Origin: Haplodiscus bocki | Taxonomy: Eukaryota | NCBI GenBank assembly: GCA_965655095.1 | Contig: OZ296654.1 | Coordinates: forward strand, 8,928,001-8,992,000 | Direction: 5' to 3' | DNA length: 64,000 nucleotides | Shown here: piece after piece, positions 1 through 64,000 of the stretch | Position numbering within the stretch: the first letter of the stretch is position 1 | How the letters are laid out: every line of letters starts with the position of its first letter | The notes under the pieces: model-generated | Seen by the model: only the letters and a program-made list of their open reading frames with translations | Database searches by the model: none | Told to the model about the DNA's origin: nothing | Translations under genes and position numbers: made by a program

Positions 1-479
1 TCTCTGCATTAAATGTAAGTAATAGCAGAGCAAATCCTCATCGCTTGGGTATACACTGTTGACCGTTTTCACAAACTTCAAGTAGAAACAAAAGTATCGA
101 CCAAGAAGTTTTACACAATTTTATAGAATTGAACATCAAAACGATTGAAAACGAGTATACCATAATATTACGATGAATTTCAGAAAACTTCAGAAGATAT
201 CAGGGTAATTCAACTTCTACTCATATTTTCCATGCGGTTAAAATTGATTTAAGTTTCAATATGTTAACAGAATGCAGAGTTGATGCTAAGATTCATTCTT
301 AACTGGTAGAGTCTACACTTCCTTAGAAAAAAGAGATCGATGTGTGATCAACAAATTGAACACTATTGCTCCAAAACTTTCGACAGACGTTGAAACTCTG
401 ATCAAATGACGTTGATCTTCAATTGGCGCAAACCTAACAAGCACAAGTTCAGTCAAATCAAAAGGACATTCTAACTGAC

Positions 480-862
480 CATCGAGTGATCTCCTTGCTT
501 TTTCTCTGGTTCTCCATCTCCATATCAGCCACACTTTCTTCCAGCGCGTCTCTCTTCATCTGCAGCTGGTTATTGAGATCCACCAACTTCTCTTTCTCTC
601 CAATCAATTCTTCTCTCGACTTAACCAACTCGTCTCTGAACCTCTCCAGCTGGGCCTTCTCACTAGACACGATGTCTAGCTGTTTGCCCTTTCGGTCTCG
701 GTCACGTGACGTATCCTCGTGTTTTTTGCGCAATTCATCAAGGTCGTCCTTGAATTTGGACACCTGTCGCTCCAGTTGAAGTCTCTGGTTGTACTCGTCG
801 TCCATCTGGCGTTTCACTTGGGCATATTTGTCTTCGCTGTTGGTTAGCTTAGATCTCGCTTC
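480..862 (-). CDS. CROCC: Rootletin coding exon 9
   Basis: Acceptor CTCTAG, donor GTCAGT; E/K/R/L-rich heptad coiled coil. Confidence 0.82.
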
Positions 863-3800
863 CTAGAGAACACAAGACTCTTCTTTTTATGCAAAGAAGT
901 TTCAAGGTCAAAATACAAATTTATCATGTGTTTATTTTGCACAATTTCCCAATTTTTAAACAGTTAGATCTTTTAGCTGCATGAAACGAATCACGGATAT
1001 CTCCTAGATGAGTAAGATGTCTTAGAAGCTTTTCTAATGACTGGAGCTAAACTTCGAAATACTAAAATTTTACAATTTCAAAATCATGAAAAATGCCAGA
1101 ACCAGCATTCCAATTTTTGATCTTCTGTTATATGAACTATTTCTGAAAAGGTCAAGACATGTCCGAATGATATCGATTACTTTTGGCATCAATATTAAAA
1201 ATCCCAACAGTTGCCATCCTTCACAGAAAACAATTTCAAGCATTCGCGGAAATTTCTAATTACACCATAATTCTTGTGTATACAAAATGGTGAATTGGTA
1301 TTCTATGCACATTTTAGAGAAGATAAGAGAAACAGATGCCTTCCGAATGAATAATGACGTAACTAAGGACCTGTAACTGCATCTGTCTTTTGCTGAGCAC
1401 TACTTGCACTGCGTTCAGAGTGGAGTCAGACAGAGCAGGCGAATGGGATCGACCGTTAGACCTCGCCCTAGTCGGACTGGCTGATCTGTCCAGACGCGCT
1501 CTCAGCTTCGGCAACTCTTCCGGAGTGTCAAACTCATCGCCAAACAGAGAACTGAAACGACAAACACACCAATAGTATTATACCTGAATACCAATAGTAT
1601 TCCTTCTGCCCTTAGTTAACGAAGTCCTGAATGAAATTGGTGTTCCTCGAGGCGTGAAAATAATCAAAATAAGCAGAAATTTGGCCTTAGGCGTTAACTT
1701 TTCCAAGATGAATCCGAAGTAAGAATCTATTTATTGCATCAGTTGCTTTTTTCAGTCAATTGTCGAAATTCAAGACCATTTAGCAACTTTGCACAACAGT
1801 TTCCCGCCTTTGGTTTTCATTTTAATGTACTCCGCGGTTCCTATAAAGAGTCGGGGTGGGTTATATTTAGAAGGGGGTCTGATTGAAAGTAGCTGGCATT
1901 TGAGAGGGGGTTCTTACAAACAGGGGGTCCATTTTTTTTCTGATTCATCAGCTTTTTTCGTCTCAAATTTGGAATTTAATGGGGTTTCTACCAATACTTG
2001 TATCGAGGTCGGGAGAACGTAGACTTTGAGTCGCTGATAAAGCAAATTCAACCATGTGAACAGAAAACTACCAAACGATTCCTAAAGTTTCAGAAAATTC
2101 AAAATTCCATACCAGGAGGGAGGTCAAAATTGGAGACGGATAGCCAATTTTGAGGCTCAGACAGTAAGAGGGGGTGACTCTTGAAAGGAACCGCAGAGCA
2201 GGTAAAAAGTTTTGCTTCTATAAATTCCGGTCAAAAACAGACAAGGCGATCAGTTTCATTATTATACGAAAAATGGGGTGCCAGTTTCGTATGCGGTCTT
2301 CATTTCACCTTCTGTTCTAGTATGCGGTCTACAATCTACAAATGCATCGAATTTATCTGACAAAAAAAGCTCTCAAGTATATTTAAGATCAACCTTTGGG
2401 GGCACGAGAACGAAAGCATCGTTTTGCTTCGTAAATCACAAACATTTGTAGACTGGTACCAAAAATAGTTCAATTGAGAGAATATGTTCCACTAACTTGG
2501 CCGTGTTAGCATCGTTGATCACAATCTGGGCAATGTCTCTCATGCTCTGGTTCAACACTTCATTCTGTCTACGCATGTCCAACATCTTCGGCGAGTCATC
2601 GCCCTGGAAAACACGATGCATGTTTGATCAGAGAACTGTAACAAAACTGAGTGGTTTTTCACACATTTTTTGGCCAAATGAGTACATTTACTAAAGTAGG
2701 TGGTCTTTAGTTCAATTATCAATTTCCGTCGTAAATTATTACCAAATGAAAACATTTAATTCAAACGAGGAGTTTTGAGGGCTTCGAGCGATAGCCGAGA
2801 ATGCCCTATTGTAAACCGTTTAATTTGAAAAAAATTTTTTGATCATCTTTGTGTGACATTTCTGGACTTATCAGACCTCAAACGCCCATATCTTCTCGGC
2901 GAATCATCGGAGCAACTTGGTTTTTGATTTTTATCTACATTGAAAAGGGTTGTCTAATGATCCAAAAAATTGCCGATTTTTCCACGCCGGAGTCATTAGA
3001 CCAAAAAAATTTCCGCTGATTTCTTCCAAGCGAAGTTGTTTATAAGCTGATTTTAACTTTGGCGAGCCTTCAGTTTTAGAATAGACACCTAGCTACCACT
3101 TCATAACGTACGAAATTACTTGCTTATTCATTTCGAAGTTTTTCCGTTATTGCTGAAGTGAGGGTATCATAAATTTATCAGAAACCTCAGTTTTTTTTGA
3201 AATACCAGATCGACGTTGAGTTGTACACGGGCGTACAATGCCCATTTCTATCACGTCAACTAGCAAAAGGCAATAGGACGGAATAATTTTTCGGGCATAT
3301 ACTAATACTGAAGTGGGGGCATCACACTATTTTTTTTGAAAATTTCACTTTTCTTGAATTTTCTTCATTTAGCTATATTCATAACGAGTTTTGAGGGGTA
3401 AAAGCTAATCTAATCGCGTTGAAAGTTCCAAAGAATGTTCCCAGTGGTTTCGCAATCAAATTAGCAACAAGTTTCTTAAATGGATTTTTGCAACGGAGTT
3501 ATAAGCCGAAACAAAAATTTTCGTATTAGAATATGAATGGGTGTAGACATTGAGTGAACATTTTCAGCTTGTTTCGGTATTTAGGTTCAATGTTTGTTGC
3601 ATAATAGGTTCTTCAAACCGCCAAAGCTACCAGGTACTCATAGGCGCACCCACTCTGAGGGGAAAAGAATGATAATGATTGGTTGTAAAATTACAGAATT
3701 GTAAAATTATTGGAAAAATGTTTATTTTAAATGCTGCCTTCAACGACACTCTCCATAATTGTCGCTTCCTTCAAACACCTTCGCTCGGTCGGAATTGAGC

Positions 3801-6800
3801 AGCTTCGAACGTGCTGTCAGTCTTTTAGATTCGCTGCTCGAAGCCCGTGAGCTAAGTACCTTAGTAACTTTGTTATTTCCTTTTCCACAAATTACCAGTT
3901 ACACGCAGACTTTTTATTTACATAGCAAGTGTAGCAAAGCATATTTCTCGGATCGTGGTTTTATAGGTGTCAGGACGTTTGATACTTGTTAATTTGCTAC
4001 TAGGCCTTTTGCTACTAGAACAAATGCTACTAGGCAGTTTGCTACTAGGTGATAATTGCTACTAGTCAATTTGCTACTATTACTACGTTGCCACTACTTT
4101 TTATCAAGTAATGTACTCAGATATTTACAACTGACGCACTTCCGCTTCATAATTAGCATAATTAACGCAATTTACTAATCTCTTAAGTAATCATCTAATC
4201 GCTATATATATCTGAGACATCAGTTGAATTTTACTCAATTGTCAACTAGCTCATCGAAATGAATATTGAATTTGGAACTTCCAACCGAGGACGCCCAATT
4301 CTCATATACCAAGGTTATGAATACGTCAAAGTTCGAACTTTCATTAATTTCTATGATGAAAACATAGAAAATATTCCTTTCCTAAGGAGCATCGCTCATA
4401 TCCAGTGACTGATTTGTGTTGCATTGACAGGATTTGTTATTCAAGTTATCATTAGTCTTGTGTGTTTTGGAAATTTTTCAAAAAAATACGATTTTCTCGA
4501 AAACTACTGCGAATTGAGAGCCCAAATTTTGAAGCCGGGATCAGGTCATTTTTAGGAGTTTTTTTCTGCCTTTCCCGACACCCCACCCGGTTTTTTCAAC
4601 CTCCAGGAAGTTGGAATTTGTGTCAACCGGGAATTGAATATTTCGGATTTCCTAGAAAAACTGGCAAATGGAAGGTTCGAATTCGTTTCATAAAGTTCAC
4701 ACGAACAAGCAGTACCCATTTGGGAACAAACGCCAAGGTAAAGGAGGTTCAATATCGTAGCAACAGTGCAACGTATAAAATTTTCTGATTGATAGATGAG
4801 TAATTTTATGCACGCGTACGAAAAAAGTTGATTGCTATAGCGTAATGTTTACTTCTCTGCTGTTGAAGCACATACCGCATGTCCAAAATACAGAACGGTT
4901 GTCAATCAAGTTACGAATTTGTTGAAATCGAGTAAGTCATTCTGTTTACGTGTAGACAATTGAGTAAAAATGATGATTTGTTTACTGGTGTTTATTGCTG
5001 TTTACTATTCTGCTTTTGATGCGCGTACCGCACGCTGTCAATCAAATTACGCAATTGTTTAAATTGATTGTGATTATGTACGGCCTTCAAAAATTTTGGA
5101 GTGCGTAGTAGCATTTGGACTATAGTAGCAATGATTACGCAGTAGCAAATGTTACCTAGTAGCAAATGACCTAGTAGCAAATGACCTAGTAGCAATTTAC
5201 GTAGTAGCAAATATCGTAGTAGCAAATGGACTAGTAGCAAAAGTCCTGTAACCGGTTTTATGTCACATGAATGATCAATTCGAAAAGACTAACATAAGTG
5301 TCGACATATTTCTTCAACTGGGCGCTCTTCTGGTTGAGGTCTTCCTTCAGACGATCGGCAGCAGCTCCAATCTCGTTGATCCTAAACCAGAGCAATATGA
5401 AATAGGAGAGCTGAGATGCACCTAATACACAACATCAAAAAATAAATTTTGCTCATTCGTCAATCCGACCTAAACTGTAATCTTTTCGTCATCCATCATT
5501 TCAATCATCTTTCCCACAACTCGCGGCCATTTTTTTTCAATTGAAAAACCATGCACCATAAAAATTCACTAGATGACCACCCAAATATTAAATTATAGTA
5601 AATTAATCTAGTCATAATTACAGCTTACTTTTGGTTGAGATGTCCTCTCTCCAGGTCCCACTGGCCGCTGAGTTCTTGTTGTTGTCTGGCTTTTTCCTTC
5701 AGCTGGTCTTCCAGCACCTGTTTGTCACGTGACAGTCTGTCTATTTCCATGGCCATGTTGCTCTCTTCGTGTTTAAGGTTAGAGGTCAAGTTCATGCACG
5801 CAGATTGCACATTTCGGGCCGCCTTCGAAATCTCACCCCGCACTGCTGTCATGTCTCTGGTAATATATTAATGACTAAATAGGGAGGTTGATTACTAATT
5901 GAGTTGATAAATATCACGTGCAAGCATGCCATGTGTTAATTTTTACTCGGCGCTTTTAGAAAAAGTGCCAACCATTACAGTGAACTTTCTATTTTTTTCA
6001 AGGCCATGGCTTATCATGGCTTCAGGTGGATTCAAGTTTCATTTGAGCCCATCAAATCTAGATTATTCTTCCATTTAGTCTATCAAAATCTGCAAAAAAG
6101 TCCAACAAAAATGGTGAAAAATGACCAAAAATGGGGATCTCAAACTCTGAATATTGGTCCGATTTTCACCAAACAGAACCTTCGTACTCTTATCAAAATT
6201 CTAAGAAGCTTTTGCTTCTACCACTTTTTTCTAAACCTCTTAGTTTTTGAGCATCAAAAAAACGTCAGTCAATTTTTGTTCAGGAGTCCACTTAATTAAA
6301 AACACTACTGTATTGTTGTTTCCTGTAGAAAATGAATTGAAGACTAGCTTCTTTCATCTATTCATCAAGGAATGTCTCTGCTGCTTCTTAATTATTGAAT
6401 GTCAGCTACACGAAGTTCCAGAAAAATTACAATCCAGGATGTCCAAGAAAACAGCCGTAATACGGAATATTGAATTTTGCACAGGTGAAAACGGCTTTTA
6501 CAAAATATCACTTCAATTGCAAAATATCCAAATGCAAAGGATTGTGCTTCACTCACCTATCCTTCATAAAATGGAGATAGTGAACCGTGTCTCAGCTTTT
6601 CAAAACATCAATTTTTCCGATGTCGTTGCTGAAAGACCGCAGCCACAAAGTGAAAATGGCGAGCCAATAAAAAGCAAGTAAAAAACTAGGTGATTATGTT
6701 TCGGTTATGGTGTCATGATGATCATGCCGAATGAAGAAAGCGAGTGAGTTCATTCAATCAGTGTAATAAACGTGAATCTGAAGCCAAAAAAGAAGATGAT

Positions 6801-9800
6801 TTATTGATTCTACAAAAGCAGCATGAAGGGATTTTAAGAAAAACACCCGGAAGTCAAAATGCGTACGTTTACTTGATCATTAGAAGCGTTTGCTAGTAGT
6901 CTAAGATGAGTGTACTCACTTTTCAGTAGAGCTCTTCAATTCAGAGAAGGATCTTCTGAAAGCGACCACCGCCCTCCACAGAGTGAGAAGTCTCGAATGT
7001 TCGTTGCTGAAGTACTCGTTGAATGCCTGAAAATATCAAAATAAAATAAAAACTATGTCGCTTGATTCGAAACTAATCCACTATTAATCACTAATACACC
7101 GAAAAGACATATCTCCTTATGCTAAAACGATCATTTCTTTATCTCAATGGGAACACCATCTTTTTATCAAATTTCACAAAAACGTAATATTGTTTGGTCC
7201 AAAGTAAGCAATATCGACTAGCTTTCAGAATTGTTTTTTTTAAATACATGTTTCAGTTTCAAATGATCACTATAACTTGTATGTTCGAAAACGGGAAGGA
7301 ATTTCTTTTTGGGTCATAACTGAACATGAACCGTTTATTTTAAGAATTCTATCGTTCGTAGTCTTTCAATACTATGCTCAATTCCATTTTGTCAAATTAT
7401 TAGAATCTCTTTCATTCTGATTTTTGCACAATTTTTATAATCTGAAAAAGATGAAATTGTTATTCTGATAACAAATATGTATTATGACATACTCGTTCTT
7501 CTTCGCGCCACTCGGCCTCCATGTTTTCCAGTTCGGACTTCTGTCTCTGCCACTCGGCACTCATCTTCTCGATGTCTTTCTGCAGCTGTCCGTTCACATT
7601 AGTGGCCTCTTTCAACTGCTCAGACAACAAGTTGTTCATCTGGTTCAAACTCGACGCCCTGAAACAAACGAGGCATGCATGTACATTAGATACACAGATG
7701 ATCCAAAATACCACGGTGCTGTCCATGATAAAAGTACCCCCAACTTGAGGTTAAAATGAAGCCATCGCCCTCCAAAATAGGCCGCTTCAGGGCTTGAATA
7801 GCATTTAAAAGTCAGATTCTCCCCGCCAATTTCGATTGCAACAAGTGAAACAAAACTCATTCCAGTAAAAACAAGGCGAGCACAGCTAATAGTCGGCTTG
7901 GCCCATCGGTGGGATACGAAAATTTGTACACAGAGACGAAGCTGCGCTTCGCAACACTTGCGTCAACGGAATACTAGTGAGCAAATCGAATAAATATTAC
8001 TGATTTTTGAAGCATCCACGATACTACTAATACTACTGATAACAAGTGTGTAGACACTAAATTAATTCTTGTACAATTATATACAAGTGAAAAACGTTAT
8101 AATATTTCATTCGCTTCATATTTTAAATAAATACAGAGATTCTCAAGCGACAAAGGCACACAGGGATGGTCAAAATGTAATTGCACTCCTTGCAATTAGT
8201 TTCATAACTTGCAACTAATAGTTGCAACGTTAGCAACTTGAAAATTAATAATTGCAATTATTTCAACGTTGAAAACAAATAGCCAGCAAAGGGATATACT
8301 CAGGTATCAACTGAATTTACGCAATTTTCCACTACATCAAGTGTCCAAAACTTTTTGTTTATCTGCAAGAAGAGTTGCATTTCCAAGTTTTGTGGCAGTA
8401 GACGTTGTCGGATATCAGAATACGTGATATCTGTAGTGCTGAAAAAACGTTCAAGGATATTGGATGTCGGCAGTAAAAATCGAGTCTCGATGTACATTCT
8501 ATCGGGGCTCTTGGTCTCGCACTCCTGCCTTCGCTTCTTGATGATTGAGCTGGCGAAATCTTCTTCCTCATTTACAATTCGAACATCTTCAGGCTGACTG
8601 ACGCTTTGGATTAAGAGATTGGAGATCTCACCTTTCTCATCCTCTGTCAAATCAGACTGTTGACCATTCTGCAAATAGCAAACAGCACTTTCGAAGACGG
8701 GCGATGGACGATCGGTGTCATTGGATCAAGATACTTCTTTGTGCAGCGAAACTCTGAAGTAACCTTTTCAAACAGGCAATTGACGTCGGCAATGGTGATA
8801 TTGTCACGCTGTAATGCCAGTATCACCGATTTCAGTTTCATCATTGGCTCCAAAAAAGCCAAAAGGTCCGCATGTTCTCTTGCAGTTGGTAGATAATCCA
8901 TAACAACTTGCTCCATGGCGAAACTGGAGTCAACCAAGAATGGACGGAGCATGCAATATCGATCGAGCATTTCAAACACTGAGCCATCGTGTGTCATTTT
9001 TGTAAACAGGCCGCAGATCGGTAAGTTTCCGGAGTTTGCCAGAGTTTTAGACCGCGTAGTTTGATCATCAGGTTGTTCACCTTTTCAAGCAGATTGGAGC
9101 TTGTTTTCGTAAATTCTTTGACAGCCAAATTCAGCCGGTGTGAATTGCATCCAAGAAGAGGTAAATTGCATAAGTTAGCAATGGCCTTGTTAACTTCACC
9201 ATTGTCCCCGCAAATGCAAACATTTTCGAATGTCTTTTTGTACAACCCTAATACCCATTCAAAGTAGTCGTAATGGTCCTAGGCGTTGAAACTTGTTTCC
9301 GTTAGCAGCGGTGAAAACGATAGTAATGCTGACTCATATCCCAAATTGTTTTCGCAAGAATAGGAAGAATAGGAGCAAATACACCAACGAAATGAGTCGA
9401 ACTCTTCGACCAACCGTCAATCACTAGCACAAACTGATTGGGCAGCTTGGTTTTAATCACAACTTCCACCTCTTTTCTCACGATCTCCATATATTTCTTC
9501 AGCGTATTCTCCGCAATGGGCGCCAAGTTACAGTATTTCCGCGTTAGCTCGTTCTCCACAAAGTTGAATGGCTTGAGGCCACAGCATATCCATTCTAGCC
9601 AGAGTAAATGTTTGCTGCCTTTTTCGTGCTAGCTGGCTTTGATACTACGAACCTTTGTAGTGTTGACTGAGCGTCCTGTAAATAGTCGGAATGCTGACTT
9701 TTGATATGCTGAAACAGATTGCTCCAACCTGTGTTCGGCTTTTGGGTCAGTATCTTGTCACATCTACACTTCCATTTGCTGTTGTCTTCCGGGAACTCCG

Positions 9801-12800
9801 TAAAATACCGCTTGACGATTGCTTTAACGTTCTGGGCAGGCATTGCATCTAGAAGTAAAGCGGACAAAAATAATGATACAACAAAGCGGACATGTAATAA
9901 GACAACGGAACAATACGGCTTATATTTCTCAGAAAAAGTAATATGAAGCGAATAAAAGCTGCTTATTTCAGAGAAATAGACATACCACAATAGCAATGTA
10001 ATTGCAATTAATTGCGGCCGTTGCAAATAATAATTGCAATGTTTCTACCCTTGCAATTACTTAATTGCAATGCAATAATTGCAATTAATTGCAATGCAAT
10101 CAATTTTTGACCATCTCTGATGGCACAGTTAGGTAGAGCATGAGACTGCGGCGAGAACGGTCCCAAGTTGCAGCTCAGCTCACATTCCCCCCTCTCTGAT
10201 CAAATCTGTGAACTTGTGTTAGTTGTGAACGCACGCATCGGAAAAAAATTATGACTGTATTATAACAATTGCTTGCACAACTGTAATAAACCATAGAGGG
10301 GTGTCACAATTTTGTCATCTCTTTTGTCTCACATTGCCGAGAAATTTCGGTGTGTCTGAGAAATGTGATATTGTAAAGGGAGCATTACGAAAACACTCAA
10401 TATTCGGTTTTAAAAATTTTTTGACGTTGGTGTAATTTGTTGACGACGGTGGAATCAGGAAAACGTTGTTTTGTTTTTTTTTTTGAAAAAAAAATAGTGT
10501 TCGCGTGGGGTATCTCGAAGATTCTAGGAGTTTGCGTTCAGGAAAAATATGCATTAACTTTTTTCAGAAATAACACCGAAGATCCTTGAAAATCTTCGGC
10601 ATTTTCAAACCATTTTTTTTTCAAAAATGATGATTCCCAAAATTATTTCACTGGATAAATTGGAATCAAAAGTTAGTTTTCGATTCGGATCTGAAGGCCC
10701 AAAATTTTTTTGCGTTATGATTGGGAAAACCTTTGAAAAACGACCAAGTCTACAAAAGTTGGGTTTCCAAAACATTTACAAACGATTTTTTTTCGCCGAT
10801 TCGACATAAAGTGTCCGTTCACTCGAACGTTTGAAAAAATGTCTTTCCGTTAAGGATTCAATGAACAGCATTTAATGATTTGAAACGGAAGAAAGCTTTT
10901 CAAAATAGGACCCTGGTGTGGCTTGAAAATCGAAGCGAAAGATCTCAAATTTCTGCCTTCGCTCACATAAAAATAATGATTGACCAAACTAGATTGTATG
11001 CCAACCTTCGCACTTCGTAATGATTACACCTTTGACTTTTCGTAGTTGAAAATTAGGTAATACAAATTAAGCCCACTTTTGTCAGAACGCCCTCAATTCT
11101 CCGCTGAAAAAACATGCTGCGCGAATGCTGGCAGAAATTGAGGGATTATAAAACTTACCGTCGGTATACTGAATTATCTTGAAAAAAACCAAGACCATGG
11201 TTCTTTTTTCCCGAAAAATTCAATTTCAAATAACTTCCTCATACCCCCAAATATTCCTGGATTATACGTCTCGAATATCCTCTACTTTTGCCGGTATGCC
11301 TTTTGGCTGAAATAAATAACCACCAAACTCAAATTTTAGCTAACTTCAAGCAAACGATTAGTTTGGACGTTTCTTTCGAAATTCGATGAAGTTCGTGCCC
11401 AGCTCTCAATTATCCACCCGAAAAAGCTTCGCGACAGCTGGCGGAAAATCGAGAGATTATTAAACTTCCCTTTGGTTGACAGCTTTTCTCAAAAAATCGA
11501 AAACTATTCACAACATTAAAAGTTCTCCTTGAGAGTATTTTGAGACTGAATAAGGAGGGCGACGACTCTGGCCATTCTAAAAAAATCACTTTGAATATAC
11601 ATGCAATCGCACTCCATCATTTCGGGCATCTGGTAAGCTTTTCAACCAACAAAAAGGCCTATTTTTTTCAGAACTCTTTATTTGAATGTGCCAAACTTCA
11701 GGAGACGCTTTAAATAGAAGAAAATCGCCAGTTTCAATTGATATTTTTCCATCCCATAGACAAACTTTAGAAAGTAAATAACTAATGGATTCATTTTCAT
11801 TCAACTTTCGGGTCCTACTAGTCTACGTTTACAGGACGGGACAACAATGCTACGAATCCACATGTTGTGCTTTCAAACCTCAGATTACATCAACTTTTAT
11901 AAAGTCCCGGTAACCCATTAACTATATTTTTAGCATTTTTGAAAACCTGTTCACGTAACCCGACACATCCAGAATGATAGCAAATAAGGTATTTAAGCTA
12001 TTCTGAACACTACAATTTTTCAACCTTTTAACAAAGACTTTCCTCCGTTGATCGCAAGATATTGGCAATACCAATTGTTCAAACACGAAAAAGCTTGATC
12101 TTCACCAAAAAAACTCCCCAATGAAAACTTTGATTTTGCTATCCCTCGATTGTTCTCGTATTAAGCCGTAAAATCAAATTTGGTCCGTATCCATAGATAA
12201 TAGACACGTCAAGACTCTGAAACTTAAGATAACCAAACTTAAAATTTTTTCAAAAATCCATCTTGAGCATGCATTTGGATGGTTGAAACAAGAAAATTTA
12301 TTAATTGAAAACCAGACACAAAATTTTCCTATTATTACCAACTTTTGAATGAATTCAAATTGATTTCCGGCAAATTGATTTCCGGTCAGCTAGTCCCTCG
12401 AACAGAACGTTCACGTACCGCTCAAATATGGTAAATATTTGATCAAAAATTTTTCACGCCGCTGAATTTATTCACCATTTCTGGCAACTATGGACAAAAG
12501 GGCTACCGAAAAAAGAACAAAATGTTTTATTTGCATAACGTTTTTACAAATTTTTCAAAAATTTGCATCAAAAATCGATTTTACTGTTCGAAATTTTAAT
12601 CTTACAAAAATACGCGAGACCAAGCAAAAAATATTCCCAACTAAATACAGAGAGCAAACTCAGTTCAAATATTCATTTCCTACCTTGTATACCGATATCA
12701 TAAATAGTTAATTAGCTTCTATTTTCAAATGAGTCATGCTATAATTTTACCATCTGCGTACGTATAATTTTAATACTAAACGAACCGTAAACGTACAGAA

Positions 12801-15800
12801 AACGTGGCTCATATTTTTAGTTCTTTTTTCAGGAAGCAGCGTAAACTGTGAGCTATGCAACGTGACTGAGATTTCCAACACGCTATGTCTGCTCGTGGTT
12901 CACTCAGATAATTAACTAGGATTAAAAATTTCAGACGGAGCAAATAACACACGCATATGTTTTTGTTTGCCACGGCTTACTGGGATCTATCAAAAATTAA
13001 TTCAGCTTTCCCCGCAAATAGCGCCTCCCAATCAGCTCTGGAATTTCTATGGAATCAGATCGGTTGTTTTATTTTCGAAGAGGGTCACAGCCAGGGATGT
13101 AATGAAGATGGGGACAAACTAATGCCTATCTTTTTGAACGTCATAAACAGAACAAAAAAAAACTTTTTGTCACCCCGATTAAGAAAAAAACTTCCAGCGG
13201 AATCGATTTCAAAAATATAAAGTGTCTGTAGATTTCAAGTCATGAAAATTACAAAACAATTCCATGAAAATGATATGACAGAAGAAATCCGATAAATTTT
13301 CATTTTTTTTTCAAAAGAAAACTAAACAACGGAAAAAAACGATTCAATTCCAGCAAATCCAAACAGATTTCACAATTTCATGGATGCATCGAAACTTAAA
13401 CAATGCTCATGGTGACAGGTCAAAATCTCCTAAGTCAAAATCTCCTAAGTCAAAATCTCCTATGCCAAAATCTCCTAAGTCAAAATCTCCTACGCCAAAA
13501 TCTCCTAGGTCAAAATCTCCTAAGTCAAAATCTCCTAAGCTGAATTAATCACTCAGTAATTTAATTAATAGCTAAGTTCCATTTTCTTGTCGATTATCAA
13601 GTAAGCCTAATTTACATTCACAAGTGACAATTAAAGTAAGTAACTAAGAGAGTACGATGGCAAAATTAACACCCTGCACAAATCACACGCTAAAAAGGTG
13701 ACAAAATGAAGCTGCGAAAGTTACTGAAATTCCAATCAATCTGATCATTCATTTAAAAATCATTTGCTGCAGATATGAGTTTCGAGTACGGTCTTTCAAA
13801 CAAAAACAAAACCACCTTAATTTATAATGGCTTCGAGTATACGAAAAAACAGTCAACCAAAACAACTGTTCATTGGATTTGCCGGTATGTAAAACAGTTT
13901 AGCTGTAAAGCGACTATTATCACCTGCGGAGATACCATCATTAAGTTTCCGAAAGAACACTGCTGTCGATATGTTCCCGGAGAAGCAGAAGCCAGAAAAA
14001 TAGTGGCCGCCATGAAGGAGACCTCGCTGTATACAGGCAATACTGACGCGATTGCCACGAGCTTAGCGAGTGTCTCTGAAAATTTATGTGTTCAGTTATC
14101 GATGCCCAAAAAAACCCTAATCACCCGAACACTCAATCGCCACCGCCAGAAAAACAACATGAACGATTTGCCGGTCTTACCTCACACCAAAAAGATTGAA
14201 GTACCCGAAGAATTCAAAGATTTTCTAATATACGACTCCGGCACAGACGACCCAGAACGACTTTTAATTTTTGGCCAACAGACGCTGCTAGAACTATTAG
14301 AATCAACTCAACACCTATGGCTTGCTGATGGAACTTTCAAACTTTGCCCCGAAATTTTCTTTCAGCTTTTCACCATCCACACATCCATTAACGGATACAA
14401 CCCGCCGTGCATATACGCTCTGCTACCAAATAAACGCGAAAAAACATATGACGCCACAGAGGGTTGGCATTTTGGATTGCAAGCGCTTTTTCAGGGATCT
14501 CATCCTAACATTTGAATCTTTCTTCGGCAGCTTAAAAAAGACTCTTTAGTTCATAAATTTAATGCCATTCAAGGACTTGCGGGTGCCGAGAATCCCACCC
14601 GAAAAAAGTACCGTTTGCTTAACAACCGAGTGCAAAATATCTGTCGGGAGTACAAAACTGGAGAAAAAATTCACTTCTTGAGAGCTATCGCTCATTTGCA
14701 GTGACGAAAGACTTTATGAGAAGAATGAAAACGTTTTTTGTTTGCAATTTGATTTCCGAATTCTAGTTCCAGTTTTCCATTTTTAATTCAACACTTTTTT
14801 TTCAGTTGATGTTTTCACTGAGTTACAATTAACGGGCGCCCGGTTGCGTCCTCCCCCGGGTGCCAAAGTTGCGCACTACCCCTCGTTACTGCTCTTTTAT
14901 GTAGCCATATTAGAACCATGCCCATGAAACTACAGAGCGTGACAGAGGAACAGACCAACCTTTTAAAGGAGTAGCACTTGTCTAAATTGTTAATTGTAAC
15001 TGACCCAAACTTTGGTTTTGGCTAAATGTTTTGAAATTTAGGTGTACAAAAATATTAGGTGTTTATTTCAGGGTATCTTTTTGAAAACTATTTCCTAATC
15101 GAACAGTTCACTGAGGTCTGAGTTTTGGAAGTTTGTGATTTAGAAAACTTGAGATGTTTGAAAACTTGTTATGGTATTTGCAAGTTCATGTGAATCTTCT
15201 CTTTGATTTTTTTCACCGCCATTGTAACATTAGTCCTAATGTTATTCAAAATCGATTACAGCTGCGTTGATTGACAGCGCGCACAACAGCGCAAGAAAAG
15301 CAGAAGTCTTATATTACGTAACTTTTGAGCTCACTGCGTTGACTTGATTCATTTCGCTTTGTTTATTGTTACGCATCAACAACGAGGTTAGCTGTTTTTG
15401 AATTACGAACAACTTTCAACTTCAAGAGATAAAGAAAGTTGTTTTCCGATGAATTTTCTTTTGTTCTTTAATTTAGGAGATTTTGACTTAGGAGATTTTG
15501 GCGTAGGAGATTTTGACTTAGGAGATTTTGGAATAGGAGATTTTGACTTAGGAGATTTTGACTTAGGAGATTTTGACATGTAACCAATGCTCATATACAT
15601 TTTTTTGCAACTAGAAGTAGCATGATTTTTGGAGCTCCACAAAAATGCACGACAATATAAAAGCACAGAAAGCCGTGCATGCTCTAAGAGAACTTCTATT
15701 CTTTCGATAACCTACGTCGTACATTTTTACTTTCTTCAGTGCTTCTAAGATGAAACCAATTAGACACATAAAATGCTGGAGCATCTTTTGAATTACTTTC

Positions 15801-18800
15801 ATAATTTTTTCACCTTGTAGTCTACGTTTTGGCGTCCATCGAAATCTATCTCACGTTTTTAATTAGTTACGAAAAGGTATGCTGACTTCTAAAAGTTTGA
15901 ACAACTTGCCAAAAATCGGGAGCCTCACATCGAAATAATTCAGATTTTACTATATGACACTAAACGTAGTTAGGCTCAATGCGAAACTCTTCTAACTAAT
16001 TTAAATATTTTTTATAATTAATTATAAAAAAAGTGACGCGAAATCTCGAGTCCTTAAAAATGATAATCAAAGAAACTTATCGTTACATAATCAAAACGAT
16101 CTGACACCATAATTGATTCTTGAAGCTGGAGACGTTTATTTTCTTTACCATTTCAGGCGTGAAGAATCAGGCATAATTTTCAACGATGTATTTTGAATCC
16201 ACCCTAATCAAACTTCAATTAATTTCTATGGCTGAAAATTAAAAATTTTCATTTCACGACGGAACTTTCAAGAGTTCTTCAGAACGTCATATTTTTCAAC
16301 ATTTCTAACATTCTCATGATTTTCTCCGACAATGTGATACTGAACTGAAATTGGATCCATTAAGATCCAAACACGTCAAACAAACGGTCTTAAAGCATTG
16401 CTAAAAAAGGAAAACTTTAATCGGAGCATCCGAACAACTCCAAATTAGGTTACTTTAAATACTGGCGTCCGAAACACTTTGGCAGGACTAATTTTGCAGG
16501 AAAATCCAAACTCTAAACACCTATTTCCAATCCGTTCCCAAACGTCCCCGATATTTGGTCGGCTTGGTTCAATTTCTTCCTCCATCCCACTCAATCAAAC
16601 TTCAAAGCTCACGTTTACCTGTCCTAAAAAATTCAATGGAGAATAGATAAAGCTTTGAAATTAAATGAAATTCGAAACATTTCGAACCGACAATTTGTCT
16701 GTCAAAATTCTACCTTGGAGTGGCGTCTTGAGCAGAAAAGCAATTTAGAAGACAAGACGCCGCGAAAATCTGCTCTCGAACCAAAATTCAGCTGCCGCCA
16801 AAATTGATATGCTTTTTCTTCTGGTTCTTCAAGAATTCGTCAAAAATCATTGTTATCAAACCCATGCGAAAGCTGTTAAACTAAACATTTTGAGATCGAA
16901 CAGTAACAAGCTGGAAATGTCATACTTTATGAATCTCTTGGATTTTCCATGCAGTATTTCAGTTTACTAAAACTTATTCAATACTTCCGCATCTTATCTG
17001 GTTGATGAGACAGACTTGTCCCACTTTGTTATCGGCAAACTCAGAGCGTAAAAAATGGTTCTGTTTAATCTGCTTTGAAAAGTAAATCCTGCTGTTTCTG
17101 TTAGAGGCACATTGTTGCAGTGTCTGCTTTTGATCTCTACTCAGTAATGATACTGAGTACAAGTTACAGCGGAGGAGTTTCCAATTTAAAATGCTTCGAA
17201 AATCACTGACGTAACGCTTTGTTCATAATAATTCTTAGATCAATCAGTCGGAAACTTAGCAAATTTAGTTTGAATTGGAGGAAAGACAAAAGATTCAACT
17301 CAAGGCCCCTAAATTTACCAAAGAACGATGATACCCGCGCGCCTAATATACGTATGTTGTACAGAAACTTTTACTACTAATGATAATGGCACTCGATAAT
17401 TATTGGTATGAACTGGTATGTTGCAGAACTCGATCTGAGGCAGCAACTACAAATAAATCGGTCACTAATGGAGCTCAAAACAAGGCCGTATAGCTCAGTC
17501 GGTTAGAGCATCGTGCTAATAACGCGAGGGTCGAGAGTTCGAGCCTCTCTATGGCCAATCACTTTTGATTCTTATACTATAATTCCATGCCGAAACCACT
17601 CAACATAAAATGGTGTCTTCTCACAGCTACGAAAATAAATGAGTGGCATAGCTCCAAAAATTATTTGATAATTTGTACCACTGGACACCAATTGGCCCAT
17701 ATTTTATGTTTAAACAACTTATTTTGCTTTTGTTGTTCAAACAACTTATTGCTACCACCGGCATATTTTCTGCCCACCAATTTTGTTAGAGATGCCTTCT
17801 AAAAGGATGGAAACGTTTTTTTTTTCAAAAATACTCAATCTTCCAATTTTTTTTATTTTTCCGAATTTAAAATTTTTTGCAGAACTTCAGAATTCAGGTG
17901 GAAAAGACATTTTCAAGAAATAATATCATTTGATACGCATTCTACACGAATTTGCCACTTTTAATTTTGAAAAAAAAATCAGGTTTTTCTTCAAAAACCC
18001 AACTTTTTTCAAGAAAACCCAACTTTTATACATATTTGAGAAATCTTACTATTTTAGTGGTATTCTACGGCAAATTTGCCACCACTTGGAGATAAACAAT
18101 TTTCAAATCCAGAATCTGGGCTGTCCGGACAATTGGCAAGTAAACTTTCGCGTTGAGTGAATGATTTTCCTTCCATATTATAAATATATAAATTCCCATA
18201 TAAAATTATGGAAATTGAGCAAAAAAAATGCACGCGAAAAAAGGAAAACCAATAAAATTCAACTTTCGAATGAGCTTAGCCATAGAAAACTTTATTCGCT
18301 TGGAAATTCCTTTTTGAAATTCACTGCAACAAATTTTCGGAGCCGTGAAACACTGCTTTCATTTTCGGAGCTCCATATGGGATCCATAAACTAAGGCGAA
18401 AATTATTTTTAGGAAGTTGTGATGAGAACTTTCGTTGATGAGAGCAAACATTTTGCTCCAAAAATTACATTGCCATCTTGGAAAGCAGAAACAAGAATTG
18501 CAGACGCCAAAATCTGTCATCTGGAAAATTTTTTGATGATCTCGGAAAATCGTGACACGAATCTAAAGACTTTCTCAGACGTTAAGAAATCCAGAACTTC
18601 AAACATCGCAGAATCTTATATCCCTACTCCAGTTCTACACTACGGAGGATTCATCAGATTTGTCAACTTGAGCGATGGAGGTAATGCGTTAGACAGAAAA
18701 AGCAATAGAAAGACATGCTGAAAAGCCGAATAATCCATGCGAGTATAGCTAGCTATTCACTGCAAGCCAAGAGATATTCCGAGTATTGTCAATGACCAAT

Positions 18801-19936
18801 CAAATTGAAGCTTTCAGTTGTTTTCATTCTTTTTGTGCTTGTCTTATTTTTAGTAGTTTCTGTTTAATTGCTTGTCTGCCAAACTCCGGACCTCCTTCAG
18901 CAACTAACCGTTGTTGTTCCTCGTCAAGTTTGATGAGTGCACTTTCTAGGTCAAGGTTGTGATCGTGTTCGGCTCTTCTCAACTTGCTCTCGGCGTCTTC
19001 CACTCGTGAGGTCAGCTGGTCCTGCACATTCTGCAACTCCACTCTGGTGGCATCACTCTCTCGCGCTCTCTCGTTTAGCATCGTTTCCAGCTCACCACAT
19101 TTCTTCTTATATTGCAACAACTGCAACATAATATCAAAAAAGTATTAAGAAACATGTCCCAAATTCGGCAGCATTTTCTTAAGACCGAAGCGACATCAAA
19201 TACAATGTGAAAGAATCTTGAACATTACATTCTTGAGATCTATTCATGAACTCCAAACCCCTCCCCCCAACAGTATTAACGAGAATTTTAACGCCAACCC
19301 CCACTACCACGCAGAAGTGAAGTCTTCGCTGATTGGCTGAAATTCACTCGAGCGTGAGTTGAAATATTACACCGCTTGTTATTTCGCATATTCATAATCA
19401 TGGGGGGACCAATGAGGGGGGATGGGTGGAGTTAACAGAAAAGATCTCATCCTGGTCTTTTTGTAGGGCGAAAATTGACTCGGAAAACAAAAATTTCAAA
19501 TTCTCTCGCTTCGTAAAAATTGGTCATATTTGAAGTGCAGTCTTCCACACTTTACATTTTTACCAAAATATTCATTATGAAATGATTTTCAGAAAAGATG
19601 AGACAACAAAAACCCAACTTTCGATAATTATAACGTCTCCCAACTGGAACAAATCCGATGACTTCCAATGACTAGAGGCCGAATAAACAAGAAATGTATC
19701 ATAGCAAATTTCTCATTGAAAACAGTGATTGTTCGTCGGAAGTGTGAACTAACTTTCTGCTGAAGTTTTTTCACGATTTCAGTCTGTTTGCTCTGGCCCT
19801 CTTGGTAAGCAGCCAGCTTGGCCTTGTAATTCTCATTCTGTTCTTCTAACTTGCGTCTCAGCTCTGTGTTCTGCATCAACAGACCCTGCATACTGCTTGG
19901 GCCCCCACCAGTGGCCGACTCCGAATCATAATCCAT
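480..19936 (-). CDS. CROCC: Rootletin (ciliary rootlet coiled-coil, CROCC/CEP250 family), 5' portion. Exons: 19936-19754, 19120-18909, 7658-7493, 7026-6920, 5856-5629, 5381-5294, 2603-2497, 1551-1371, 862-480; continues beyond the left edge
   Basis: All nine exons have GT/AG boundaries and compatible phases, giving one open coiled-coil frame. The spliced product contains LESALIKLDEEQQR-ASSLNQMNNLLSEQL and EEER-AFNEYFSNEHSRLLTLWRAVVAFRRSFSELK, which match the rootletin N-terminal domain, plus SPALSDSTLNAVQVVLSKRQMQLQ. Confidence 0.88.
1371..1551 (-). CDS. CROCC: Rootletin coding exon 8
   Basis: Acceptor TTTCAG, donor GTCCTT; Ser/Pro/Arg linker followed by SPALSDSTLNAVQVVLSKRQMQLQ. Confidence 0.8.
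1830..2198. mobile_element. MITE (Tc1/mariner-like, TA target)
   Basis: Imperfect 23-bp TIRs CTCCGCGGTTCCTATAAAGAGTC and GACTCTTGAAAGGAACCGCAGAG, flanked by TA and CA; no coding capacity. Confidence 0.6.
2497..2603 (-). CDS. CROCC: Rootletin coding exon 7
   Basis: Acceptor TTCCAG, donor GTTAGT; encodes GDDSPKMLDMRRQNEVLNQSMRDIAQIVINDA. Confidence 0.8.
3966..5253 (+). mobile_element. Non-autonomous Mutator-like (MULE/FLYWCH) element
   Basis: Ends GGTGTCAGGAC.../...GTCCTGTAACC; inverted arrays of ~15-bp TTTGCTACTAGG units; 9-bp TSD GGTTTTATA (3957-3965) / GGTTTTATG (5254-5262); 49-aa transposase remnant at 4259-4408. Confidence 0.85.
5294..5381 (-). CDS. CROCC: Rootletin coding exon 6 (absent from the ORF track)
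   Basis: Acceptor TTTAG, donor GTTAGT; encodes INEIGAAADRLKEDLNQKSAQLKKYVDTY; phases fit both neighbours. Confidence 0.75.
5629..5856 (-). CDS. CROCC: Rootletin coding exon 5
   Basis: Acceptor ACCAG, donor GTAAGC; encodes DMTAVRGEISKAARNVQSACMNL. Confidence 0.85.
6920..7026 (-). CDS. CROCC: Rootletin coding exon 4 (absent from the ORF track)
   Basis: Acceptor TTTTCAG, donor GTGAGT; encodes AFNEYFSNEHSRLLTLWRAVVAFRRSFSELKSSTE, the diagnostic rootletin motif. Confidence 0.9.
7493..7658 (-). CDS. CROCC: Rootletin coding exon 3
   Basis: Acceptor TTTCAG, donor GTATGT; phase-2 join to exon 2 restores R-ASSLNQMN. Confidence 0.87.
8161..10119 (-). mobile_element. hAT-superfamily DNA transposon, decayed
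   Basis: 15-bp TIRs CAGGGATGGTCAAAA / TTTTGACCATCTCTG; 8-bp TSD AAGGCACA / ATGGCACA; subterminal TTGCAA-type repeats. Confidence 0.9.
8300..9843 (-). pseudogene. hAT transposase pseudogene (BED-like finger, DDE core, C-terminal dimerisation motif)
   Basis: Fragments in several frames: WKCRC...SNLFQHIKSQH, LVIDGWS, GDNG, GCNSHRLNLAV, LLPTSNILERFFS; interrupted by stops and frameshifts. Confidence 0.88.
13411..15585 (+). mobile_element. Mutator-like (MULE/FLYWCH) element, internal-deletion derivative
   Basis: Perfect 9-bp TSD AATGCTCAT (13402-13410, 15586-15594); TIRs begin GG(T/G)... and are built from tandem 15-bp GTCAAAATCTCCTAA units (about 13419-13539 and 15473-15577). Confidence 0.92.
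13775..14704 (+). pseudogene. FLYWCH-MULE transposase remnant
   Basis: FLYWCH motif (LIYNGFEY...HWICR...CKA...EH) and MULE motifs (WLADGTFK, FFQLFTIH, YALLPNK). The core is deleted between KTYD and ATEGWH. One in-frame TGA at 14513, after which the frame continues to FLRAIAHLQ* at 14704. Confidence 0.85.
17484..17557 (+). tRNA. tRNA-Ile(AAT)
   Basis: GGCCGTA...TATGGCC-A acceptor stem; A box TAGCTCAGTCGG; anticodon loop CT-AAT-AA; T loop GTTCGAG; TTTT a few bases downstream. Confidence 0.95.
18909..19120 (-). CDS. CROCC: Rootletin coding exon 2
   Basis: Acceptor TTGCAG, donor GTTAGT; encodes LLQYKKKCGELE...LESALIKLDEEQQR. Confidence 0.87.
19754..19936 (-). CDS. CROCC: Rootletin coding exon 1 (MDYDSES...KKLQQK)
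   Basis: ATG at 19936 and donor GTTAGT after 19754. An upstream acceptor TTTTCAG at 20069 suggests the exon begins in the 5'UTR at 20068. Confidence 0.8.
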
Positions 19937-20574
19937 GGTGGCTGGGTTCGATTCCCACTCTACTCTATAATTATTTCTATAGTTCTAAATTGTTCTTCTA
20001 AGGACCTTGGATCCAGGAGTGAAGGTTTGGAAGATTAAAGGGTTGGACAAGTAAAGCACAGCACTAATCTGAAAACAATTATTTGATTATAGTTACGCCA
20101 AAAAATTATTTGAAAATTCAAAACAAGAAAAATAGCATGAAATAGAATGATTCGCTTACACTTAGGTTTTGAAAAGAAAAATGTTATTTTGATCGATTTT
20201 GAGAAAACCAGCCTCTTATATTCAACACATTTTTTGTCGGCGCTACTTACAAAAAAAGTGCCCGACTACTACAGTTTTCTTTTTTTCTCGTAAGACGCTT
20301 TTCTAGCTTAGAAGCGATCCACTCTTTTCGTGGTCGACCCATTTTTTTCATAAAACGCTTTGCTGGAGAGGGACAATTTTTGCGAAACACTGAAAGGTAC
20401 CCCCTACGAAGTTTTTGGGCACTGTGAGACAAAAGATTTCGACAAAAATGTTATACCCTTTAAGCGTACCAAAAATTTTTGCTGGTTACATTTTATACCG
20501 GAAATTAAAGCAATTTCTACCGATTTTCGAAAAAATCCGGACCTTCGGTCTAAACATTTCTTTCATGTTTACAA

Positions 20575-20645
20575 TTTATATGGCCCAGTGTGTGGGAGAG
20601 AAAGGCTCCAAAGCTACAGGCTGGGGGTTCGAACACCGGTATAGG
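20575..20645 (+). repeat. tRNA-derived SINE head or tRNA pseudogene
   Basis: A-box-like TGGCCCAGTGTGTGG and B-box GGTTCGAACACC at tRNA spacing, but no intact cloverleaf. Confidence 0.4.
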
Positions 20646-22786
20646 TTATATTCTGGTACATTTTATACCGGAAACTATACAAAATCTACCTATTTCCAAA
20701 AAATTTGGGACTTTCGATCCAAAATTTTTTTGTGATACCCCCGTTATAAAGTCTACCGAATCGACAAGTAAATTTCGAATCCCAACATAAGTAATGTTTT
20801 TTTTAAATTTTATGCCAAAAATATACCAAAATAATTTTTTCAAACATCAAAATCAACTCCGTCCTATGAGTATTTTGAGCCTTCAGCCGGTGCGGACTCT
20901 GGCCATTCTTGGCGTGTGTAAATTCAGTCCAATAATCTAAGTACGGCAAAAATATAAATTTTTCAAGGTAAAAATATCGAAAGGAGTAGAGCTGATATTC
21001 TGAAAAGATGAGGTTTGTTTTTTTTGGTTGCAAGAACTAATCAGAAATGTTTCATAAACCCTTTAATGAGCCTCGTCGTCTTTAATAAAATCGACTATTG
21101 CAGTAAAATAAACATGTAAAAAATAAGAAGCTTGTTTAGAACAGGAACGTAATAAGCTCATAAATTGAAAATAAACGCCGAAATTCAAATTGAATAAAAA
21201 GGTTAGGTATCCTCGTATCTTGGATATTACATAACTATTAAATTGACGCCACCTCCGTGAAAACTGAGCAACAAAACATGGCACTCATTAGCCATAAAGA
21301 TAAAAAATTTCAGTCCATTAAAAGCTTTTACCGTCCATTCAACGTTTAAAAAATATAATAGAATGAATCATCGCAGTGGTAAATATATAAATTGGAAAGA
21401 ATGACCACAAAAATAAAAACAACAATACACCCAACAACTGACTCAGCAGCAACGAATAAGAGTGGAAAAAAAAAGAAAGATGCTCGCTACATCTAGCCGA
21501 TGCATAATTTAGAAAAGAACGACAATTTCTGATTCGCTAGATAGCCATAAAAAAATATGTCACAGAGTATACTCATTCGGCATCACTATTATTTATACCA
21601 TGCATATTAAAAACTCACAGTTGTGTGCAACCAGCAAAACGCCAGAGTGCAGCACTTGAAAAGCGATTAAATTTTAATGGAATTATCGTCCAGATTTTAA
21701 TTTTCTTCTCTTTACTTTTCAGCCAAAGTGATGGACACGAGTTTACAAGATTTGTTCCTACCAAAATCCAACCAACTCAAAAATCTTTCATTTTCAAGTC
21801 GCTTTTGTAGCGTCTCTCGGTTTGATCGAAAGTAGTCTGGGCCCAAAAATCTCTTAGAAAAGAAACGTCAAATTTGTGGAATTAAAATTGACTTTTGAAG
21901 CTACCGCCTTTCCTATTGTTGCAATTCCATTCAACAAGGATTAATACCAAGTTCTTTGCTTTTATTGAAAGGGGATTTCGAGACATGCGTAGGGGTGAAT
22001 AAAGAGGATTTAAAAAGGACTTGCGATAAAGCAATACCGCACAGGAGAATTCGGTACATGCAGGAAACAGATGTAAAAAGTTGTTCTCAGATTTTGAGTT
22101 TGACAGTAGAATGTTAATGTTTGACATCTAAGTACGGCTGGAAATCTGATACGACGAAACGTTTCAAAGCAATTTGAAACATTCTAGTCACTTTCATCAT
22201 TATTAGGAATTTAGAGCAAAGTTCAGGGATCCCTCCATTATCTATTAAAAGTTTTCAATTCTGAAGCCTTTTTGCCACAAGACGCAATTGCGTATAAAAC
22301 GAGTACATAGATGAGCACAAAACAAATCTTCCAGAACTATTTTGAACCAAGAATTTTGGTCAACTTTTCATTGTCACAAATTGCCTTTAAAACGAGCGAA
22401 GTGACTATTCATCATAACTAAACTTTGAAAGCTACTGAACTTTTTGCTTCAGACTTAAACGAATAGTATTTTTTGAGCCTCGTTTTTGGAATAACGAACA
22501 GAAAATAGGAAAAATGTCATGAAAATCAAAAGCATGACAGTCAAAAATTATCATAAGTTGAGTATATATGATACATACCGTTCAAACAGAGCCTGAGGTT
22601 GAAGAAGCGTGATTGAAGTTAAAACTAACTACAGTATAACTTTATAGTTTAGTAATAGTTTTAAAATGAGCGCTATGATAAGAGAATAAGAGCTCGATGA
22701 TCCGCGACAGTTGGTTACAAGACACGTGCTGCTATCAGATCAAAAATATTCTTTATATTTTGATAGGCAGTGCAGGTTTAATTTTG

Positions 22787-22800
22787 GTAACCACAGTTAC
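22787..22800. promoter_or_regulatory. X-box-like (RFX) palindrome upstream of the rootletin gene
   Basis: GTAACCACAGTTAC is an imperfect match to GTHNYY-AT-RRNAAC and lies ~200 bp upstream of a candidate 5'UTR exon donor (GTATGT after 22579, minus strand). Confidence 0.35.
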
Positions 22801-25460
22801 AAAAAAAAACAAGAATGCTCAACTGTAAGCTAAGCACAATTTGAAACCGCTGAAAAAACATCGATAATGTAATAGAAGAACTCATTATGGCGACTTTTGA
22901 CCAATTATTCGGAGTCAATTTGACAAACAAGTGACCAAATAGTGGCAGAGAACATTATGATCAGATGTCAATTTAAATACTTTTATCTTGTCAATTAAGC
23001 AAGCAAATGCAAGTTTTTTAAGAGAGTAGTGCTTTGAAAAGCGTTGAAAATTTTGTAGCCCTTTCCGGGATCACTCAAACCAAGTTATTTTCGGCAACGG
23101 TGAAATTTGTCTCACATGTTGACTATCTACTAACACACCCTGTATCAAAAAAGAGTTCATAGCTTCCTGTTATTTCATTTTTAATGGCGTTTAAATGTTT
23201 CTGACAAGTTCTATTTCTGTGCAATAACACCTTGAAACCGAGAGCCGAAAAAAGCTTCACACTTTCGAAACAAATTATTTCTAAAGACATTTTCAGGAAA
23301 AAAAAACCTGCAAAACAGGATTCGAATTCACTATTTTCGTCCAAAAACTCACAAAAAGTATTCACTACTGTTAGTCTTGGCTGGCCAGAAAACTGTCGCT
23401 GACACCGGCATCCGACACTCCGGAGAACTAAAAGTTTCGCAACCTGAAAAGTTTTCCATGTTCATGACTTCATTGATACTTAGTTAATGATTTTTTCCAA
23501 GGCTCGTTTTGATTCCGGAATAGCGGAACTACCGACAATTTACCGGCGTTCCTAGTGAGTTTATGGGCGTTTCATTTGAAAGTTTGGGGCGGCAGTGGCA
23601 TTTTCGCTTATATACCAACAAAAAAGCAGCGATCTCTCCGAAAAAAGACTGACCCGCGGAGCAGTCCGATTTGCCACCTTAATTTATTCGCCTTTTTGGC
23701 CTCCGTTACCTTTCTTGGTAGCACATAAAAACTTTCCACGTAGTCAGGCTCCGAACGGGATCTTGCGATGTTCCTAACACCCAAAAAAAAATCGAAAATT
23801 CAAGGTTTTTGCAACTTAGCGGATACGTCAACTTAGATCTGTTTCCGTGAATCCTGGTTCCTGGGTGGTCAGGGATGTAACCTTTTTAGAATCCGAGGCC
23901 GGGTAGGGTCCCGTTGCCGAGGTTAAATATTAGTCGATAAATTTTCATCTAGGTGCACTAGGGGTCTGGGAAGCCGATCTCGGGTCATACCCGATAGAAT
24001 TTATTCATAATTTGCATGCGGTCCTCAAATGGCGAGGTGAGAAAGGGGAGGAGGGAAAAAACTTTTTCCATTCACAACGTGATGAGTTATGACGGAATGA
24101 TCGTGTTTTTTGTCCCGATTTTGACTTCTCATCGCTTTAGTTCCACATCTACCCGATACAATTGGCCCAAATTTTGTGTGTGAGGCACAAATGATTTGAA
24201 CAATTTGCATGCCAAAAATTTTTGGCCCAGCTTTTTTTGTTCGGGAGATAGGCGCTGATGAATTTGTAAATTTTTGCAAAAAATGCGTCATTCCGTCATT
24301 TTTGATCGCCAAAACCAACTTTTTCTCGTATGCTAGCCTTCGCTAAGGATGCCAAAACTGAACCGGCAATTGATTTCGGTTAACCAGAAATTTTCGATCG
24401 AAATGCCGAAAAAAAATGACGGAAATGACGGATATTTTTGTGAGAAAAAAAAAATTTCCCGGGAAAGGATCGCTTTGCGCGTAAAAAGCGCCTAAAAACG
24501 CTGGAATTGATCGTTTTGCGCGTAAAATGCGGCTAACAATGCTTCGCAGCTTCTACACAAGTGGTCGTTGACACTTTGACAGTATTTTGTCTCATATGAC
24601 ACAGTTTTTTCAGCTAAACTCAAATTTAATCTAGTTAGGCGTTACTTATGTAAGTTATATTTTATAATCCTACATTTTTTCTCATCAAGTATAATGGCAT
24701 ACATAAAGTATATCTTGGATCAGGGCTCTTTGTTGGTTGTAGAATGCAATAGATGCTTCCATTACGTGTCATTCATTTTGAAAAATAAAAATAAAAGTTT
24801 TGGCAATAAGTTTTGCATTCCATTTCAATTGTTTGCCAGAAATTTTAAGTTTGTTATATTATTGTTCTGAGCATCTATGAGGTTCTTTCGTTTTCCTTGT
24901 TATGTTTTTTTGTAGAAATCAGCAGTGTTGGAACTTTCCACGTTTGCATTACGAGAGTTGAACCTCTTTCATGCCTTGTAAGTTGGAGTGTGTTATGTAA
25001 TTGTTAATTTTTTTGGTCAGTTTATGGTTGGCGTTCAACAAGCACCACTTTGGCATTCGACAAGGAATATTTTGAGAGTATACTTACTCAGCAGTTTGTT
25101 TTGTTTGGTGTACAACGCTAACAGTCCTCATTGTTTTGAATTTGAATCGTATTTAACTAATCATTTTTTCAAGTACTGCAAGTCTTGCTGAAATCACACA
25201 AGCATGGTATTTTCGGCATTAAAAACGAAAAGTCACTGAAGAGACAGTTAAAAATTCAACTGGTGAACTTCAAATATTCAATGCAGTGAATCTTTTGAAT
25301 TCAAATGATCCAACTGTTTTTGAAGTTCCTTTCGATAGAAGATTTTTCTGTAACGCATGTGGCTGTTTCAAAGCCTTCATTGACTGAGTTTTATAGATGT
25401 AGGCGCCGCCACTGAGTGTTGATGGGTGTACAGAGTTTTGACGAATCTCATTTTCAGAAA

Positions 25461-25763
25461 ATGGTTTACTCACTTTGTTTAACTTTGTTGATGATTTGGT
25501 CTTCTTTATGGACAGTTTTGGAAAAAGATGGAATTGTTTATGTGAACAATGTCGGAGAAGTCTTCAGCTCAGACGTCACCGTTGGGGAATTTTGTGTCTC
25601 TTTGTGTCTTCAGGATCACTTGCAGTTTATGAGGATCGGCAATTCTGATGAGGTTTCGATGACTCGCAGAATGTTACTTTTGTTTCTGTTGAGAAGTGGT
25701 ATAGAAACCAACCCTGGCCCGCCAAAAAAAAGAAATTGTGCAGAGAGCCCAGGAAATGCGTAA
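25461..25763 (+). CDS. Leader ORF with hydrophobic N-terminus and 2A-like (StopGo) motif; probably joined to the RepHel ORF by a -1 shift
   Basis: MVYSLCLTLLMIWSSLWTVL...RRMLLLFLLRSGIETNPGP-PKK. Conserved in copy 2, with 6 synonymous and 1 nonsynonymous change across the 2A-like segment. Confidence 0.7.
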   Translation: MVYSLCLTLLMIWSSLWTVLEKDGIVYVNNVGEVFSSDVTVGEFCVSLCLQDHLQFMRIGNSDEVSMTRRMLLLFLLRSGIETNPGPPKKRNCAESPGNA

Positions 25764-28700
25764 CATGTGGGCGTTTTTATGGCAGCAAAGACTGCTCCTG
25801 TTTCCAATCATCCATGGTAAAAGCCTCAGTTGGTGAAGACTATTTTGATCGGTCGCTGTTTTCTGCGCCATTCAATACCATGAGTCTTTTCTCGAACGTG
25901 CCGAATTCAACAGCTTTTTCATGCACAATCGCTAATTTGACGAGAATTTGCATTGTGTTTGGAATACCGTTTGTGGCAAAACCATTGAACACACACTTGT
26001 TGGGTGCCAAATCTTTGAACAGTTTGCATCCATCACAAACTCATCCTGTTCCAGGTGACGGTAATTGTTTGTTCTCTGCTTTAGCGGTGTCAATTGGGTC
26101 ACAATATTGGTATCATTCACAACTACGCCAGCGTATTTGTTTGGCTTTACCCTCCGTAGATATTGCTCCGCATTTTCTGGAAATTTACACAACCATTGAT
26201 GGAAATGTTGTGGTAGAGACAGCTTCAAACGTGAACGAATATTTGAATCGTTCCGGAATGAGATCGAATGGTGTGTATGGCACTTGTGTAGAGATCTATG
26301 CTTTCGCCCAAATTGCGGTGGCTGATGTTTACGTTTACCATTGCATGACAAAATTGTGGATAGTTTATAGCTATGCCGGAGATCGTGCTTCAATGGACGT
26401 TCCATCTGTCTTCCTGGTACATACTCATACAGGTAACCATTTTGAAACGGTAGCAGTGTTGTCGGCAGAAAATCCAAATTCACAGCAAAGTTTGCCTCAT
26501 GGTTGCGTCCAGAGTTCATTCCCAGATACGGCATCACAATGCAATGTGATTTCCGCGTCATTTCATGCGAACACTTCTGATCCAAAAGGTAGTGCGTGTT
26601 CTGAATTTAAAGTTTTGCCTCATTTGTGCGATGAAGGCCTCACATCACCCTCTGTTGGATTGGGCGGTATGCACAACGACCTTTTGTTGCCCAGCAACAG
26701 TTGTTTAAGCCTAGCGACAATTGAATGTGAAGAAAATGGTTCTAAGTGTGACCCGTTGAGCCCAGTTGTTTGCTTCAATGCCCTGCCTCAGGAGATTCAA
26801 TCCACGCAATCCGCACACAATGGCACAGCCACAATGATTATGAAGAAAGATAACGCCTGTCGTAATGAGGATGCCTCGAGTGACAATTGTGTTTTGACGT
26901 CCACTTTTTCAGCCGACAAAGCACAAAACAGAGAAATGTGCGGTAAATGTTGTCGAATTTCAACTCCTGCTTATCCTTTGCAATGGCAAACTCTTGAAAA
27001 AACAGCAATCAAACGAAGGAGATTTGGTTTGCGACCTACTGCTACCTGTCTGGTCTGCCAAAGTTGTTTCAATTACAATAATGGCGGAAATTGTTGGCGG
27101 TACGCTTGGCCTTCCGTGATTCATTCGTTACTGAAGGATCTCAGCATTCGAGATTGTACTATGAAAAAATTTGTTTCTTTTTTACCTCCCGAAATACGCG
27201 ACAGTTGGGCTATGTGTCAACATCTGCATCCTGCTGTTTCTATGGGTGATCCATCTGTTCTAGTTGATATAACAAAACGGAAGGAAGTTTTTCTGGACAA
27301 AATAAATTCGGGTAATTTCACTGATTTGGAGGAAGCCTTAGATAATGAATGTTATCCAAATTGTAGATGTCCCTTCGGTTGTTTCACATTTGTTGAAGAA
27401 ACAGGTCGAATCGGTTTCAACCACCTTGTAAATGGGATTTTGCCTTCATTCACATCGTTCAGCTCTGATTACTTGTACCATTTGCGAGGTGCAAGAGACG
27501 ATTGGTTGAAACCAATGAAAGTTTTGGATGCGTTTGATGTTTCCGGCTTTGTCAGTGTTAATGGGGCATATGGCCTTGTTATCGGAACTTGTGTGCAGCA
27601 TAACAATGGGTCTCACCTGCAGTATCTTCACCCGCCTGCACACCCGTCTCTGGGACGTCTCAGTGTTCCTACCAACGACAGATTAGCATTTGTTGCTCCA
27701 AATTTGCGTATTTTGAAGAATGCCAAAGCGAATTACGCTAGTCACACTTTCCAGTTGCTGAAAGCTGTCGGTAATTATTCAGGCATTAGTAGCATTCGCT
27801 TGAGCTCTCAACGCCGTTGGGATATTACTTCGGATCTGTTAGTGAAGGCGGAATCTCAATGTAGTTTTTACCGAAGCGATATTCAATATTTTTTGAATAG
27901 CTTAGTGTCCTCTGGCGAAATAACTGATGAAATCCGACAAGGCATTCAAAGTAAACCCAACATTGAACAATCGGCTGCTTGTCTTTCTGCGTCAACAAGC
28001 GTGTCAATTCTAGATACGTATCGTTTATTCAGTTCTCCTGGATTGACTGATGGACAACGCTTATGCGCAAAATTCAAGTCTGTGACGTTCGCTCAGCCTC
28101 CGAATTCGTTTGGTTCCTCTCCTCCAAAAATTTTGAGCTGCAAGACTCACTTTTTGTCGTTGTTGCAAACTTTATTTTGCATCTCTCCTCAACTGTGTCG
28201 ATCCATATCTGATTCAGCTGGTGTTGATAATGCGATTTTTCCTTTGCTGCAATTTTTGGACCCTGTAATTTTTCCAAGGTTCCGTCGCTGCACAAGGAAA
28301 ACTGTGGATGCGTCTATGAGTGATGGATTGTCGAAGTTGTTTACAAGATTTCCGGAAAGTCCATCTCGTTGTCTCAGTTTCGGTGTGTCACAATTTTGTG
28401 ATGATGTCATCCATGAAAACGTGGCAAGCCGTCAAGATATTTGGCATTTTTTGGAAGCTCAAGAATTTGAAGGTGTAAATGTCATACTTTTTTCATACGC
28501 GGGAGTAAATACTTTGCGTTCTAAATTCAAAGCTCCTCTGAACTTCCAAACTGCTCAGTCCGTTTTCGAGTTGAAATTTATTGCTACTGAAGGTTTAGCG
28601 ACTCGTAATAACATTCTTTTGAGGCATGGTGGTGTCTTTCAAAGTTTTTGGGTGTATAAAAGCAAAAGTATTTTTCCTGAACAGGTGAGGCTGCCTTGTG

Positions 28701-31700
28701 ATAGAGCGGTTGATCATTTTATTAATGACTATTGGAATATCTGTGTTTACTATCGACAGACCTTTGCCGATATTAGTGAGTTGCGGTCGAAATATTTTGA
28801 AACACTGGCAGGTCAAGGAAAATTCTTTTGTAAAAAGCATTCTCTGTTACTCACCCGTGATTTTCCTTCAAGTGGTTTCAAATGCTCATGTGGTAGAAGT
28901 TCTTTTTTACGTTGTCCAGTGTCTGGTTGTTTGGCAAGTGTTTGCAGGATGCATTCTGAAGATGAAAGTCAGGAAAAGCACTTTGTTTTTGATGGTAAAA
29001 AAAGGATCTTTGGTGAGTCCACAAAAAACTCAGCGTGCGGCTCAAGTCAGTTAGATGATTGTAGCTATAGCCGTGTTTCTGTCGATTCAGAGAATCGGTC
29101 CACATCGCCTACCAACACTGTCGCGTCCTCGGAATTTGTTACCAACCCTGGCCTTTTAGAGGAAGATTCTGAGGGATCGCATGTTTCGCTGCCTGTTACA
29201 ACTGCTGCTGGAGATTCAACTGTTGTTTTGGAACGTGATTTCCGAATAGACAGCACTGATTTTCAGCTCCCACTACATGTTTTATTGAATGGTCAATGCG
29301 GTTTACTGAAAAGGAGTAAAGGGTCTCCGTTGTATGTTGCAGCTAGACATAAGAGATTTCTGGAGAATATCACTGCAACGTCGCCCCCTAATTCTGTCCC
29401 TTTGCTTCAGTCGGAAGCCATGTTGTTTCCGTCCATCTTTTGGCACCAAAATACAGACGGCAGTTATTCGGGTGCAATACCGTCTCCTTTGTATAATGAT
29501 CACAAACAAAACGAATTGCTCGGCTTCGCTAGCTTAGAACAACATTTACAAACGCGCTTGAAAGATTCGTCTCTGTTGACGTCAACGGATCCTCGTTACG
29601 TCCAATACGTATTTGACACAATATTTAACCTACAGCTGCGTGTCAATGACACCAGAATAGTATTGAACAGAGGTTGGAGTGAAGCCGCTCGGCAACGAAA
29701 AAATGTACATGCCATGCGAGAAGGGGCAATTTTTTTTGATCAATGCGATTCTCGGAAGAATGTCAATGAATTGGGAGCAGCTTTGAAAGAACGACCAGCT
29801 ACATATTTTTTCACTTACACTTGTGGGCAGTCAACGCATCCTGGCTTGAGGAAGATTTTTAGTGCGTTGGACGCAAAGTTTCCGAAAGACGTCTGTAAAG
29901 AGGAGGTCCGAAAATCAGCGATTCAATCTGAAATGGTCACCATGTTGAGAGCGTGGGAACGAGCTTCTCGTCTTGTCATGAAGTACATTGAAACGTCACC
30001 CGAGCAGCCATTGGGAAAGGTTAATAAGATTTGGTATCGGTATGAGTTTCAAGATGAAGCTTGTGGGTTCCCTCATGTACATGCTTTGATTTGGACGGCA
30101 GAAGATTGCTTTAGTGAAGCAGTAAGGTCTAGAATTTGTTGCTCGGCAACAACGTTTCTGGGGAATTTATTGACTGAAGTTGGTTCGCACAATTATAGTT
30201 TGGATGAGTTGAACGAGTTACGAGATCTGTTCAACCGTTACCAATCACACAGCTGTTTTAAAGCTAAATTTCGTTGTCAGAAAAAAACTGACAAATTGAA
30301 AAGAAAAACGTGCCGCGTGCCCAAATACCCTCCTTCTGCTAATTTTACCTACAAATGTATTCACAAAGAACTGTCTGAGGAAACGATAGCAGTTTTGAAG
30401 AACATCGGATTAGCTGAGTCGAGTGACTTTGATTGTTCTGTCACCATTGATCAGCGCCTTTGTGGTGGCAAGCATCATTATCCAACAGAAAGTAACACGC
30501 ACACTTCTCCAACAAACGCCAAAATTTTTGCCCTCGTCCGATCTAGCACCAATCTACAAATTTGTGACATTTACATGAGTAGCCGTTATCTGTCAAAATA
30601 TGTTGCAGGCGTGGAGGAACGCGCCGAAGTTTCTATTTCTACGTCAAGTGCAACAGATTTGTATGACTTCCATGTTGATCAACAAGTGAACAACAAAATC
30701 GCTGGGGTATACTTGACCAATATGAGCAAGGAGGAAAAGCCAAAGAAAAAGTGTTTGAACTCTTGCATTTTGAGTTTAACGGAATCCGTGTGGTGGTCAT
30801 TGCGATTTCCTTACGTGGTGACCAATATACAATTCATTCATGTTGTCACTGCCCCGCGAGAGAAACGGGCTGGAATAGTCATTGAACCGAAATGCAGGCT
30901 TTCTAGTAGCAATCAGGGTCCTCTTTTTGGGCGCCAGAGTTCCATTAGACACAGCAAGGACTTTCCTCCTCACCGTTGCTTCACGGTTAATCAGAAGCTG
31001 CTGATAATTGATGCAGAAAAAAGTTCTCTTTCTCCAGACAAGATAACAGTTTTTGGTGTACGACCCCCTGAACTAACTTTTGTGCTCAAAGTGGAAAACT
31101 ATTTTACTTGGTTCTGCCGCTTCCGAAAGCCCTCAAAGTTGACACCAGAAAGTTTACTAAAGAGAAATGTAACCAAATCATATTGGGTGGATGGCCTCGG
31201 CTATTGCATATACCTTAATGCTTTGTACAAAGAAGCTTTTTTCAACTACTGTCGCAACTTTTCTAGTGGGGTCCGTCGTTTCTCCAGGCAATGTCATGAA
31301 GCCATTGCATGTACAACGAGCAGTTCAAGTCACAAGTTCATTTATGACAAAAAGGTTTGTCAAACTCAAGTAGTTTTATCGAACGTTGTTCCGAGGAACA
31401 CAACCAATTTTTTGACCCACATTCTGTTGTCTCTTGGAGAATACGTAACCGAACTTGACATTTTTTCTCAATCGAATATGAAATCTGCGTTCTTTGAGGC
31501 TTCTTTAGCGAGGTCTCATTTGGGATGCGAAGATTCCGAAGTTATTGATGTTGTTCGGCGCTTTGTGCTTGAACAATTACGCTATTATCCAGGATCATCT
31601 ACTTTACTAGATCGATTTGTTACGAGTGCCTATTTGTGCATCCAGCAAGCAGCACAAAATAATTCGGTCGTTTTTCCGTGCTCAACACCGCGCGTCTTAG

Positions 31701-33757
31701 AACAGAGTATTGTGCAGCAGAGTGACAGCAATATTTCACACGAATTAAATGCGCAGAAAGAGAGTCTTCTGTGTGCCATTGCCAATGGGGGTTATGTTGG
31801 TTTACCAACGTATGCAGAATTGATGAACGCCACCTTAGCACGTCCTTTTACTTGGAGCCAGAAGATACATAAAGCGCGCAACCAGACTGACGAATCATTG
31901 CATGATCAACAGAATATTTTGGATTACGTTTGTTCTTTGTACGATAATTATTGTTCTTGTACGACTGCCTTTATTAAACATCAGTTCATAGTTGGTCCAC
32001 CAGGTACAGGAAAGAGCCATGTGTTGATCCATTGTGTGATCGCGGCTCTAGCTAGGGGATTGAGATGCGTCATAACTAGTGTCGCTGCGGAGAGAGCTTC
32101 ACTTTTCGGCGGAAGACACATAAACGCTTTAATCCCTTTCCCTGTCGTTCAAAATGGAACGGTGACTCATCTAGTTTCGCATGCATTGAACACTCTTGCC
32201 CGAGATCCTCTAAAATTTACTTTTTTGGAGAGGTTGGATGTTTTATTTGTCGAGGAAGTCTCAATGATTTCAGCTGAACTTTGGTCCGCAATGGACAATG
32301 TGTTGCAAGCCGTGTCTGAAAACAATCTTCCTTTTGGAGGAAAGATTGTTATTTGCACAGGTGATTTTCGTCAACTTCCGCCTCCTACGGGAACGTTCCT
32401 TTTGCTGAGCAACTCGGTGTTAGCTAATTTCGAGGTTCGGTATTTGAAGCACTATGTGAGGATGCAGAACCAGCAAGGAAAGAGACTTCTGGATTTGCTG
32501 TCTGAATATCCTGTGACAGAAGCATGTATTAAGGAGTGTTGTGAGATCATTGACAAGTTCTGTATTTTTGTAAGCACGTGGACGGAAGTCCCTCTGGATA
32601 TTTTGAGAGTGTTCAGTACGCGAGTTGCGGAAAAAGAGGCCGTGGAAGAGAGAATATCGTTTGTGACAACACATCAAAACATACAGAGTGTGTCTTTCCA
32701 TTGCAAGGATGAAATGTCAAATACAGGAACCCAGAATTGGGTTACCGCAACAGCACCCGTCAGCAAGTTCCTCAACCGAAGTTGCCTTGAGCCAGAGTCT
32801 TTGTTTATACATGTTGGGTGTGTATTGCGCTTAACTTGCAATTTGCCATCGCTGAAACTGTTCCAGGGACAATTGTGTTTAGTTGAATCGTTCGATGAAA
32901 ATGATCCTCATATTGTTGTGAGAGTTGCACCAGCCGGAGTAAGGTCTGTGTCATCTAACAACCCGGACGTTAATTCCTGGAGACTTGTAGTTGTTCGTAA
33001 AAGAATTGGCGTTCTCCATAAGTATAGCAATTCTACCGTTTGCAGACGTGTTCAGTTTCCTTTGAAAATGTATGTGGCGTCAACGGTTCACAAAATAATG
33101 GGTGACACTGTTCCAAGCTTGGCAACACAGATTGTTGGTGGTAAAAAATTTTCCTACTGGCTGAAAGAGCAGCTTTATGTAGTTGTTAGTCGGGTCACTG
33201 ATCTTTCCCATATAACGTTTGTCGGTGACAAGCAGCGTACACTTGATGCAATTCTTCTTCTTTGCCGCAAAGATAGCCATTTGGTACCTTTGATAGATAA
33301 CTTTTTGTCGTCTCGTGGCAGTTGTAATTCCGGTGTTTCAGCGATCCAGACATTTTATCCCTTTCCCTTACGTGTTTTTGATGTACCCCTTTCGGCAATT
33401 GGTTACTGTTATTTGTTGGTGAGCGTTAAACGCAGGGAACTTTTTTACATTGGAAGCTGTAAGACGTTGCGGCGACGATTGCAGGAGCATAATTCGGGAA
33501 ATGCGAGCGCATTTACAAAGCCTGTTGAAAGAAGACCCTGGGCTTTAGTTGCTTACGTGACGGGGTTTTCCAACGCTGTTTCCCGAAGCCGTTACTCTTT
33601 CGAACAGGATTGGCAAAGAGCAATGGTTAATCACAAATATTCGAATGTGATGCTAACGCTTGCAGATTACTTGTCAGAATGCCATGTTCTTATGGATTTG
33701 TATAAAGTTACAGGTATCGAAACAGCCCTGGAATGTGATTGCATGCAGAATTTTTAG
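25736..33757 (+). CDS. RepHel polyprotein: OTU protease, Cys-rich regions, HUH Rep, PIF1-family helicase, C-terminal GIY-YIG nuclease
   Basis: OTU: VPGDGNCLFSAL...NHFETV. Rep motifs: YFFTYTC, YEFQDEACGFPHVHALIW, YLSKYV. Helicase: GPPGTGKS, EEVSMIS, PFGGKIVICTGDFRQLPP, RVQFPL..STVHKIMG, QLYVVVSRV. GIY-YIG: GYCYLL...FYIGSCKTLRRRLQEHN...RRPW...FEQDW. Confidence 0.92.
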   Translation: MCREPRKCVTCGRFYGSKDCSCFQSSMVKASVGEDYFDRSLFSAPFNTMSLFSNVPNSTAFSCTIANLTRICIVFGIPFVAKPLNTHLLGAKSLNSLHPSQTHPVPGDGNCLFSALAVSIGSQYWYHSQLRQRICLALPSVDIAPHFLEIYTTIDGNVVVETASNVNEYLNRSGMRSNGVYGTCVEIYAFAQIAVADVYVYHCMTKLWIVYSYAGDRASMDVPSVFLVHTHTGNHFETVAVLSAENPNSQQSLPHGCVQSSFPDTASQCNVISASFHANTSDPKGSACSEFKVLPHLCDEGLTSPSVGLGGMHNDLLLPSNSCLSLATIECEENGSKCDPLSPVVCFNALPQEIQSTQSAHNGTATMIMKKDNACRNEDASSDNCVLTSTFSADKAQNREMCGKCCRISTPAYPLQWQTLEKTAIKRRRFGLRPTATCLVCQSCFNYNNGGNCWRYAWPSVIHSLLKDLSIRDCTMKKFVSFLPPEIRDSWAMCQHLHPAVSMGDPSVLVDITKRKEVFLDKINSGNFTDLEEALDNECYPNCRCPFGCFTFVEETGRIGFNHLVNGILPSFTSFSSDYLYHLRGARDDWLKPMKVLDAFDVSGFVSVNGAYGLVIGTCVQHNNGSHLQYLHPPAHPSLGRLSVPTNDRLAFVAPNLRILKNAKANYASHTFQLLKAVGNYSGISSIRLSSQRRWDITSDLLVKAESQCSFYRSDIQYFLNSLVSSGEITDEIRQGIQSKPNIEQSAACLSASTSVSILDTYRLFSSPGLTDGQRLCAKFKSVTFAQPPNSFGSSPPKILSCKTHFLSLLQTLFCISPQLCRSISDSAGVDNAIFPLLQFLDPVIFPRFRRCTRKTVDASMSDGLSKLFTRFPESPSRCLSFGVSQFCDDVIHENVASRQDIWHFLEAQEFEGVNVILFSYAGVNTLRSKFKAPLNFQTAQSVFELKFIATEGLATRNNILLRHGGVFQSFWVYKSKSIFPEQVRLPCDRAVDHFINDYWNICVYYRQTFADISELRSKYFETLAGQGKFFCKKHSLLLTRDFPSSGFKCSCGRSSFLRCPVSGCLASVCRMHSEDESQEKHFVFDGKKRIFGESTKNSACGSSQLDDCSYSRVSVDSENRSTSPTNTVASSEFVTNPGLLEEDSEGSHVSLPVTTAAGDSTVVLERDFRIDSTDFQLPLHVLLNGQCGLLKRSKGSPLYVAARHKRFLENITATSPPNSVPLLQSEAMLFPSIFWHQNTDGSYSGAIPSPLYNDHKQNELLGFASLEQHLQTRLKDSSLLTSTDPRYVQYVFDTIFNLQLRVNDTRIVLNRGWSEAARQRKNVHAMREGAIFFDQCDSRKNVNELGAALKERPATYFFTYTCGQSTHPGLRKIFSALDAKFPKDVCKEEVRKSAIQSEMVTMLRAWERASRLVMKYIETSPEQPLGKVNKIWYRYEFQDEACGFPHVHALIWTAEDCFSEAVRSRICCSATTFLGNLLTEVGSHNYSLDELNELRDLFNRYQSHSCFKAKFRCQKKTDKLKRKTCRVPKYPPSANFTYKCIHKELSEETIAVLKNIGLAESSDFDCSVTIDQRLCGGKHHYPTESNTHTSPTNAKIFALVRSSTNLQICDIYMSSRYLSKYVAGVEERAEVSISTSSATDLYDFHVDQQVNNKIAGVYLTNMSKEEKPKKKCLNSCILSLTESVWWSLRFPYVVTNIQFIHVVTAPREKRAGIVIEPKCRLSSSNQGPLFGRQSSIRHSKDFPPHRCFTVNQKLLIIDAEKSSLSPDKITVFGVRPPELTFVLKVENYFTWFCRFRKPSKLTPESLLKRNVTKSYWVDGLGYCIYLNALYKEAFFNYCRNFSSGVRRFSRQCHEAIACTTSSSSHKFIYDKKVCQTQVVLSNVVPRNTTNFLTHILLSLGEYVTELDIFSQSNMKSAFFEASLARSHLGCEDSEVIDVVRRFVLEQLRYYPGSSTLLDRFVTSAYLCIQQAAQNNSVVFPCSTPRVLEQSIVQQSDSNISHELNAQKESLLCAIANGGYVGLPTYAELMNATLARPFTWSQKIHKARNQTDESLHDQQNILDYVCSLYDNYCSCTTAFIKHQFIVGPPGTGKSHVLIHCVIAALARGLRCVITSVAAERASLFGGRHINALIPFPVVQNGTVTHLVSHALNTLARDPLKFTFLERLDVLFVEEVSMISAELWSAMDNVLQAVSENNLPFGGKIVICTGDFRQLPPPTGTFLLLSNSVLANFEVRYLKHYVRMQNQQGKRLLDLLSEYPVTEACIKECCEIIDKFCIFVSTWTEVPLDILRVFSTRVAEKEAVEERISFVTTHQNIQSVSFHCKDEMSNTGTQNWVTATAPVSKFLNRSCLEPESLFIHVGCVLRLTCNLPSLKLFQGQLCLVESFDENDPHIVVRVAPAGVRSVSSNNPDVNSWRLVVVRKRIGVLHKYSNSTVCRRVQFPLKMYVASTVHKIMGDTVPSLATQIVGGKKFSYWLKEQLYVVVSRVTDLSHITFVGDKQRTLDAILLLCRKDSHLVPLIDNFLSSRGSCNSGVSAIQTFYPFPLRVFDVPLSAIGYCYLLVSVKRRELFYIGSCKTLRRRLQEHNSGNASAFTKPVERRPWALVAYVTGFSNAVSRSRYSFEQDWQRAMVNHKYSNVMLTLADYLSECHVLMDLYKVTGIETALECDCMQNF

Positions 33758-35099
33758 TGTTTATTTGATTGTTCATATGTAATTGTCTACAACGATTTAG
33801 ACTTTTGTAAAACTGCCATCGAGAAAACCGATTGTATTTCAAAAGTATTCCTGAACATTGGTTTGTCCGAAACCAACTTTTCAGCAAATAATTTTTGTAG
33901 CCAATCATGTTGATTGATTTGATTCTTTGCCATTGTTTGCTGTTGGTTTTGAGCCAACCTTTGAAAAAGAGGATGTGTTGTAATAGTTGGAAGATTAATT
34001 TTGTAACGGGATGTCGTTTTCATTTTTATCACCTTTTCGTTGGACTCACTGAGTAACTTTGTTTAGATTCGTGATCGAACTTTTATGCTATGATACTTTA
34101 TGGAATAACGTACACAATTATATCACACGGTAATTGAAAGAATCATACAATCCTTTTCCGCCATAATTTGTTTTGACATGTGTCTGTAATTACACTGAAG
34201 GAGCTGTTTTGATGTTTTTGGGAGATTGTTTCCAATATTTCAGACGCTATAGGGGTTTAACTTTTTGTTCGGTAATCAGTGCAGAAATTTATTGAAAAAA
34301 TTGTCAACTGCAAGAGAATGTGACGGGGTTTCTACAATGTGACATTGCTGTTTATGTTTTGTGATTGTATCACTGACTGTGAGCTGTTTTAGATGTTAAT
34401 TCTGACTCATATAATGATTTATTTTTTTTTATAGCTGACGGAGGCAATTTGGCTTTCATGTTTTGTTTTGCTGGTTGCTCAGCAACCGCCGACGCAAGTT
34501 CTCAATTAGAATGTTGTTTGTTAGATGAACGTATATGAGTTGGTTGTCCAGCAACCCATGTTCTACAAACTGGCCTGGAAACATAAAGAGATAGCAGCGG
34601 AGTTCATTTGTAGCGCGGCACCTTTCAAATCCATTCCATATTCCTTGTTACGGAAGCTGTGAACACTTTTTCTTTCAAGTCATTAAACGCTCTATCATTT
34701 GTTTTATGAGAAGCTTTTTTATTATCGTTACTTTTGTGAATTGAAGTGTTTCACCACTATGTACTTCTTTGCAGCGATTAAAGAGGGGCTCTTATTTCGT
34801 GCATATCGAGTTGTTTGAGTGAGATTTTCATTCTTCGGGTATGTGGCTATTGTATTTTTTATAAAATTTCCTTTCCTCAAAGAACATTTCTGATTTTTGA
34901 CCGTATTGACGACTCTGTAGCTGTGTGACCGTTGTGAATTTTTGTTTGACTTCGTTTTTGTTCTAATAAGCAAATGACATGAATGAAAGGAGATTCTGGA
35001 GTTTGAGTAGGTTTTTCTAATTGCAAAGTAAACAATATAAAGTATGTTTCGTTCGTTTGTTTGTTTTCATAATACATTGTCTTTCGGTTTCCGGTTGTT

Positions 35100-36032
35100 A
35101 TGTCTGAATATTTTGTTTTGGCGGCCTCTTCCCTTTATTGGGCAGCTCAGGAGAAACCTTACCTCTTTGATCCTTTCAAGTCACAATTTTGTGCAATTTC
35201 TGGTGCTTCGCTAAATAACTACCAACCAGAAAAAAACATTTGTTATCTTCTTCAATCGAATTCCTGCAACACTAATGGAAGAAAGGTTATCATTTGGCAT
35301 GATGCTGTCAATAACTCTTTGTCAAGCAAGAAGAATCCGGCAATGAGTCCTGAGGCTTTTTTCAGTAAACTGGCGTACTTGAGAAAATTCAATGTCGTGG
35401 CTTTTTCCTACTTACCACGATCAGGAGCGCATAATTTAAACGAGCTCTTGGAAAATTGTCCAACAGGAATTATTTTTTTGAAAATGAAATCGATTCTATC
35501 AAAACGGTACAAACTTTTACTTGATGAAAGTAACGATCTGCACCTGAATAGCTTGTTAGAGAATCATATGCTATCCAGAACACTGTTGAACAATGGTTTG
35601 CAGGATTTGACTTTGCGTCGGTGCCGCAATAGACGCAATAATCTCCGAAACAAAGTTAGTGTTTTAGTTTTTGGTTTCTGTTTTATTGACAATTTCGAAG
35701 ATAAGCAGCAACATATTTTTGCCACAATTTTTGAAAGAAAACCGGAACGTTAGTGATTACACGGTTGATGCATTTAACATCCGAACCAAGTGAGTAGATA
35801 CAAATTTCGTGCATAACATATTCACTTTACTCAGTGTCAATAGTTTAAAGTTTTTGGTAACCAAATCCGGAGTTGGAAGAGTTAACTGGAGAGTTTTTTA
35901 TGCTTCAATAACAGCACTTGCTTGTTTTCACGATTCATCGTGAAAACAAGCAAGTCCTCTGCGAACTATTTCAAGATTATCTGTTTCTTGCAGGTCAAAA
36001 GAAACAGATGTGAGTTTCACGAATCGGCATAG
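35100..36032 (+). CDS. SGNH-hydrolase-like protein, two exons (35100-35654, 35994-36032)
   Basis: Blocks resemble SGNH I/II/III/V: VLAASSL, AISGASL, VIIWHDAVNN, DLHLN. Donor GTTAGT (35655) and acceptor CAG (35993) are conserved in copy 2, as is the terminal exon (VKRNRCEFHESA* vs VRRNRGGLHESA*). Confidence 0.6.
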
Positions 36033-36696
36033 GCATCAATTACCGCGAGCTCCATGAAGATAACTTGATGATTAGGAAGTCCGTCGGTGTTTTAACACCG
36101 CGTGAATATTTGTAATGCGGTCATTTCTGTCATGATTTGGTGTTATTGTTTAATTGCACTATTTGTGCTGCCATATGGTTTTTAAATGTAAAAAATGAAT
36201 TGGCAATATTGCATTCATTTAGTTGAACTATGATTTTACATTTGATGATGTTATTTGAAGCTGAACGCTTTTTTGGCATTTTGTTTATATCCTTTTGGCA
36301 TGCAGGTTTTTTTACTGGAATCTGTTGTAAATTGTTTTGTTTTTGGAAATAGAAATAGTTCAGAGGAAATTCAGTTTAATGTACTATCTGTGTTTCAATT
36401 TATATGTTTTCGGTATGCGACCAATTTTTGACTTGGAGTGGAAAACTGTTTTGAGGACACACCCGATAAATGACTGCAGATTCAGTTGATTCCAGACAAA
36501 GTGTACCATAGACGGGACTGAAGAGTTGCTAGGCTTTAATAAAAAAACGGATTTTCTAAAGTTTTCTTTCATCAAAAATTTTTCTTTGTTCATTGGGCGT
36601 TTTTCCGTTTGAGAGAAATCAGACTGCAAATCTTGACTTGTGTTTTTTATCGTGTACTTCCTCGTTTGAAACACATCCTTTTGCATTTTTTAAGAA

Positions 36697-37689
36697 ATGA
36701 ATAGACAAGTAACTGTTGCTGAAGTTACAGGCGAAGGTTTCCTGCGCAACAGCCAGAACACTGTAATAAGGGGGATAGTTTTGGTTCTGAAAAAAAGTGA
36801 TCGGCCACTTCAGTTGTTTAGACCTCAAGCTACAAAATTGAAACGACCACTTCCTGAAGGGACATATGACAGAATGGCTATTATTGGTCAATGGAATAGT
36901 AAAGATTGTTTTGTCGTCATCTCAGTTTCCGCGCAGAAGTCTGCTAAACTGTTTTCGGATCGTCATCTGACTGTTGGTTCTGTTGTAGAGGTTACAGAGC
37001 CTATATATTCGAACACGTGTTTAGGGAATGACAAAAATAATCCGATTATTGAAACTCATCAGGCGATCGTTGTTATCAATAACGTAAGCAATGAGGATTT
37101 TCCGCCAATTCCAATTATTTCCCTACCGAGCACGCCCGCAATGTTCCATTACACTCTCAACAGTAGAAATTTGTTGTTTTTGCATGGAAACATTATATCA
37201 CCTACGTGTTCTGGAAGTATGTGCGACCGTCGTATTCTCAGAAATGAAACGGTGTGCGCTTGCTTACACAAGAATTCAGTTTCGTCGTGGACTGTCGCCG
37301 CACGCATCATTTCTAGGGACGTGGAAGAAGAAGCGGACGATCCCCTGAGCGGAGACATGACCCAAAGTCATCAGTTGGCATCGTTCTTTTGCAGCAATGA
37401 CGTTCTTCGATTGCCAGCTAGCTCGGTTGAATTGAATCTGTTGCGTGAATCAATGACTAGGGTGACAGCATATGTCAACGATAATGGTGGTTGGAGAATA
37501 TCTGGCTACAGCAAATCCAGTGTCAGTGATGAGTCAATTACTCAAGCTGTTCATCATGTGCGAATTTGTCGTCTTATGCCAGCTTCGGTAATCCCGAACA
37601 ACTTGAAGTACACTATTGGTAATGCTCGGCAACCGCCCAATCGGCCACCTCCACTACAGCATGCCAACCCGAATGTTCAGCACGATTGA
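36697..37689 (+). CDS. 330-aa element-encoded protein with Cys cluster, possibly OB-fold/RPA-like ssDNA-binding
   Basis: Intact ORF conserved in copy 2 with many synonymous changes; beta-rich N-terminal part (IRGIVLVLK, LTVGSVVEVTEP), CSGSMCDRR...CAC cluster, Pro-rich tail. The function is an inference. Confidence 0.7.
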   Translation: MNRQVTVAEVTGEGFLRNSQNTVIRGIVLVLKKSDRPLQLFRPQATKLKRPLPEGTYDRMAIIGQWNSKDCFVVISVSAQKSAKLFSDRHLTVGSVVEVTEPIYSNTCLGNDKNNPIIETHQAIVVINNVSNEDFPPIPIISLPSTPAMFHYTLNSRNLLFLHGNIISPTCSGSMCDRRILRNETVCACLHKNSVSSWTVAARIISRDVEEEADDPLSGDMTQSHQLASFFCSNDVLRLPASSVELNLLRESMTRVTAYVNDNGGWRISGYSKSSVSDESITQAVHHVRICRLMPASVIPNNLKYTIGNARQPPNRPPPLQHANPNVQHD

Positions 37690-40504
37690 TTTGTTATGGA
37701 TTTTTCAAAATCCCCTACGGATATGTGCTTTTTGAAGTCGAATGAGAATGAACATATAGAAGGATGTTCCTTTTTGAAAGTTTCACATCTATTGTTATTC
37801 TGTAGTGCCGTCGATGAATTCAACGCAGTTGCCTTAGCAACTCAACTTTACATGGTCTCTTTTACATTTAAACCTTCTTTCCACAAACTTTACAATGAAA
37901 CAAACAACTGTTTTTCTCTCACCTAAATAAATCTTGTTTCGTTATGGCAGTACCCTGCATTATTCTCTGTAAAGTAGTTCGATTTACTTCAATAATCCAC
38001 GTTGAAGGTTTTATGAAATTTTCACTACGCTTTTCAATGTTAGTAAAGCACTTTGGAAGTAATTTTCTTAAGTCAGTGGCCTCTCAATAATGATGCTATC
38101 ATTAGTATTAGAAGATATATTTGCTCCAATTTGTCAAGATATTGATAAATTTAACGTACTCAAATTAGATAGGAACTTTTGGTTCGCGATTTGCCTCGTG
38201 TTCAAATAGTTTACTCATAAAGTTGGAGGAACAAATGAAAATACTTTGAAAGTGTTCAAAGTTCTAAAAGAGATTCACTGTGAATAGCAACGATTTATAG
38301 TTTGCATGAGCCGTGAAGTCATTTCGATGTCCCAAGTCAGTGGTACGCTCACAGAAGTCTATGTTGTCTTTGTTCAAAATGTCGCAGTGATTAAACGGAG
38401 ATGAAATTCTCGTTTAAAATAAGACAGTAAAGAAGGTTGAGCGAATTTTGCAGTGTGTGAGCCTCGTTTTGCTATGTAGACATATCGATCTTTTAGGAAC
38501 ATTTATAAATGGGAAAACGTGTAGGAGCTTTGAAATTTTTCATAAACAGCTGTTTTGAGTTTTATGTTTCTTCTCAAAATTTAATTGTTATTTTTGGACC
38601 TGGTTTTTTCAATAGGAGTTGGAAAAAGTTCTTTTACTCAGGGGTTTTTCTTTGATAAAGTCGGATCTATTTTTCCGTTTTGGCTATTGTTGTTCATTTC
38701 TTGAACGGTTTTAGCTTCTGTTCTGTTGAGATTGAGAGTTAATTTTTTTTACTTTTATGACAAAACTCCATTTCAGTTGGTGTCCACAGATACCTATCCA
38801 ACATTCACTGGGCCTCTCTAGCGAACGGTACCTTTGCCTCCACTGGGTGGTCAGGGATGTAACCTTTTCAGAATCCGAGGCCGGGGAGGGTCCCGCAGCC
38901 GAGGTTAAATAATAATACGGTAAAAATACATCATACCGCATGGGGGGACTGGGAAGCCGATCTCGGGTCCTACCCGATAGAATTTATTCATATTTTGCAT
39001 GCGGTCCTAAAATGGCGAGGTAAGAAAGGGGAGGAGGGAAAAAACTTTTTCCATTCACAGCGTGATGAGATATGACGGAATGATCGTGTTTTTTGCCCCA
39101 AATTTGAATTCTCATCGCTCTAGTTCCACATCTACCCGATACAATTGGCCCAAATTTTGTGTGTGAGGCAGAAATGATTTGAACAATTTGCATGCCAAAA
39201 ATTTTTGGCCCAGCCCTTTTCGTTCGGGAAATAGGCGCTGATAAATTTTTAGATTTTTGCAAAAAATGCGTCATTCCGTCATTTTTGATCGCCAAAAACA
39301 ACTATTTCTCGTGCGCTAGCCTTCGCGAAGGGAGCCAAAACTGAACCGGCAATTGATTTTGATTCGCCAAAAATTTTCGGCCAGAATGCCGAAAAAAAAT
39401 GACGGATATGACGGGAAGAAAATGACGGAAATGACGGATTTTTTTTCAAAAAAAAAATTTTTTTTTCGGAAATGTTCTTTTTTGCGCGTAGAATGCGCCT
39501 AACAATGTTACACAGTCTATAGACCAGTGATTGTTGACAGTTTGACCGTAGTATACCTCGTATGAGATGTTTTTTTGGGAAACACAATTTTGAACTGGTT
39601 AGGCATTACTGATGTAACCTACCATTTTTTCATTCATACATTTTTTTCAAATTAAGTACAATGTCATACATATTTTAAATCTCGGATCAGAGCTCTCTGT
39701 TGGTTGTGGAATGTAAAAGGTGCTTCCAATATATGTCAAGCCTCTTGAAAATAGAAAAAAAATTGCAGTTTTTTGCATTCAATTTCAATTATTTTTGCAA
39801 GAAATTTTGAGTGTGTTGTATTATTGTTCTCAGCAAATTAGACGTTCTTTCGTTTTTCCCATTCAAGTTTGTTCGTAGAAACTAGCAGTGTATGTTTTTT
39901 TCAGGGTTGCATTGCATGGGTTGAACTTCTTTTTGGGCAGTGTACGTTGGAGTGTGTTATGTATTTGTTAAACGTTGCAGTGCCTTATGTATTTGTTAAC
40001 TGGTTGGACAGTTTATAGTTGGCGTTCAACAAGAATTACTTTGGCAATCGACAAATTTTACATGGGGACTACATTTACGCATGAGGTTGTTTTGTTTGGT
40101 GTCCAACACCAAAACTCCTCAGTCTGTTATGGTTTTGAAACGTTTTTAACTAATCGTTTTTTTTCAACTACTCAAAGTCTTGCTGAAATCAGCTATGCAT
40201 GGTAGCTTCGCCATTAAAAGGGAAGTCTAGAATGAAAAGGTTAATAAATTAATTGATGAAGTTCATTTATTTATTTGACTCAATAATTTGAATTCAATTG
40301 TTCATTCACAGAATGAAAAGTATGTATTTGGGTCAGTTTTGATCTTTACATAGGCTATCCTCTGAGATTTTGAAATTCTTTTCCACAGACTGCTTCGGTG
40401 TAATGCATCTGGCTTTTGAAAACTTTTCCTCCACTGAATTTTGTAGATGTAGGCTCCGCCACTGAGTGTTTGTACAAAGTCTTGACGAATCCCTTTTTCA
40501 GAAA

Positions 40505-43500
40505 ATGGTGTACTCAGTTTGTTTAACTTTGTTGATGATTTGCTCTTGCTTATCGACCGTTTTGGGAAAAGATGGACTTCTTCCTGTGAACAATGTTGGA
40601 CAAGTCTCCAGCTCAGACGTCACCGTTAAGGAATTTTATGTTTCGGTGTTTCTTCATGATCAGTTGCAGTTCTTGAGGACCGCTAATTCTGGTGATGTTT
40701 CGATGACTCGCAGAATGTTACTTCTGTTTCTCTTGAGGAGTGGTATAGAAACTAACTCTGGTCCGCCGAAAAAAAGAAATTTTGCAGAGAGCCCAGGAGG
40801 TGCGTAACGTGTGGGCGTTTCTATGGCAGCAAGGACTGCTCTTGTTTCCATTCATTCATTGAAAGAGCCTCAGCTGGTGAAGACTATATTGATCGGTCGC
40901 TGTCTTCGGCGCCTTTCAATAACCTGAGTCTTTTCTCGAACGTGCCGAATTCAATAGCTTTTTCTTGCGCAAACGCTAATTTGACGAGAGTTTGCATTGA
41001 TTTTGGAATACCGTTTGTGGGGACACCACTGAACACACACTTGTTGAGTGCCATTTCTTTGAACGGTTTGTTTCCATCACAAACTCATCCTGTTCCAGGT
41101 GACGGTAATTGTTTGTTCTCTGCTTTAGCGGTGTCAATTGGGTCGCAAGCTTGGTATCATTCAAAACTGCGCCAGCGTATTTGTTTGGCTTTACCCTCCG
41201 TAGATATTGCTCCGCATTTTCTGGAAATTTACACAACCATTGATAGAAATTTTGTGGTACAGACAGCTTCAAACGTGAACGAATAATTGAATCGTTCCGG
41301 ATTGCGATCGAATGGTGTGTATGGGACTTGTGTAGAGATCTATGGCTTCGTCCAAATTGCGGTGGTTGATGTTTACGTTTACCATTGCATGACAAAATTG
41401 TGGATAGTGTATAGCTATGCCGGAGATCGTGCTACAGTGGACGTTCCATCTGTGTTCCTGGTACATACTCATGCAGGTAATCATTTTGAAACGGTAGCAG
41501 TGTTGTCCGCAGAAATTCCAACTTCACAGCAAATTTTGCCTCATGGTTGCGTCCAGACTTCATTCCCAGATACGGCATCACAATGCAATCTGATTTCCGC
41601 GTCAATTGATGCGAACACTTGTGCTCCAAAATGTAGCGCGTGTTCTGAATGTGATGTTTTGCCTCATTTGTGCAATGAAGGCCTCAAATCAAGCTCTCTT
41701 GGATTGGGCGGTATCCACAACGATCTTTTGTTGCCCGGCAACAATTTTTTAAGCGGAGCGAAAATTGATTGTGAAAAAAATGTTTCCAGTTGTGTTGCAT
41801 TCAGCCCAGGCGTTGCCTTCAATTCCCTGCCTCAGCAGATCCATTCCACGCAATCCACTTACAATGACACAGCCACAATGATAGAGGAGAAAAATGAGGT
41901 CAGTCATCATGCGGATGCCTCGGGTAGCTCGTGTGTTTTCACGTCTACTTTTTCAGCCGACAAAGTACAAAGTACAGAAATGTGCAATAAATGTTGTCGA
42001 ATTTCAACTTCTGCTTATCCTTTGGAATGGCAAAGTCTTGAAAAAAAAGCAGTCAAACGAAGAAGATTTGGTTTGCGACCTACTGCTACATGTTTGGTCT
42101 GCCAAAGTTGTTTCAATTACAATAACGACGGAAATTGTTGGCGGCATGCTTGGGCTTCCGTAATTCATTCGTTACTGAAGGATCTCAGCATTTGAGATGG
42201 TACTAATAAAAAACTTGTTTCTTTTTTACCTCCCGAAATACGTGACAGTTGGGCTATGTGTCAACATTTGCATCCTGCTGTTTCTATGGCTGATCGAGCT
42301 GTTCTAGTTGATATAACAAAACGGAAGCAAGTTTTTCTGAACAAAGTAAATTCGGGTGTTTTCACTGATTTGGAGGAAGCCTTAGATAGTGAATGTTATC
42401 CAAATTGTAGATGTCCCTTCGGTTGTTTCACATTTGTTGAAGAAACCGGTCAAATCGGTTTCAACCACCTTGTAAATGGAATTTTGCCTTCATTCACATC
42501 GTTCAACTCTGATTACTTGAACCATTTGCGAGGTGCAAGAGACGATTGGTTGAAACCAATGAAAGTCTTGGATGCGTTTGATGTTTCCGGCTTTGTCAGT
42601 GTGCACGAGGCATATGGCCTTGTTGTAGGAACTTGTGTCAGTCATAACAATGGGTCTCAGCTGCAATAACTTCACCCGCCTGCGCACCCGTCTCTAGGAC
42701 GGCTCAGTGTTCCTACCAACGACAGATTGGCATTTGTTGCTCCAAATTTGCGTATATTGAAGAACGCCAAAGCTAATTACGCTAGTCACACTTTCCAGTT
42801 GTTGAAAGCTGTTGGTAATTATTCAGGAATTAGCAGCATTCGGTTGAGCTCTAAACGCCGTTGGGATATTACTTCGGATTTGTTGAACAAGGCTGAATCC
42901 CAATGCAGTTTTTACCGCAGCGATATTCAATATTTTTTGAATAACTTAGTGTCCTCTGGCGAAATAACTGATGAAATCCGACAAGGCATTCAAAGTAAAC
43001 CCAACATTGAACAATCGGCTGCTTGTCTTTCTGCGTCAACAAGCGTGTCAATTCTAGATACTTATCGTTTATTCAGTTCACCTGGATTATCTGATGGACA
43101 ACGCTTGTGCGCAAAATTCAAGTCTGTCACGTTCGGTCAGCCTCCCAATTTTTTTGGTTCTTCTCCTCCAAAAATTTGGAGCTCCAAGACTTACTTTTTG
43201 TCGTTGCTGCAAACATTATTTTGTATCTCTCCTCAACTGTGTCGATCTTTATCAGATGCAGCTGCTGTTGATAATGCGATATTTACTTTGATGCATCTTT
43301 TGGACCCTGTAATTTTCCCGAGGTTGCGTCGCTGCAAAAGAAAAACTGTGGATGCTTCTATGAGTGATGAACTGTCCAAGTTGTTTACTAGATTTCCGGA
43401 AAGTCCATCTTGTTGCCTCAGTTACGGTATCTCACAATTTTGTGATGATGTCATCCATGAAGACCTAGCAAGCAGTCAAGACATTTTGCCTTTTTTGGAA

Positions 43501-46500
43501 GCTCAGGAGTTTGATGGTGTTAATGTTATACTTTTTTCATACGCGGGGGTAAAAACTTTGCGTTCTAAATTCAAAGCTCCTCTGAAGTTTAAAACTGGTC
43601 AGTCCGTTTTCGAGTTGAAATTTATTGCTACTGAAGGTTTAGGGAGTCGTAATAACATTCTTTTGAGGCATGGTGGGGTTTTCCAAGGTTTTTGGGCTTA
43701 CAAAAGCAAAAGTATTTTCCCTGAACAGAAGAGGTTGCCTTGTGATACAGCGGTTGATCATTTTATCAATGACTATTGGAACATTTGTGTCTACTATCGA
43801 CAGACGTCTGCCGATATTGATGAGCTGCGGTCAAAATTTTTTGAAACACTGGCAGGCCAGGGAAAGTTTTTTTGTAAGAATCATTCTCTGTTACTCACCC
43901 GTGATTTTCCTTCCAGTGGTTTCAAATGATCATGTGGTAGAAGTTCTTTTTTACGTTGTCCAGTGTCTGGCTGTGGGGCAAGTGTTTGCAGAATGCATTC
44001 TAAACAAGATAGTCAGGAGAGACAGTTTGTTTCCGATGATAACAAAGGGATCTGTAGTGAGTCCACGAAAATTTCAGCGTGCGATTCAAGTCAGTTAGAT
44101 GATTGTGGCTATAGTCTTGTTTCTGTTGATTCACAGAATCGGTCCAGATCGCCTACCAACACGGTCACGTCCTCGGAATTTGTTACCAATCCTGGGCTTT
44201 TAAAGGAAGAATTTGAAAGATCGCATGTTTCGCTGCCTGTTACAACTGCTGCTGGAGATTCAACTGTTCTTTTGCAACGTGATTTCCGAACAGACAGCAC
44301 TGATTTTCAGCTCCCGCTTCATGTTTTATTGAATGGCCAATACGGTTTACTGAAAAGGAATAAAGGGTCTCTGTTGTATGTTGCAGCTAGACATAAAAGA
44401 ATTTTGGAGAACATCACCGCGACGTCGCCCCCAACTCTGTCCCTTTGCTTCAGCCGGAAGCCATGTTGTTTCCGTCCATCTTTTGGCACCAAAACGCAGA
44501 CGGCAGTTATTCTGGTGCAATACCTTCTCCCTTGTATAATGATCAGAAGCAAAACGAATTGCTCGGTTTCGCAAGTTTAGAACAACATTTACAAACGCGC
44601 TTGAAAGATTCGTCTCTGTTGACGTCAACAGATCCTCGTTACGTCCAATACGTATTTGACACAATATTTAACCTACAGCTGCGTGTCAATGACACGAGAA
44701 TCGTTTTGAACAGAGGTTGGAGTGAAGCGGCTCGGCAACGAAAGAATGTTCATGCCATGCGAGAAGGTGCAATTTTTTTCGATCAATTTGATTCTCGGAA
44801 GAATGTTAATGAACTGGGAGCAGCTTTGAAAGAACGGCCAGCTACATATTTTTTCACTTACACTTGTGGGCAGTCGACGCATCCTGGCTTGAGAAAAATT
44901 TTCAGTGCGTTGGACGCAAAGTTTCCAAAAGACGTATGTAAAGAGGAGGACCGAAAATCAGCGATTCAATCTGAAATGGTCACAATGTTGAAAGCGTGGG
45001 AGCGAGCTTCTCGTCTTGTCATGAAGTACATTGAAACGTCACCCGAGCGGCCACTCGGAAAAGTTGATAAGATTTGGTATCGATATGAGTTTCAAGATGA
45101 AGCTAGTGGGTTCCCTCATTTACATGCTTTGATTTGGACGGCAGAAGATTGTTTTAGTGAAGCAGTAAGGTCTAGAGTTTGTTGCTCGGCAACAACTTTT
45201 CTGGGGAACTTATTGACTGAAGTTGGTTTGCACAATTATAGTTTGGATGATTTCACCGAGTTACGAGATCTATTCAACCGTTATCAATCACACAACTGTT
45301 TTAAAGCAAAGTTTCGTTGTCAGAAAAAAACTGACAGAATGAAGGAAAAAACCTGCCGAGTGCCCAAATATCCTCCTTGTGCTGGCTTTACCTACAAATG
45401 TATTCACAAGCAATTGTCGGAAGAAACGATAGCAGTTTTGAAAAAGCTCAAATTAGCTGAATCGAGTGACTTTGATTGTTCGGTCACCATTGATCAGCGT
45501 CTTTGTGGCGGCAAGCATCATTATCCAACAGAAATTAAAACACACATTTCTCCGACAAACGCCAAAATTTTTGCGCTCGTCCGATCTAGCACCAATCTAC
45601 AAATTTGCGACATATACATGAGTAGCCGTTATTTGTCAAAGTATGTTGAAGGCGTGGAGGAACGCACCGAAGTTTCTATTTCTACGTCAAGTGGAACCTA
45701 TATGTACGACTTCCATGTTGATGAACAGGTGAACAACAAAATTGCTGGAGTATTTTTGACCAATATGAACAAGGAGAGAAAGCCGAAAAAAAAGTGTTTG
45801 AACTCTCGCATTTTGAGACTGACAGAATCCGTGTGGAGGTGATTGCAATTTCCCTATGTCGTGACCAATATTCAGTTCATTCACGTTGTCACTGCCCCGC
45901 GAGAGAAACGGGCTGGAATAGTTATTGAACCGAAATGCAGACTTTCCAACAGCAATCAAAGTCCTCTTTTTGGGAGGCAGAGTTCAATTAGACACAGCAA
46001 AGGATTTCCTCCTCATCGTTGCTTCACGGAAAATCAGAAGTTGCTGATAATTGATGCAGAAAAAAGTTCCTTTTCTCCAGACAAAATTACCGTTTTTGGT
46101 GTACGTCCCCCCAAACTAACGTTTGTGCTCAAAGTGGAAAACTATTTCACTTGGTTTTGCCGCTTCCGAAAGCCCTTAAAGGTGGCACCAGAAAGTGTAT
46201 TAAAGAAAAACATAACTAAATCACGTTGGGTGGATGGCCTCGGCTTTTGTGTATACCTTAATTCCTTGTATAAAGAAGACTTTTTCAACTACTGTCGCAA
46301 CTTTTCTAGTGGGGTCCCTCGTTTCTCCACGCAATGTCTTGAAGCCATTGCATGTACAGCGAGCGATGCGAGTCACAAATTCATTTATCAGAAAAAGGTT
46401 CACCAAACTCAAGTAGTTTTGTCGAACGTTGTTCCAAGGAACACAACCAACTTTCTGACCCATATTCTGTTGTCTCTTGGAGAATACGTAACCGAACTTG

Positions 46501-48797
46501 ACATTTTTTCTCAATCGAATATGAAATCTGCGTTTTTTGAGGCTTCTTTGGCGAGCTCTCCTTTGGGATGCGAAGATTCTGAAATTATTGATGTTGTTCG
46601 GCGCTTTGTGCTTGAACAATTACGTTATTATCCAGGATCATCTACTTTACTAGATCGGTTCGTTACGAGTGCCTATTTGTGCATCCAGCAGGCAGCACAA
46701 AATAATTCAGTCATTTTTCCGAGCTCAACACCGCGCGTTTTAGAACAGAGTATTGTGGAGCAGAGTAACAGCAACATTTCTGACGAATTGGATGCGCAAA
46801 AAGAGAGTCTTCTTCGTGCAGTTGCCAATGGGGGTTATATTGGTTTACCAACGTATGCCCAATTGATGAACGCCACCTTAGCACGTCCTTTGATTTGGAG
46901 CCAAAAGATACATAAAGCAGGCAACCAGACTGACGAATCTTTGCATGACCGACAGAAGATATTGGATTACGTTTGTTCTTTGTACGATAACTATTGTTCT
47001 TGTACCACTGCCTTTATTAAACATCAATTCATAGTTGGTCCACCGGGTACAGGAAAAAGCTATGTGCTGATTCATTGTGTGATTGCGGCTCTAGCTAGGG
47101 GGCTGAGATTCGTCATAACTAGTGTCGCTGCTGAGAGAGCTTCAGTTTTCGGCGGAAAACACATAAACGCTTTAATCCCTTTCCCCGTCATTCAAAATGA
47201 AACGGTGAGTCATCTAGTTTCGCATGCTTTGAACAGTCTTGCCCGAGATCCTGTGAAATTTACTTTTTTGGAGAAGTTGGATGTTTTTTTTGTCGAGGAA
47301 GGTTCAATGATTTCAGCTGAACTTTGGTCCGCGATGGACAATGTGTTGCAAGCCGTATCTGAAAACAATCTTCCTTTTGGAGGAAAGATTGTTATTTCCA
47401 CAGGGGATTTCCGTCAACTTCCGCCTCCTACGGGAACATTCCTTTTGCTGAGCGACTCGGTGTTAGCTAATTTCGAGCTTCAGTATTTGAAGCACTATGT
47501 TAGAATGCAACCAGCAAGGAAAGAGGCATCTGGATTTGCTGTCTGAATATCCTGTGACAGAGACATGCATTAAGATGTGTTGTGACATCATTGAGAAATT
47601 CTGTAAATTCGTAAGCACGTGGTCGGAAGTCCCTTTGGATAGCTTGAGAGTGTTCAGTACGAGAGTTGCAGAAAAAGAGGCTGTGGAAGAGAGAATATCT
47701 TTTGTGACAACGCATCAAAGCATACAGAGTGTTTTTTTCCAGTGCAAGGATGAAATGTCTAATACAGGAACTCAGAATTGGGTTACCGCAACAACACCCG
47801 TGAGCAATTTTCTTAACAGGAGTTGTCTCGAGCCGGAGTCTTTGTTTATACATGTTGGGTGTGTATTGCGCTTAACCTGCAATTTGCCATCGCTGAAACT
47901 GTTCCAGGGACAATTGTGTTTAGTTGAATCGTTCGATGAAATTGATCGCCATATTGTTGTCAGAGTTGCTCCAGCCGGAGTAAGGTCTGTGTCATCTAAC
48001 AACCCTGACGTTGCTTCCAGGAGGCTTGTAGTTATTCGTAAAAGAATTGGCGTTCTCCATAAGTATAACAATTTCACCGTTTGCAGACGTGTTCAATTTC
48101 CTTTGAAAATGTATGTGGCTTCAACCGTTCACAAAATAATGGGGGACACTGTTCCAAGCTTGGCAACACAGATTGTTGGTGGTAAAAAATTCTCATAATG
48201 GCTGAAAGAGCAGCTTTATGTAGTTGTTAGTCGGGTCACTAATCTTTCCCACATAACGTTTGTCGGTGACAAGCAGCGGACACTTGATGCAATTAATCTT
48301 CGTTGCCGCAAAGATAGCCATTTGATTCCTTTGATAGATAACTTTTTGTCGTCCCTGGCAGGTGTAATTCCGGTGTTTCAACGACCCAAACACTTTATCC
48401 CTTTCCCTTACGTGTTTTTGATGTACCACTTTCGGCAATTGGTTACTGTTATTTGTTGGTGAGTGTTAAACATAGGGAACTTTTTTACATTGGAAGCTGT
48501 AAGCAGTTGCGGCGACGATTGCAGGAGCATAATTCGGGAAATGGGAGTTCATTTACAAAGCCTGTTGAAAGAAGACCCTGGGCTATAGTTGCTTACGTGA
48601 CGGGCTTTTCAAACGCCGTTTCACGAAGCCGTTACTTTTTTGAACAGGATTGGCAAAGAGCAATGCTTAATCGGAATTATTCGAATGTGAAGCTAACCCT
48701 TGAAGATTACTTGTCAGAGTGCCATGTTCTTATGGATTCGTATAAAGTTACAGGCATCGAAACAGCCCTGGAATGTGAATGCATGCGAAACTTGTAA
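40505..48797 (+). pseudogene. Leader-2A plus RepHel pseudogene (copy 2)
   Basis: Premature stops at 41284, 42193, 42667, 43927, 45840 and 48196; frameshifts near 44430, 47505 and 48355; 2A-like motif altered to ETNSGP. Confidence 0.92.
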
Positions 48798-50127
48798 TGT
48801 TTTTTCGATTGTTCATATGTATTTTTCTTCATAGGTTTAGACTTTTGTAAAACTACCATCGAGAAAACCCACCGTATTTGCAAGTATTAATTCGTCCGAA
48901 GCAAAATTTTCAGCAACTTTTTTTGTAGCCGATCATGTTGGTTGATTTGAATGATTGCCATTGTTTGCTGCTAGTTATGAGCCAACCTTTGTAAAATTGG
49001 ACGTGTTTTAGTTGTTAACAGATGATTTTTGTAACAGGATTTTCTTTTGTTTCTCTAACACCTTTTTACTCGACTCACACAGTAACTTTATTTTCGTGGT
49101 TCAACTTTTAAACTCTGACACTTTATGAAATATCCTCTTTAAATGCTTTACACGGTAATTAAAAGATTCGGAAGATCATTTTTTGCAACAATTTCTTTTC
49201 ACGTGTGTCTTAAGTTACAGTGTGGAGCTGTTTTGATGCTTTCAGGAGGCTATCTCATTGTTTCACAGAAATATCGCTTTCACTTTTTGTTCAGTGACCA
49301 AGGCAAAAATTTAAGTAAAAAAATGTTAACTAGAAAATAATGCGAAAGGTTTTCGACGAAGTGACAATAATGTTTATGTTTTTTCAGTTTCTCACTGACT
49401 CTGACCTGTTATGGATGTTATTTCTGACTCATTTAATGTTGTATACCTGACGGAAGCAAATTTGGTTTTATATTTTGTTGTACTGGTTGTACTGGTTGCT
49501 CAGCAACCGCCAACGTGATTTCCGAATTACAATGTTGTTTGCTAGATGAACGTACTTGCGTTGGTTGTCCAGCAAGCCATATTCCACAAACTGGCCTGTA
49601 AACATGACATGATAGCAGCTGAATTCTTTAGTTGCGCAACACCTTTCAAACCCAAACCATATTCCTTGTTACGGGAGATGAGAAAACTTTGTATTTCAAA
49701 CTATTATTTGTTGTATGAATTATATTATGTGAAGCATTTTTCTTATGGTTACTTTCGTGCGTGAATTGAACAGTGGTTCACCACTATTTAATTTTTTGGC
49801 AGAGATTAGAGAAGGGCTGTTATTTTGTGCATCTGGCATTGTTTGAGTAATTTTTTCATCCTTGGGTGTATTTGGGAGTTTTAATTTGCCAAAAACGTGT
49901 TTTTCCAAAGAAAATTTCTTAATTTTCACCGTCAGGACGGCTCTGTAGCTGTGCAACGGGTGTGCATTTTTTCTTGAATCAGTCCTCTGTCTAATAAGTA
50001 AATGTCATGAACAAAAGTAAATTCTGATTTATTTGTTGGTTTTTTCAATTGTTAAGTGAATGATATAAAATATGCTTTGTTCGTTTGTCTGCTTTGATGA
50101 TACATTGTCCTTCTGTTTTCGGTTGTT

Positions 50128-51063
50128 ATGTCTGAATATTTTGTTTTGGCGGCCTCGTCCCTTTATTGGGCAGCACAGGAAAGACCCCACCTCTTTGATC
50201 CTTTCAGGCCACATTTTTGCGCAATTTCGGGTGCTTCACTCAATAACTACCAGCCACAAAAAAACATATGATATCTTCTTGAATCGAATTTCTACAACAC
50301 GAATGGAAAAAAGGTTATCAATTGGCATGATGCTGTCAATAACTCTTTGTCAAGCAAGAAGAATCCGGCAATGAGTCCTGGAGCCTTTTTCAGTAGAATG
50401 GCTTATTTGAGAAAATTCAATGTCGTGGCTTTCACCTACTTGCCTAGATCTGGAGCACAAAATTTAAACAACGTTTTGAAAGACTGTCCAACAGGAATTG
50501 TTTTTCTCAAAATGAATTCGATTCTACCGAAACGGTACGAAAATTTGATCAATGATGAAAAAGATCTGCACCTGAATAGCCTGCTAGAAAATCATATGCT
50601 GTCCAGAACACTGCTAAACAACGGCTTGGAGGACTTGACTGTGCGTCGGTCCCGCAATAGACACAATAATCTTCGAAACAGAGTTAGTGTTTTGATTTTT
50701 GGTTCCATTTTATTGATGATTTAGAGGAAGAGAAGGGATATATATTTCCGATGGTTTTTTGAAGGAAACGCTGAACGTTAGTGATTACTACGTTGACGCA
50801 TTTAACATTCGAACCAACGGACTGCATACAGATTTCCTGCATGACACTTCCATGTTATTCAGTTTCAATGTTTTAAAGTTCTTTCGGGGAACCAAATCCG
50901 AAGTTGGAAGTGTGTGACCGGAGAGTTTGTCATGTTTCAATAACAGCACTTGCTTGTTTTCACGATTTATTGTGAAAACAAGCAAGTCATTCGCAAACGT
51001 TTTCAAGAATGTGTTTTCTTACAGGTCCGAAGAAACAGAGGTGGGTTGCACGAATCGGCATAG
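50128..51063 (+). pseudogene. SGNH-like ORF pseudogene (copy 2)
   Basis: Homologous to 35100-36032, with the reading frame disrupted in the 5' half. Confidence 0.75.
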
Positions 51064-51714
51064 GCATCAATTACCGCCAGCTCCATGAAGATATCTTGAT
51101 GAGTAGAAAACCATCAGTGTTTTAACACCGCATGAACTTTTTGAGTTCATTTCTGACATTACTTCCTTTTATTGTTTCATTGCACCATTTGTGCTGCCAT
51201 GTGGTTTTTGAATTTCAAAAATGAATTAGCGACCTTCCCTTGATTTAGATGGAGTATGATTTTACTTTTGATGATGTTATTTGAAGCTGACTGTTTTTGT
51301 AGCATTTTGTGTAGAGCCTTCTGGCGTCCAGATTTTACTACTGGAATTGTTGGAAATTGTTTTGTTTTGAAGATAGAAATAGTTCAGAATAATTCGTGTG
51401 TAATGTATTACCTCTATTTCAAATTGTATGATTCCAGTTTGTGAACAATTTTTGACATGGAATGGGAAGCTGTATTTGAGGACACATCCGGTAAATGGCT
51501 ACAGATTGAGGTGGTCTAAGGTGAAGTGTGCCATAGACGGCAGTGAAAAGTTGTTAGGCTGTCATTGAAAAAAAAACAGAAAATCTCAAGTTTTTGTTGA
51601 CAAAGTTACAATGTGCCTTTTTTTGTTTAAACTAAATCAGACTGCAAATCTTGACTTGTCTTTTTATCGTATAATTTCCTTATTTGGAACACATCCTGTT
51701 GCATTTTTTAAGAA

Positions 51715-52708
51715 ATGAATAGACAAGTAACTGTGGCTGCAGTTACAGGAGAAGGTTTTTTGCGCAACAGCCAGAACACTGTATTAAGGGGCATAGTTTT
51801 GGTCCTGAAGAAGAGCGATCGGCCAATGCAGTTGTTCAGACCTCAAACAACAAAGTTGAAACGCCCACTTCCTGAAGGGACATATGACAGAATGGTCATT
51901 ATTGGTCAATGGAACAGTAAAGACTGTTTTGTCGTCATCTCAGCTTCAGCGCAGAAGTCTGCTAAAACTTTTTTCGGATCGTCGTCTGACTGTTGGTTCT
52001 GTTGTAGAGGTAACAGAGCCTATCTATTCGAACACGTGTTTGGGCAATGACCGAAATAATCCGATTATTGAAAGTCATCAGGCTATCGTTGTTATCAACA
52101 ACGTAACCAATGAGGATTTCCCGCCAATTCCTATTATTTCATTACCCAGCACACCCGCAATGTTCCACTAGACTCTGAACAATAGAAATTTGTTGTTTTT
52201 GCATGGAAACATTATTTCTCCTACCTGTTCTGGAAGTATGTGCGACCGTCGTATTCTCAGAAATGAAACGGTATGCGCTTGCCTAGAGAAGAACTCAGTT
52301 TCGTCGTGGACTGTCGCCGCACGCATCCTTTCTAGACACGTGGAAGAGGAAGCGGACGATCCCTTGAGCGGAGACATGACATAGAGTCATCAGTTCGCAT
52401 CGTTTTTTTGTAGCAATGATGTTCTTCGGTTGCCAGCTAGCTCGGTTGAATTGAATCTGTTGCGTGAATCAATAACTAGGGTGACAGAGTATGTCAACGA
52501 TAATGGTGGTTGGAGAATATCTGGTTACAACAAATCGAGTGTCAGTGATGAGTCAATTACTCAGGCTGTTCATCATGTGAGAGTTTGTCGTCTTATTCCA
52601 GCTTTTGTAATCCCGAACAACTTGAAGTACGCTATCGGTAATGCTCGGCAGCCGCCCAATCGGCCGCCTCCACTACAACATGCCAACTTGAATGTTCAGC
52701 ATGATTGA
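51715..52708 (+). pseudogene. Third-ORF pseudogene (copy 2)
   Basis: Homologous to 36697-37689; frameshift near 51965 and stops at 52169 and 52382. Confidence 0.85.
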
Positions 52709-54599
52709 TTTTTTGTGGATTTTTCAAAACACCGCAGCCATACGTGCTTTTCATAGTCGGATGCCAATGAACACATAGAAAATGTTCCTTTTTGAAAAAC
52801 TTATGATAATTGCCATTCTGTACTGCCTCGGATAAAATCAATGCATTTGCCTCAGTTACTCAATTTTACGTGATCTCTTTTACAAATGAACTTTCTTTCC
52901 ACATATGATAGAATGAAGGAAACAACCGTTGTTGTCTCACCTAAATAAATTTTGTTTTTGTGGCTAGTATCCTGCATTGTACTCTGTCAGTTACTTCAAT
53001 TTACTTCAGTAATCCACATTGAAAGTTGTATGAGATTTCAGTATGCTTTTCTATGTCAGTAATGCACCTTGGAAGTAATTGTCTTCAACAGAAGTAGAGT
53101 CAGTGGTGTCAGTAGCTCTTGATGATATCATTTTCTTTATGAGTTTGATTTGGTCCACTTTATTAAGATAATGTTTACTTCAACGTTATTTTCCTTCTAA
53201 ACAACTTAGAGGGGAACTTTTGGTGCGTGATTTGCCTTGTGTTGAAAAGATTTAGCCATAAACTTGGAGAGACAAGTCTATATACTTTGGTAGTGTTCAA
53301 AGTTTCAAAGTAATATTCACTATGAATGGTACTGATTTATATTTTGGCACCCCTGTGAACTCGTTTCGACTTAGAAAGTCACTGGTACGTTCAGAGAAGT
53401 CTATTTTTTTCGTTCAAAATATCGCACGGACTAAACGGAGATGAACTTCATGTTTCAATTGAGACAGCAAAGTACGTTGAACAAATACGGGAATGTGTGA
53501 GCCTCGTTGTGCGATGAAGACAGATCGATGTTTTGGGAGCTTTATCAAGTGGAAAAACGTGTAGGAGCTTTGGAACTGTTCATGCACAGGTGATTTGACT
53601 TGCCAGTGTTTCTATGTTTCCTCTGATATTTTATTTGTCGTTCTTTCACCAGGTACTTTTCAATAGCGTTTGGAAATCATATTTTTACTCAATTGTTTGT
53701 CTTTGATAAAGTCAGGTCCTATTGTCAGTCTTGGCTAAAATTGTTTATTTTTCGAACGGTTTTGGCTTCTGTTCTGTCAATGTTGAAACTTTTTTCCTTT
53801 TTTTACTTTTTTTTCAAAAATCTATTTGAATTGACGTTCACAGCTTCCTGTTAACCAATCACTGGGCCTTTCTAGCGAACGGTAGCCTTTCCTCCACTGG
53901 GTCTCAAAAGTAAACAACTTTCAATCATGACATGGACGTAAGCGCGCAAATTTTCTTCAAGGCCAATTATTCTGAAATTAGAATTATCTGTTGCAAAACT
54001 TCGGAGAAAACACTCAAATCGATAGTGGTTTGTTTCTCACCCACAATTTACCAATGTCACGCACACTTATCTGTGGAAATTTCAGCAGTATAGTACTAGC
54101 TACATACAGTTCGACGGTTAAATCATTCTATTTCTACCTAAAACATTAACACAAGACCACTGCGATAATTTCCGCTCCGCAGCTCTTGAAAAACATGTTT
54201 CAGAAAACTTTCTAGAGCAAAGTTTACACCTTCAATTTTCTTTCAAATATACACAAATCTTGGACAAAAAGTATGAGAAAGTATCACCATTTGAACCGAA
54301 TTCTACAGCAAGTTTGCGACATTCACCATTTTTAAAAATCCTGTTATTTCGATAAATTAACTTCTCCCGGAAGAGTAGTACTACCTGTAGTAAAAAACGA
54401 ATTAACCACTTGAGGTAAACATGGTGACAGAAAATCACCCAAATGACATTATGAAAGTAATATCAGTTTTCGAAACTTCCATGTACATCTCATCACAAGC
54501 GTCAACAACAGTAACACTTCAAAAAGCAGTTGCAGTTTTCTTCGTGATATTGTAGAAAAGAGTTCCAAACCACACCTTTGAGTCTACGTTTGAACAAGT

Positions 54600-56900
54600 C
54601 GTGCTCTCCAAAGAAGTCCAATCCAAAACTTTGTGACGGAAGGTTCATAATAATTCTTGGAAAAAGACAATTCAGTTATTTCTTTGCTTTCCAAACTTGA
54701 AAAAAAATCATTGATTAGACTATCTCGAGGCGTAAATTGTTTTTTTTTCTGGTTCTTTGATGATAAACTCATCTATTATGTCGACGGCTCGTCAGTATTT
54801 TTTTGTGAAATCAAGTCTTGCATCTATAGATAGCGAGAAACCGGTAAGATTTCCTCCAGCCGCTGTTCGTAATATTTCAACCTATTGACTCTTGGCTTAT
54901 CCGTTTTTGAGCAGATTCCTATTTTTTATTCAATGTTCGGGGTTATTACAGGAGAACCATACGTAAAGTATGATCTCAGTTGTCATTGGTAATTTTTTTT
55001 GTTTTATTGCACAAAAAATATCTTCTGGAACGCATCACCTCAGCATCGTCTCTTAACGAATGTGAGACTTTTTGATGCGATTTTTCCTAAGCTTGTGCCA
55101 ATTCAGACATGGGGTGGGGGTAACTCCCAGACCTTCTACTCGGCCCTGAGAGATGAGGATTTGTTCGTTGTAAAGTGCTTTCACCGGTGGATTTGTACAT
55201 GTTGAAACGTTAGGAAACGAAAACTCAGATTTCAACGAAGTAAATTACAATTTGTTGTCAGCACACCGTTTCCAAAGCAATAAAACAACATTTTGAAACA
55301 GGAAAGTGTTATCGCACAGAAATTCTGTTTTATCGGCGTACACAAATTCTTTGGAGTAATTCAAACAGCTTGGAAGTTCATCTATGTGCTGTGTAAACAA
55401 AAGTTGATCAAGGACCGATCCTTGGAGAACTCCACTCAAAGTTAGGTGATCGTTTTGATATGATTTTCACGTAATGTTTAGGACAAACCAGGTATGAAGA
55501 AAAGAGCCGAGGCAGATTATTCCTTTTTCCCGCAAGCCGTGAATTCATCATTAGTTTCTCGTTAATAAATCCATCGAGGGAATTCTGTTAGAATGTAAGA
55601 AAGAGTATGGAGATTTCTTGCCTTCTGTCGACTGATTGGTACACTCTAATCCAATATGTCAACAATTGACTGATCGTGGAGCGCCTTTTCAAAAAACCAT
55701 GCTGAACAGTTTCAATTTTTTTTGGAAAACTTTATATACTTAATTCGAAGCTATCTGTTTGACACAAAGTAATAAATTGATTAGATTTGCAACTGGCCAG
55801 TAAGAAAACGTTTTGGAGCGCTTTCCTGTTGTGAACGAATGTGTTTCTCAAAGACTTGCTTTTTGGCGGGAATTTTTCCTTCTTTAATTGAAGTTTTAAT
55901 TAGATTGTGGAAATGTGAGGCAAAACTGTTCGCAGTTTTTCTCATCATGCATCCAATTAGGCCACGTGGTCCTGTCCCTATCGAACAGTTTGAAATACAA
56001 GAAATCATCTAACTTGAGTTCAACTGTATTTGAAGTTTTGCAATCGAAAATGGCAAAAGCATCATTTTTTCGTTGTCCAGACACACGCAAAGCAAGCGTT
56101 GAAAGAAGTTCAGTTTTCGAAGTCAGTTCCCGTTGGCTGTTTTCAAAGATGAATCAACAATCGGGAGGAAATGTCATTGTTTAGGTGAACTGAAAAAATT
56201 GAAGCAGTTTTTCACTGATTTTGAAAAAATTGAAGCAGTTATTCAGTGAGTTGTCATGAACGCAGCTATCTAAGAGCAAATAAAAGTTAATCTATGCCAA
56301 GAGTGAAATCTTGAGAGTCATGTCGGTCGGCTTACCCGTTCTAAGGTTCGTTCGATAACGATTTAGCGGATGTATTGTAGTCAGTTGATTTGGGAGGGTT
56401 ATAAAGGGAAAGATAGTGTTTTTCAAACGACAGCGCCGAATCCAAAATCGTAAGAATTTTTCGTTTTTCGGGAATGTTTCGTGCAATGCGGGAATGTGGT
56501 AAGACCAGCTCTGTAATCTTCTCTACGTTAAATACGGGAGACAGTAAAACAAATCAAATCAAGGAAACCTTCAGTCTGGAAATCACCAGAGAGCCAGCTG
56601 TCTGTAAAGCAGACATTATCAGCATCAGAAGCAAGAAATTCACTGCAAACTTTTCAAAGTCTTTCTAGCGATAGGACGCTGCTAAAATTAACCAAAAAAC
56701 TCTTTGAATAATTCGAATACTCGGAACTACAACAGCTGGCCAACTTGAGGTACTTTAGCTGTCCATTTCGGAGGGTGCCGCTGTTGATACAAGAATGAAT
56801 CAGTGCCGTTTTCCCAGTAATTTTATTCTACGCCAACACTTTTTCAATAAAACTTCCGTTTTTACAATTGTTTTTGTCAAAAATGCTTTGATTCAATGGC
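54600..56900 (-). mobile_element. Highly decayed non-LTR retrotransposon (CR1/L2-like RT relic)
   Basis: Minus-strand fragments QHGFLKRRSTISQLL (~55700) and SGVLQGSVLDQLLF...DELP...VYADKT (55245-55439) match the RT motifs QHGF, SGVPQGSVLGPLLF and YADD. Boundaries are approximate. Confidence 0.75.
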
Positions 56901-57949
56901 CTTGAGGATAACTAATCTGCTTTCAAAACTTTTTGAAAGAGGAACGATTACTTTATCCTTGAGGCTTCTGCGTTTCTGACCAGTACGCAAACAGTTTTCA
57001 AAACCCATTTTGCAATCGAGCATATTTTTTAGGTCAATTATTCTTCGCGTGTCAGCAAGTTGCTAAGACGTTTTGGCTCTATCTCCTGCTACTTTGTCTG
57101 ATCCCGTAGTTTGGATCTATATTTTATGTCATCACCATGAGTTGTTTTTTTAAAAGCCAAATAAAACATTTTTTAAAAAAATACCGAACTTCAAAGATAC
57201 ATCTGCATTTTTCAGTTTTCTTTGATGAGAGCTGGCGTTATTCATCCATACTATTTATACCAATTTCATTTTTCTGGATCCATCTCAAATACCTATCTCA
57301 TTTTTCTGACGAAGCACTTTCAAAATAGAATGCATGGACTTCTAGACAGGCATCGCAGCCGAAGACAGTTTCGAGTAGCTTTCACCTACTTTAAGTCGTT
57401 TTCACTGGGAGCACACACATTTAGTGGAACCAATTCTTGCAAGTTTCACAACCAGTAAAAATCATGTCGCTGAATTCTATATATGCCACAATCGTTTCTT
57501 TCCTTGTTCCTGGTTTGTTTCATTTTTTAGTGTCTTCTCTAGTGATCTTTAATACGCAGCAAGATATTAAAGAACAGTCACCGACTTTCAAAAAAGGTTT
57601 TCATTGTTTTTCAGACCTGTTATAATTCCAATCGCATCCTTTTGTGAATTTGCAATTTGTACTTTGTTGTGGCGAAAAATTTCGAGAACAAAAGTTTGCG
57701 ATCATCACTTTTTGTTGGCAATTAGCAAGTGAAACAAGAAGCTCAGTCGCACGGCGTCCTTATCGACAATCTGGAGTCTAAAAAAGTTGCAAAACATACA
57801 GCAAATCAGCTTCTCAAAAACCCAATATCGACAAAAATCATCTCGGAGAAATTGCTCGATGAAAACTAGCCGATGTCAGAGAGTTATGATTTTGAAAATT
57901 GACAGAACAGGAGTATTAATTAGCCTTTTTCGCATGTTCAGCTTTTGAA

Positions 57950-60900
57950 AAATCTGATCCAAACGACAGAATTTGCGACTCTTCATTCAATATAAACTAA
58001 ATCACCGTCAGTGGAAACCTTGGAAAATTTAAAACCTGTAGTTTTCGAGAAGGACGAGTTAGAATATTGTTATACCTCTTCACTAAAATCATTTCCGCTT
58101 CCTGCAAATCAGAACTCCATGTCCAAAGTATGGGAGAAACTCCATGATACTTAGGAACAAAAATTCTGCGTCAAGTGAAGAAATTTCACTCGAAACCCAA
58201 TCGAAAATAGCGGCATATACAGCTCAAAATGTATTATTTTGAATAACGAAACGTGCCATGACTAATAAAACTTTCCGGCATTTCTAGTTCATCTGGACAT
58301 CACTACAAAGAAAATCAGTACATTGGATAAAAATAATACGACACAAGAAAGAACACTTAGATTGAAATCTTGAACGGGGACAAAGAGTCAATTGTTTTGA
58401 GAAAACACGAGTCTGAAAAATGAGTTGAGTCTTCACTATAACATTTTCTGGCGTTTTTGAACAAAAAAGATCAAAGTGCAAGAAGAAATTGATAGCTTTC
58501 CTTTTTAGTATTCTTCCAAAGGTAGACACTTTCCACTTTCCGCTTTGGTAGAAAAATAAAGCCTGGTATTATGAAGGACTTTGAATTTGATTACGGAGAT
58601 TTGTCAAAAATAGGAGATTTTGCCATTCTCGGACTGTCAAGATTCGGAGGAAAAAAATAAATTGAACAAATTTAAAACCGGTTTGTCCACCAAAGAACAA
58701 AAGTTCCGCTTTGAGACCTGTAAGCGAGTTGTTCAATCAAAGGTTTCGGAGAAACATGAGTGGAAAGAAAGATAGAATGTCACAACTACTTGCAGTTGTT
58801 TTGCAAATTGGAATTATTAAAGTTCCAACCCGAAAAGGAAACAAAATCATTGCCTTTTAATCCAGAACTCCTCTTCCAGGAAAAATATTTCAATGGCGCG
58901 CTTGATCGAAGACATCAAGTTGGTAGTCAAGGAGAGACAGAGTTTGTAACCCCTAATGAATCGAAATTGGAAGCTCGTTTTGGAACCGTCAATCCACCCG
59001 AGCTCTTAACCAAACAACACAATCAAAGCCTATCAAACCGAACTCTCCAGCACAGATGTGTATCCCTTGATTGCGATTTTGAATTAGGAAGTTAAGCCTG
59101 TACATAAGGTGAATTATGAGTTAGATGAGGGCAGTGAATCCTTATTTTTAGCAAAATTGAATTTTCTTAGTATCAGAAATCCACAGTGAGGAACAGAACG
59201 GATGGCGGTCCAGCTGTGAGTAGTTTTGAACTGTTTTGGGGCTTCTGGATTGAGGCTTTGTTGGAAGAAATCAGGCCTGTAGTTATGGAGACCATTCAAT
59301 AATTATATTGAGAAACATCAAAAGTAACACCGTCTTTCAGTTTTGGAGCTGTCCAGACTTTAATTCAAGCAGCAAAAAGTAGGCTCTCTGAAACGAATCT
59401 AACTCTCTTTTTTGTAAATCTTTCGATAGAGGACTAAACGCAAGCAATCAACTAAGTAGTTACGGAGAAACAGGAGTTGAACTTTCGGTTTTGGATCAAT
59501 TCGAATCGCCTCTTTTGGATTTTCTGGATTGTAAAGTTTCTGATGGGAGAGGTTTAAAAGCTGATGTTTCAATCGGAAACTCTAGCAGAAGTTGAATGGT
59601 TTCGATTGATTTTCGATAGAGAAAATCCAGCCGGTTGTTACGGAAAAAGAGTGAGTTTAAATATCACGATAACCCAATGCTAAACAAAGTTTTTGAGTTT
59701 TTCGGTCAATGAGGAATCTCATGCAAAAAATGAACTCCGCACCTTTCTCACCACTTGATTTTACCCAAATTAAAAAATTGCGATTGGGACCTAGAATGAA
59801 AAAGTCAAGCCTCTATTTACGCATGAGAAGAGTTCGAAATCGACAAAAATCAATATTTATAGCACCCTGGGAAATTTCGGACTATCATGTTTCGCTATGC
59901 GGGTATCAAAACTAATGATTATTTCATAGAATGGATGTTTAAGTTTATGAAAATTTCCTGCAAAGTCTTGATGGTAGAAATCAAATTTATTGTTACGATG
60001 AAGAAAGTGTTTGAAAACGGAGATAAACCAGTTTTTTTGGCATTTTCCGGAAGCGTCGGAACTTTGCATTTGGAGGATTTGAATGCAAGGATCGAAATGA
60101 AAGTTTTTTTGATGAATGTCTCCTTCAAAACTGTATGGTGTCCGGATAGTATCTTCATGCAAAAACGAAACCTGCAGTTGCGGAAAAACACAATTTAGAA
60201 TATCGAGCTGATTTAATGACAAAAGAACTTTTTGCAATTTTTGGACTGTTTTATTTCTGATGCAAGGATCAAAATCGATGATTCTTCAAACCAATCCCCC
60301 ACTACAAGTGTAAGGAGTTCCAAGAAAGAAAACGACTAAACGAAGATGAGTCTTTACTTATTTTAGTAGGTTCTGTTTTCCGACAGTGAATTAAGTTCCA
60401 CTTACCCACAAGACAAGTCCAGCCAAAATACGTGCAGTGATTTGAGGTTCTCAGTAGTCACGGGCCAAGCCTGAAAACTGCCCAATTTATTCCATGTGGT
60501 TACTTTCCACTCCTCTCTGGAATCCAACAACAAATAGCTGGTACCACAAATACAAACAATGCGTGCGTATGAAAATTTTCATTGATCTGGAACTGAACTG
60601 TCCCTCATCTGATCTAAAGCGTTTATGAAACTTGTTGCAGTTTTCCGTCGCAATGAAATTTTCGAGTTGACAAAAAATTGTTTTTGTTTCATTCGATCAG
60701 AACGTATGTTCAAAGCTACAGTCGCCGCCATGCCTATGAAAATTCTATTTTAGGTGAAAAAACTAGAATCTGTTCCATCTAAGAGGCACTGAAAACTATA
60801 TCAACGCCGATTAAGACCATGATAGAAGAAATACAATCTGTAGTTTTCGAGAAGGACGACTATCAAAGTCTAGATATGTCAATATTGATACCATTTTTGC

Positions 60901-63900
60901 CACTTCTGGTCAATCGGGACTCCCGATCCGATGTGCGGGACAACTTCTACGATTACTAGAAACGCATATTCTGCCTCAAGTAAAGAACAATCGAATGACA
61001 CCATGAAGAAAAGTGAAACAATTAGAGATGAGGAAGTTAAGTTTTGAACAACAAATCATACTGTGACTAATATAAATTTCTGGCGTTTCTAGTCCGTCTG
61101 GAGTTCACTACAAGAAACGAAAATGTTAGGTTCGATAAGAAAATTCCAACACAAGTAAGATGACTGAGATTGAAATTTTGGATGGAGACAGCTAATCAAT
61201 TGTTTTGAAAAAACATGAGTATTAAAATCGAGATGAGTCTATATTGGATGTCTTTTTAGTGTTTTGGACTACTAGTACTCTAATGCAGGAAAATAGTGAT
61301 AGCTTTAAACAGTCAAATTTTTAAAAAGCAATAGTTTTTCAATTGCCGCCTCGGTGGAAAAATTCAGGCCTCTTGTTTCAGAGACAAAGGATTTTGAACA
61401 CTGAGATTTGTCAGTGTTAGGAAAGTTGTGGCAGTCTCAGACTATCAGGATTCGGACGCATGGTATCAATTCAATTGGTGGGAGATCGATTAGTGGACCA
61501 TAGAGAAAAAGTTTCTTTTTGAGACCTTGAAACAGGACAACCAATCAATAGTTTTGTGGAACTAGGAGTGGAGAAAAAGAAACGAAATCACAACTACTAG
61601 CAATTGTATGGCAATTTGGAATTATAAAACTTGAAACGCGAATAAAACACAAGATCAATGCTCCTTATTCCAAAACCTTCTTTGTGGAAAGGTATGTCAA
61701 CTGTGCACTTGATAAAAGACATGAAGCCGGTAGTTACGGATGGACAGAAATTGTATCCTGTGACGTATCAAAAATGAAAGCTAATTTTGAATTCGTCGAT
61801 CCATCAGAGCTTTTGTCCAAAAAACACAATGAAGGTTTTGTGAAACGAATATTCCGTCACAGATGAAAATGCTCTGATTGAGTCTTTGATGAGGGAAGAA
61901 AACCCTGTAGTTAAGGAGAAATATCAGATAGAATATGGAAATCAATTGGAAGTTGCAGTAAAATTTGTACTACAAAGTTCTTCGGTTGACACCTTGATGG
62001 AAAAATTCATACCTTTCATCATCGTGAAAATTGAGTTTGAATATCAAGAATAGTCATTGTTAATCTCGTTTTTTTGGAAAATTCGGTTTTTGAAAACTCA
62101 GAAGCAAAGAACGAAACCCGCAACTTTTCAACCACCTGGTTCGCTATATTTTAGAATATTGCAATTGAGACCCTGATTGAACTAATCAAGCCCGTGTTTA
62201 CGCACGAAAAGCTTTCGAAATCGACATAAGGCAGTTTTCATAGCATTTTCTGGAGTTTTCGAACTACTATGCTATTTTTATGGAAAAATTAAAACTGATG
62301 ATTTTCTAATGGAACAGTTCTTTAAGTTAGCGAAATTTTCCTGCAAAATCTTGGTGACAAAAATCCAACTTGTCTTTCTGGAGGAAAAAGATTAGTCAAA
62401 AATATTGGCGCTTTCTATGAAAAATGGACTAACAGGATTCGGATTCAGGGATCAAAACGGAAGAGTTTTCATTCAAATCCTTCATTACATTTCCATGGTA
62501 TCCGTTCGATATCTTGTTGCAACAAACGAAACCTATAGCCACGTAGAAACAGAATTCCGAAAAACGATAAGATTTGATAATATTTGGAGTTTTTGCATTT
62601 CTCGGATTCTTCTGTTTCTGATGCAAGAATCAGAATCGGTTTTTTTTCAATCAAATCCTCCACTACAAGTGTGGTTGTTTCCATGCAGATCTTGATGAAA
62701 GAAAAGCAGCCTCTGGTGCCAGAAACAAAAGAGCTTTAAAGTCGGATTTTATCGAAAAAAGCACTGTTTTGAAAAATTGAACTATCAGGGTTCGGTTGCG
62801 ATAATCGAGAGCCTTGATGCAATCGGATTCTTTTCTCTAAGTTTATTGCTTTCGATTGAGACCATAGTGGAAGGAATCAAAACAGAAGTTTCTGAGAAAC
62901 CTGATTTCGAAAATCGAGCAACACAAAAATCATAGCACCCTTTCGGATTTTAGGACCGTCAGGGTTTTGATTCCAGGCATCAAACTACTGATTCATCAAA
63001 ACAGGACTCTTTTGTTGCAGAAACAAGGATTCTATTTGAGACCCAAGTGAAAAAATTGAGATTTGTAATTTTGAGGAAAAGTTGGTTGCATTGAAATTCA
63101 GTACTAAATGCGTTTCCTTGTATTCCGTCAAAGTGGGCATCTTAGAACGACAATTTTCGAGAAATTTTTCTCCAAAAGAAACTTGTGTTTTTTGACCCCG
63201 GTGGAACTAGGATATTGAAAGCAATTTGACGCCAGAAAACTGATGAAAAAAACTCACCTATTTACATGTAAAGTCAAATTTTATAACATTTTCATAAATA
63301 TTTAAACTATTAACCATTTTCTTTTTCTTTAGAAGATCGAAATTTTTTTCTCGTCTTTTTCTGGAATTTCACAAAAAGAACCATTTGTTTCTTTTCGGTT
63401 TCAAAAAAGACATTTTTATGAGAAAAAAAACCCACGTACCAGAAAAAGAAAACCCTGAATTTTGCTTGGAAAAACCTTGTTTTGTTAAAAAAATTAAAAA
63501 AACGTCAACGAGTATCTAAGAAAGTGTAACCAAAATGATTAACAACAGGATTTGATCCCACCAAGTCGCAATCAGCACTACAGGTGTATGGTATCCGAAT
63601 GAAATCTTGTTGCAAGAAACAAAACCTTTAGTTACGGAGAAAGGTAATTTCGAGATTATTCGATGAAGGTAGCACTTTAGCAACTTTTGGACTGTTCTGG
63701 TTCTGATGCAAGGATCAAAATCGATATTTTTTCATTCAAATCCTCCACTACAAGTGTAATGCTATCTATTCAGACGTTGATGAAGGAAATGGAGTCTCTG
63801 GCGCCAGAAAGATTCGAGTTTGAAAGTCGAGAGAAATCAAATAATAGCTCTCTTTTGATTATTTGGACCATGAGGGTTCTAATTCAATGATCAAAATGCT

Positions 63901-64000
63901 TGTTGCAAGCAATTTTTTCTCTACAAGTAAATGAATTTTGATTGGGATCTTCATGGAAGAAATCAGAACAGTAGTCTTTTAGAAGTTTGACTCTGAATTT
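57950..64000. repeat. Decayed multi-copy tandem/segmental repeats, possibly pseudogene relics
   Basis: ~58.0-59.1 kb recurs at ~60.8-61.9 kb (offset ~2.8 kb; CTGTAGTTTTCGAGAAGGACGA at 58036 and 60838). GATGCAAG(G/A)ATCA(A/G)AATCG...CCACTACAAGTGT recurs near 60260, 62620 and 63705. Confidence 0.6.

Follow-up and report, generated by a model that had tools for sequence, protein, structure and literature searches.

What kind of mobile element occupies the centre of a 64,000-nucleotide stretch of Haplodiscus bocki contig OZ296654.1 (hereafter, the window), and how did two 15-kb copies come to lie head to tail there? A sequence-only reading of this DNA had proposed a three-gene Helitron-like unit with all genes on one strand. 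That layout holds: the unit measures 14,982-14,988 bp (from 23861 or 23867 to 38848), the + strand carries every ORF, and relatives from other samples carry the same three conserved genes. We consider it probable that the window pair are independently inserted, autonomous Helitron-type rolling-circle transposons from a deep clade marked by its transposase domain set together with SGNH and RPA-like genes.

Table 1 Features of the two elements (window coordinates)
Feature	Position	Strand	Description
Target hexamer (inferred)	23861..23866	+	CTGGGT in unique DNA directly left of the array
Copy 1 (subfamily A)	23867..38848	+	14,982 bp; near-intact, probably autonomous element; ends from junction comparison
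5' terminus of copy 1	23867..23920	+	GGTCAGGG, then two short hairpins (second GGCCGGG-loop-CCCG..GCC)
Leader	25422..25721	+	Hydrophobic N-terminus; 2A-like GIETNPGP at its end (...LLRSGIETNPGP, 25698-25721)
A-run	25724..25731	+	8 A in copy 1
Gene 1 main ORF	25736..33757	+	2673 codons as listed; dN/dS 0.27 vs subfamily B
OTU-like cysteine protease domain	26051..26449	+	Cys box GDGNCLF, His box GNHFET
HUH Rep endonuclease	29792..30610	+	Pfam Helitron_like_N; motif I YFFTYTC, HUH PHVH, two-tyrosine RYLSKY
PIF1-type superfamily-1 helicase	31964..33241	+	Walker A GPPGTGKS; Pfam PIF1 E 4e-13
C-terminal GIY-YIG nuclease	33401..33622	+	Pfam GIY-YIG (PF01541) E 5e-9
Gene 2, SGNH/GDSL-type hydrolase (predicted)	35100..35753	+	Single ORF, 217 aa
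Gene 3, RPA-like multi-OB ssDNA-binding protein (predicted)	36697..37689	+	Cys4-type cluster C171, C176, C187, C189
3' terminus of copy 1	38836..38848	+	GCCTCCA-CTGGGT, adjoining the 5' end of copy 2; same in several families
Copy 2 (subfamily B)	38849..53902	+	15,054 bp; decayed; head to tail after copy 1

Coding capacity of the two copies

Copies at other loci match copy 1 at 99.1-99.4% identity. Copy 2 has decayed: read in the frames of copy 1, it contains six stops in gene 1 and two each in genes 2 and 3, and the NPGP of its 2A-like motif is changed to NSGP. Comparison of coding sequences yields dN/dS values of 0.27 for gene 1, 0.23-0.27 for gene 2, and 0.09-0.11 for gene 3, against 0.99 for an intergenic control. 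All three genes are subject to purifying selection.

The main ORF of gene 1 encodes, in order, a basic NLS-like run with a CxxC, an OTU domain, an unassigned stretch of ~1000 residues, Rep, PIF1, and GIY-YIG. Pfam matches and catalytic motifs agree on the OTU-Rep(HUH)-PIF1-GIY-YIG order that had been read from the sequence. The PIF1, GIY-YIG, and Helitron_like_N matches exceed the Pfam cut-offs; the OTU match, at 22 bits, falls just below its cut-off of 23.3, with both catalytic boxes found and the Cys box kept in 18 relatives. The Rep motifs FFTYTC, PHVH, and RYLSKY are conserved family-wide and can be aligned with Helitron and Helentron proteins. This two-tyrosine HUH Rep is fused N-terminal to the PIF1-type helicase in the RepHel arrangement, and the helicase region matches solved PIF1 helicases at E values of 1e-15 to 1e-9 and Helraiser at 1e-7. 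The C-terminal domain, found in most family members, is nearest to SLX1, whose structures match it at E 1e-8. An AP endonuclease domain (PF03372) is absent, in agreement with the proposal that a GIY-YIG nuclease takes its place.

Accessory genes

Gene 2 had been described as a spliced, SGNH-like gene. Its SGNH character stands, since the 217-aa ORF contains the Ser, Gly, Asn, and His of SGNH blocks I, II, III, and V (Ser11, Gly35, Asn72, and His148), invariant in 11 sequences; the splicing does not, as the whole fold, from a conserved start Met onward, fits one ORF both here and in relatives. A structural model built on those 11 sequences (pLDDT 79.5) has GDSL-like lipases and PAF-AH as its top folds (probability 1.0), with 3p94, 4ppy, and PAF-AH matched at a TM of about 0.5 and probability 1.0. 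A Pfam search with gene 2 returned no match. SGNH hydrolases combine such residues with a flavodoxin-like fold; by its invariant residues and modelled fold, gene 2 is a predicted SGNH hydrolase. Homologs occur in two loci from other samples, L005 and L006; at least three samples keep the gene together with RepHel. Fish Helitrons carry texim SGNH hydrolase genes (PMC4021074), and the likeness to those elements lies in the type of gene carried by a Helitron-type element.

The 330-aa ORF with a Cys cluster, gene 3, is likewise present as proposed, and its identity can be refined. It has more than 150 homologs and is present in L005, L006, L008, and L009. Three cysteines of the cluster (C171, C176, C187) never vary among the family members aligned, and the fourth, C189, hardly does. 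The gene 3 model (pLDDT 90) matches RPA, CST, and Teb1 in Foldseek at probability >0.9, and VIA gives Z scores of 8.5-9.6 to the OB folds of TEBP, Teb1, RPA70, and MCM10. None of 60 members matches the Pfam RPA families. Judged by predicted fold, gene 3 is an RPA-like tandem-OB ssDNA binder with a Cys cluster as in RPA70 DBD-C. RPA-like genes are an accessory type already known in Helitrons.

Ends and probable target site

Elements of the family run from 5'-GGTC(A/C)GGG to GCCTCCA-CT(G/A)GGT-3'. GGT(C/T)NGGG is invariant in all 13 of the 5' ends compared, which represent several families and samples, and the hairpins that follow show compensatory changes at some pairs. Short non-coding elements have the same ends as the 15-kb copies. 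Exact inverted matches of at least 7 nt between the first 100 and the last 120 nt were no more frequent than in shuffled controls for seven elements. Canonical Helitrons have a hairpin ~10-20 nt before the 3' end; a search for a 3' hairpin here found no consistent one, as the last 70 nt of subfamily A folded no better than shuffled sequence (z +1.9) and one short family had a strong hairpin (z -2.8).

CTGGGT is located at 23861-66, 38843-48, and 53897-902, and a 22-nt junction motif occurs twice, against zero occurrences expected by chance. Nothing in the left flank of the array resembles the elements at other loci, and in a relative from another sample CTGGGT again precedes the element in unrelated DNA. 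Unique left flanks ending in CTGGGT therefore come from two samples, each with a chance probability of ~2/4096. The flank on the right reads CTCAAA (CTCAAAAG). Whether a joint shows CTGGGT or CTAGGT matches the element lying upstream. An example is L004, where the CTGGGT that closes an A-type copy precedes an element of the GGTCCGGG type, and copies of that type close with CTAGGT.

CTGGGT had been taken to bound the unit. It does stand at both ends, but not as a symmetric boundary; the junctions identify it as the probable 3' terminus of the element on one side and a matching target site on the other. One copy in L004 speaks against a 6-bp target duplication, since its flanking hexamers differ (left, CTAGGT; right, CTGGGT). 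These patterns suggest that the element inserts just 3' of CT(G/A)GGT, where the cut position is bounded to CTG^G^G^T^ and the target choice is drawn from the two unique-flank cases and the stacks.

Proposed transposition mechanism and stacking

A plausible mechanism can be outlined from these junctions and from the predicted proteins. Rep would nick directly 3' of CT(G/A)GGT in three places: the left junction (flank hexamer followed by GGTC...), the 3' end of the element itself, and the target. The helicase would unwind 5' to 3', with the displaced strand becoming coated by the RPA-like protein. Either this strand or a circular form whose junction reads ...CTGGGT-GGTCAGGG... would join just after a target CT(G/A)GGT. 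Cleavage of the second strand, or of a branched intermediate, is the probable task of the GIY-YIG nuclease; in Helentrons, the AP endonuclease has been proposed to act in this way. The bacterial IS91/ISCR and IS200/IS605 elements also choose a short specific target and insert immediately 3' of it; the target then serves as the cleavage site of one end, and they use single-strand or rolling-circle intermediates without target duplication. They are prokaryotic and small and have no helicase fusion, and the likeness is one of logic only.

Insertion 3' of a hexamer that the element's tail also carries would account for the end-to-end stacking of families. Because resident copies end in the hexamer and the target hexamer would survive insertion, new copies would land at old ends and build one-directional stacks. 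Different families indeed abut exactly, head to tail.

Replication read-through, tandem duplication, or unequal crossing-over would also place copies head to tail, and L001 looks the part, with at least three tandem copies, each ~99% identical to copy 1, and one junction that resembles a 439-bp internal deletion. The window neighbors, in contrast, are 13% diverged. Copies 1 and 2 are independent insertions, as each is closer to a copy elsewhere (99.4% for copy 1; 98% for copy 2, to a copy in L003) than the two are to one another (87%). In L003, L004, L010, and L011, moreover, 15-kb copies lie against unrelated 1-2-kb families at the same nucleotide. We therefore regard duplication or read-through as an unlikely origin of the head-to-tail layout and favor preferred-site insertion; homogeneous arrays such as L001 could also reflect read-through replication or unequal exchange.

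Relation to known Helitron-like elements

Approximately 49 full-length relatives were found (E 0 to 1e-45), all of them unnamed, whereas Helentrons with DUF6570 and an AP endonuclease match at E 1e-16 or worse over at most 30% of the query. In a Rep/helicase tree, a phylogeny that the sequence-only reading had called for, a branch that has 100% SH-aLRT support sets the GIY-YIG family apart, and the DUF6570 group and the maize-containing group receive 99% and 88%. The tree comes from a quick search with SH-aLRT as its sole support measure. As sampled, the family appears to be a clade distinct from the DUF6570-bearing Helentron/Helitron2 elements as well as from the maize-type Helitrons. A literature search found no paper on this lineage; the proposal that it is an undescribed group of rolling-circle elements is upheld to that extent, and the lineage is apparently undescribed. 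Its ends are non-canonical, as had been claimed, conforming neither to the 5'-TC and A-to-T insertion of one known group nor to the insertion between two T residues with terminal inverted repeats of the other.

Several features resemble Helentron/Helitron2 (HLE2). In both, a large RepHel polyprotein bears an OTU protease upstream and a nuclease at its C-terminus, RPA-like genes may be carried, the 5' terminus has a hairpin, and the ends are shared by non-autonomous derivatives. The window element could accordingly be an ordinary HLE2 element that captured a GIY-YIG domain. The OTU and C-terminal nuclease do parallel the Helentron layout, the 5' terminal hairpin is a Helitron2 trait (PMC3627910), and such a capture is on record: HelenSM92 of Sphagnum magellanicum, an HLE2 element with short terminal inverted repeats and TT sites, has a "captured" GIY-YIG (PMC11417382). 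HelenSM92 is the only report of GIY-YIG that we found in a Helitron-like element; there the domain is captured, whereas here an entire clade has it as a conserved C-terminus. Helentron/Helitron2 proteins instead end in an AP endonuclease (EEP, PF03372), where the window element has an SLX1-like GIY-YIG. DUF6570 (PF20209) upstream of Rep is the HLE2 marker (PMC11417382), yet it is absent from the window protein at E values up to 1 and from the precomputed Pfam lists of 49/49 family members, while 27 of the Helentron-type matches contain it. The element also has neither the asymmetric or subterminal inverted repeats of Helentron/Helitron2 (~8-18 nt), with none of at least 7 nt beyond chance, nor flanks of T on both sides, and a long, fully supported branch parts the family from the DUF6570 group in the RepHel tree. 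An HLE2 origin is, on this evidence, distinctly improbable.

With canonical Helitrons (HLE1; maize, Helraiser 7LCC), the element shares the fusion of a two-tyrosine HUH Rep to PIF1 and the lack of inverted terminal repeats. The CTRR of HLE1 corresponds to the first four bases only of CT(G/A)GGT, which would fit if the cut lies two bases in. HLE1 elements start with 5' TC between A and T flanks, whereas the window element starts with GGTC.. (or GT..) and is not flanked in this way. It additionally has OTU and GIY-YIG domains, and its similarity to Helraiser is confined to the helicase part. A branch with 100% support lies between the maize-containing group and the family, with HLE1 represented by a small sample of 11 sequences. 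A separate clade of Helitron-type elements thus remains our preferred placement.

Leader, 2A-like motif, and A-run

The leader (dN/dS 0.4-0.5) and a motif [GCN][IVL]E[STAP]NPGP lie in frame in P0002-5, P0008, P0031, P0085, and P0091. The motif is kept in frame in seven proteins, and six relatives (43-60% identity) each have a basic run after it. The D of the canonical motif, D(V/I)ExNPGP with a suitable upstream tract, is replaced here by G, C, or N; activity of a 2A with a D-to-Q substitution has been reported in one context (PMC3708506). This putative 2A-like motif probably frees the hydrophobic leader during translation, after which the transposase would begin at Pro, followed by the basic NLS-like run. 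2A-like sequences also occur near the N-terminus of APE-type non-LTR retrotransposon proteins (PMC3708506), and some 2A-like sequences act as signal sequences (PMC4981915). As in those elements of marine invertebrates, a hydrophobic stretch precedes ...ExNPGP, which sits ~50-160 residues into the main transposition protein, counted from the N-terminus; unlike them, the element that carries it here is a rolling-circle DNA transposon, with G, C, or N at the D position. A literature search found no paper tying 2A-like motifs to Helitrons.

Copy 1 had been called free of any visible disabling lesion, but its leader and main ORF are out of frame with each other because its A-run is 8 nt long. The sequence-only reading explained the frame change as frameshifting combined with StopGo translation. 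In-frame conservation in relatives bears out the 2A-like motif as a sequence feature. A programmed -1 frameshift or transcriptional slippage at the A-run, regulating transposase output, would draw on the slippery heptamer A_AAA_AAA in the leader frame and on the recurrence of the 8-A run, which is found in both window copies and in the one at the middle of L001. Copies differ in run length (8, 9, or 10), however, and at this same locus a contig of another assembly (ENA ctg86933) has 9 A and one continuous ORF of 2778 aa. Six diverged relatives are in frame, and no error is commoner in long-read assemblies than a wrong homopolymer length. Regulated frameshifting is therefore very unlikely, and the A-run is better read, from these comparisons, as an unstable homopolymer.

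Chromosomal copies of a probable transposon

An integrated virus-like episome replicating by rolling circle might be invoked for a 15-kb unit with three conserved genes, given a distant relative (26% identity) on recurrent ~26-kb metagenome scaffolds with many ORFs lacking a Pfam match, and the high contig coverage of some arrays, yet it is barely credible here: no capsid-like, packaging, polymerase, or other viral gene was seen in the unit, and an IMG/VR scan found no close relatives, so that the earlier label "virus-like" finds no support, while the copies are chromosomal with unique flanks and their short non-coding derivatives share common ends, as those of transposons do.

Two separate insertions of a GIY-YIG Helitron-like element

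Copy 1, the upstream of two head-to-tail 15-kb units with ORFs on the plus strand, is real and close to intact, and belongs to a distinct clade of Helitron-like elements with a GIY-YIG nuclease. Within the window, the 22-nt string CTGGGTGGTCAGGGATGTAACC is confined to the two left junctions, against 0 occurrences predicted by chance, and a third CTGGGT forms the right edge of copy 2. Neither flank of the pair resembles the elements fetched from other loci; with unique DNA at both edges of the array, the hexamer can be seen in flanking sequence that is not part of an element. The copies share 87% identity, with coding parts at 87-95% and free of indels and non-coding parts at 73-80% with indels. 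Because copy 1 is nearer to a copy at locus L004 (99.4%) and copy 2 to one at locus L003 (98%) than they are to each other, they represent separate insertions of two subfamilies, A and B, rather than a local duplication. Copy 2 is interrupted by 6 stops in gene 1, 2 in gene 2, and 2 in gene 3. The first ~600 bp are 90% identical between A and B, as against ~75% in other non-coding DNA, and the OTU-coding part has an A-versus-B dS of ~0.11, as against 0.22-0.26 across the remainder of gene 1. This low divergence points to either DNA-level constraint or exchange between the subfamilies.

Features of the array and of other repeats, in window positions
Feature	Position	Remark
Copy 1 (subfamily A)	23867-38848	
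Copy 2 (subfamily B)	38849-53902	
22-nt string	23861 and 38843 (starts)	
Third CTGGGT	53897-53902	
Low-divergence start of copy 1	23867-24440	
C-terminal end of upstream ORF	25698-25721	...LLRSGIETNPGP
A-run	25724-25731	8 A
Gene 1 long ORF	25736-33757	2673 codons as listed
OTU-coding part	25736-26635	
Gene 2	35100-35753	SGNH; aligned with 10 homologs from a conserved start Met
Gene 3	36697-37689	>150 homologs
2A-like core of copy 2	40760-40790	NSGP
Element with inverted tandem-repeat ends	13410-15586	~2.2 kb
ORF within that element	13775-14515	246 aa
Second inverted pair of repeat blocks	3992-4079 and 5141-5241	~1.1 kb apart
Diverged repeats	59513-63829	~85-150 bp

Coding capacity

The gene 1 ORF matches PIF1, GIY-YIG, and Helitron_like_N above the Pfam cut-off, while OTU scores 22 bits, slightly under its cut-off of 23.3; the ~950 residues between OTU and Rep yielded nothing usable in Pfam. 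The catalytic motifs are complete, comprising OTU boxes GDGNCLF and GNHFET, Rep motif I YFFTYTC with HUH PHVH and the two-tyrosine RYLSKY, the helicase Walker A GPPGTGKS, and GIY-YIG motifs YCYLL, FYIGS, and QEHN, and the Rep motifs can be aligned with both Helentron- and Helitron-type proteins. Searches of solved structures give PIF1 enzymes for the helicase (E 1e-15 to 1e-9) and SLX1 for the C-terminus (E 1e-8), and the match to Helraiser is confined to its helicase (E 1e-7).

Pfam returned nothing usable for the leader, gene 2, or gene 3. The gene 2 model (pLDDT 79.5) resembles GDSL-like lipases and PAF acetylhydrolase (probability 1.0, TM ~0.5), and Ser11, Gly35, Asn72, and His148 are invariant in the alignment. 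This SGNH gene had been read as spliced, an idea we discard since the complete fold lies within one ORF in 11 homologs. The gene 3 model (pLDDT 90) finds RPA, CST, and Teb1, its individual domains reach Z scores of 8.5-9.6 against OB folds from TEBP-alpha, Teb1, RPA70, and MCM10, and none of 60 homologs tested has a Pfam match. Its Cys cluster is invariant and fits a zinc ribbon such as that of RPA70 DBD-C, with zinc as the presumed ligand. Genes 2 and 3 also lie downstream of the Rep-helicase gene at L005 and L006, loci from two other samples, and gene 3 recurs at L008 and L009. dN/dS is 0.27 for gene 1 when copy 1 is compared with copy 2 (0.18 for the Rep-helicase-GIY part), 0.23-0.27 for gene 2, and 0.09-0.11 for gene 3, each against 0.99 in an intergenic control.

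A conserved leader and an unstable A-run

Upstream of the gene 1 long ORF, a second ORF in a different frame ends in LLRSGIETNPGP and is followed by the A-run. Six relatives from other samples (P0002-5, P0008, and P0031; 43-60% identity) carry a hydrophobic leader and the motif [GCN][IVL]E[STAP]NPGP, both read in the same frame as the main ORF; every leader-bearing relative has a basic, NLS-like run after the motif, and leaderless family members start right at that run. This conservation argues that the putative 2A-like motif is probably functional. At the position of the canonical 2A D the family has a different residue; a D-to-Q variant of 2A is active in one retrotransposon context (PMC3708506). 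The corresponding core in copy 2 reads NSGP instead of NPGP, which a near relative at L003 retains.

The frame change had been taken for frameshift expression. ENA contig ctg86933, which represents the window locus (same flanks, 99.1% identity), has 9 A and encodes a single 2778-codon ORF, and the run is 8, 9, or 10 A long in the seven copies compared. Together with the in-frame relatives, this variability leads us to reject programmed frameshifting, and the proposed recoding is only partly right. We put the frame change down either to instability of the homopolymer or to a difference between assemblies; in the window sequence, copy 1 is not free of lesions, contrary to the earlier statement that no disabling one is visible. 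Our literature search found no link between a 2A-like motif and Helitrons, and a conserved 2A-like leader would, as far as that literature goes, have no precedent among DNA transposons.

Termini and target

Junctions at nine further loci define the end consensus 5'-GGTC(A/C)GGG ... GCCTCCA(N0-3)CT(G/A)GGT-3'. The 15-kb copies adjoin unrelated 1.05-, 1.43-, and 2.1-kb families with the joint at the same nucleotide. At L004, an A-type copy is directly preceded by CTAGGT and ends in CTGGGT, after which comes a GGTCCGGG-type element, of a type that has CTAGGT at the end of its own copies. These heterologous junctions assign the hexamer to the upstream 3' end, place the joint inside a shared GGT-GGTC, and argue against assigning it to the 5' end or reading it as a target duplication. 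Junctions of this type and the outer flanks in the window bound the cut to CTG^G^G^T^. A unique left flank ending in CTGGGT is found at the window array and at a relative from another sample (chance ~2/4096 each), and we infer from these junctions that insertion occurs directly 3' of CT(G/A)GGT, which would turn each resident 3' end and each surviving target hexamer into a new target. Motif searches found no 3' end for the L005 relative and no ends for L006.

Within a homogeneous array at L001 (8023-8029), one joint lacks the last 436 bp of the upstream copy; insertion at an internal site was rejected for this left junction in favor of a 439-bp deletion with microhomology. The short non-coding elements (~1.05, 1.43, and 2.1 kb) share the terminal motifs and stack with 15-kb copies (L003 262-4474 and 19526-20612; L004 19168-22029; L008, L010, and L011), and one short family starts with GGTCA(A/C)GCTTTTTAGC in place of GGTCAGGG.

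Placement among Helitron-like elements

Helitron-like elements are at present divided into two groups by their ends, targets, and Rep-helicase tree. The ends of the GIY-YIG family differ from both: no terminal or subterminal inverted repeats were found, two small hairpins, some of whose pairs show compensatory changes, lie at the 5' end, and a 3' hairpin is inconsistent. A word-index search recovered 49 full-length relatives (E 0 to 1e-45) from ENA, Logan, and JGI, none of them named, while proteins with DUF6570 and an AP endonuclease reach 1e-16 at best over at most 30% of the query. In two trees, both unrooted and built by a quick search with SH-aLRT support alone and a small sample of canonical (HLE1) Helitrons, a branch supported at 100% sets the family apart from the other sequences; in the second tree, support is 99% for the DUF6570 group and 88% for a group with four maize Helitron proteins.

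In the HELIANO paper, GIY-YIG comes up a single time, as a domain captured by a Sphagnum family of the Helentron/Helitron2 group (HLE2) with TT sites, and no SGNH domain is listed (PMC11417382); SGNH genes (texim) are known from fish Helitrons (PMC4021074). Searches under other group names found nothing relevant. Single-protein scans of IMG/VR gave no match, and the description of the lineage as virus-like was only partly right. A 26%-identical Rep-helicase-GIY-YIG protein (the P0045 cluster) lies on metagenome scaffolds such as L007 (ENA ERZ28654116 scaffold_487), which recur at ~26 kb in many samples and could represent either a separate replicon or an element of greater length; Pfam recognizes none of the other large L007 ORFs (1718, 595, 463, 410, 376, and 323 aa).

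The proposal of an undescribed lineage is plausible. We put at about even the chance of a fuller model, in which the family is a third major eukaryotic Helitron-like lineage and CT(G/A)GGT would serve alike as left cleavage site, right terminus, and target. Different families would then insert at one another's ends, forming one-directional cassette stacks because a single hexamer fills all three roles. The transposase would be made behind a StopGo leader, an SLX1-like GIY-YIG nuclease would complete the reaction, and a circle, if formed, would contain the joint ...GCCTCCACTGGGT-GGTCAGGG... If true, a third deep group with a different nuclease, hexamer-specific insertion, and conserved helpers (an SGNH hydrolase and an RPA-like binder) would broaden the picture of Helitron-like elements and give a concrete, testable way for a transposon to become a tandem array. 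A nick site common to both ends and the target would also be a simple substrate for the biochemistry of eukaryotic HUH transposases.

Other repeats in the window

The diverged repeats near the right end of the window, spaced at 177, 717, 1085, and 2361 bp, lack Helitron-like end motifs. Upstream of the array, the ~2.2-kb element has inverted ends, each built from 7-8 copies of a 15-bp tandem repeat (GTCAAAATCTCCTAA), and its internal ORF encodes a FLYWCH zinc-finger domain. The second inverted pair of 15-bp tandem-repeat blocks (ATTTGCTACTAGG..) appears to be a similarly built, small element that is non-coding.

What the first reader, a model, noticed from the sequence alone, without database searches (positions are those of the whole stretch)
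25461..25736. 2A-like StopGo peptide on a signal-like leader in a DNA transposon; skipping plus shift would expose an N-terminal NLS
Seen: a hydrophobic N-terminus (MVYSLCLTLLMIWSSLWTVL), then RRMLLLFLLRSGIETNPG|P. Established: 2A consensus is D(V/I)ExNPG|P preceded by a hydrophobic helix; G-for-D variants occur in RNA viruses; 2A-like motifs occur in non-LTR retrotransposons and some cellular genes. Inference: skipping would release an ~86-aa leader, and the shifted product would begin PPKKKKL, similar to the SV40-type NLS PKKKRKV. The unshifted product would be a 14-aa peptide (PPKKRNCAESPGNA). The dead copy has NPGP mutated to NSGP.
Basis: partly seen in the sequence, partly recalled or inferred. 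Interest (0 to 1): 0.75.

Follow-up and report, generated by a model that had tools for sequence, protein, structure and literature searches.

The report
StopGo peptide heading a Helitron transposase

Summary
The sequence is as described. An 86-codon leader (window 25461-25718) ends in ...RRMLLLFLLRSGIETNPG|P, followed by an A8 run and a stop 14 codons later. A 2673-codon OTU-Rep-PIF1 helicase-GIY-YIG frame is offset by one base.

The offset is not programmed. Of 34 genomic copies, 23 have a 9-nt run that fuses leader and RepHel into one ORF, and one copy has an intact 2746-aa ORF. Nine copies have 10 nt. Only the two tandem copies in this window have 8 nt.

The 2A core is under selection. ExNPGP is invariant in ten diverged lineages, four of them in three other ENA assemblies. 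The upstream leaders are unrelated and range from 19 to 160 aa. Motif codons vary synonymously. Position 12 uses G, C or N, the variants reported as permitted. Dead copies have lost the motif.

Relatives without 2A begin directly with the basic patch and CxxCG knuckle that follow the skip site here.

Best reading (0.8): StopGo releases a variable leader and a RepHel that starts Pro-(Lys/Arg)n. The signal-peptide idea is untested.

I found no paper describing 2A in Helitrons or other DNA transposons. The scan reached the same conclusion earlier on other DNA of this genome (s1-376485). No RNA or protein data were available.

The parts
25461..25718 (+). Leader ORF, Met1 to Gly86. It has a hydrophobic N-terminus and ends in the 2A core. 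The ATG context is AAAATGG, 3 nt after a TTTTCAG acceptor-like string.
   Evidence: Kyte-Doolittle 15-aa maximum 1.79 at residues 2-16; no Pfam family
25659..25721 (+). 2A/StopGo-like peptide MTRRMLLLFLLRSGIETNPG|P (Met67-Pro87). The predicted skip lies between 25718 and 25719.
   Evidence: The core fits (D/G/C/N)(V/I)ExNPGP of PMC12846837. Leu sits at -15, -14, -13, -11 and -10.
25724..25731 (+). A8 run, one base shorter than the 9-nt run of most copies. It puts RepHel out of frame in this copy.
   Evidence: 23 copies with 9 nt, 9 with 10 nt, 2 with 8 nt. Contigs of runs X1-X4 show an extra A here.
25719..25763 (+). 14-codon tail PPKKRNCAESPGNA plus stop, in the leader frame. It exists only because of the short A-run.
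25724..33757 (+). RepHel frame: basic patch KKKK, CxxCG knuckle, then OTU (26051-26422), Helitron_like_N (29792-30091), PIF1 helicase (31976-32383) and GIY-YIG (33401-33622).
   Evidence: the intact in-frame homologue L038:362-8602 is 2746 aa
40505..40807 (+). Leader of the tandem second copy (about 86% identical). The motif is mutated to GIETNSGP, the run is G+A7 (8 nt), and the downstream ORF is fragmented.

Best explanation
The element is a Helitron-like (HLE2-type) rolling-circle transposon. Its single giant ORF encodes, in order: a leader, a 2A peptide, a basic patch, a CxxCG zinc knuckle, OTU, Rep, a PIF1 helicase and GIY-YIG.

During translation the nascent ...LLLFLLRSGIETNPG is proposed to stall in the exit tunnel and be released from tRNA-Gly without forming the Gly-Pro bond (StopGo). 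The ribosome then continues from Pro87. This gives two products. One is a dispensable, lineage-variable leader peptide, 86 aa here. The other is the RepHel protein starting Pro-Pro-Lys-Lys-Lys-Lys, which has the same N-terminal layout as relatives that lack 2A.

The window copy carries a copy-specific one-base shortening of the A-run, or an assembly slip. It therefore cannot make RepHel from this start. No programmed frameshift is involved.

Shown: the motif, its in-frame position in most copies, its deep conservation, and its decay in dead copies.

Inferred: that skipping actually occurs, and why it is useful. The leading ideas for its use are:
- It frees the transposase from whatever is translated upstream.
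- It gates nuclear entry, because an unskipped fusion keeps a hydrophobic N-terminus.
- It damps expression, as reported for leucine-rich eukaryotic 2A-like peptides.
For: 1. The core GIETNPGP fits the experimentally supported (D/G/C/N)(V/I)ExNPGP. G at p12 is as common as D in RNA viruses (PMC12846837).
2. The upstream tract is Leu-rich at -15 to -10. This matches the eukaryotic skipping and reduction classes of PMC13405545.
3. The leader is in frame with RepHel in 23 of 34 copies. One copy has an uninterrupted 2746-aa ORF.
4. E, N, P, G and P are invariant in ten lineages:
   - this family; L044 and L053 in the same genome;
   - P0002, P0003, P0005 and P0006, plus a second gene in L039;
   - P0010 and P0017 from two further assemblies.
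   Their RepHel cores are only 43-58% identical to this family, with tree paths of about 1.1 changes per site. Their leaders are unalignable and 19-160 aa long.
5. Variation follows the functional rules: p15 is free (T, S, P, A, L, W), p12 is G, C or N, and every motif codon shows synonymous changes.
6. Degraded copies have lost the motif: NSGP in the window's second copy, and TNPCL and SKPAP in the roughly 70%-identical copies.
7. The 2A-bearing rows form a clade with 100% SH-aLRT support.
8. Relatives without 2A (P0008, P0013, P0009, P0011) start with Met, 6-30 residues, then the same basic patch and CxxCG knuckle.
9. N-terminal 2A-like peptides are proven active in non-LTR ORF2p and in sea-urchin NLRs (PMC3708506; PMC4981915).
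Against: - There is no RNA, ribosome or protein evidence. No RNA run was found, and the laid contigs carry no transcript information.
- Start codons of the leaders are inferred from ORFs only.
- Some eukaryotic 2A-like peptides with many leucines give 'fall-off' or reduced protein rather than clean skipping (PMC13405545).
- Two lineages have L at p13 (NLES, GLES), outside the published core.
- Within-family pN/pS does not single out the 2A region. It is 0.29-0.60 there on only 0-2 changes of each kind, against 0.45-0.71 in the leader and 0.48-0.65 downstream for pairs with enough differences.
- The window copy itself cannot express RepHel from this start.
Confidence: 0.8

Rival explanations
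1. Double recoding. StopGo is followed by a programmed -1 ribosomal shift, or by transcriptional slippage on the A-run, so that RepHel is made from copies whose frames are offset.
For: Both tandem copies in this window, only about 86% identical to each other, share the 8-nt state. Long A-runs are slippage-prone (general knowledge; review PMC5009743, listed). Nine copies have 10 nt.
Against: - 23 of 34 copies have 9 nt and are in frame, and the only fully intact ORF found is in frame.
- Sisters of the second copy's subfamily have 9, 10 and 10 nt, so the offset is not inherited.
- Other lineages are single ORFs with A-runs of 4-6 nt there. One has an in-frame A8.
- No conserved downstream stimulator was sought or seen.
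- Homopolymer length is a common mutation and a common assembly error.
Confidence: 0.05
2. The motif is conserved but does not skip. On this reading it is part of a hydrophobic N-terminal segment kept for another reason, such as membrane or ER targeting or degradation control. Alternatively it is a module captured from a non-LTR retrotransposon that has not yet decayed.
For: Non-LTR families in the same genome carry very similar LL(R/M)(S/A)GIExNPGP followed by a zinc finger, and Helitrons capture host and TE fragments. Several cnidarian non-LTR 2A-like sequences proved inactive, although those have mutated cores (PMC3708506).
Against: Conservation is exactly that of the StopGo core. It includes the Gly-Pro pair and the permitted p12 set, it spans more than one change per site of RepHel divergence, and the leaders turn over freely. 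A plain hydrophobic segment would not need E, N, P, G and P to be invariant.
Confidence: 0.12
3. A chance match to a short motif.
For: NPGP alone is short.
Against: The expected count is 1.8e-4 per window, and the motif sits at the same position in ten homologous lineages.
Confidence: 0.01

Closest known systems
2A-like sequences at the N-terminus of ORF2p or ORF1p of APE-type non-LTR retrotransposons (L1Tc, Ingi, CR1, L2, Crack, Rex1; Odon et al. 2013, PMC3708506)
   Same: A canonical ExNPGP core lies some tens of residues from the N-terminus of a transposon's main enzyme ORF and is often followed by a zinc finger. Similar non-LTR families with GIE(A/T/Q)NPGP plus a PHD-like finger and APE are present in this same genome.
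   Different: The host protein here is a Rep-helicase of a class II rolling-circle DNA transposon, not a reverse transcriptase. The motif is followed by a basic NLS-like patch, a CxxCG knuckle and OTU. None of the papers searched mentions Helitrons or DNA transposons together with 2A.
N-terminal 2A-like signal sequences of sea-urchin NLR proteins (Roulston et al. 2016, PMC4981915)
   Same: The 2A sits at or near the extreme N-terminus. In L044 and L053 the whole leader is just the 19-20-aa 2A peptide. The hydrophobic character could send the unskipped product to the secretory pathway, while the skipped product stays nucleo-cytoplasmic.
   Different: Signal-sequence activity is untested here. 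Most leaders are longer (53-160 aa), and the downstream protein is a transposase with an NLS-like start.
Viral 2A peptides with G at p12 and Leu-rich upstream tracts (dicistrovirus and iflavirus types; core classes in PMC12846837)
   Same: The octapeptide G(V/I)ExNPGP and the upstream LLLxLL(R/K)S tract.
   Different: A genomic DNA transposon, not an RNA-virus polyprotein. It is used once, at the N-terminus, not between mature proteins.
HLE2-type Helitron-like elements with OTU and GIY-YIG accessory domains (HELIANO survey, PMC11417382)
   Same: Helitron_like_N, PIF1 helicase, an upstream OTU and a C-terminal GIY-YIG.
   Different: That paper lists accessory domains only. A text search of it for N-terminal features and accessory domains turned up no N-terminal recoding peptide.

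Membership tests
2A/StopGo recoding peptide | Core octapeptide (D/G/C/N)(V/I)ExNPG|P | tested here: met
   GIETNPGP at 25698-25721; the core definition is from PMC12846837
2A/StopGo recoding peptide | About 10-20 upstream residues able to act in the exit tunnel, typically helical and Leu-rich | tested here: met
   By sequence only: MTRRMLLLFLLRS has Leu at -15, -14, -13, -11 and -10, matching the enrichment reported in PMC13405545. No structural test was done.
2A/StopGo recoding peptide | One continuous reading frame across the Gly-Pro junction into a downstream protein | tested here: met
   Met for the family: 23 of 34 copies, and an intact 2746-aa ORF in L038. Not met in the window copy, which has A8.
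2A/StopGo recoding peptide | Motif kept by selection among homologues | tested here: met
   ExNPGP is invariant in ten lineages, with synonymous codon changes and unrelated leaders. It is lost in dead copies.
2A/StopGo recoding peptide | Two separate translation products, the downstream one starting with Pro | not testable with these tools
   Needs in vitro translation or a cell reporter, plus N-terminal sequencing
Helitron-like element (RepHel transposon, HLE2 type) | Rep (HUH) domain fused to a PIF1-type helicase in one protein | tested here: met
   Pfam Helitron_like_N 31.8 bits (cut-off 28.9) and PIF1 50 bits; same result in L038
Helitron-like element (RepHel transposon, HLE2 type) | Characteristic termini and insertion site | not tested
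   Outside this finding. Other notes of the scan deal with the ends.
Programmed -1 frameshift or transcriptional slippage site | Frame offset and slippery run conserved among functional copies and related lineages | tested here: not met
   Run lengths are 9 nt in 23 copies, 10 nt in 9 and 8 nt in 2. Other lineages are in frame with short A-runs.
Co-translational signal sequence (SpNLR2A-type dual targeting) | N-terminal hydrophobic h-region recognised by SRP | tested here: inconclusive
   The Kyte-Doolittle 15-aa maximum is 1.8-2.5 in five of seven long leaders. It is 1.04 in P0002. In P0005 the maximum (1.67) falls in the tract just upstream of the 2A core, not at the N-terminus. No SignalP-type tool and no experiment.
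Classical monopartite NLS | K-(K/R)-x-(K/R) basic cluster, functional in import | tested here: inconclusive
   A basic cluster follows the skip site in nine lineages compared (PKKKK, PKKRR, PRKRG, KRKCKR, GKKRK, KKKR, KKTRR, SKKRR, KNKNRK) and in the tenth, the second L039 gene (RKQKRPK). It opens the 2A-less relatives too. Import was not tested.

The most novel reading that the evidence does not exclude
StopGo works here as an N-terminal 'insulator and gate' for a DNA transposase. Whatever is translated upstream is shed: variable leaders, or host or neighbouring-element exons in the head-to-tail arrays these elements form. Only the skipped product, starting Pro-(Lys/Arg)n, enters the nucleus. 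Unskipped fusions keep a hydrophobic, signal-like N-terminus and are diverted or degraded. The adjacent OTU deubiquitinase may counter the ribosome-stall quality control that the Leu-rich 2A provokes. On this reading, 2A has spread between unrelated transposon classes (non-LTR and Helitron-like, possibly Polinton) within marine invertebrate genomes.
Probability: 0.25. Interest if true: 0.75.

Novelty: new member of a known kind. Interest (0 to 1): 0.6.

Why it matters
StopGo/2A is regarded as an RNA-virus device that cellular genomes use only rarely. The known transposon cases are retrotransposons. A conserved 2A at the head of a rolling-circle DNA transposase extends the device to class II elements.

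It also offers a natural series of nine different cores with leaders of 19-160 aa for studying what an N-terminal 2A is for. The candidate uses are release from upstream sequence, nuclear gating and dose control.

The finding gives a practical warning as well. Gene callers truncate these ORFs or start them downstream; P0001 and P0004 are examples. Homopolymer length differences can mimic programmed recoding when only one locus is seen.

Tried and rejected
- **RNA evidence.** Two run searches found only runs of unrecorded type, kept as contigs. Laying them showed the extra-A form, no joints and no transcript information.
- **Fetching more genome.** I therefore could not read downstream of L044 and L053 to confirm a RepHel there. 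I also could not classify the D(V/I)ExNPGP sites or the remaining copies. L044's link to this family rests on a 28%-identity, E=4e-20 alignment of its N-terminal and OTU region. L053's link rests on the same post-2A layout plus a weak, sub-threshold OTU match, 20.1 bits against a 23.3 cut-off.
- **Within-family pN/pS by partition.** Too few changes to discriminate.
- **ESM Atlas look-alikes of the N-terminal 446 aa.** Only weak, uninformative plant OTU and MULE clusters, with scores of 0.86 or lower.
- **Supplementary tables of the two large 2A surveys.** Not held, so I cannot exclude that these proteins sit unannotated in their lists.
- **Host organism.** Not identified. Run names are coded, and another note of the scan guesses a coral.
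- **Large representative-protein search, structure prediction and complex prediction.** Not used, because the word search already answered the conservation question.

Full report
**1. What is in the window**

The frame opened by the ATG at 25461 encodes 86 residues. It has a hydrophobic start and ends ...SMTRRMLLLFLLRSGIETNPG, followed by Pro87 (25719-21). It then runs PKKRNCAESPGNA to a stop at 25761-63.

The ATG has a good context (AAAATGG) and lies 3 nt after a TTTTCAG string, read directly.

A 2673-codon frame, offset by one base, is open across the A-run (25724-25731, eight A) to 33757. Pfam finds these domains in it:
- OTU (weak), 26051-26422
- Helitron_like_N, 29792-30091
- PIF1 helicase, 31976-32383
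- GIY-YIG, 33401-33622

A second copy lies 15 kb downstream in tandem. Its leader region is about 86% identical. Its leader reads GIETNSGP, and its large ORF is in pieces.

The expanded StopGo core is expected 1.8e-4 times per window by chance.

**2. The frame offset is a property of this locus, not of the element**

A search of the window's own genome found 37 copies of the leader region. Among the 29 near copies that I could read, the A-run was A9 in 21, A10 in 7 and A8 only in the window copy.

A pattern census that also catches the subfamily with G+A(n) gave 34 sites:
- 9 nt in 23 copies
- 10 nt in 9 copies
- 8 nt in 2 copies, which are exactly the two neighbours in this window

With 9 nt the leader runs straight into ...NPGPPKKKK(L/F)CREPRKC... 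and on into RepHel. One copy, L038, has an uninterrupted 2746-aa ORF: leader, 2A, OTU, Rep, PIF1 and GIY-YIG.

The three sisters of the second copy's subfamily have 9, 10 and 10 nt, so the offset is not inherited there either. Contigs of four public runs of this organism show the extra A as a major form at this place.

In other lineages the codons after the motif have A-runs of 4-6 nt, with one in-frame A8, and the ORFs are continuous. I therefore read the A8 as a one-base contraction of a mutable homopolymer, or as an assembly slip. I reject 'skipping plus shift' as a programmed mechanism.

**3. The 2A core is conserved where nothing else is**

A word search with the N-terminal 330 residues, and another with the Rep-helicase core, returned 22 full-length relatives from ENA assemblies. 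Six carry ExNPGP in the N-terminal region:

| Protein | Core | Assembly |
|---|---|---|
| P0002 | GIES | ERZ25074608 |
| P0003 | GIES | ERZ25074608 |
| P0005 | GVEP | ERZ25074608 |
| P0006 | CIEA | ERZ25074608 |
| P0010 | NLES | ERZ25878734 |
| P0017 | GIES | ERZ25067548 |

A further gene next to P0002 starts another OTU protein with GLESNPGP.

In the window's own genome, two more families (L044 GIEL, L053 GIEW) have the same layout. L044 aligns with this family's N-terminus at 28% identity (E=4e-20), and the alignment begins exactly at SGIExNPGPPKKK.

Across these ten lineages the pattern is as follows:
- E, N, P, G and P never change.
- p15 is free (T, S, P, A, L, W).
- p12 is G, C or N, the set shown to be active or over-represented in RNA viruses (PMC12846837).
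- p13 is I or V, and L in two lineages.
- Every motif codon shows synonymous variation.

Upstream, only the Leu-rich tract (LL(R/K)S-like) is shared. The rest of the leader is unalignable, and its length is 19, 20, 53, 77, 83, 86, 86, 94, 94 or 160 residues.

On a RepHel tree that excludes this family's N-terminal 300 residues, the 2A-bearing proteins form a clade of seven with 100% SH-aLRT support. This count includes P0001, the same family with a truncated gene call. Paths within the clade are about 1.1 changes per site. P0010 sits in an unresolved fork with a 2A-less clade. So there was one gain with one loss, or two gains.

Dead copies lose the motif:
- NSGP in the window's second copy.
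- ...TNPCL... and ...SKPAP... in the two roughly 70%-identical, stop-ridden copies on another contig.

This is the signature of selection on the peptide.

**4. What skipping would achieve**

Relatives without 2A (P0008, P0013, P0009, P0011) begin with Met, 6-30 residues, a basic cluster (for example KRKR-type) and the same CxxCG(K/R/Q)F knuckle. In the 2A-bearing lineages that basic cluster follows the Gly|Pro junction directly, or within five residues. StopGo would thus regenerate the ancestral N-terminus, now starting with Pro.

P0004 lacks the motif but has a possibly decayed remnant (...SIKTFGRPKKRKK...) in the upstream part of its open frame.

The leaders are dispensable in sequence and length. 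I therefore favour a role in shedding whatever is translated upstream. Two non-exclusive additions are possible:
- **A gate.** Five of seven long leaders start with a hydrophobic 15-mer (Kyte-Doolittle 1.8-2.5). N-terminal 2A-like peptides of sea-urchin NLRs act both as signal sequences and as recoding elements (PMC4981915). An unskipped fusion could therefore be kept out of the nucleus.
- **Dose control.** Leu-rich eukaryotic 2A-like peptides lower protein yield (PMC13405545).

That preprint also links OTU deubiquitinases to relief of 2A stalling. This is intriguing, because OTU is the first domain after the skip site here. But OTU is common in Helitron-like elements generally (PMC11417382). 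All of this section is inference.

**5. Context in the genome**

The DNA pattern for GIExNPGP occurs 82 times, against 0 for the reversed control. About 35 hits are this Helitron family. Three other repeat families carry GIE(A/T/Q)NPGP ahead of Cys-rich finger motifs and APE-like sequence. Pfam confirmed a weak PHD-like finger and the APE endonuclease for one of them, the classical non-LTR arrangement (compare PMC3708506).

D(V/I/M)ExNPGP occurs 50 times against 0. I could not classify those sites.

So 2A-like peptides are widely used by mobile elements of this organism. Exchange between element classes, or convergence on a host-preferred G-I-E core, are both possible. Neither was tested.

**6. 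Comparison with what is known, and novelty**

The mechanism proposed is the ordinary StopGo mechanism, and the core is canonical. What is new is the host.

Full-text searches found no paper that combines Helitron with 2A-like, NPGP, StopGo, ribosome skipping or 2A peptide, and the combined searches for 2A-like, NPGP and transposon terms turned up no paper describing 2A in a DNA transposon. The surveys I read name these eukaryotic contexts, and no DNA transposon:
- non-LTR ORF1p and ORF2p
- a Ty3-like element
- NLRs
- RapGEF
- death-domain proteins
- ankyrin-like proteins

Their supplementary tables were not available, so unannotated entries cannot be excluded.

Within this scan, a follow-up on another piece of the same genome reached the same conclusion (s1-376485). 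My evidence was gathered independently. Another first-stage note proposing conserved 'double recoding' at the A-run (s1-356345) is contradicted by the census in section 2.

**7. Limits**

- There are no expression data.
- Start codons are inferred from ORFs.
- Gene calls in the ENA contigs are prokaryote-style.
- The host species of the window and of the three assemblies are unknown to me.
- Within-family pN/pS is uninformative for so short a region.

**Verdict**

- The 2A interpretation is supported by comparative evidence (0.8).
- The programmed shift is rejected (0.05).
- The signal-peptide idea remains open.
- This is a new host class for a known recoding device, of moderate-to-good interest to people working on recoding and on transposons.

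Noticed in passing
G000 genome-wide; examples L042-L055 (C1:1717469, C1:25773540, C2:21009282, C3:71158499): Three abundant repeat families carry GIE(A/T/Q)NPGP followed by Cys-rich finger motifs and APE-like sequence. Pfam confirmed a weak PHD-like finger and the APE endonuclease in L054. These are the classical non-LTR 2A arrangement, with cores very like the Helitron's. Genome-wide, GIExNPGP patterns occur 82 times against 0 for the control, and D(V/I/M)ExNPGP 50 times against 0.
   Followed up: partly
L044 (G000:C1:31764425, minus strand) and L053 (G000:C2:106872168, minus strand): Two further families have a leader that is only the 19-20-aa 2A peptide itself (MTKFLMIQLFRSGIELNPG|P and MLSNFMKIWLLRSGIEWNPG|P). 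Each is followed by a basic patch, a CxxC knuckle and an OTU-like region. L044's region is homologous to this element's N-terminus. The downstream RepHel could not be read.
   Followed up: partly
window 25724-25731 and 40769-40776: The only two copies in the genome with an 8-nt run are the two adjacent tandem copies of this window, although they belong to different subfamilies. This could be coincidence, local gene conversion or a local assembly effect. It is unexplained.
   Followed up: partly
window 33401-33622; L038 protein residues 2648-2720: A GIY-YIG nuclease domain is fused to the C-terminus of the Rep-helicase. It is precomputed in 17 of the 22 relatives retrieved.
   Followed up: partly
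L041:2300-3100 (upstream of the called start of P0004): The open frame extends upstream of the called start. It reads ...SLSIKTFGRPKKRKK...CISCGKF, possibly a decayed 2A core in a lineage whose RepHel ORF is still intact. That would fit loss of 2A in the sister clade.
   Followed up: no
window 25656-25670 (Met67, Met71): In-frame Met codons lie 20 and 16 residues before the skip site. They would give a minimal N-terminal 2A peptide, like the L044 and L053 leaders, if scanning ribosomes start there.
   Followed up: no
window 35100-35753 and 36697-37689: Two further ORFs (217 and 330 aa) lie between the RepHel stop and the next tandem copy. They were not examined here. Neither contains an NPGP or NSGP motif.
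   Followed up: no
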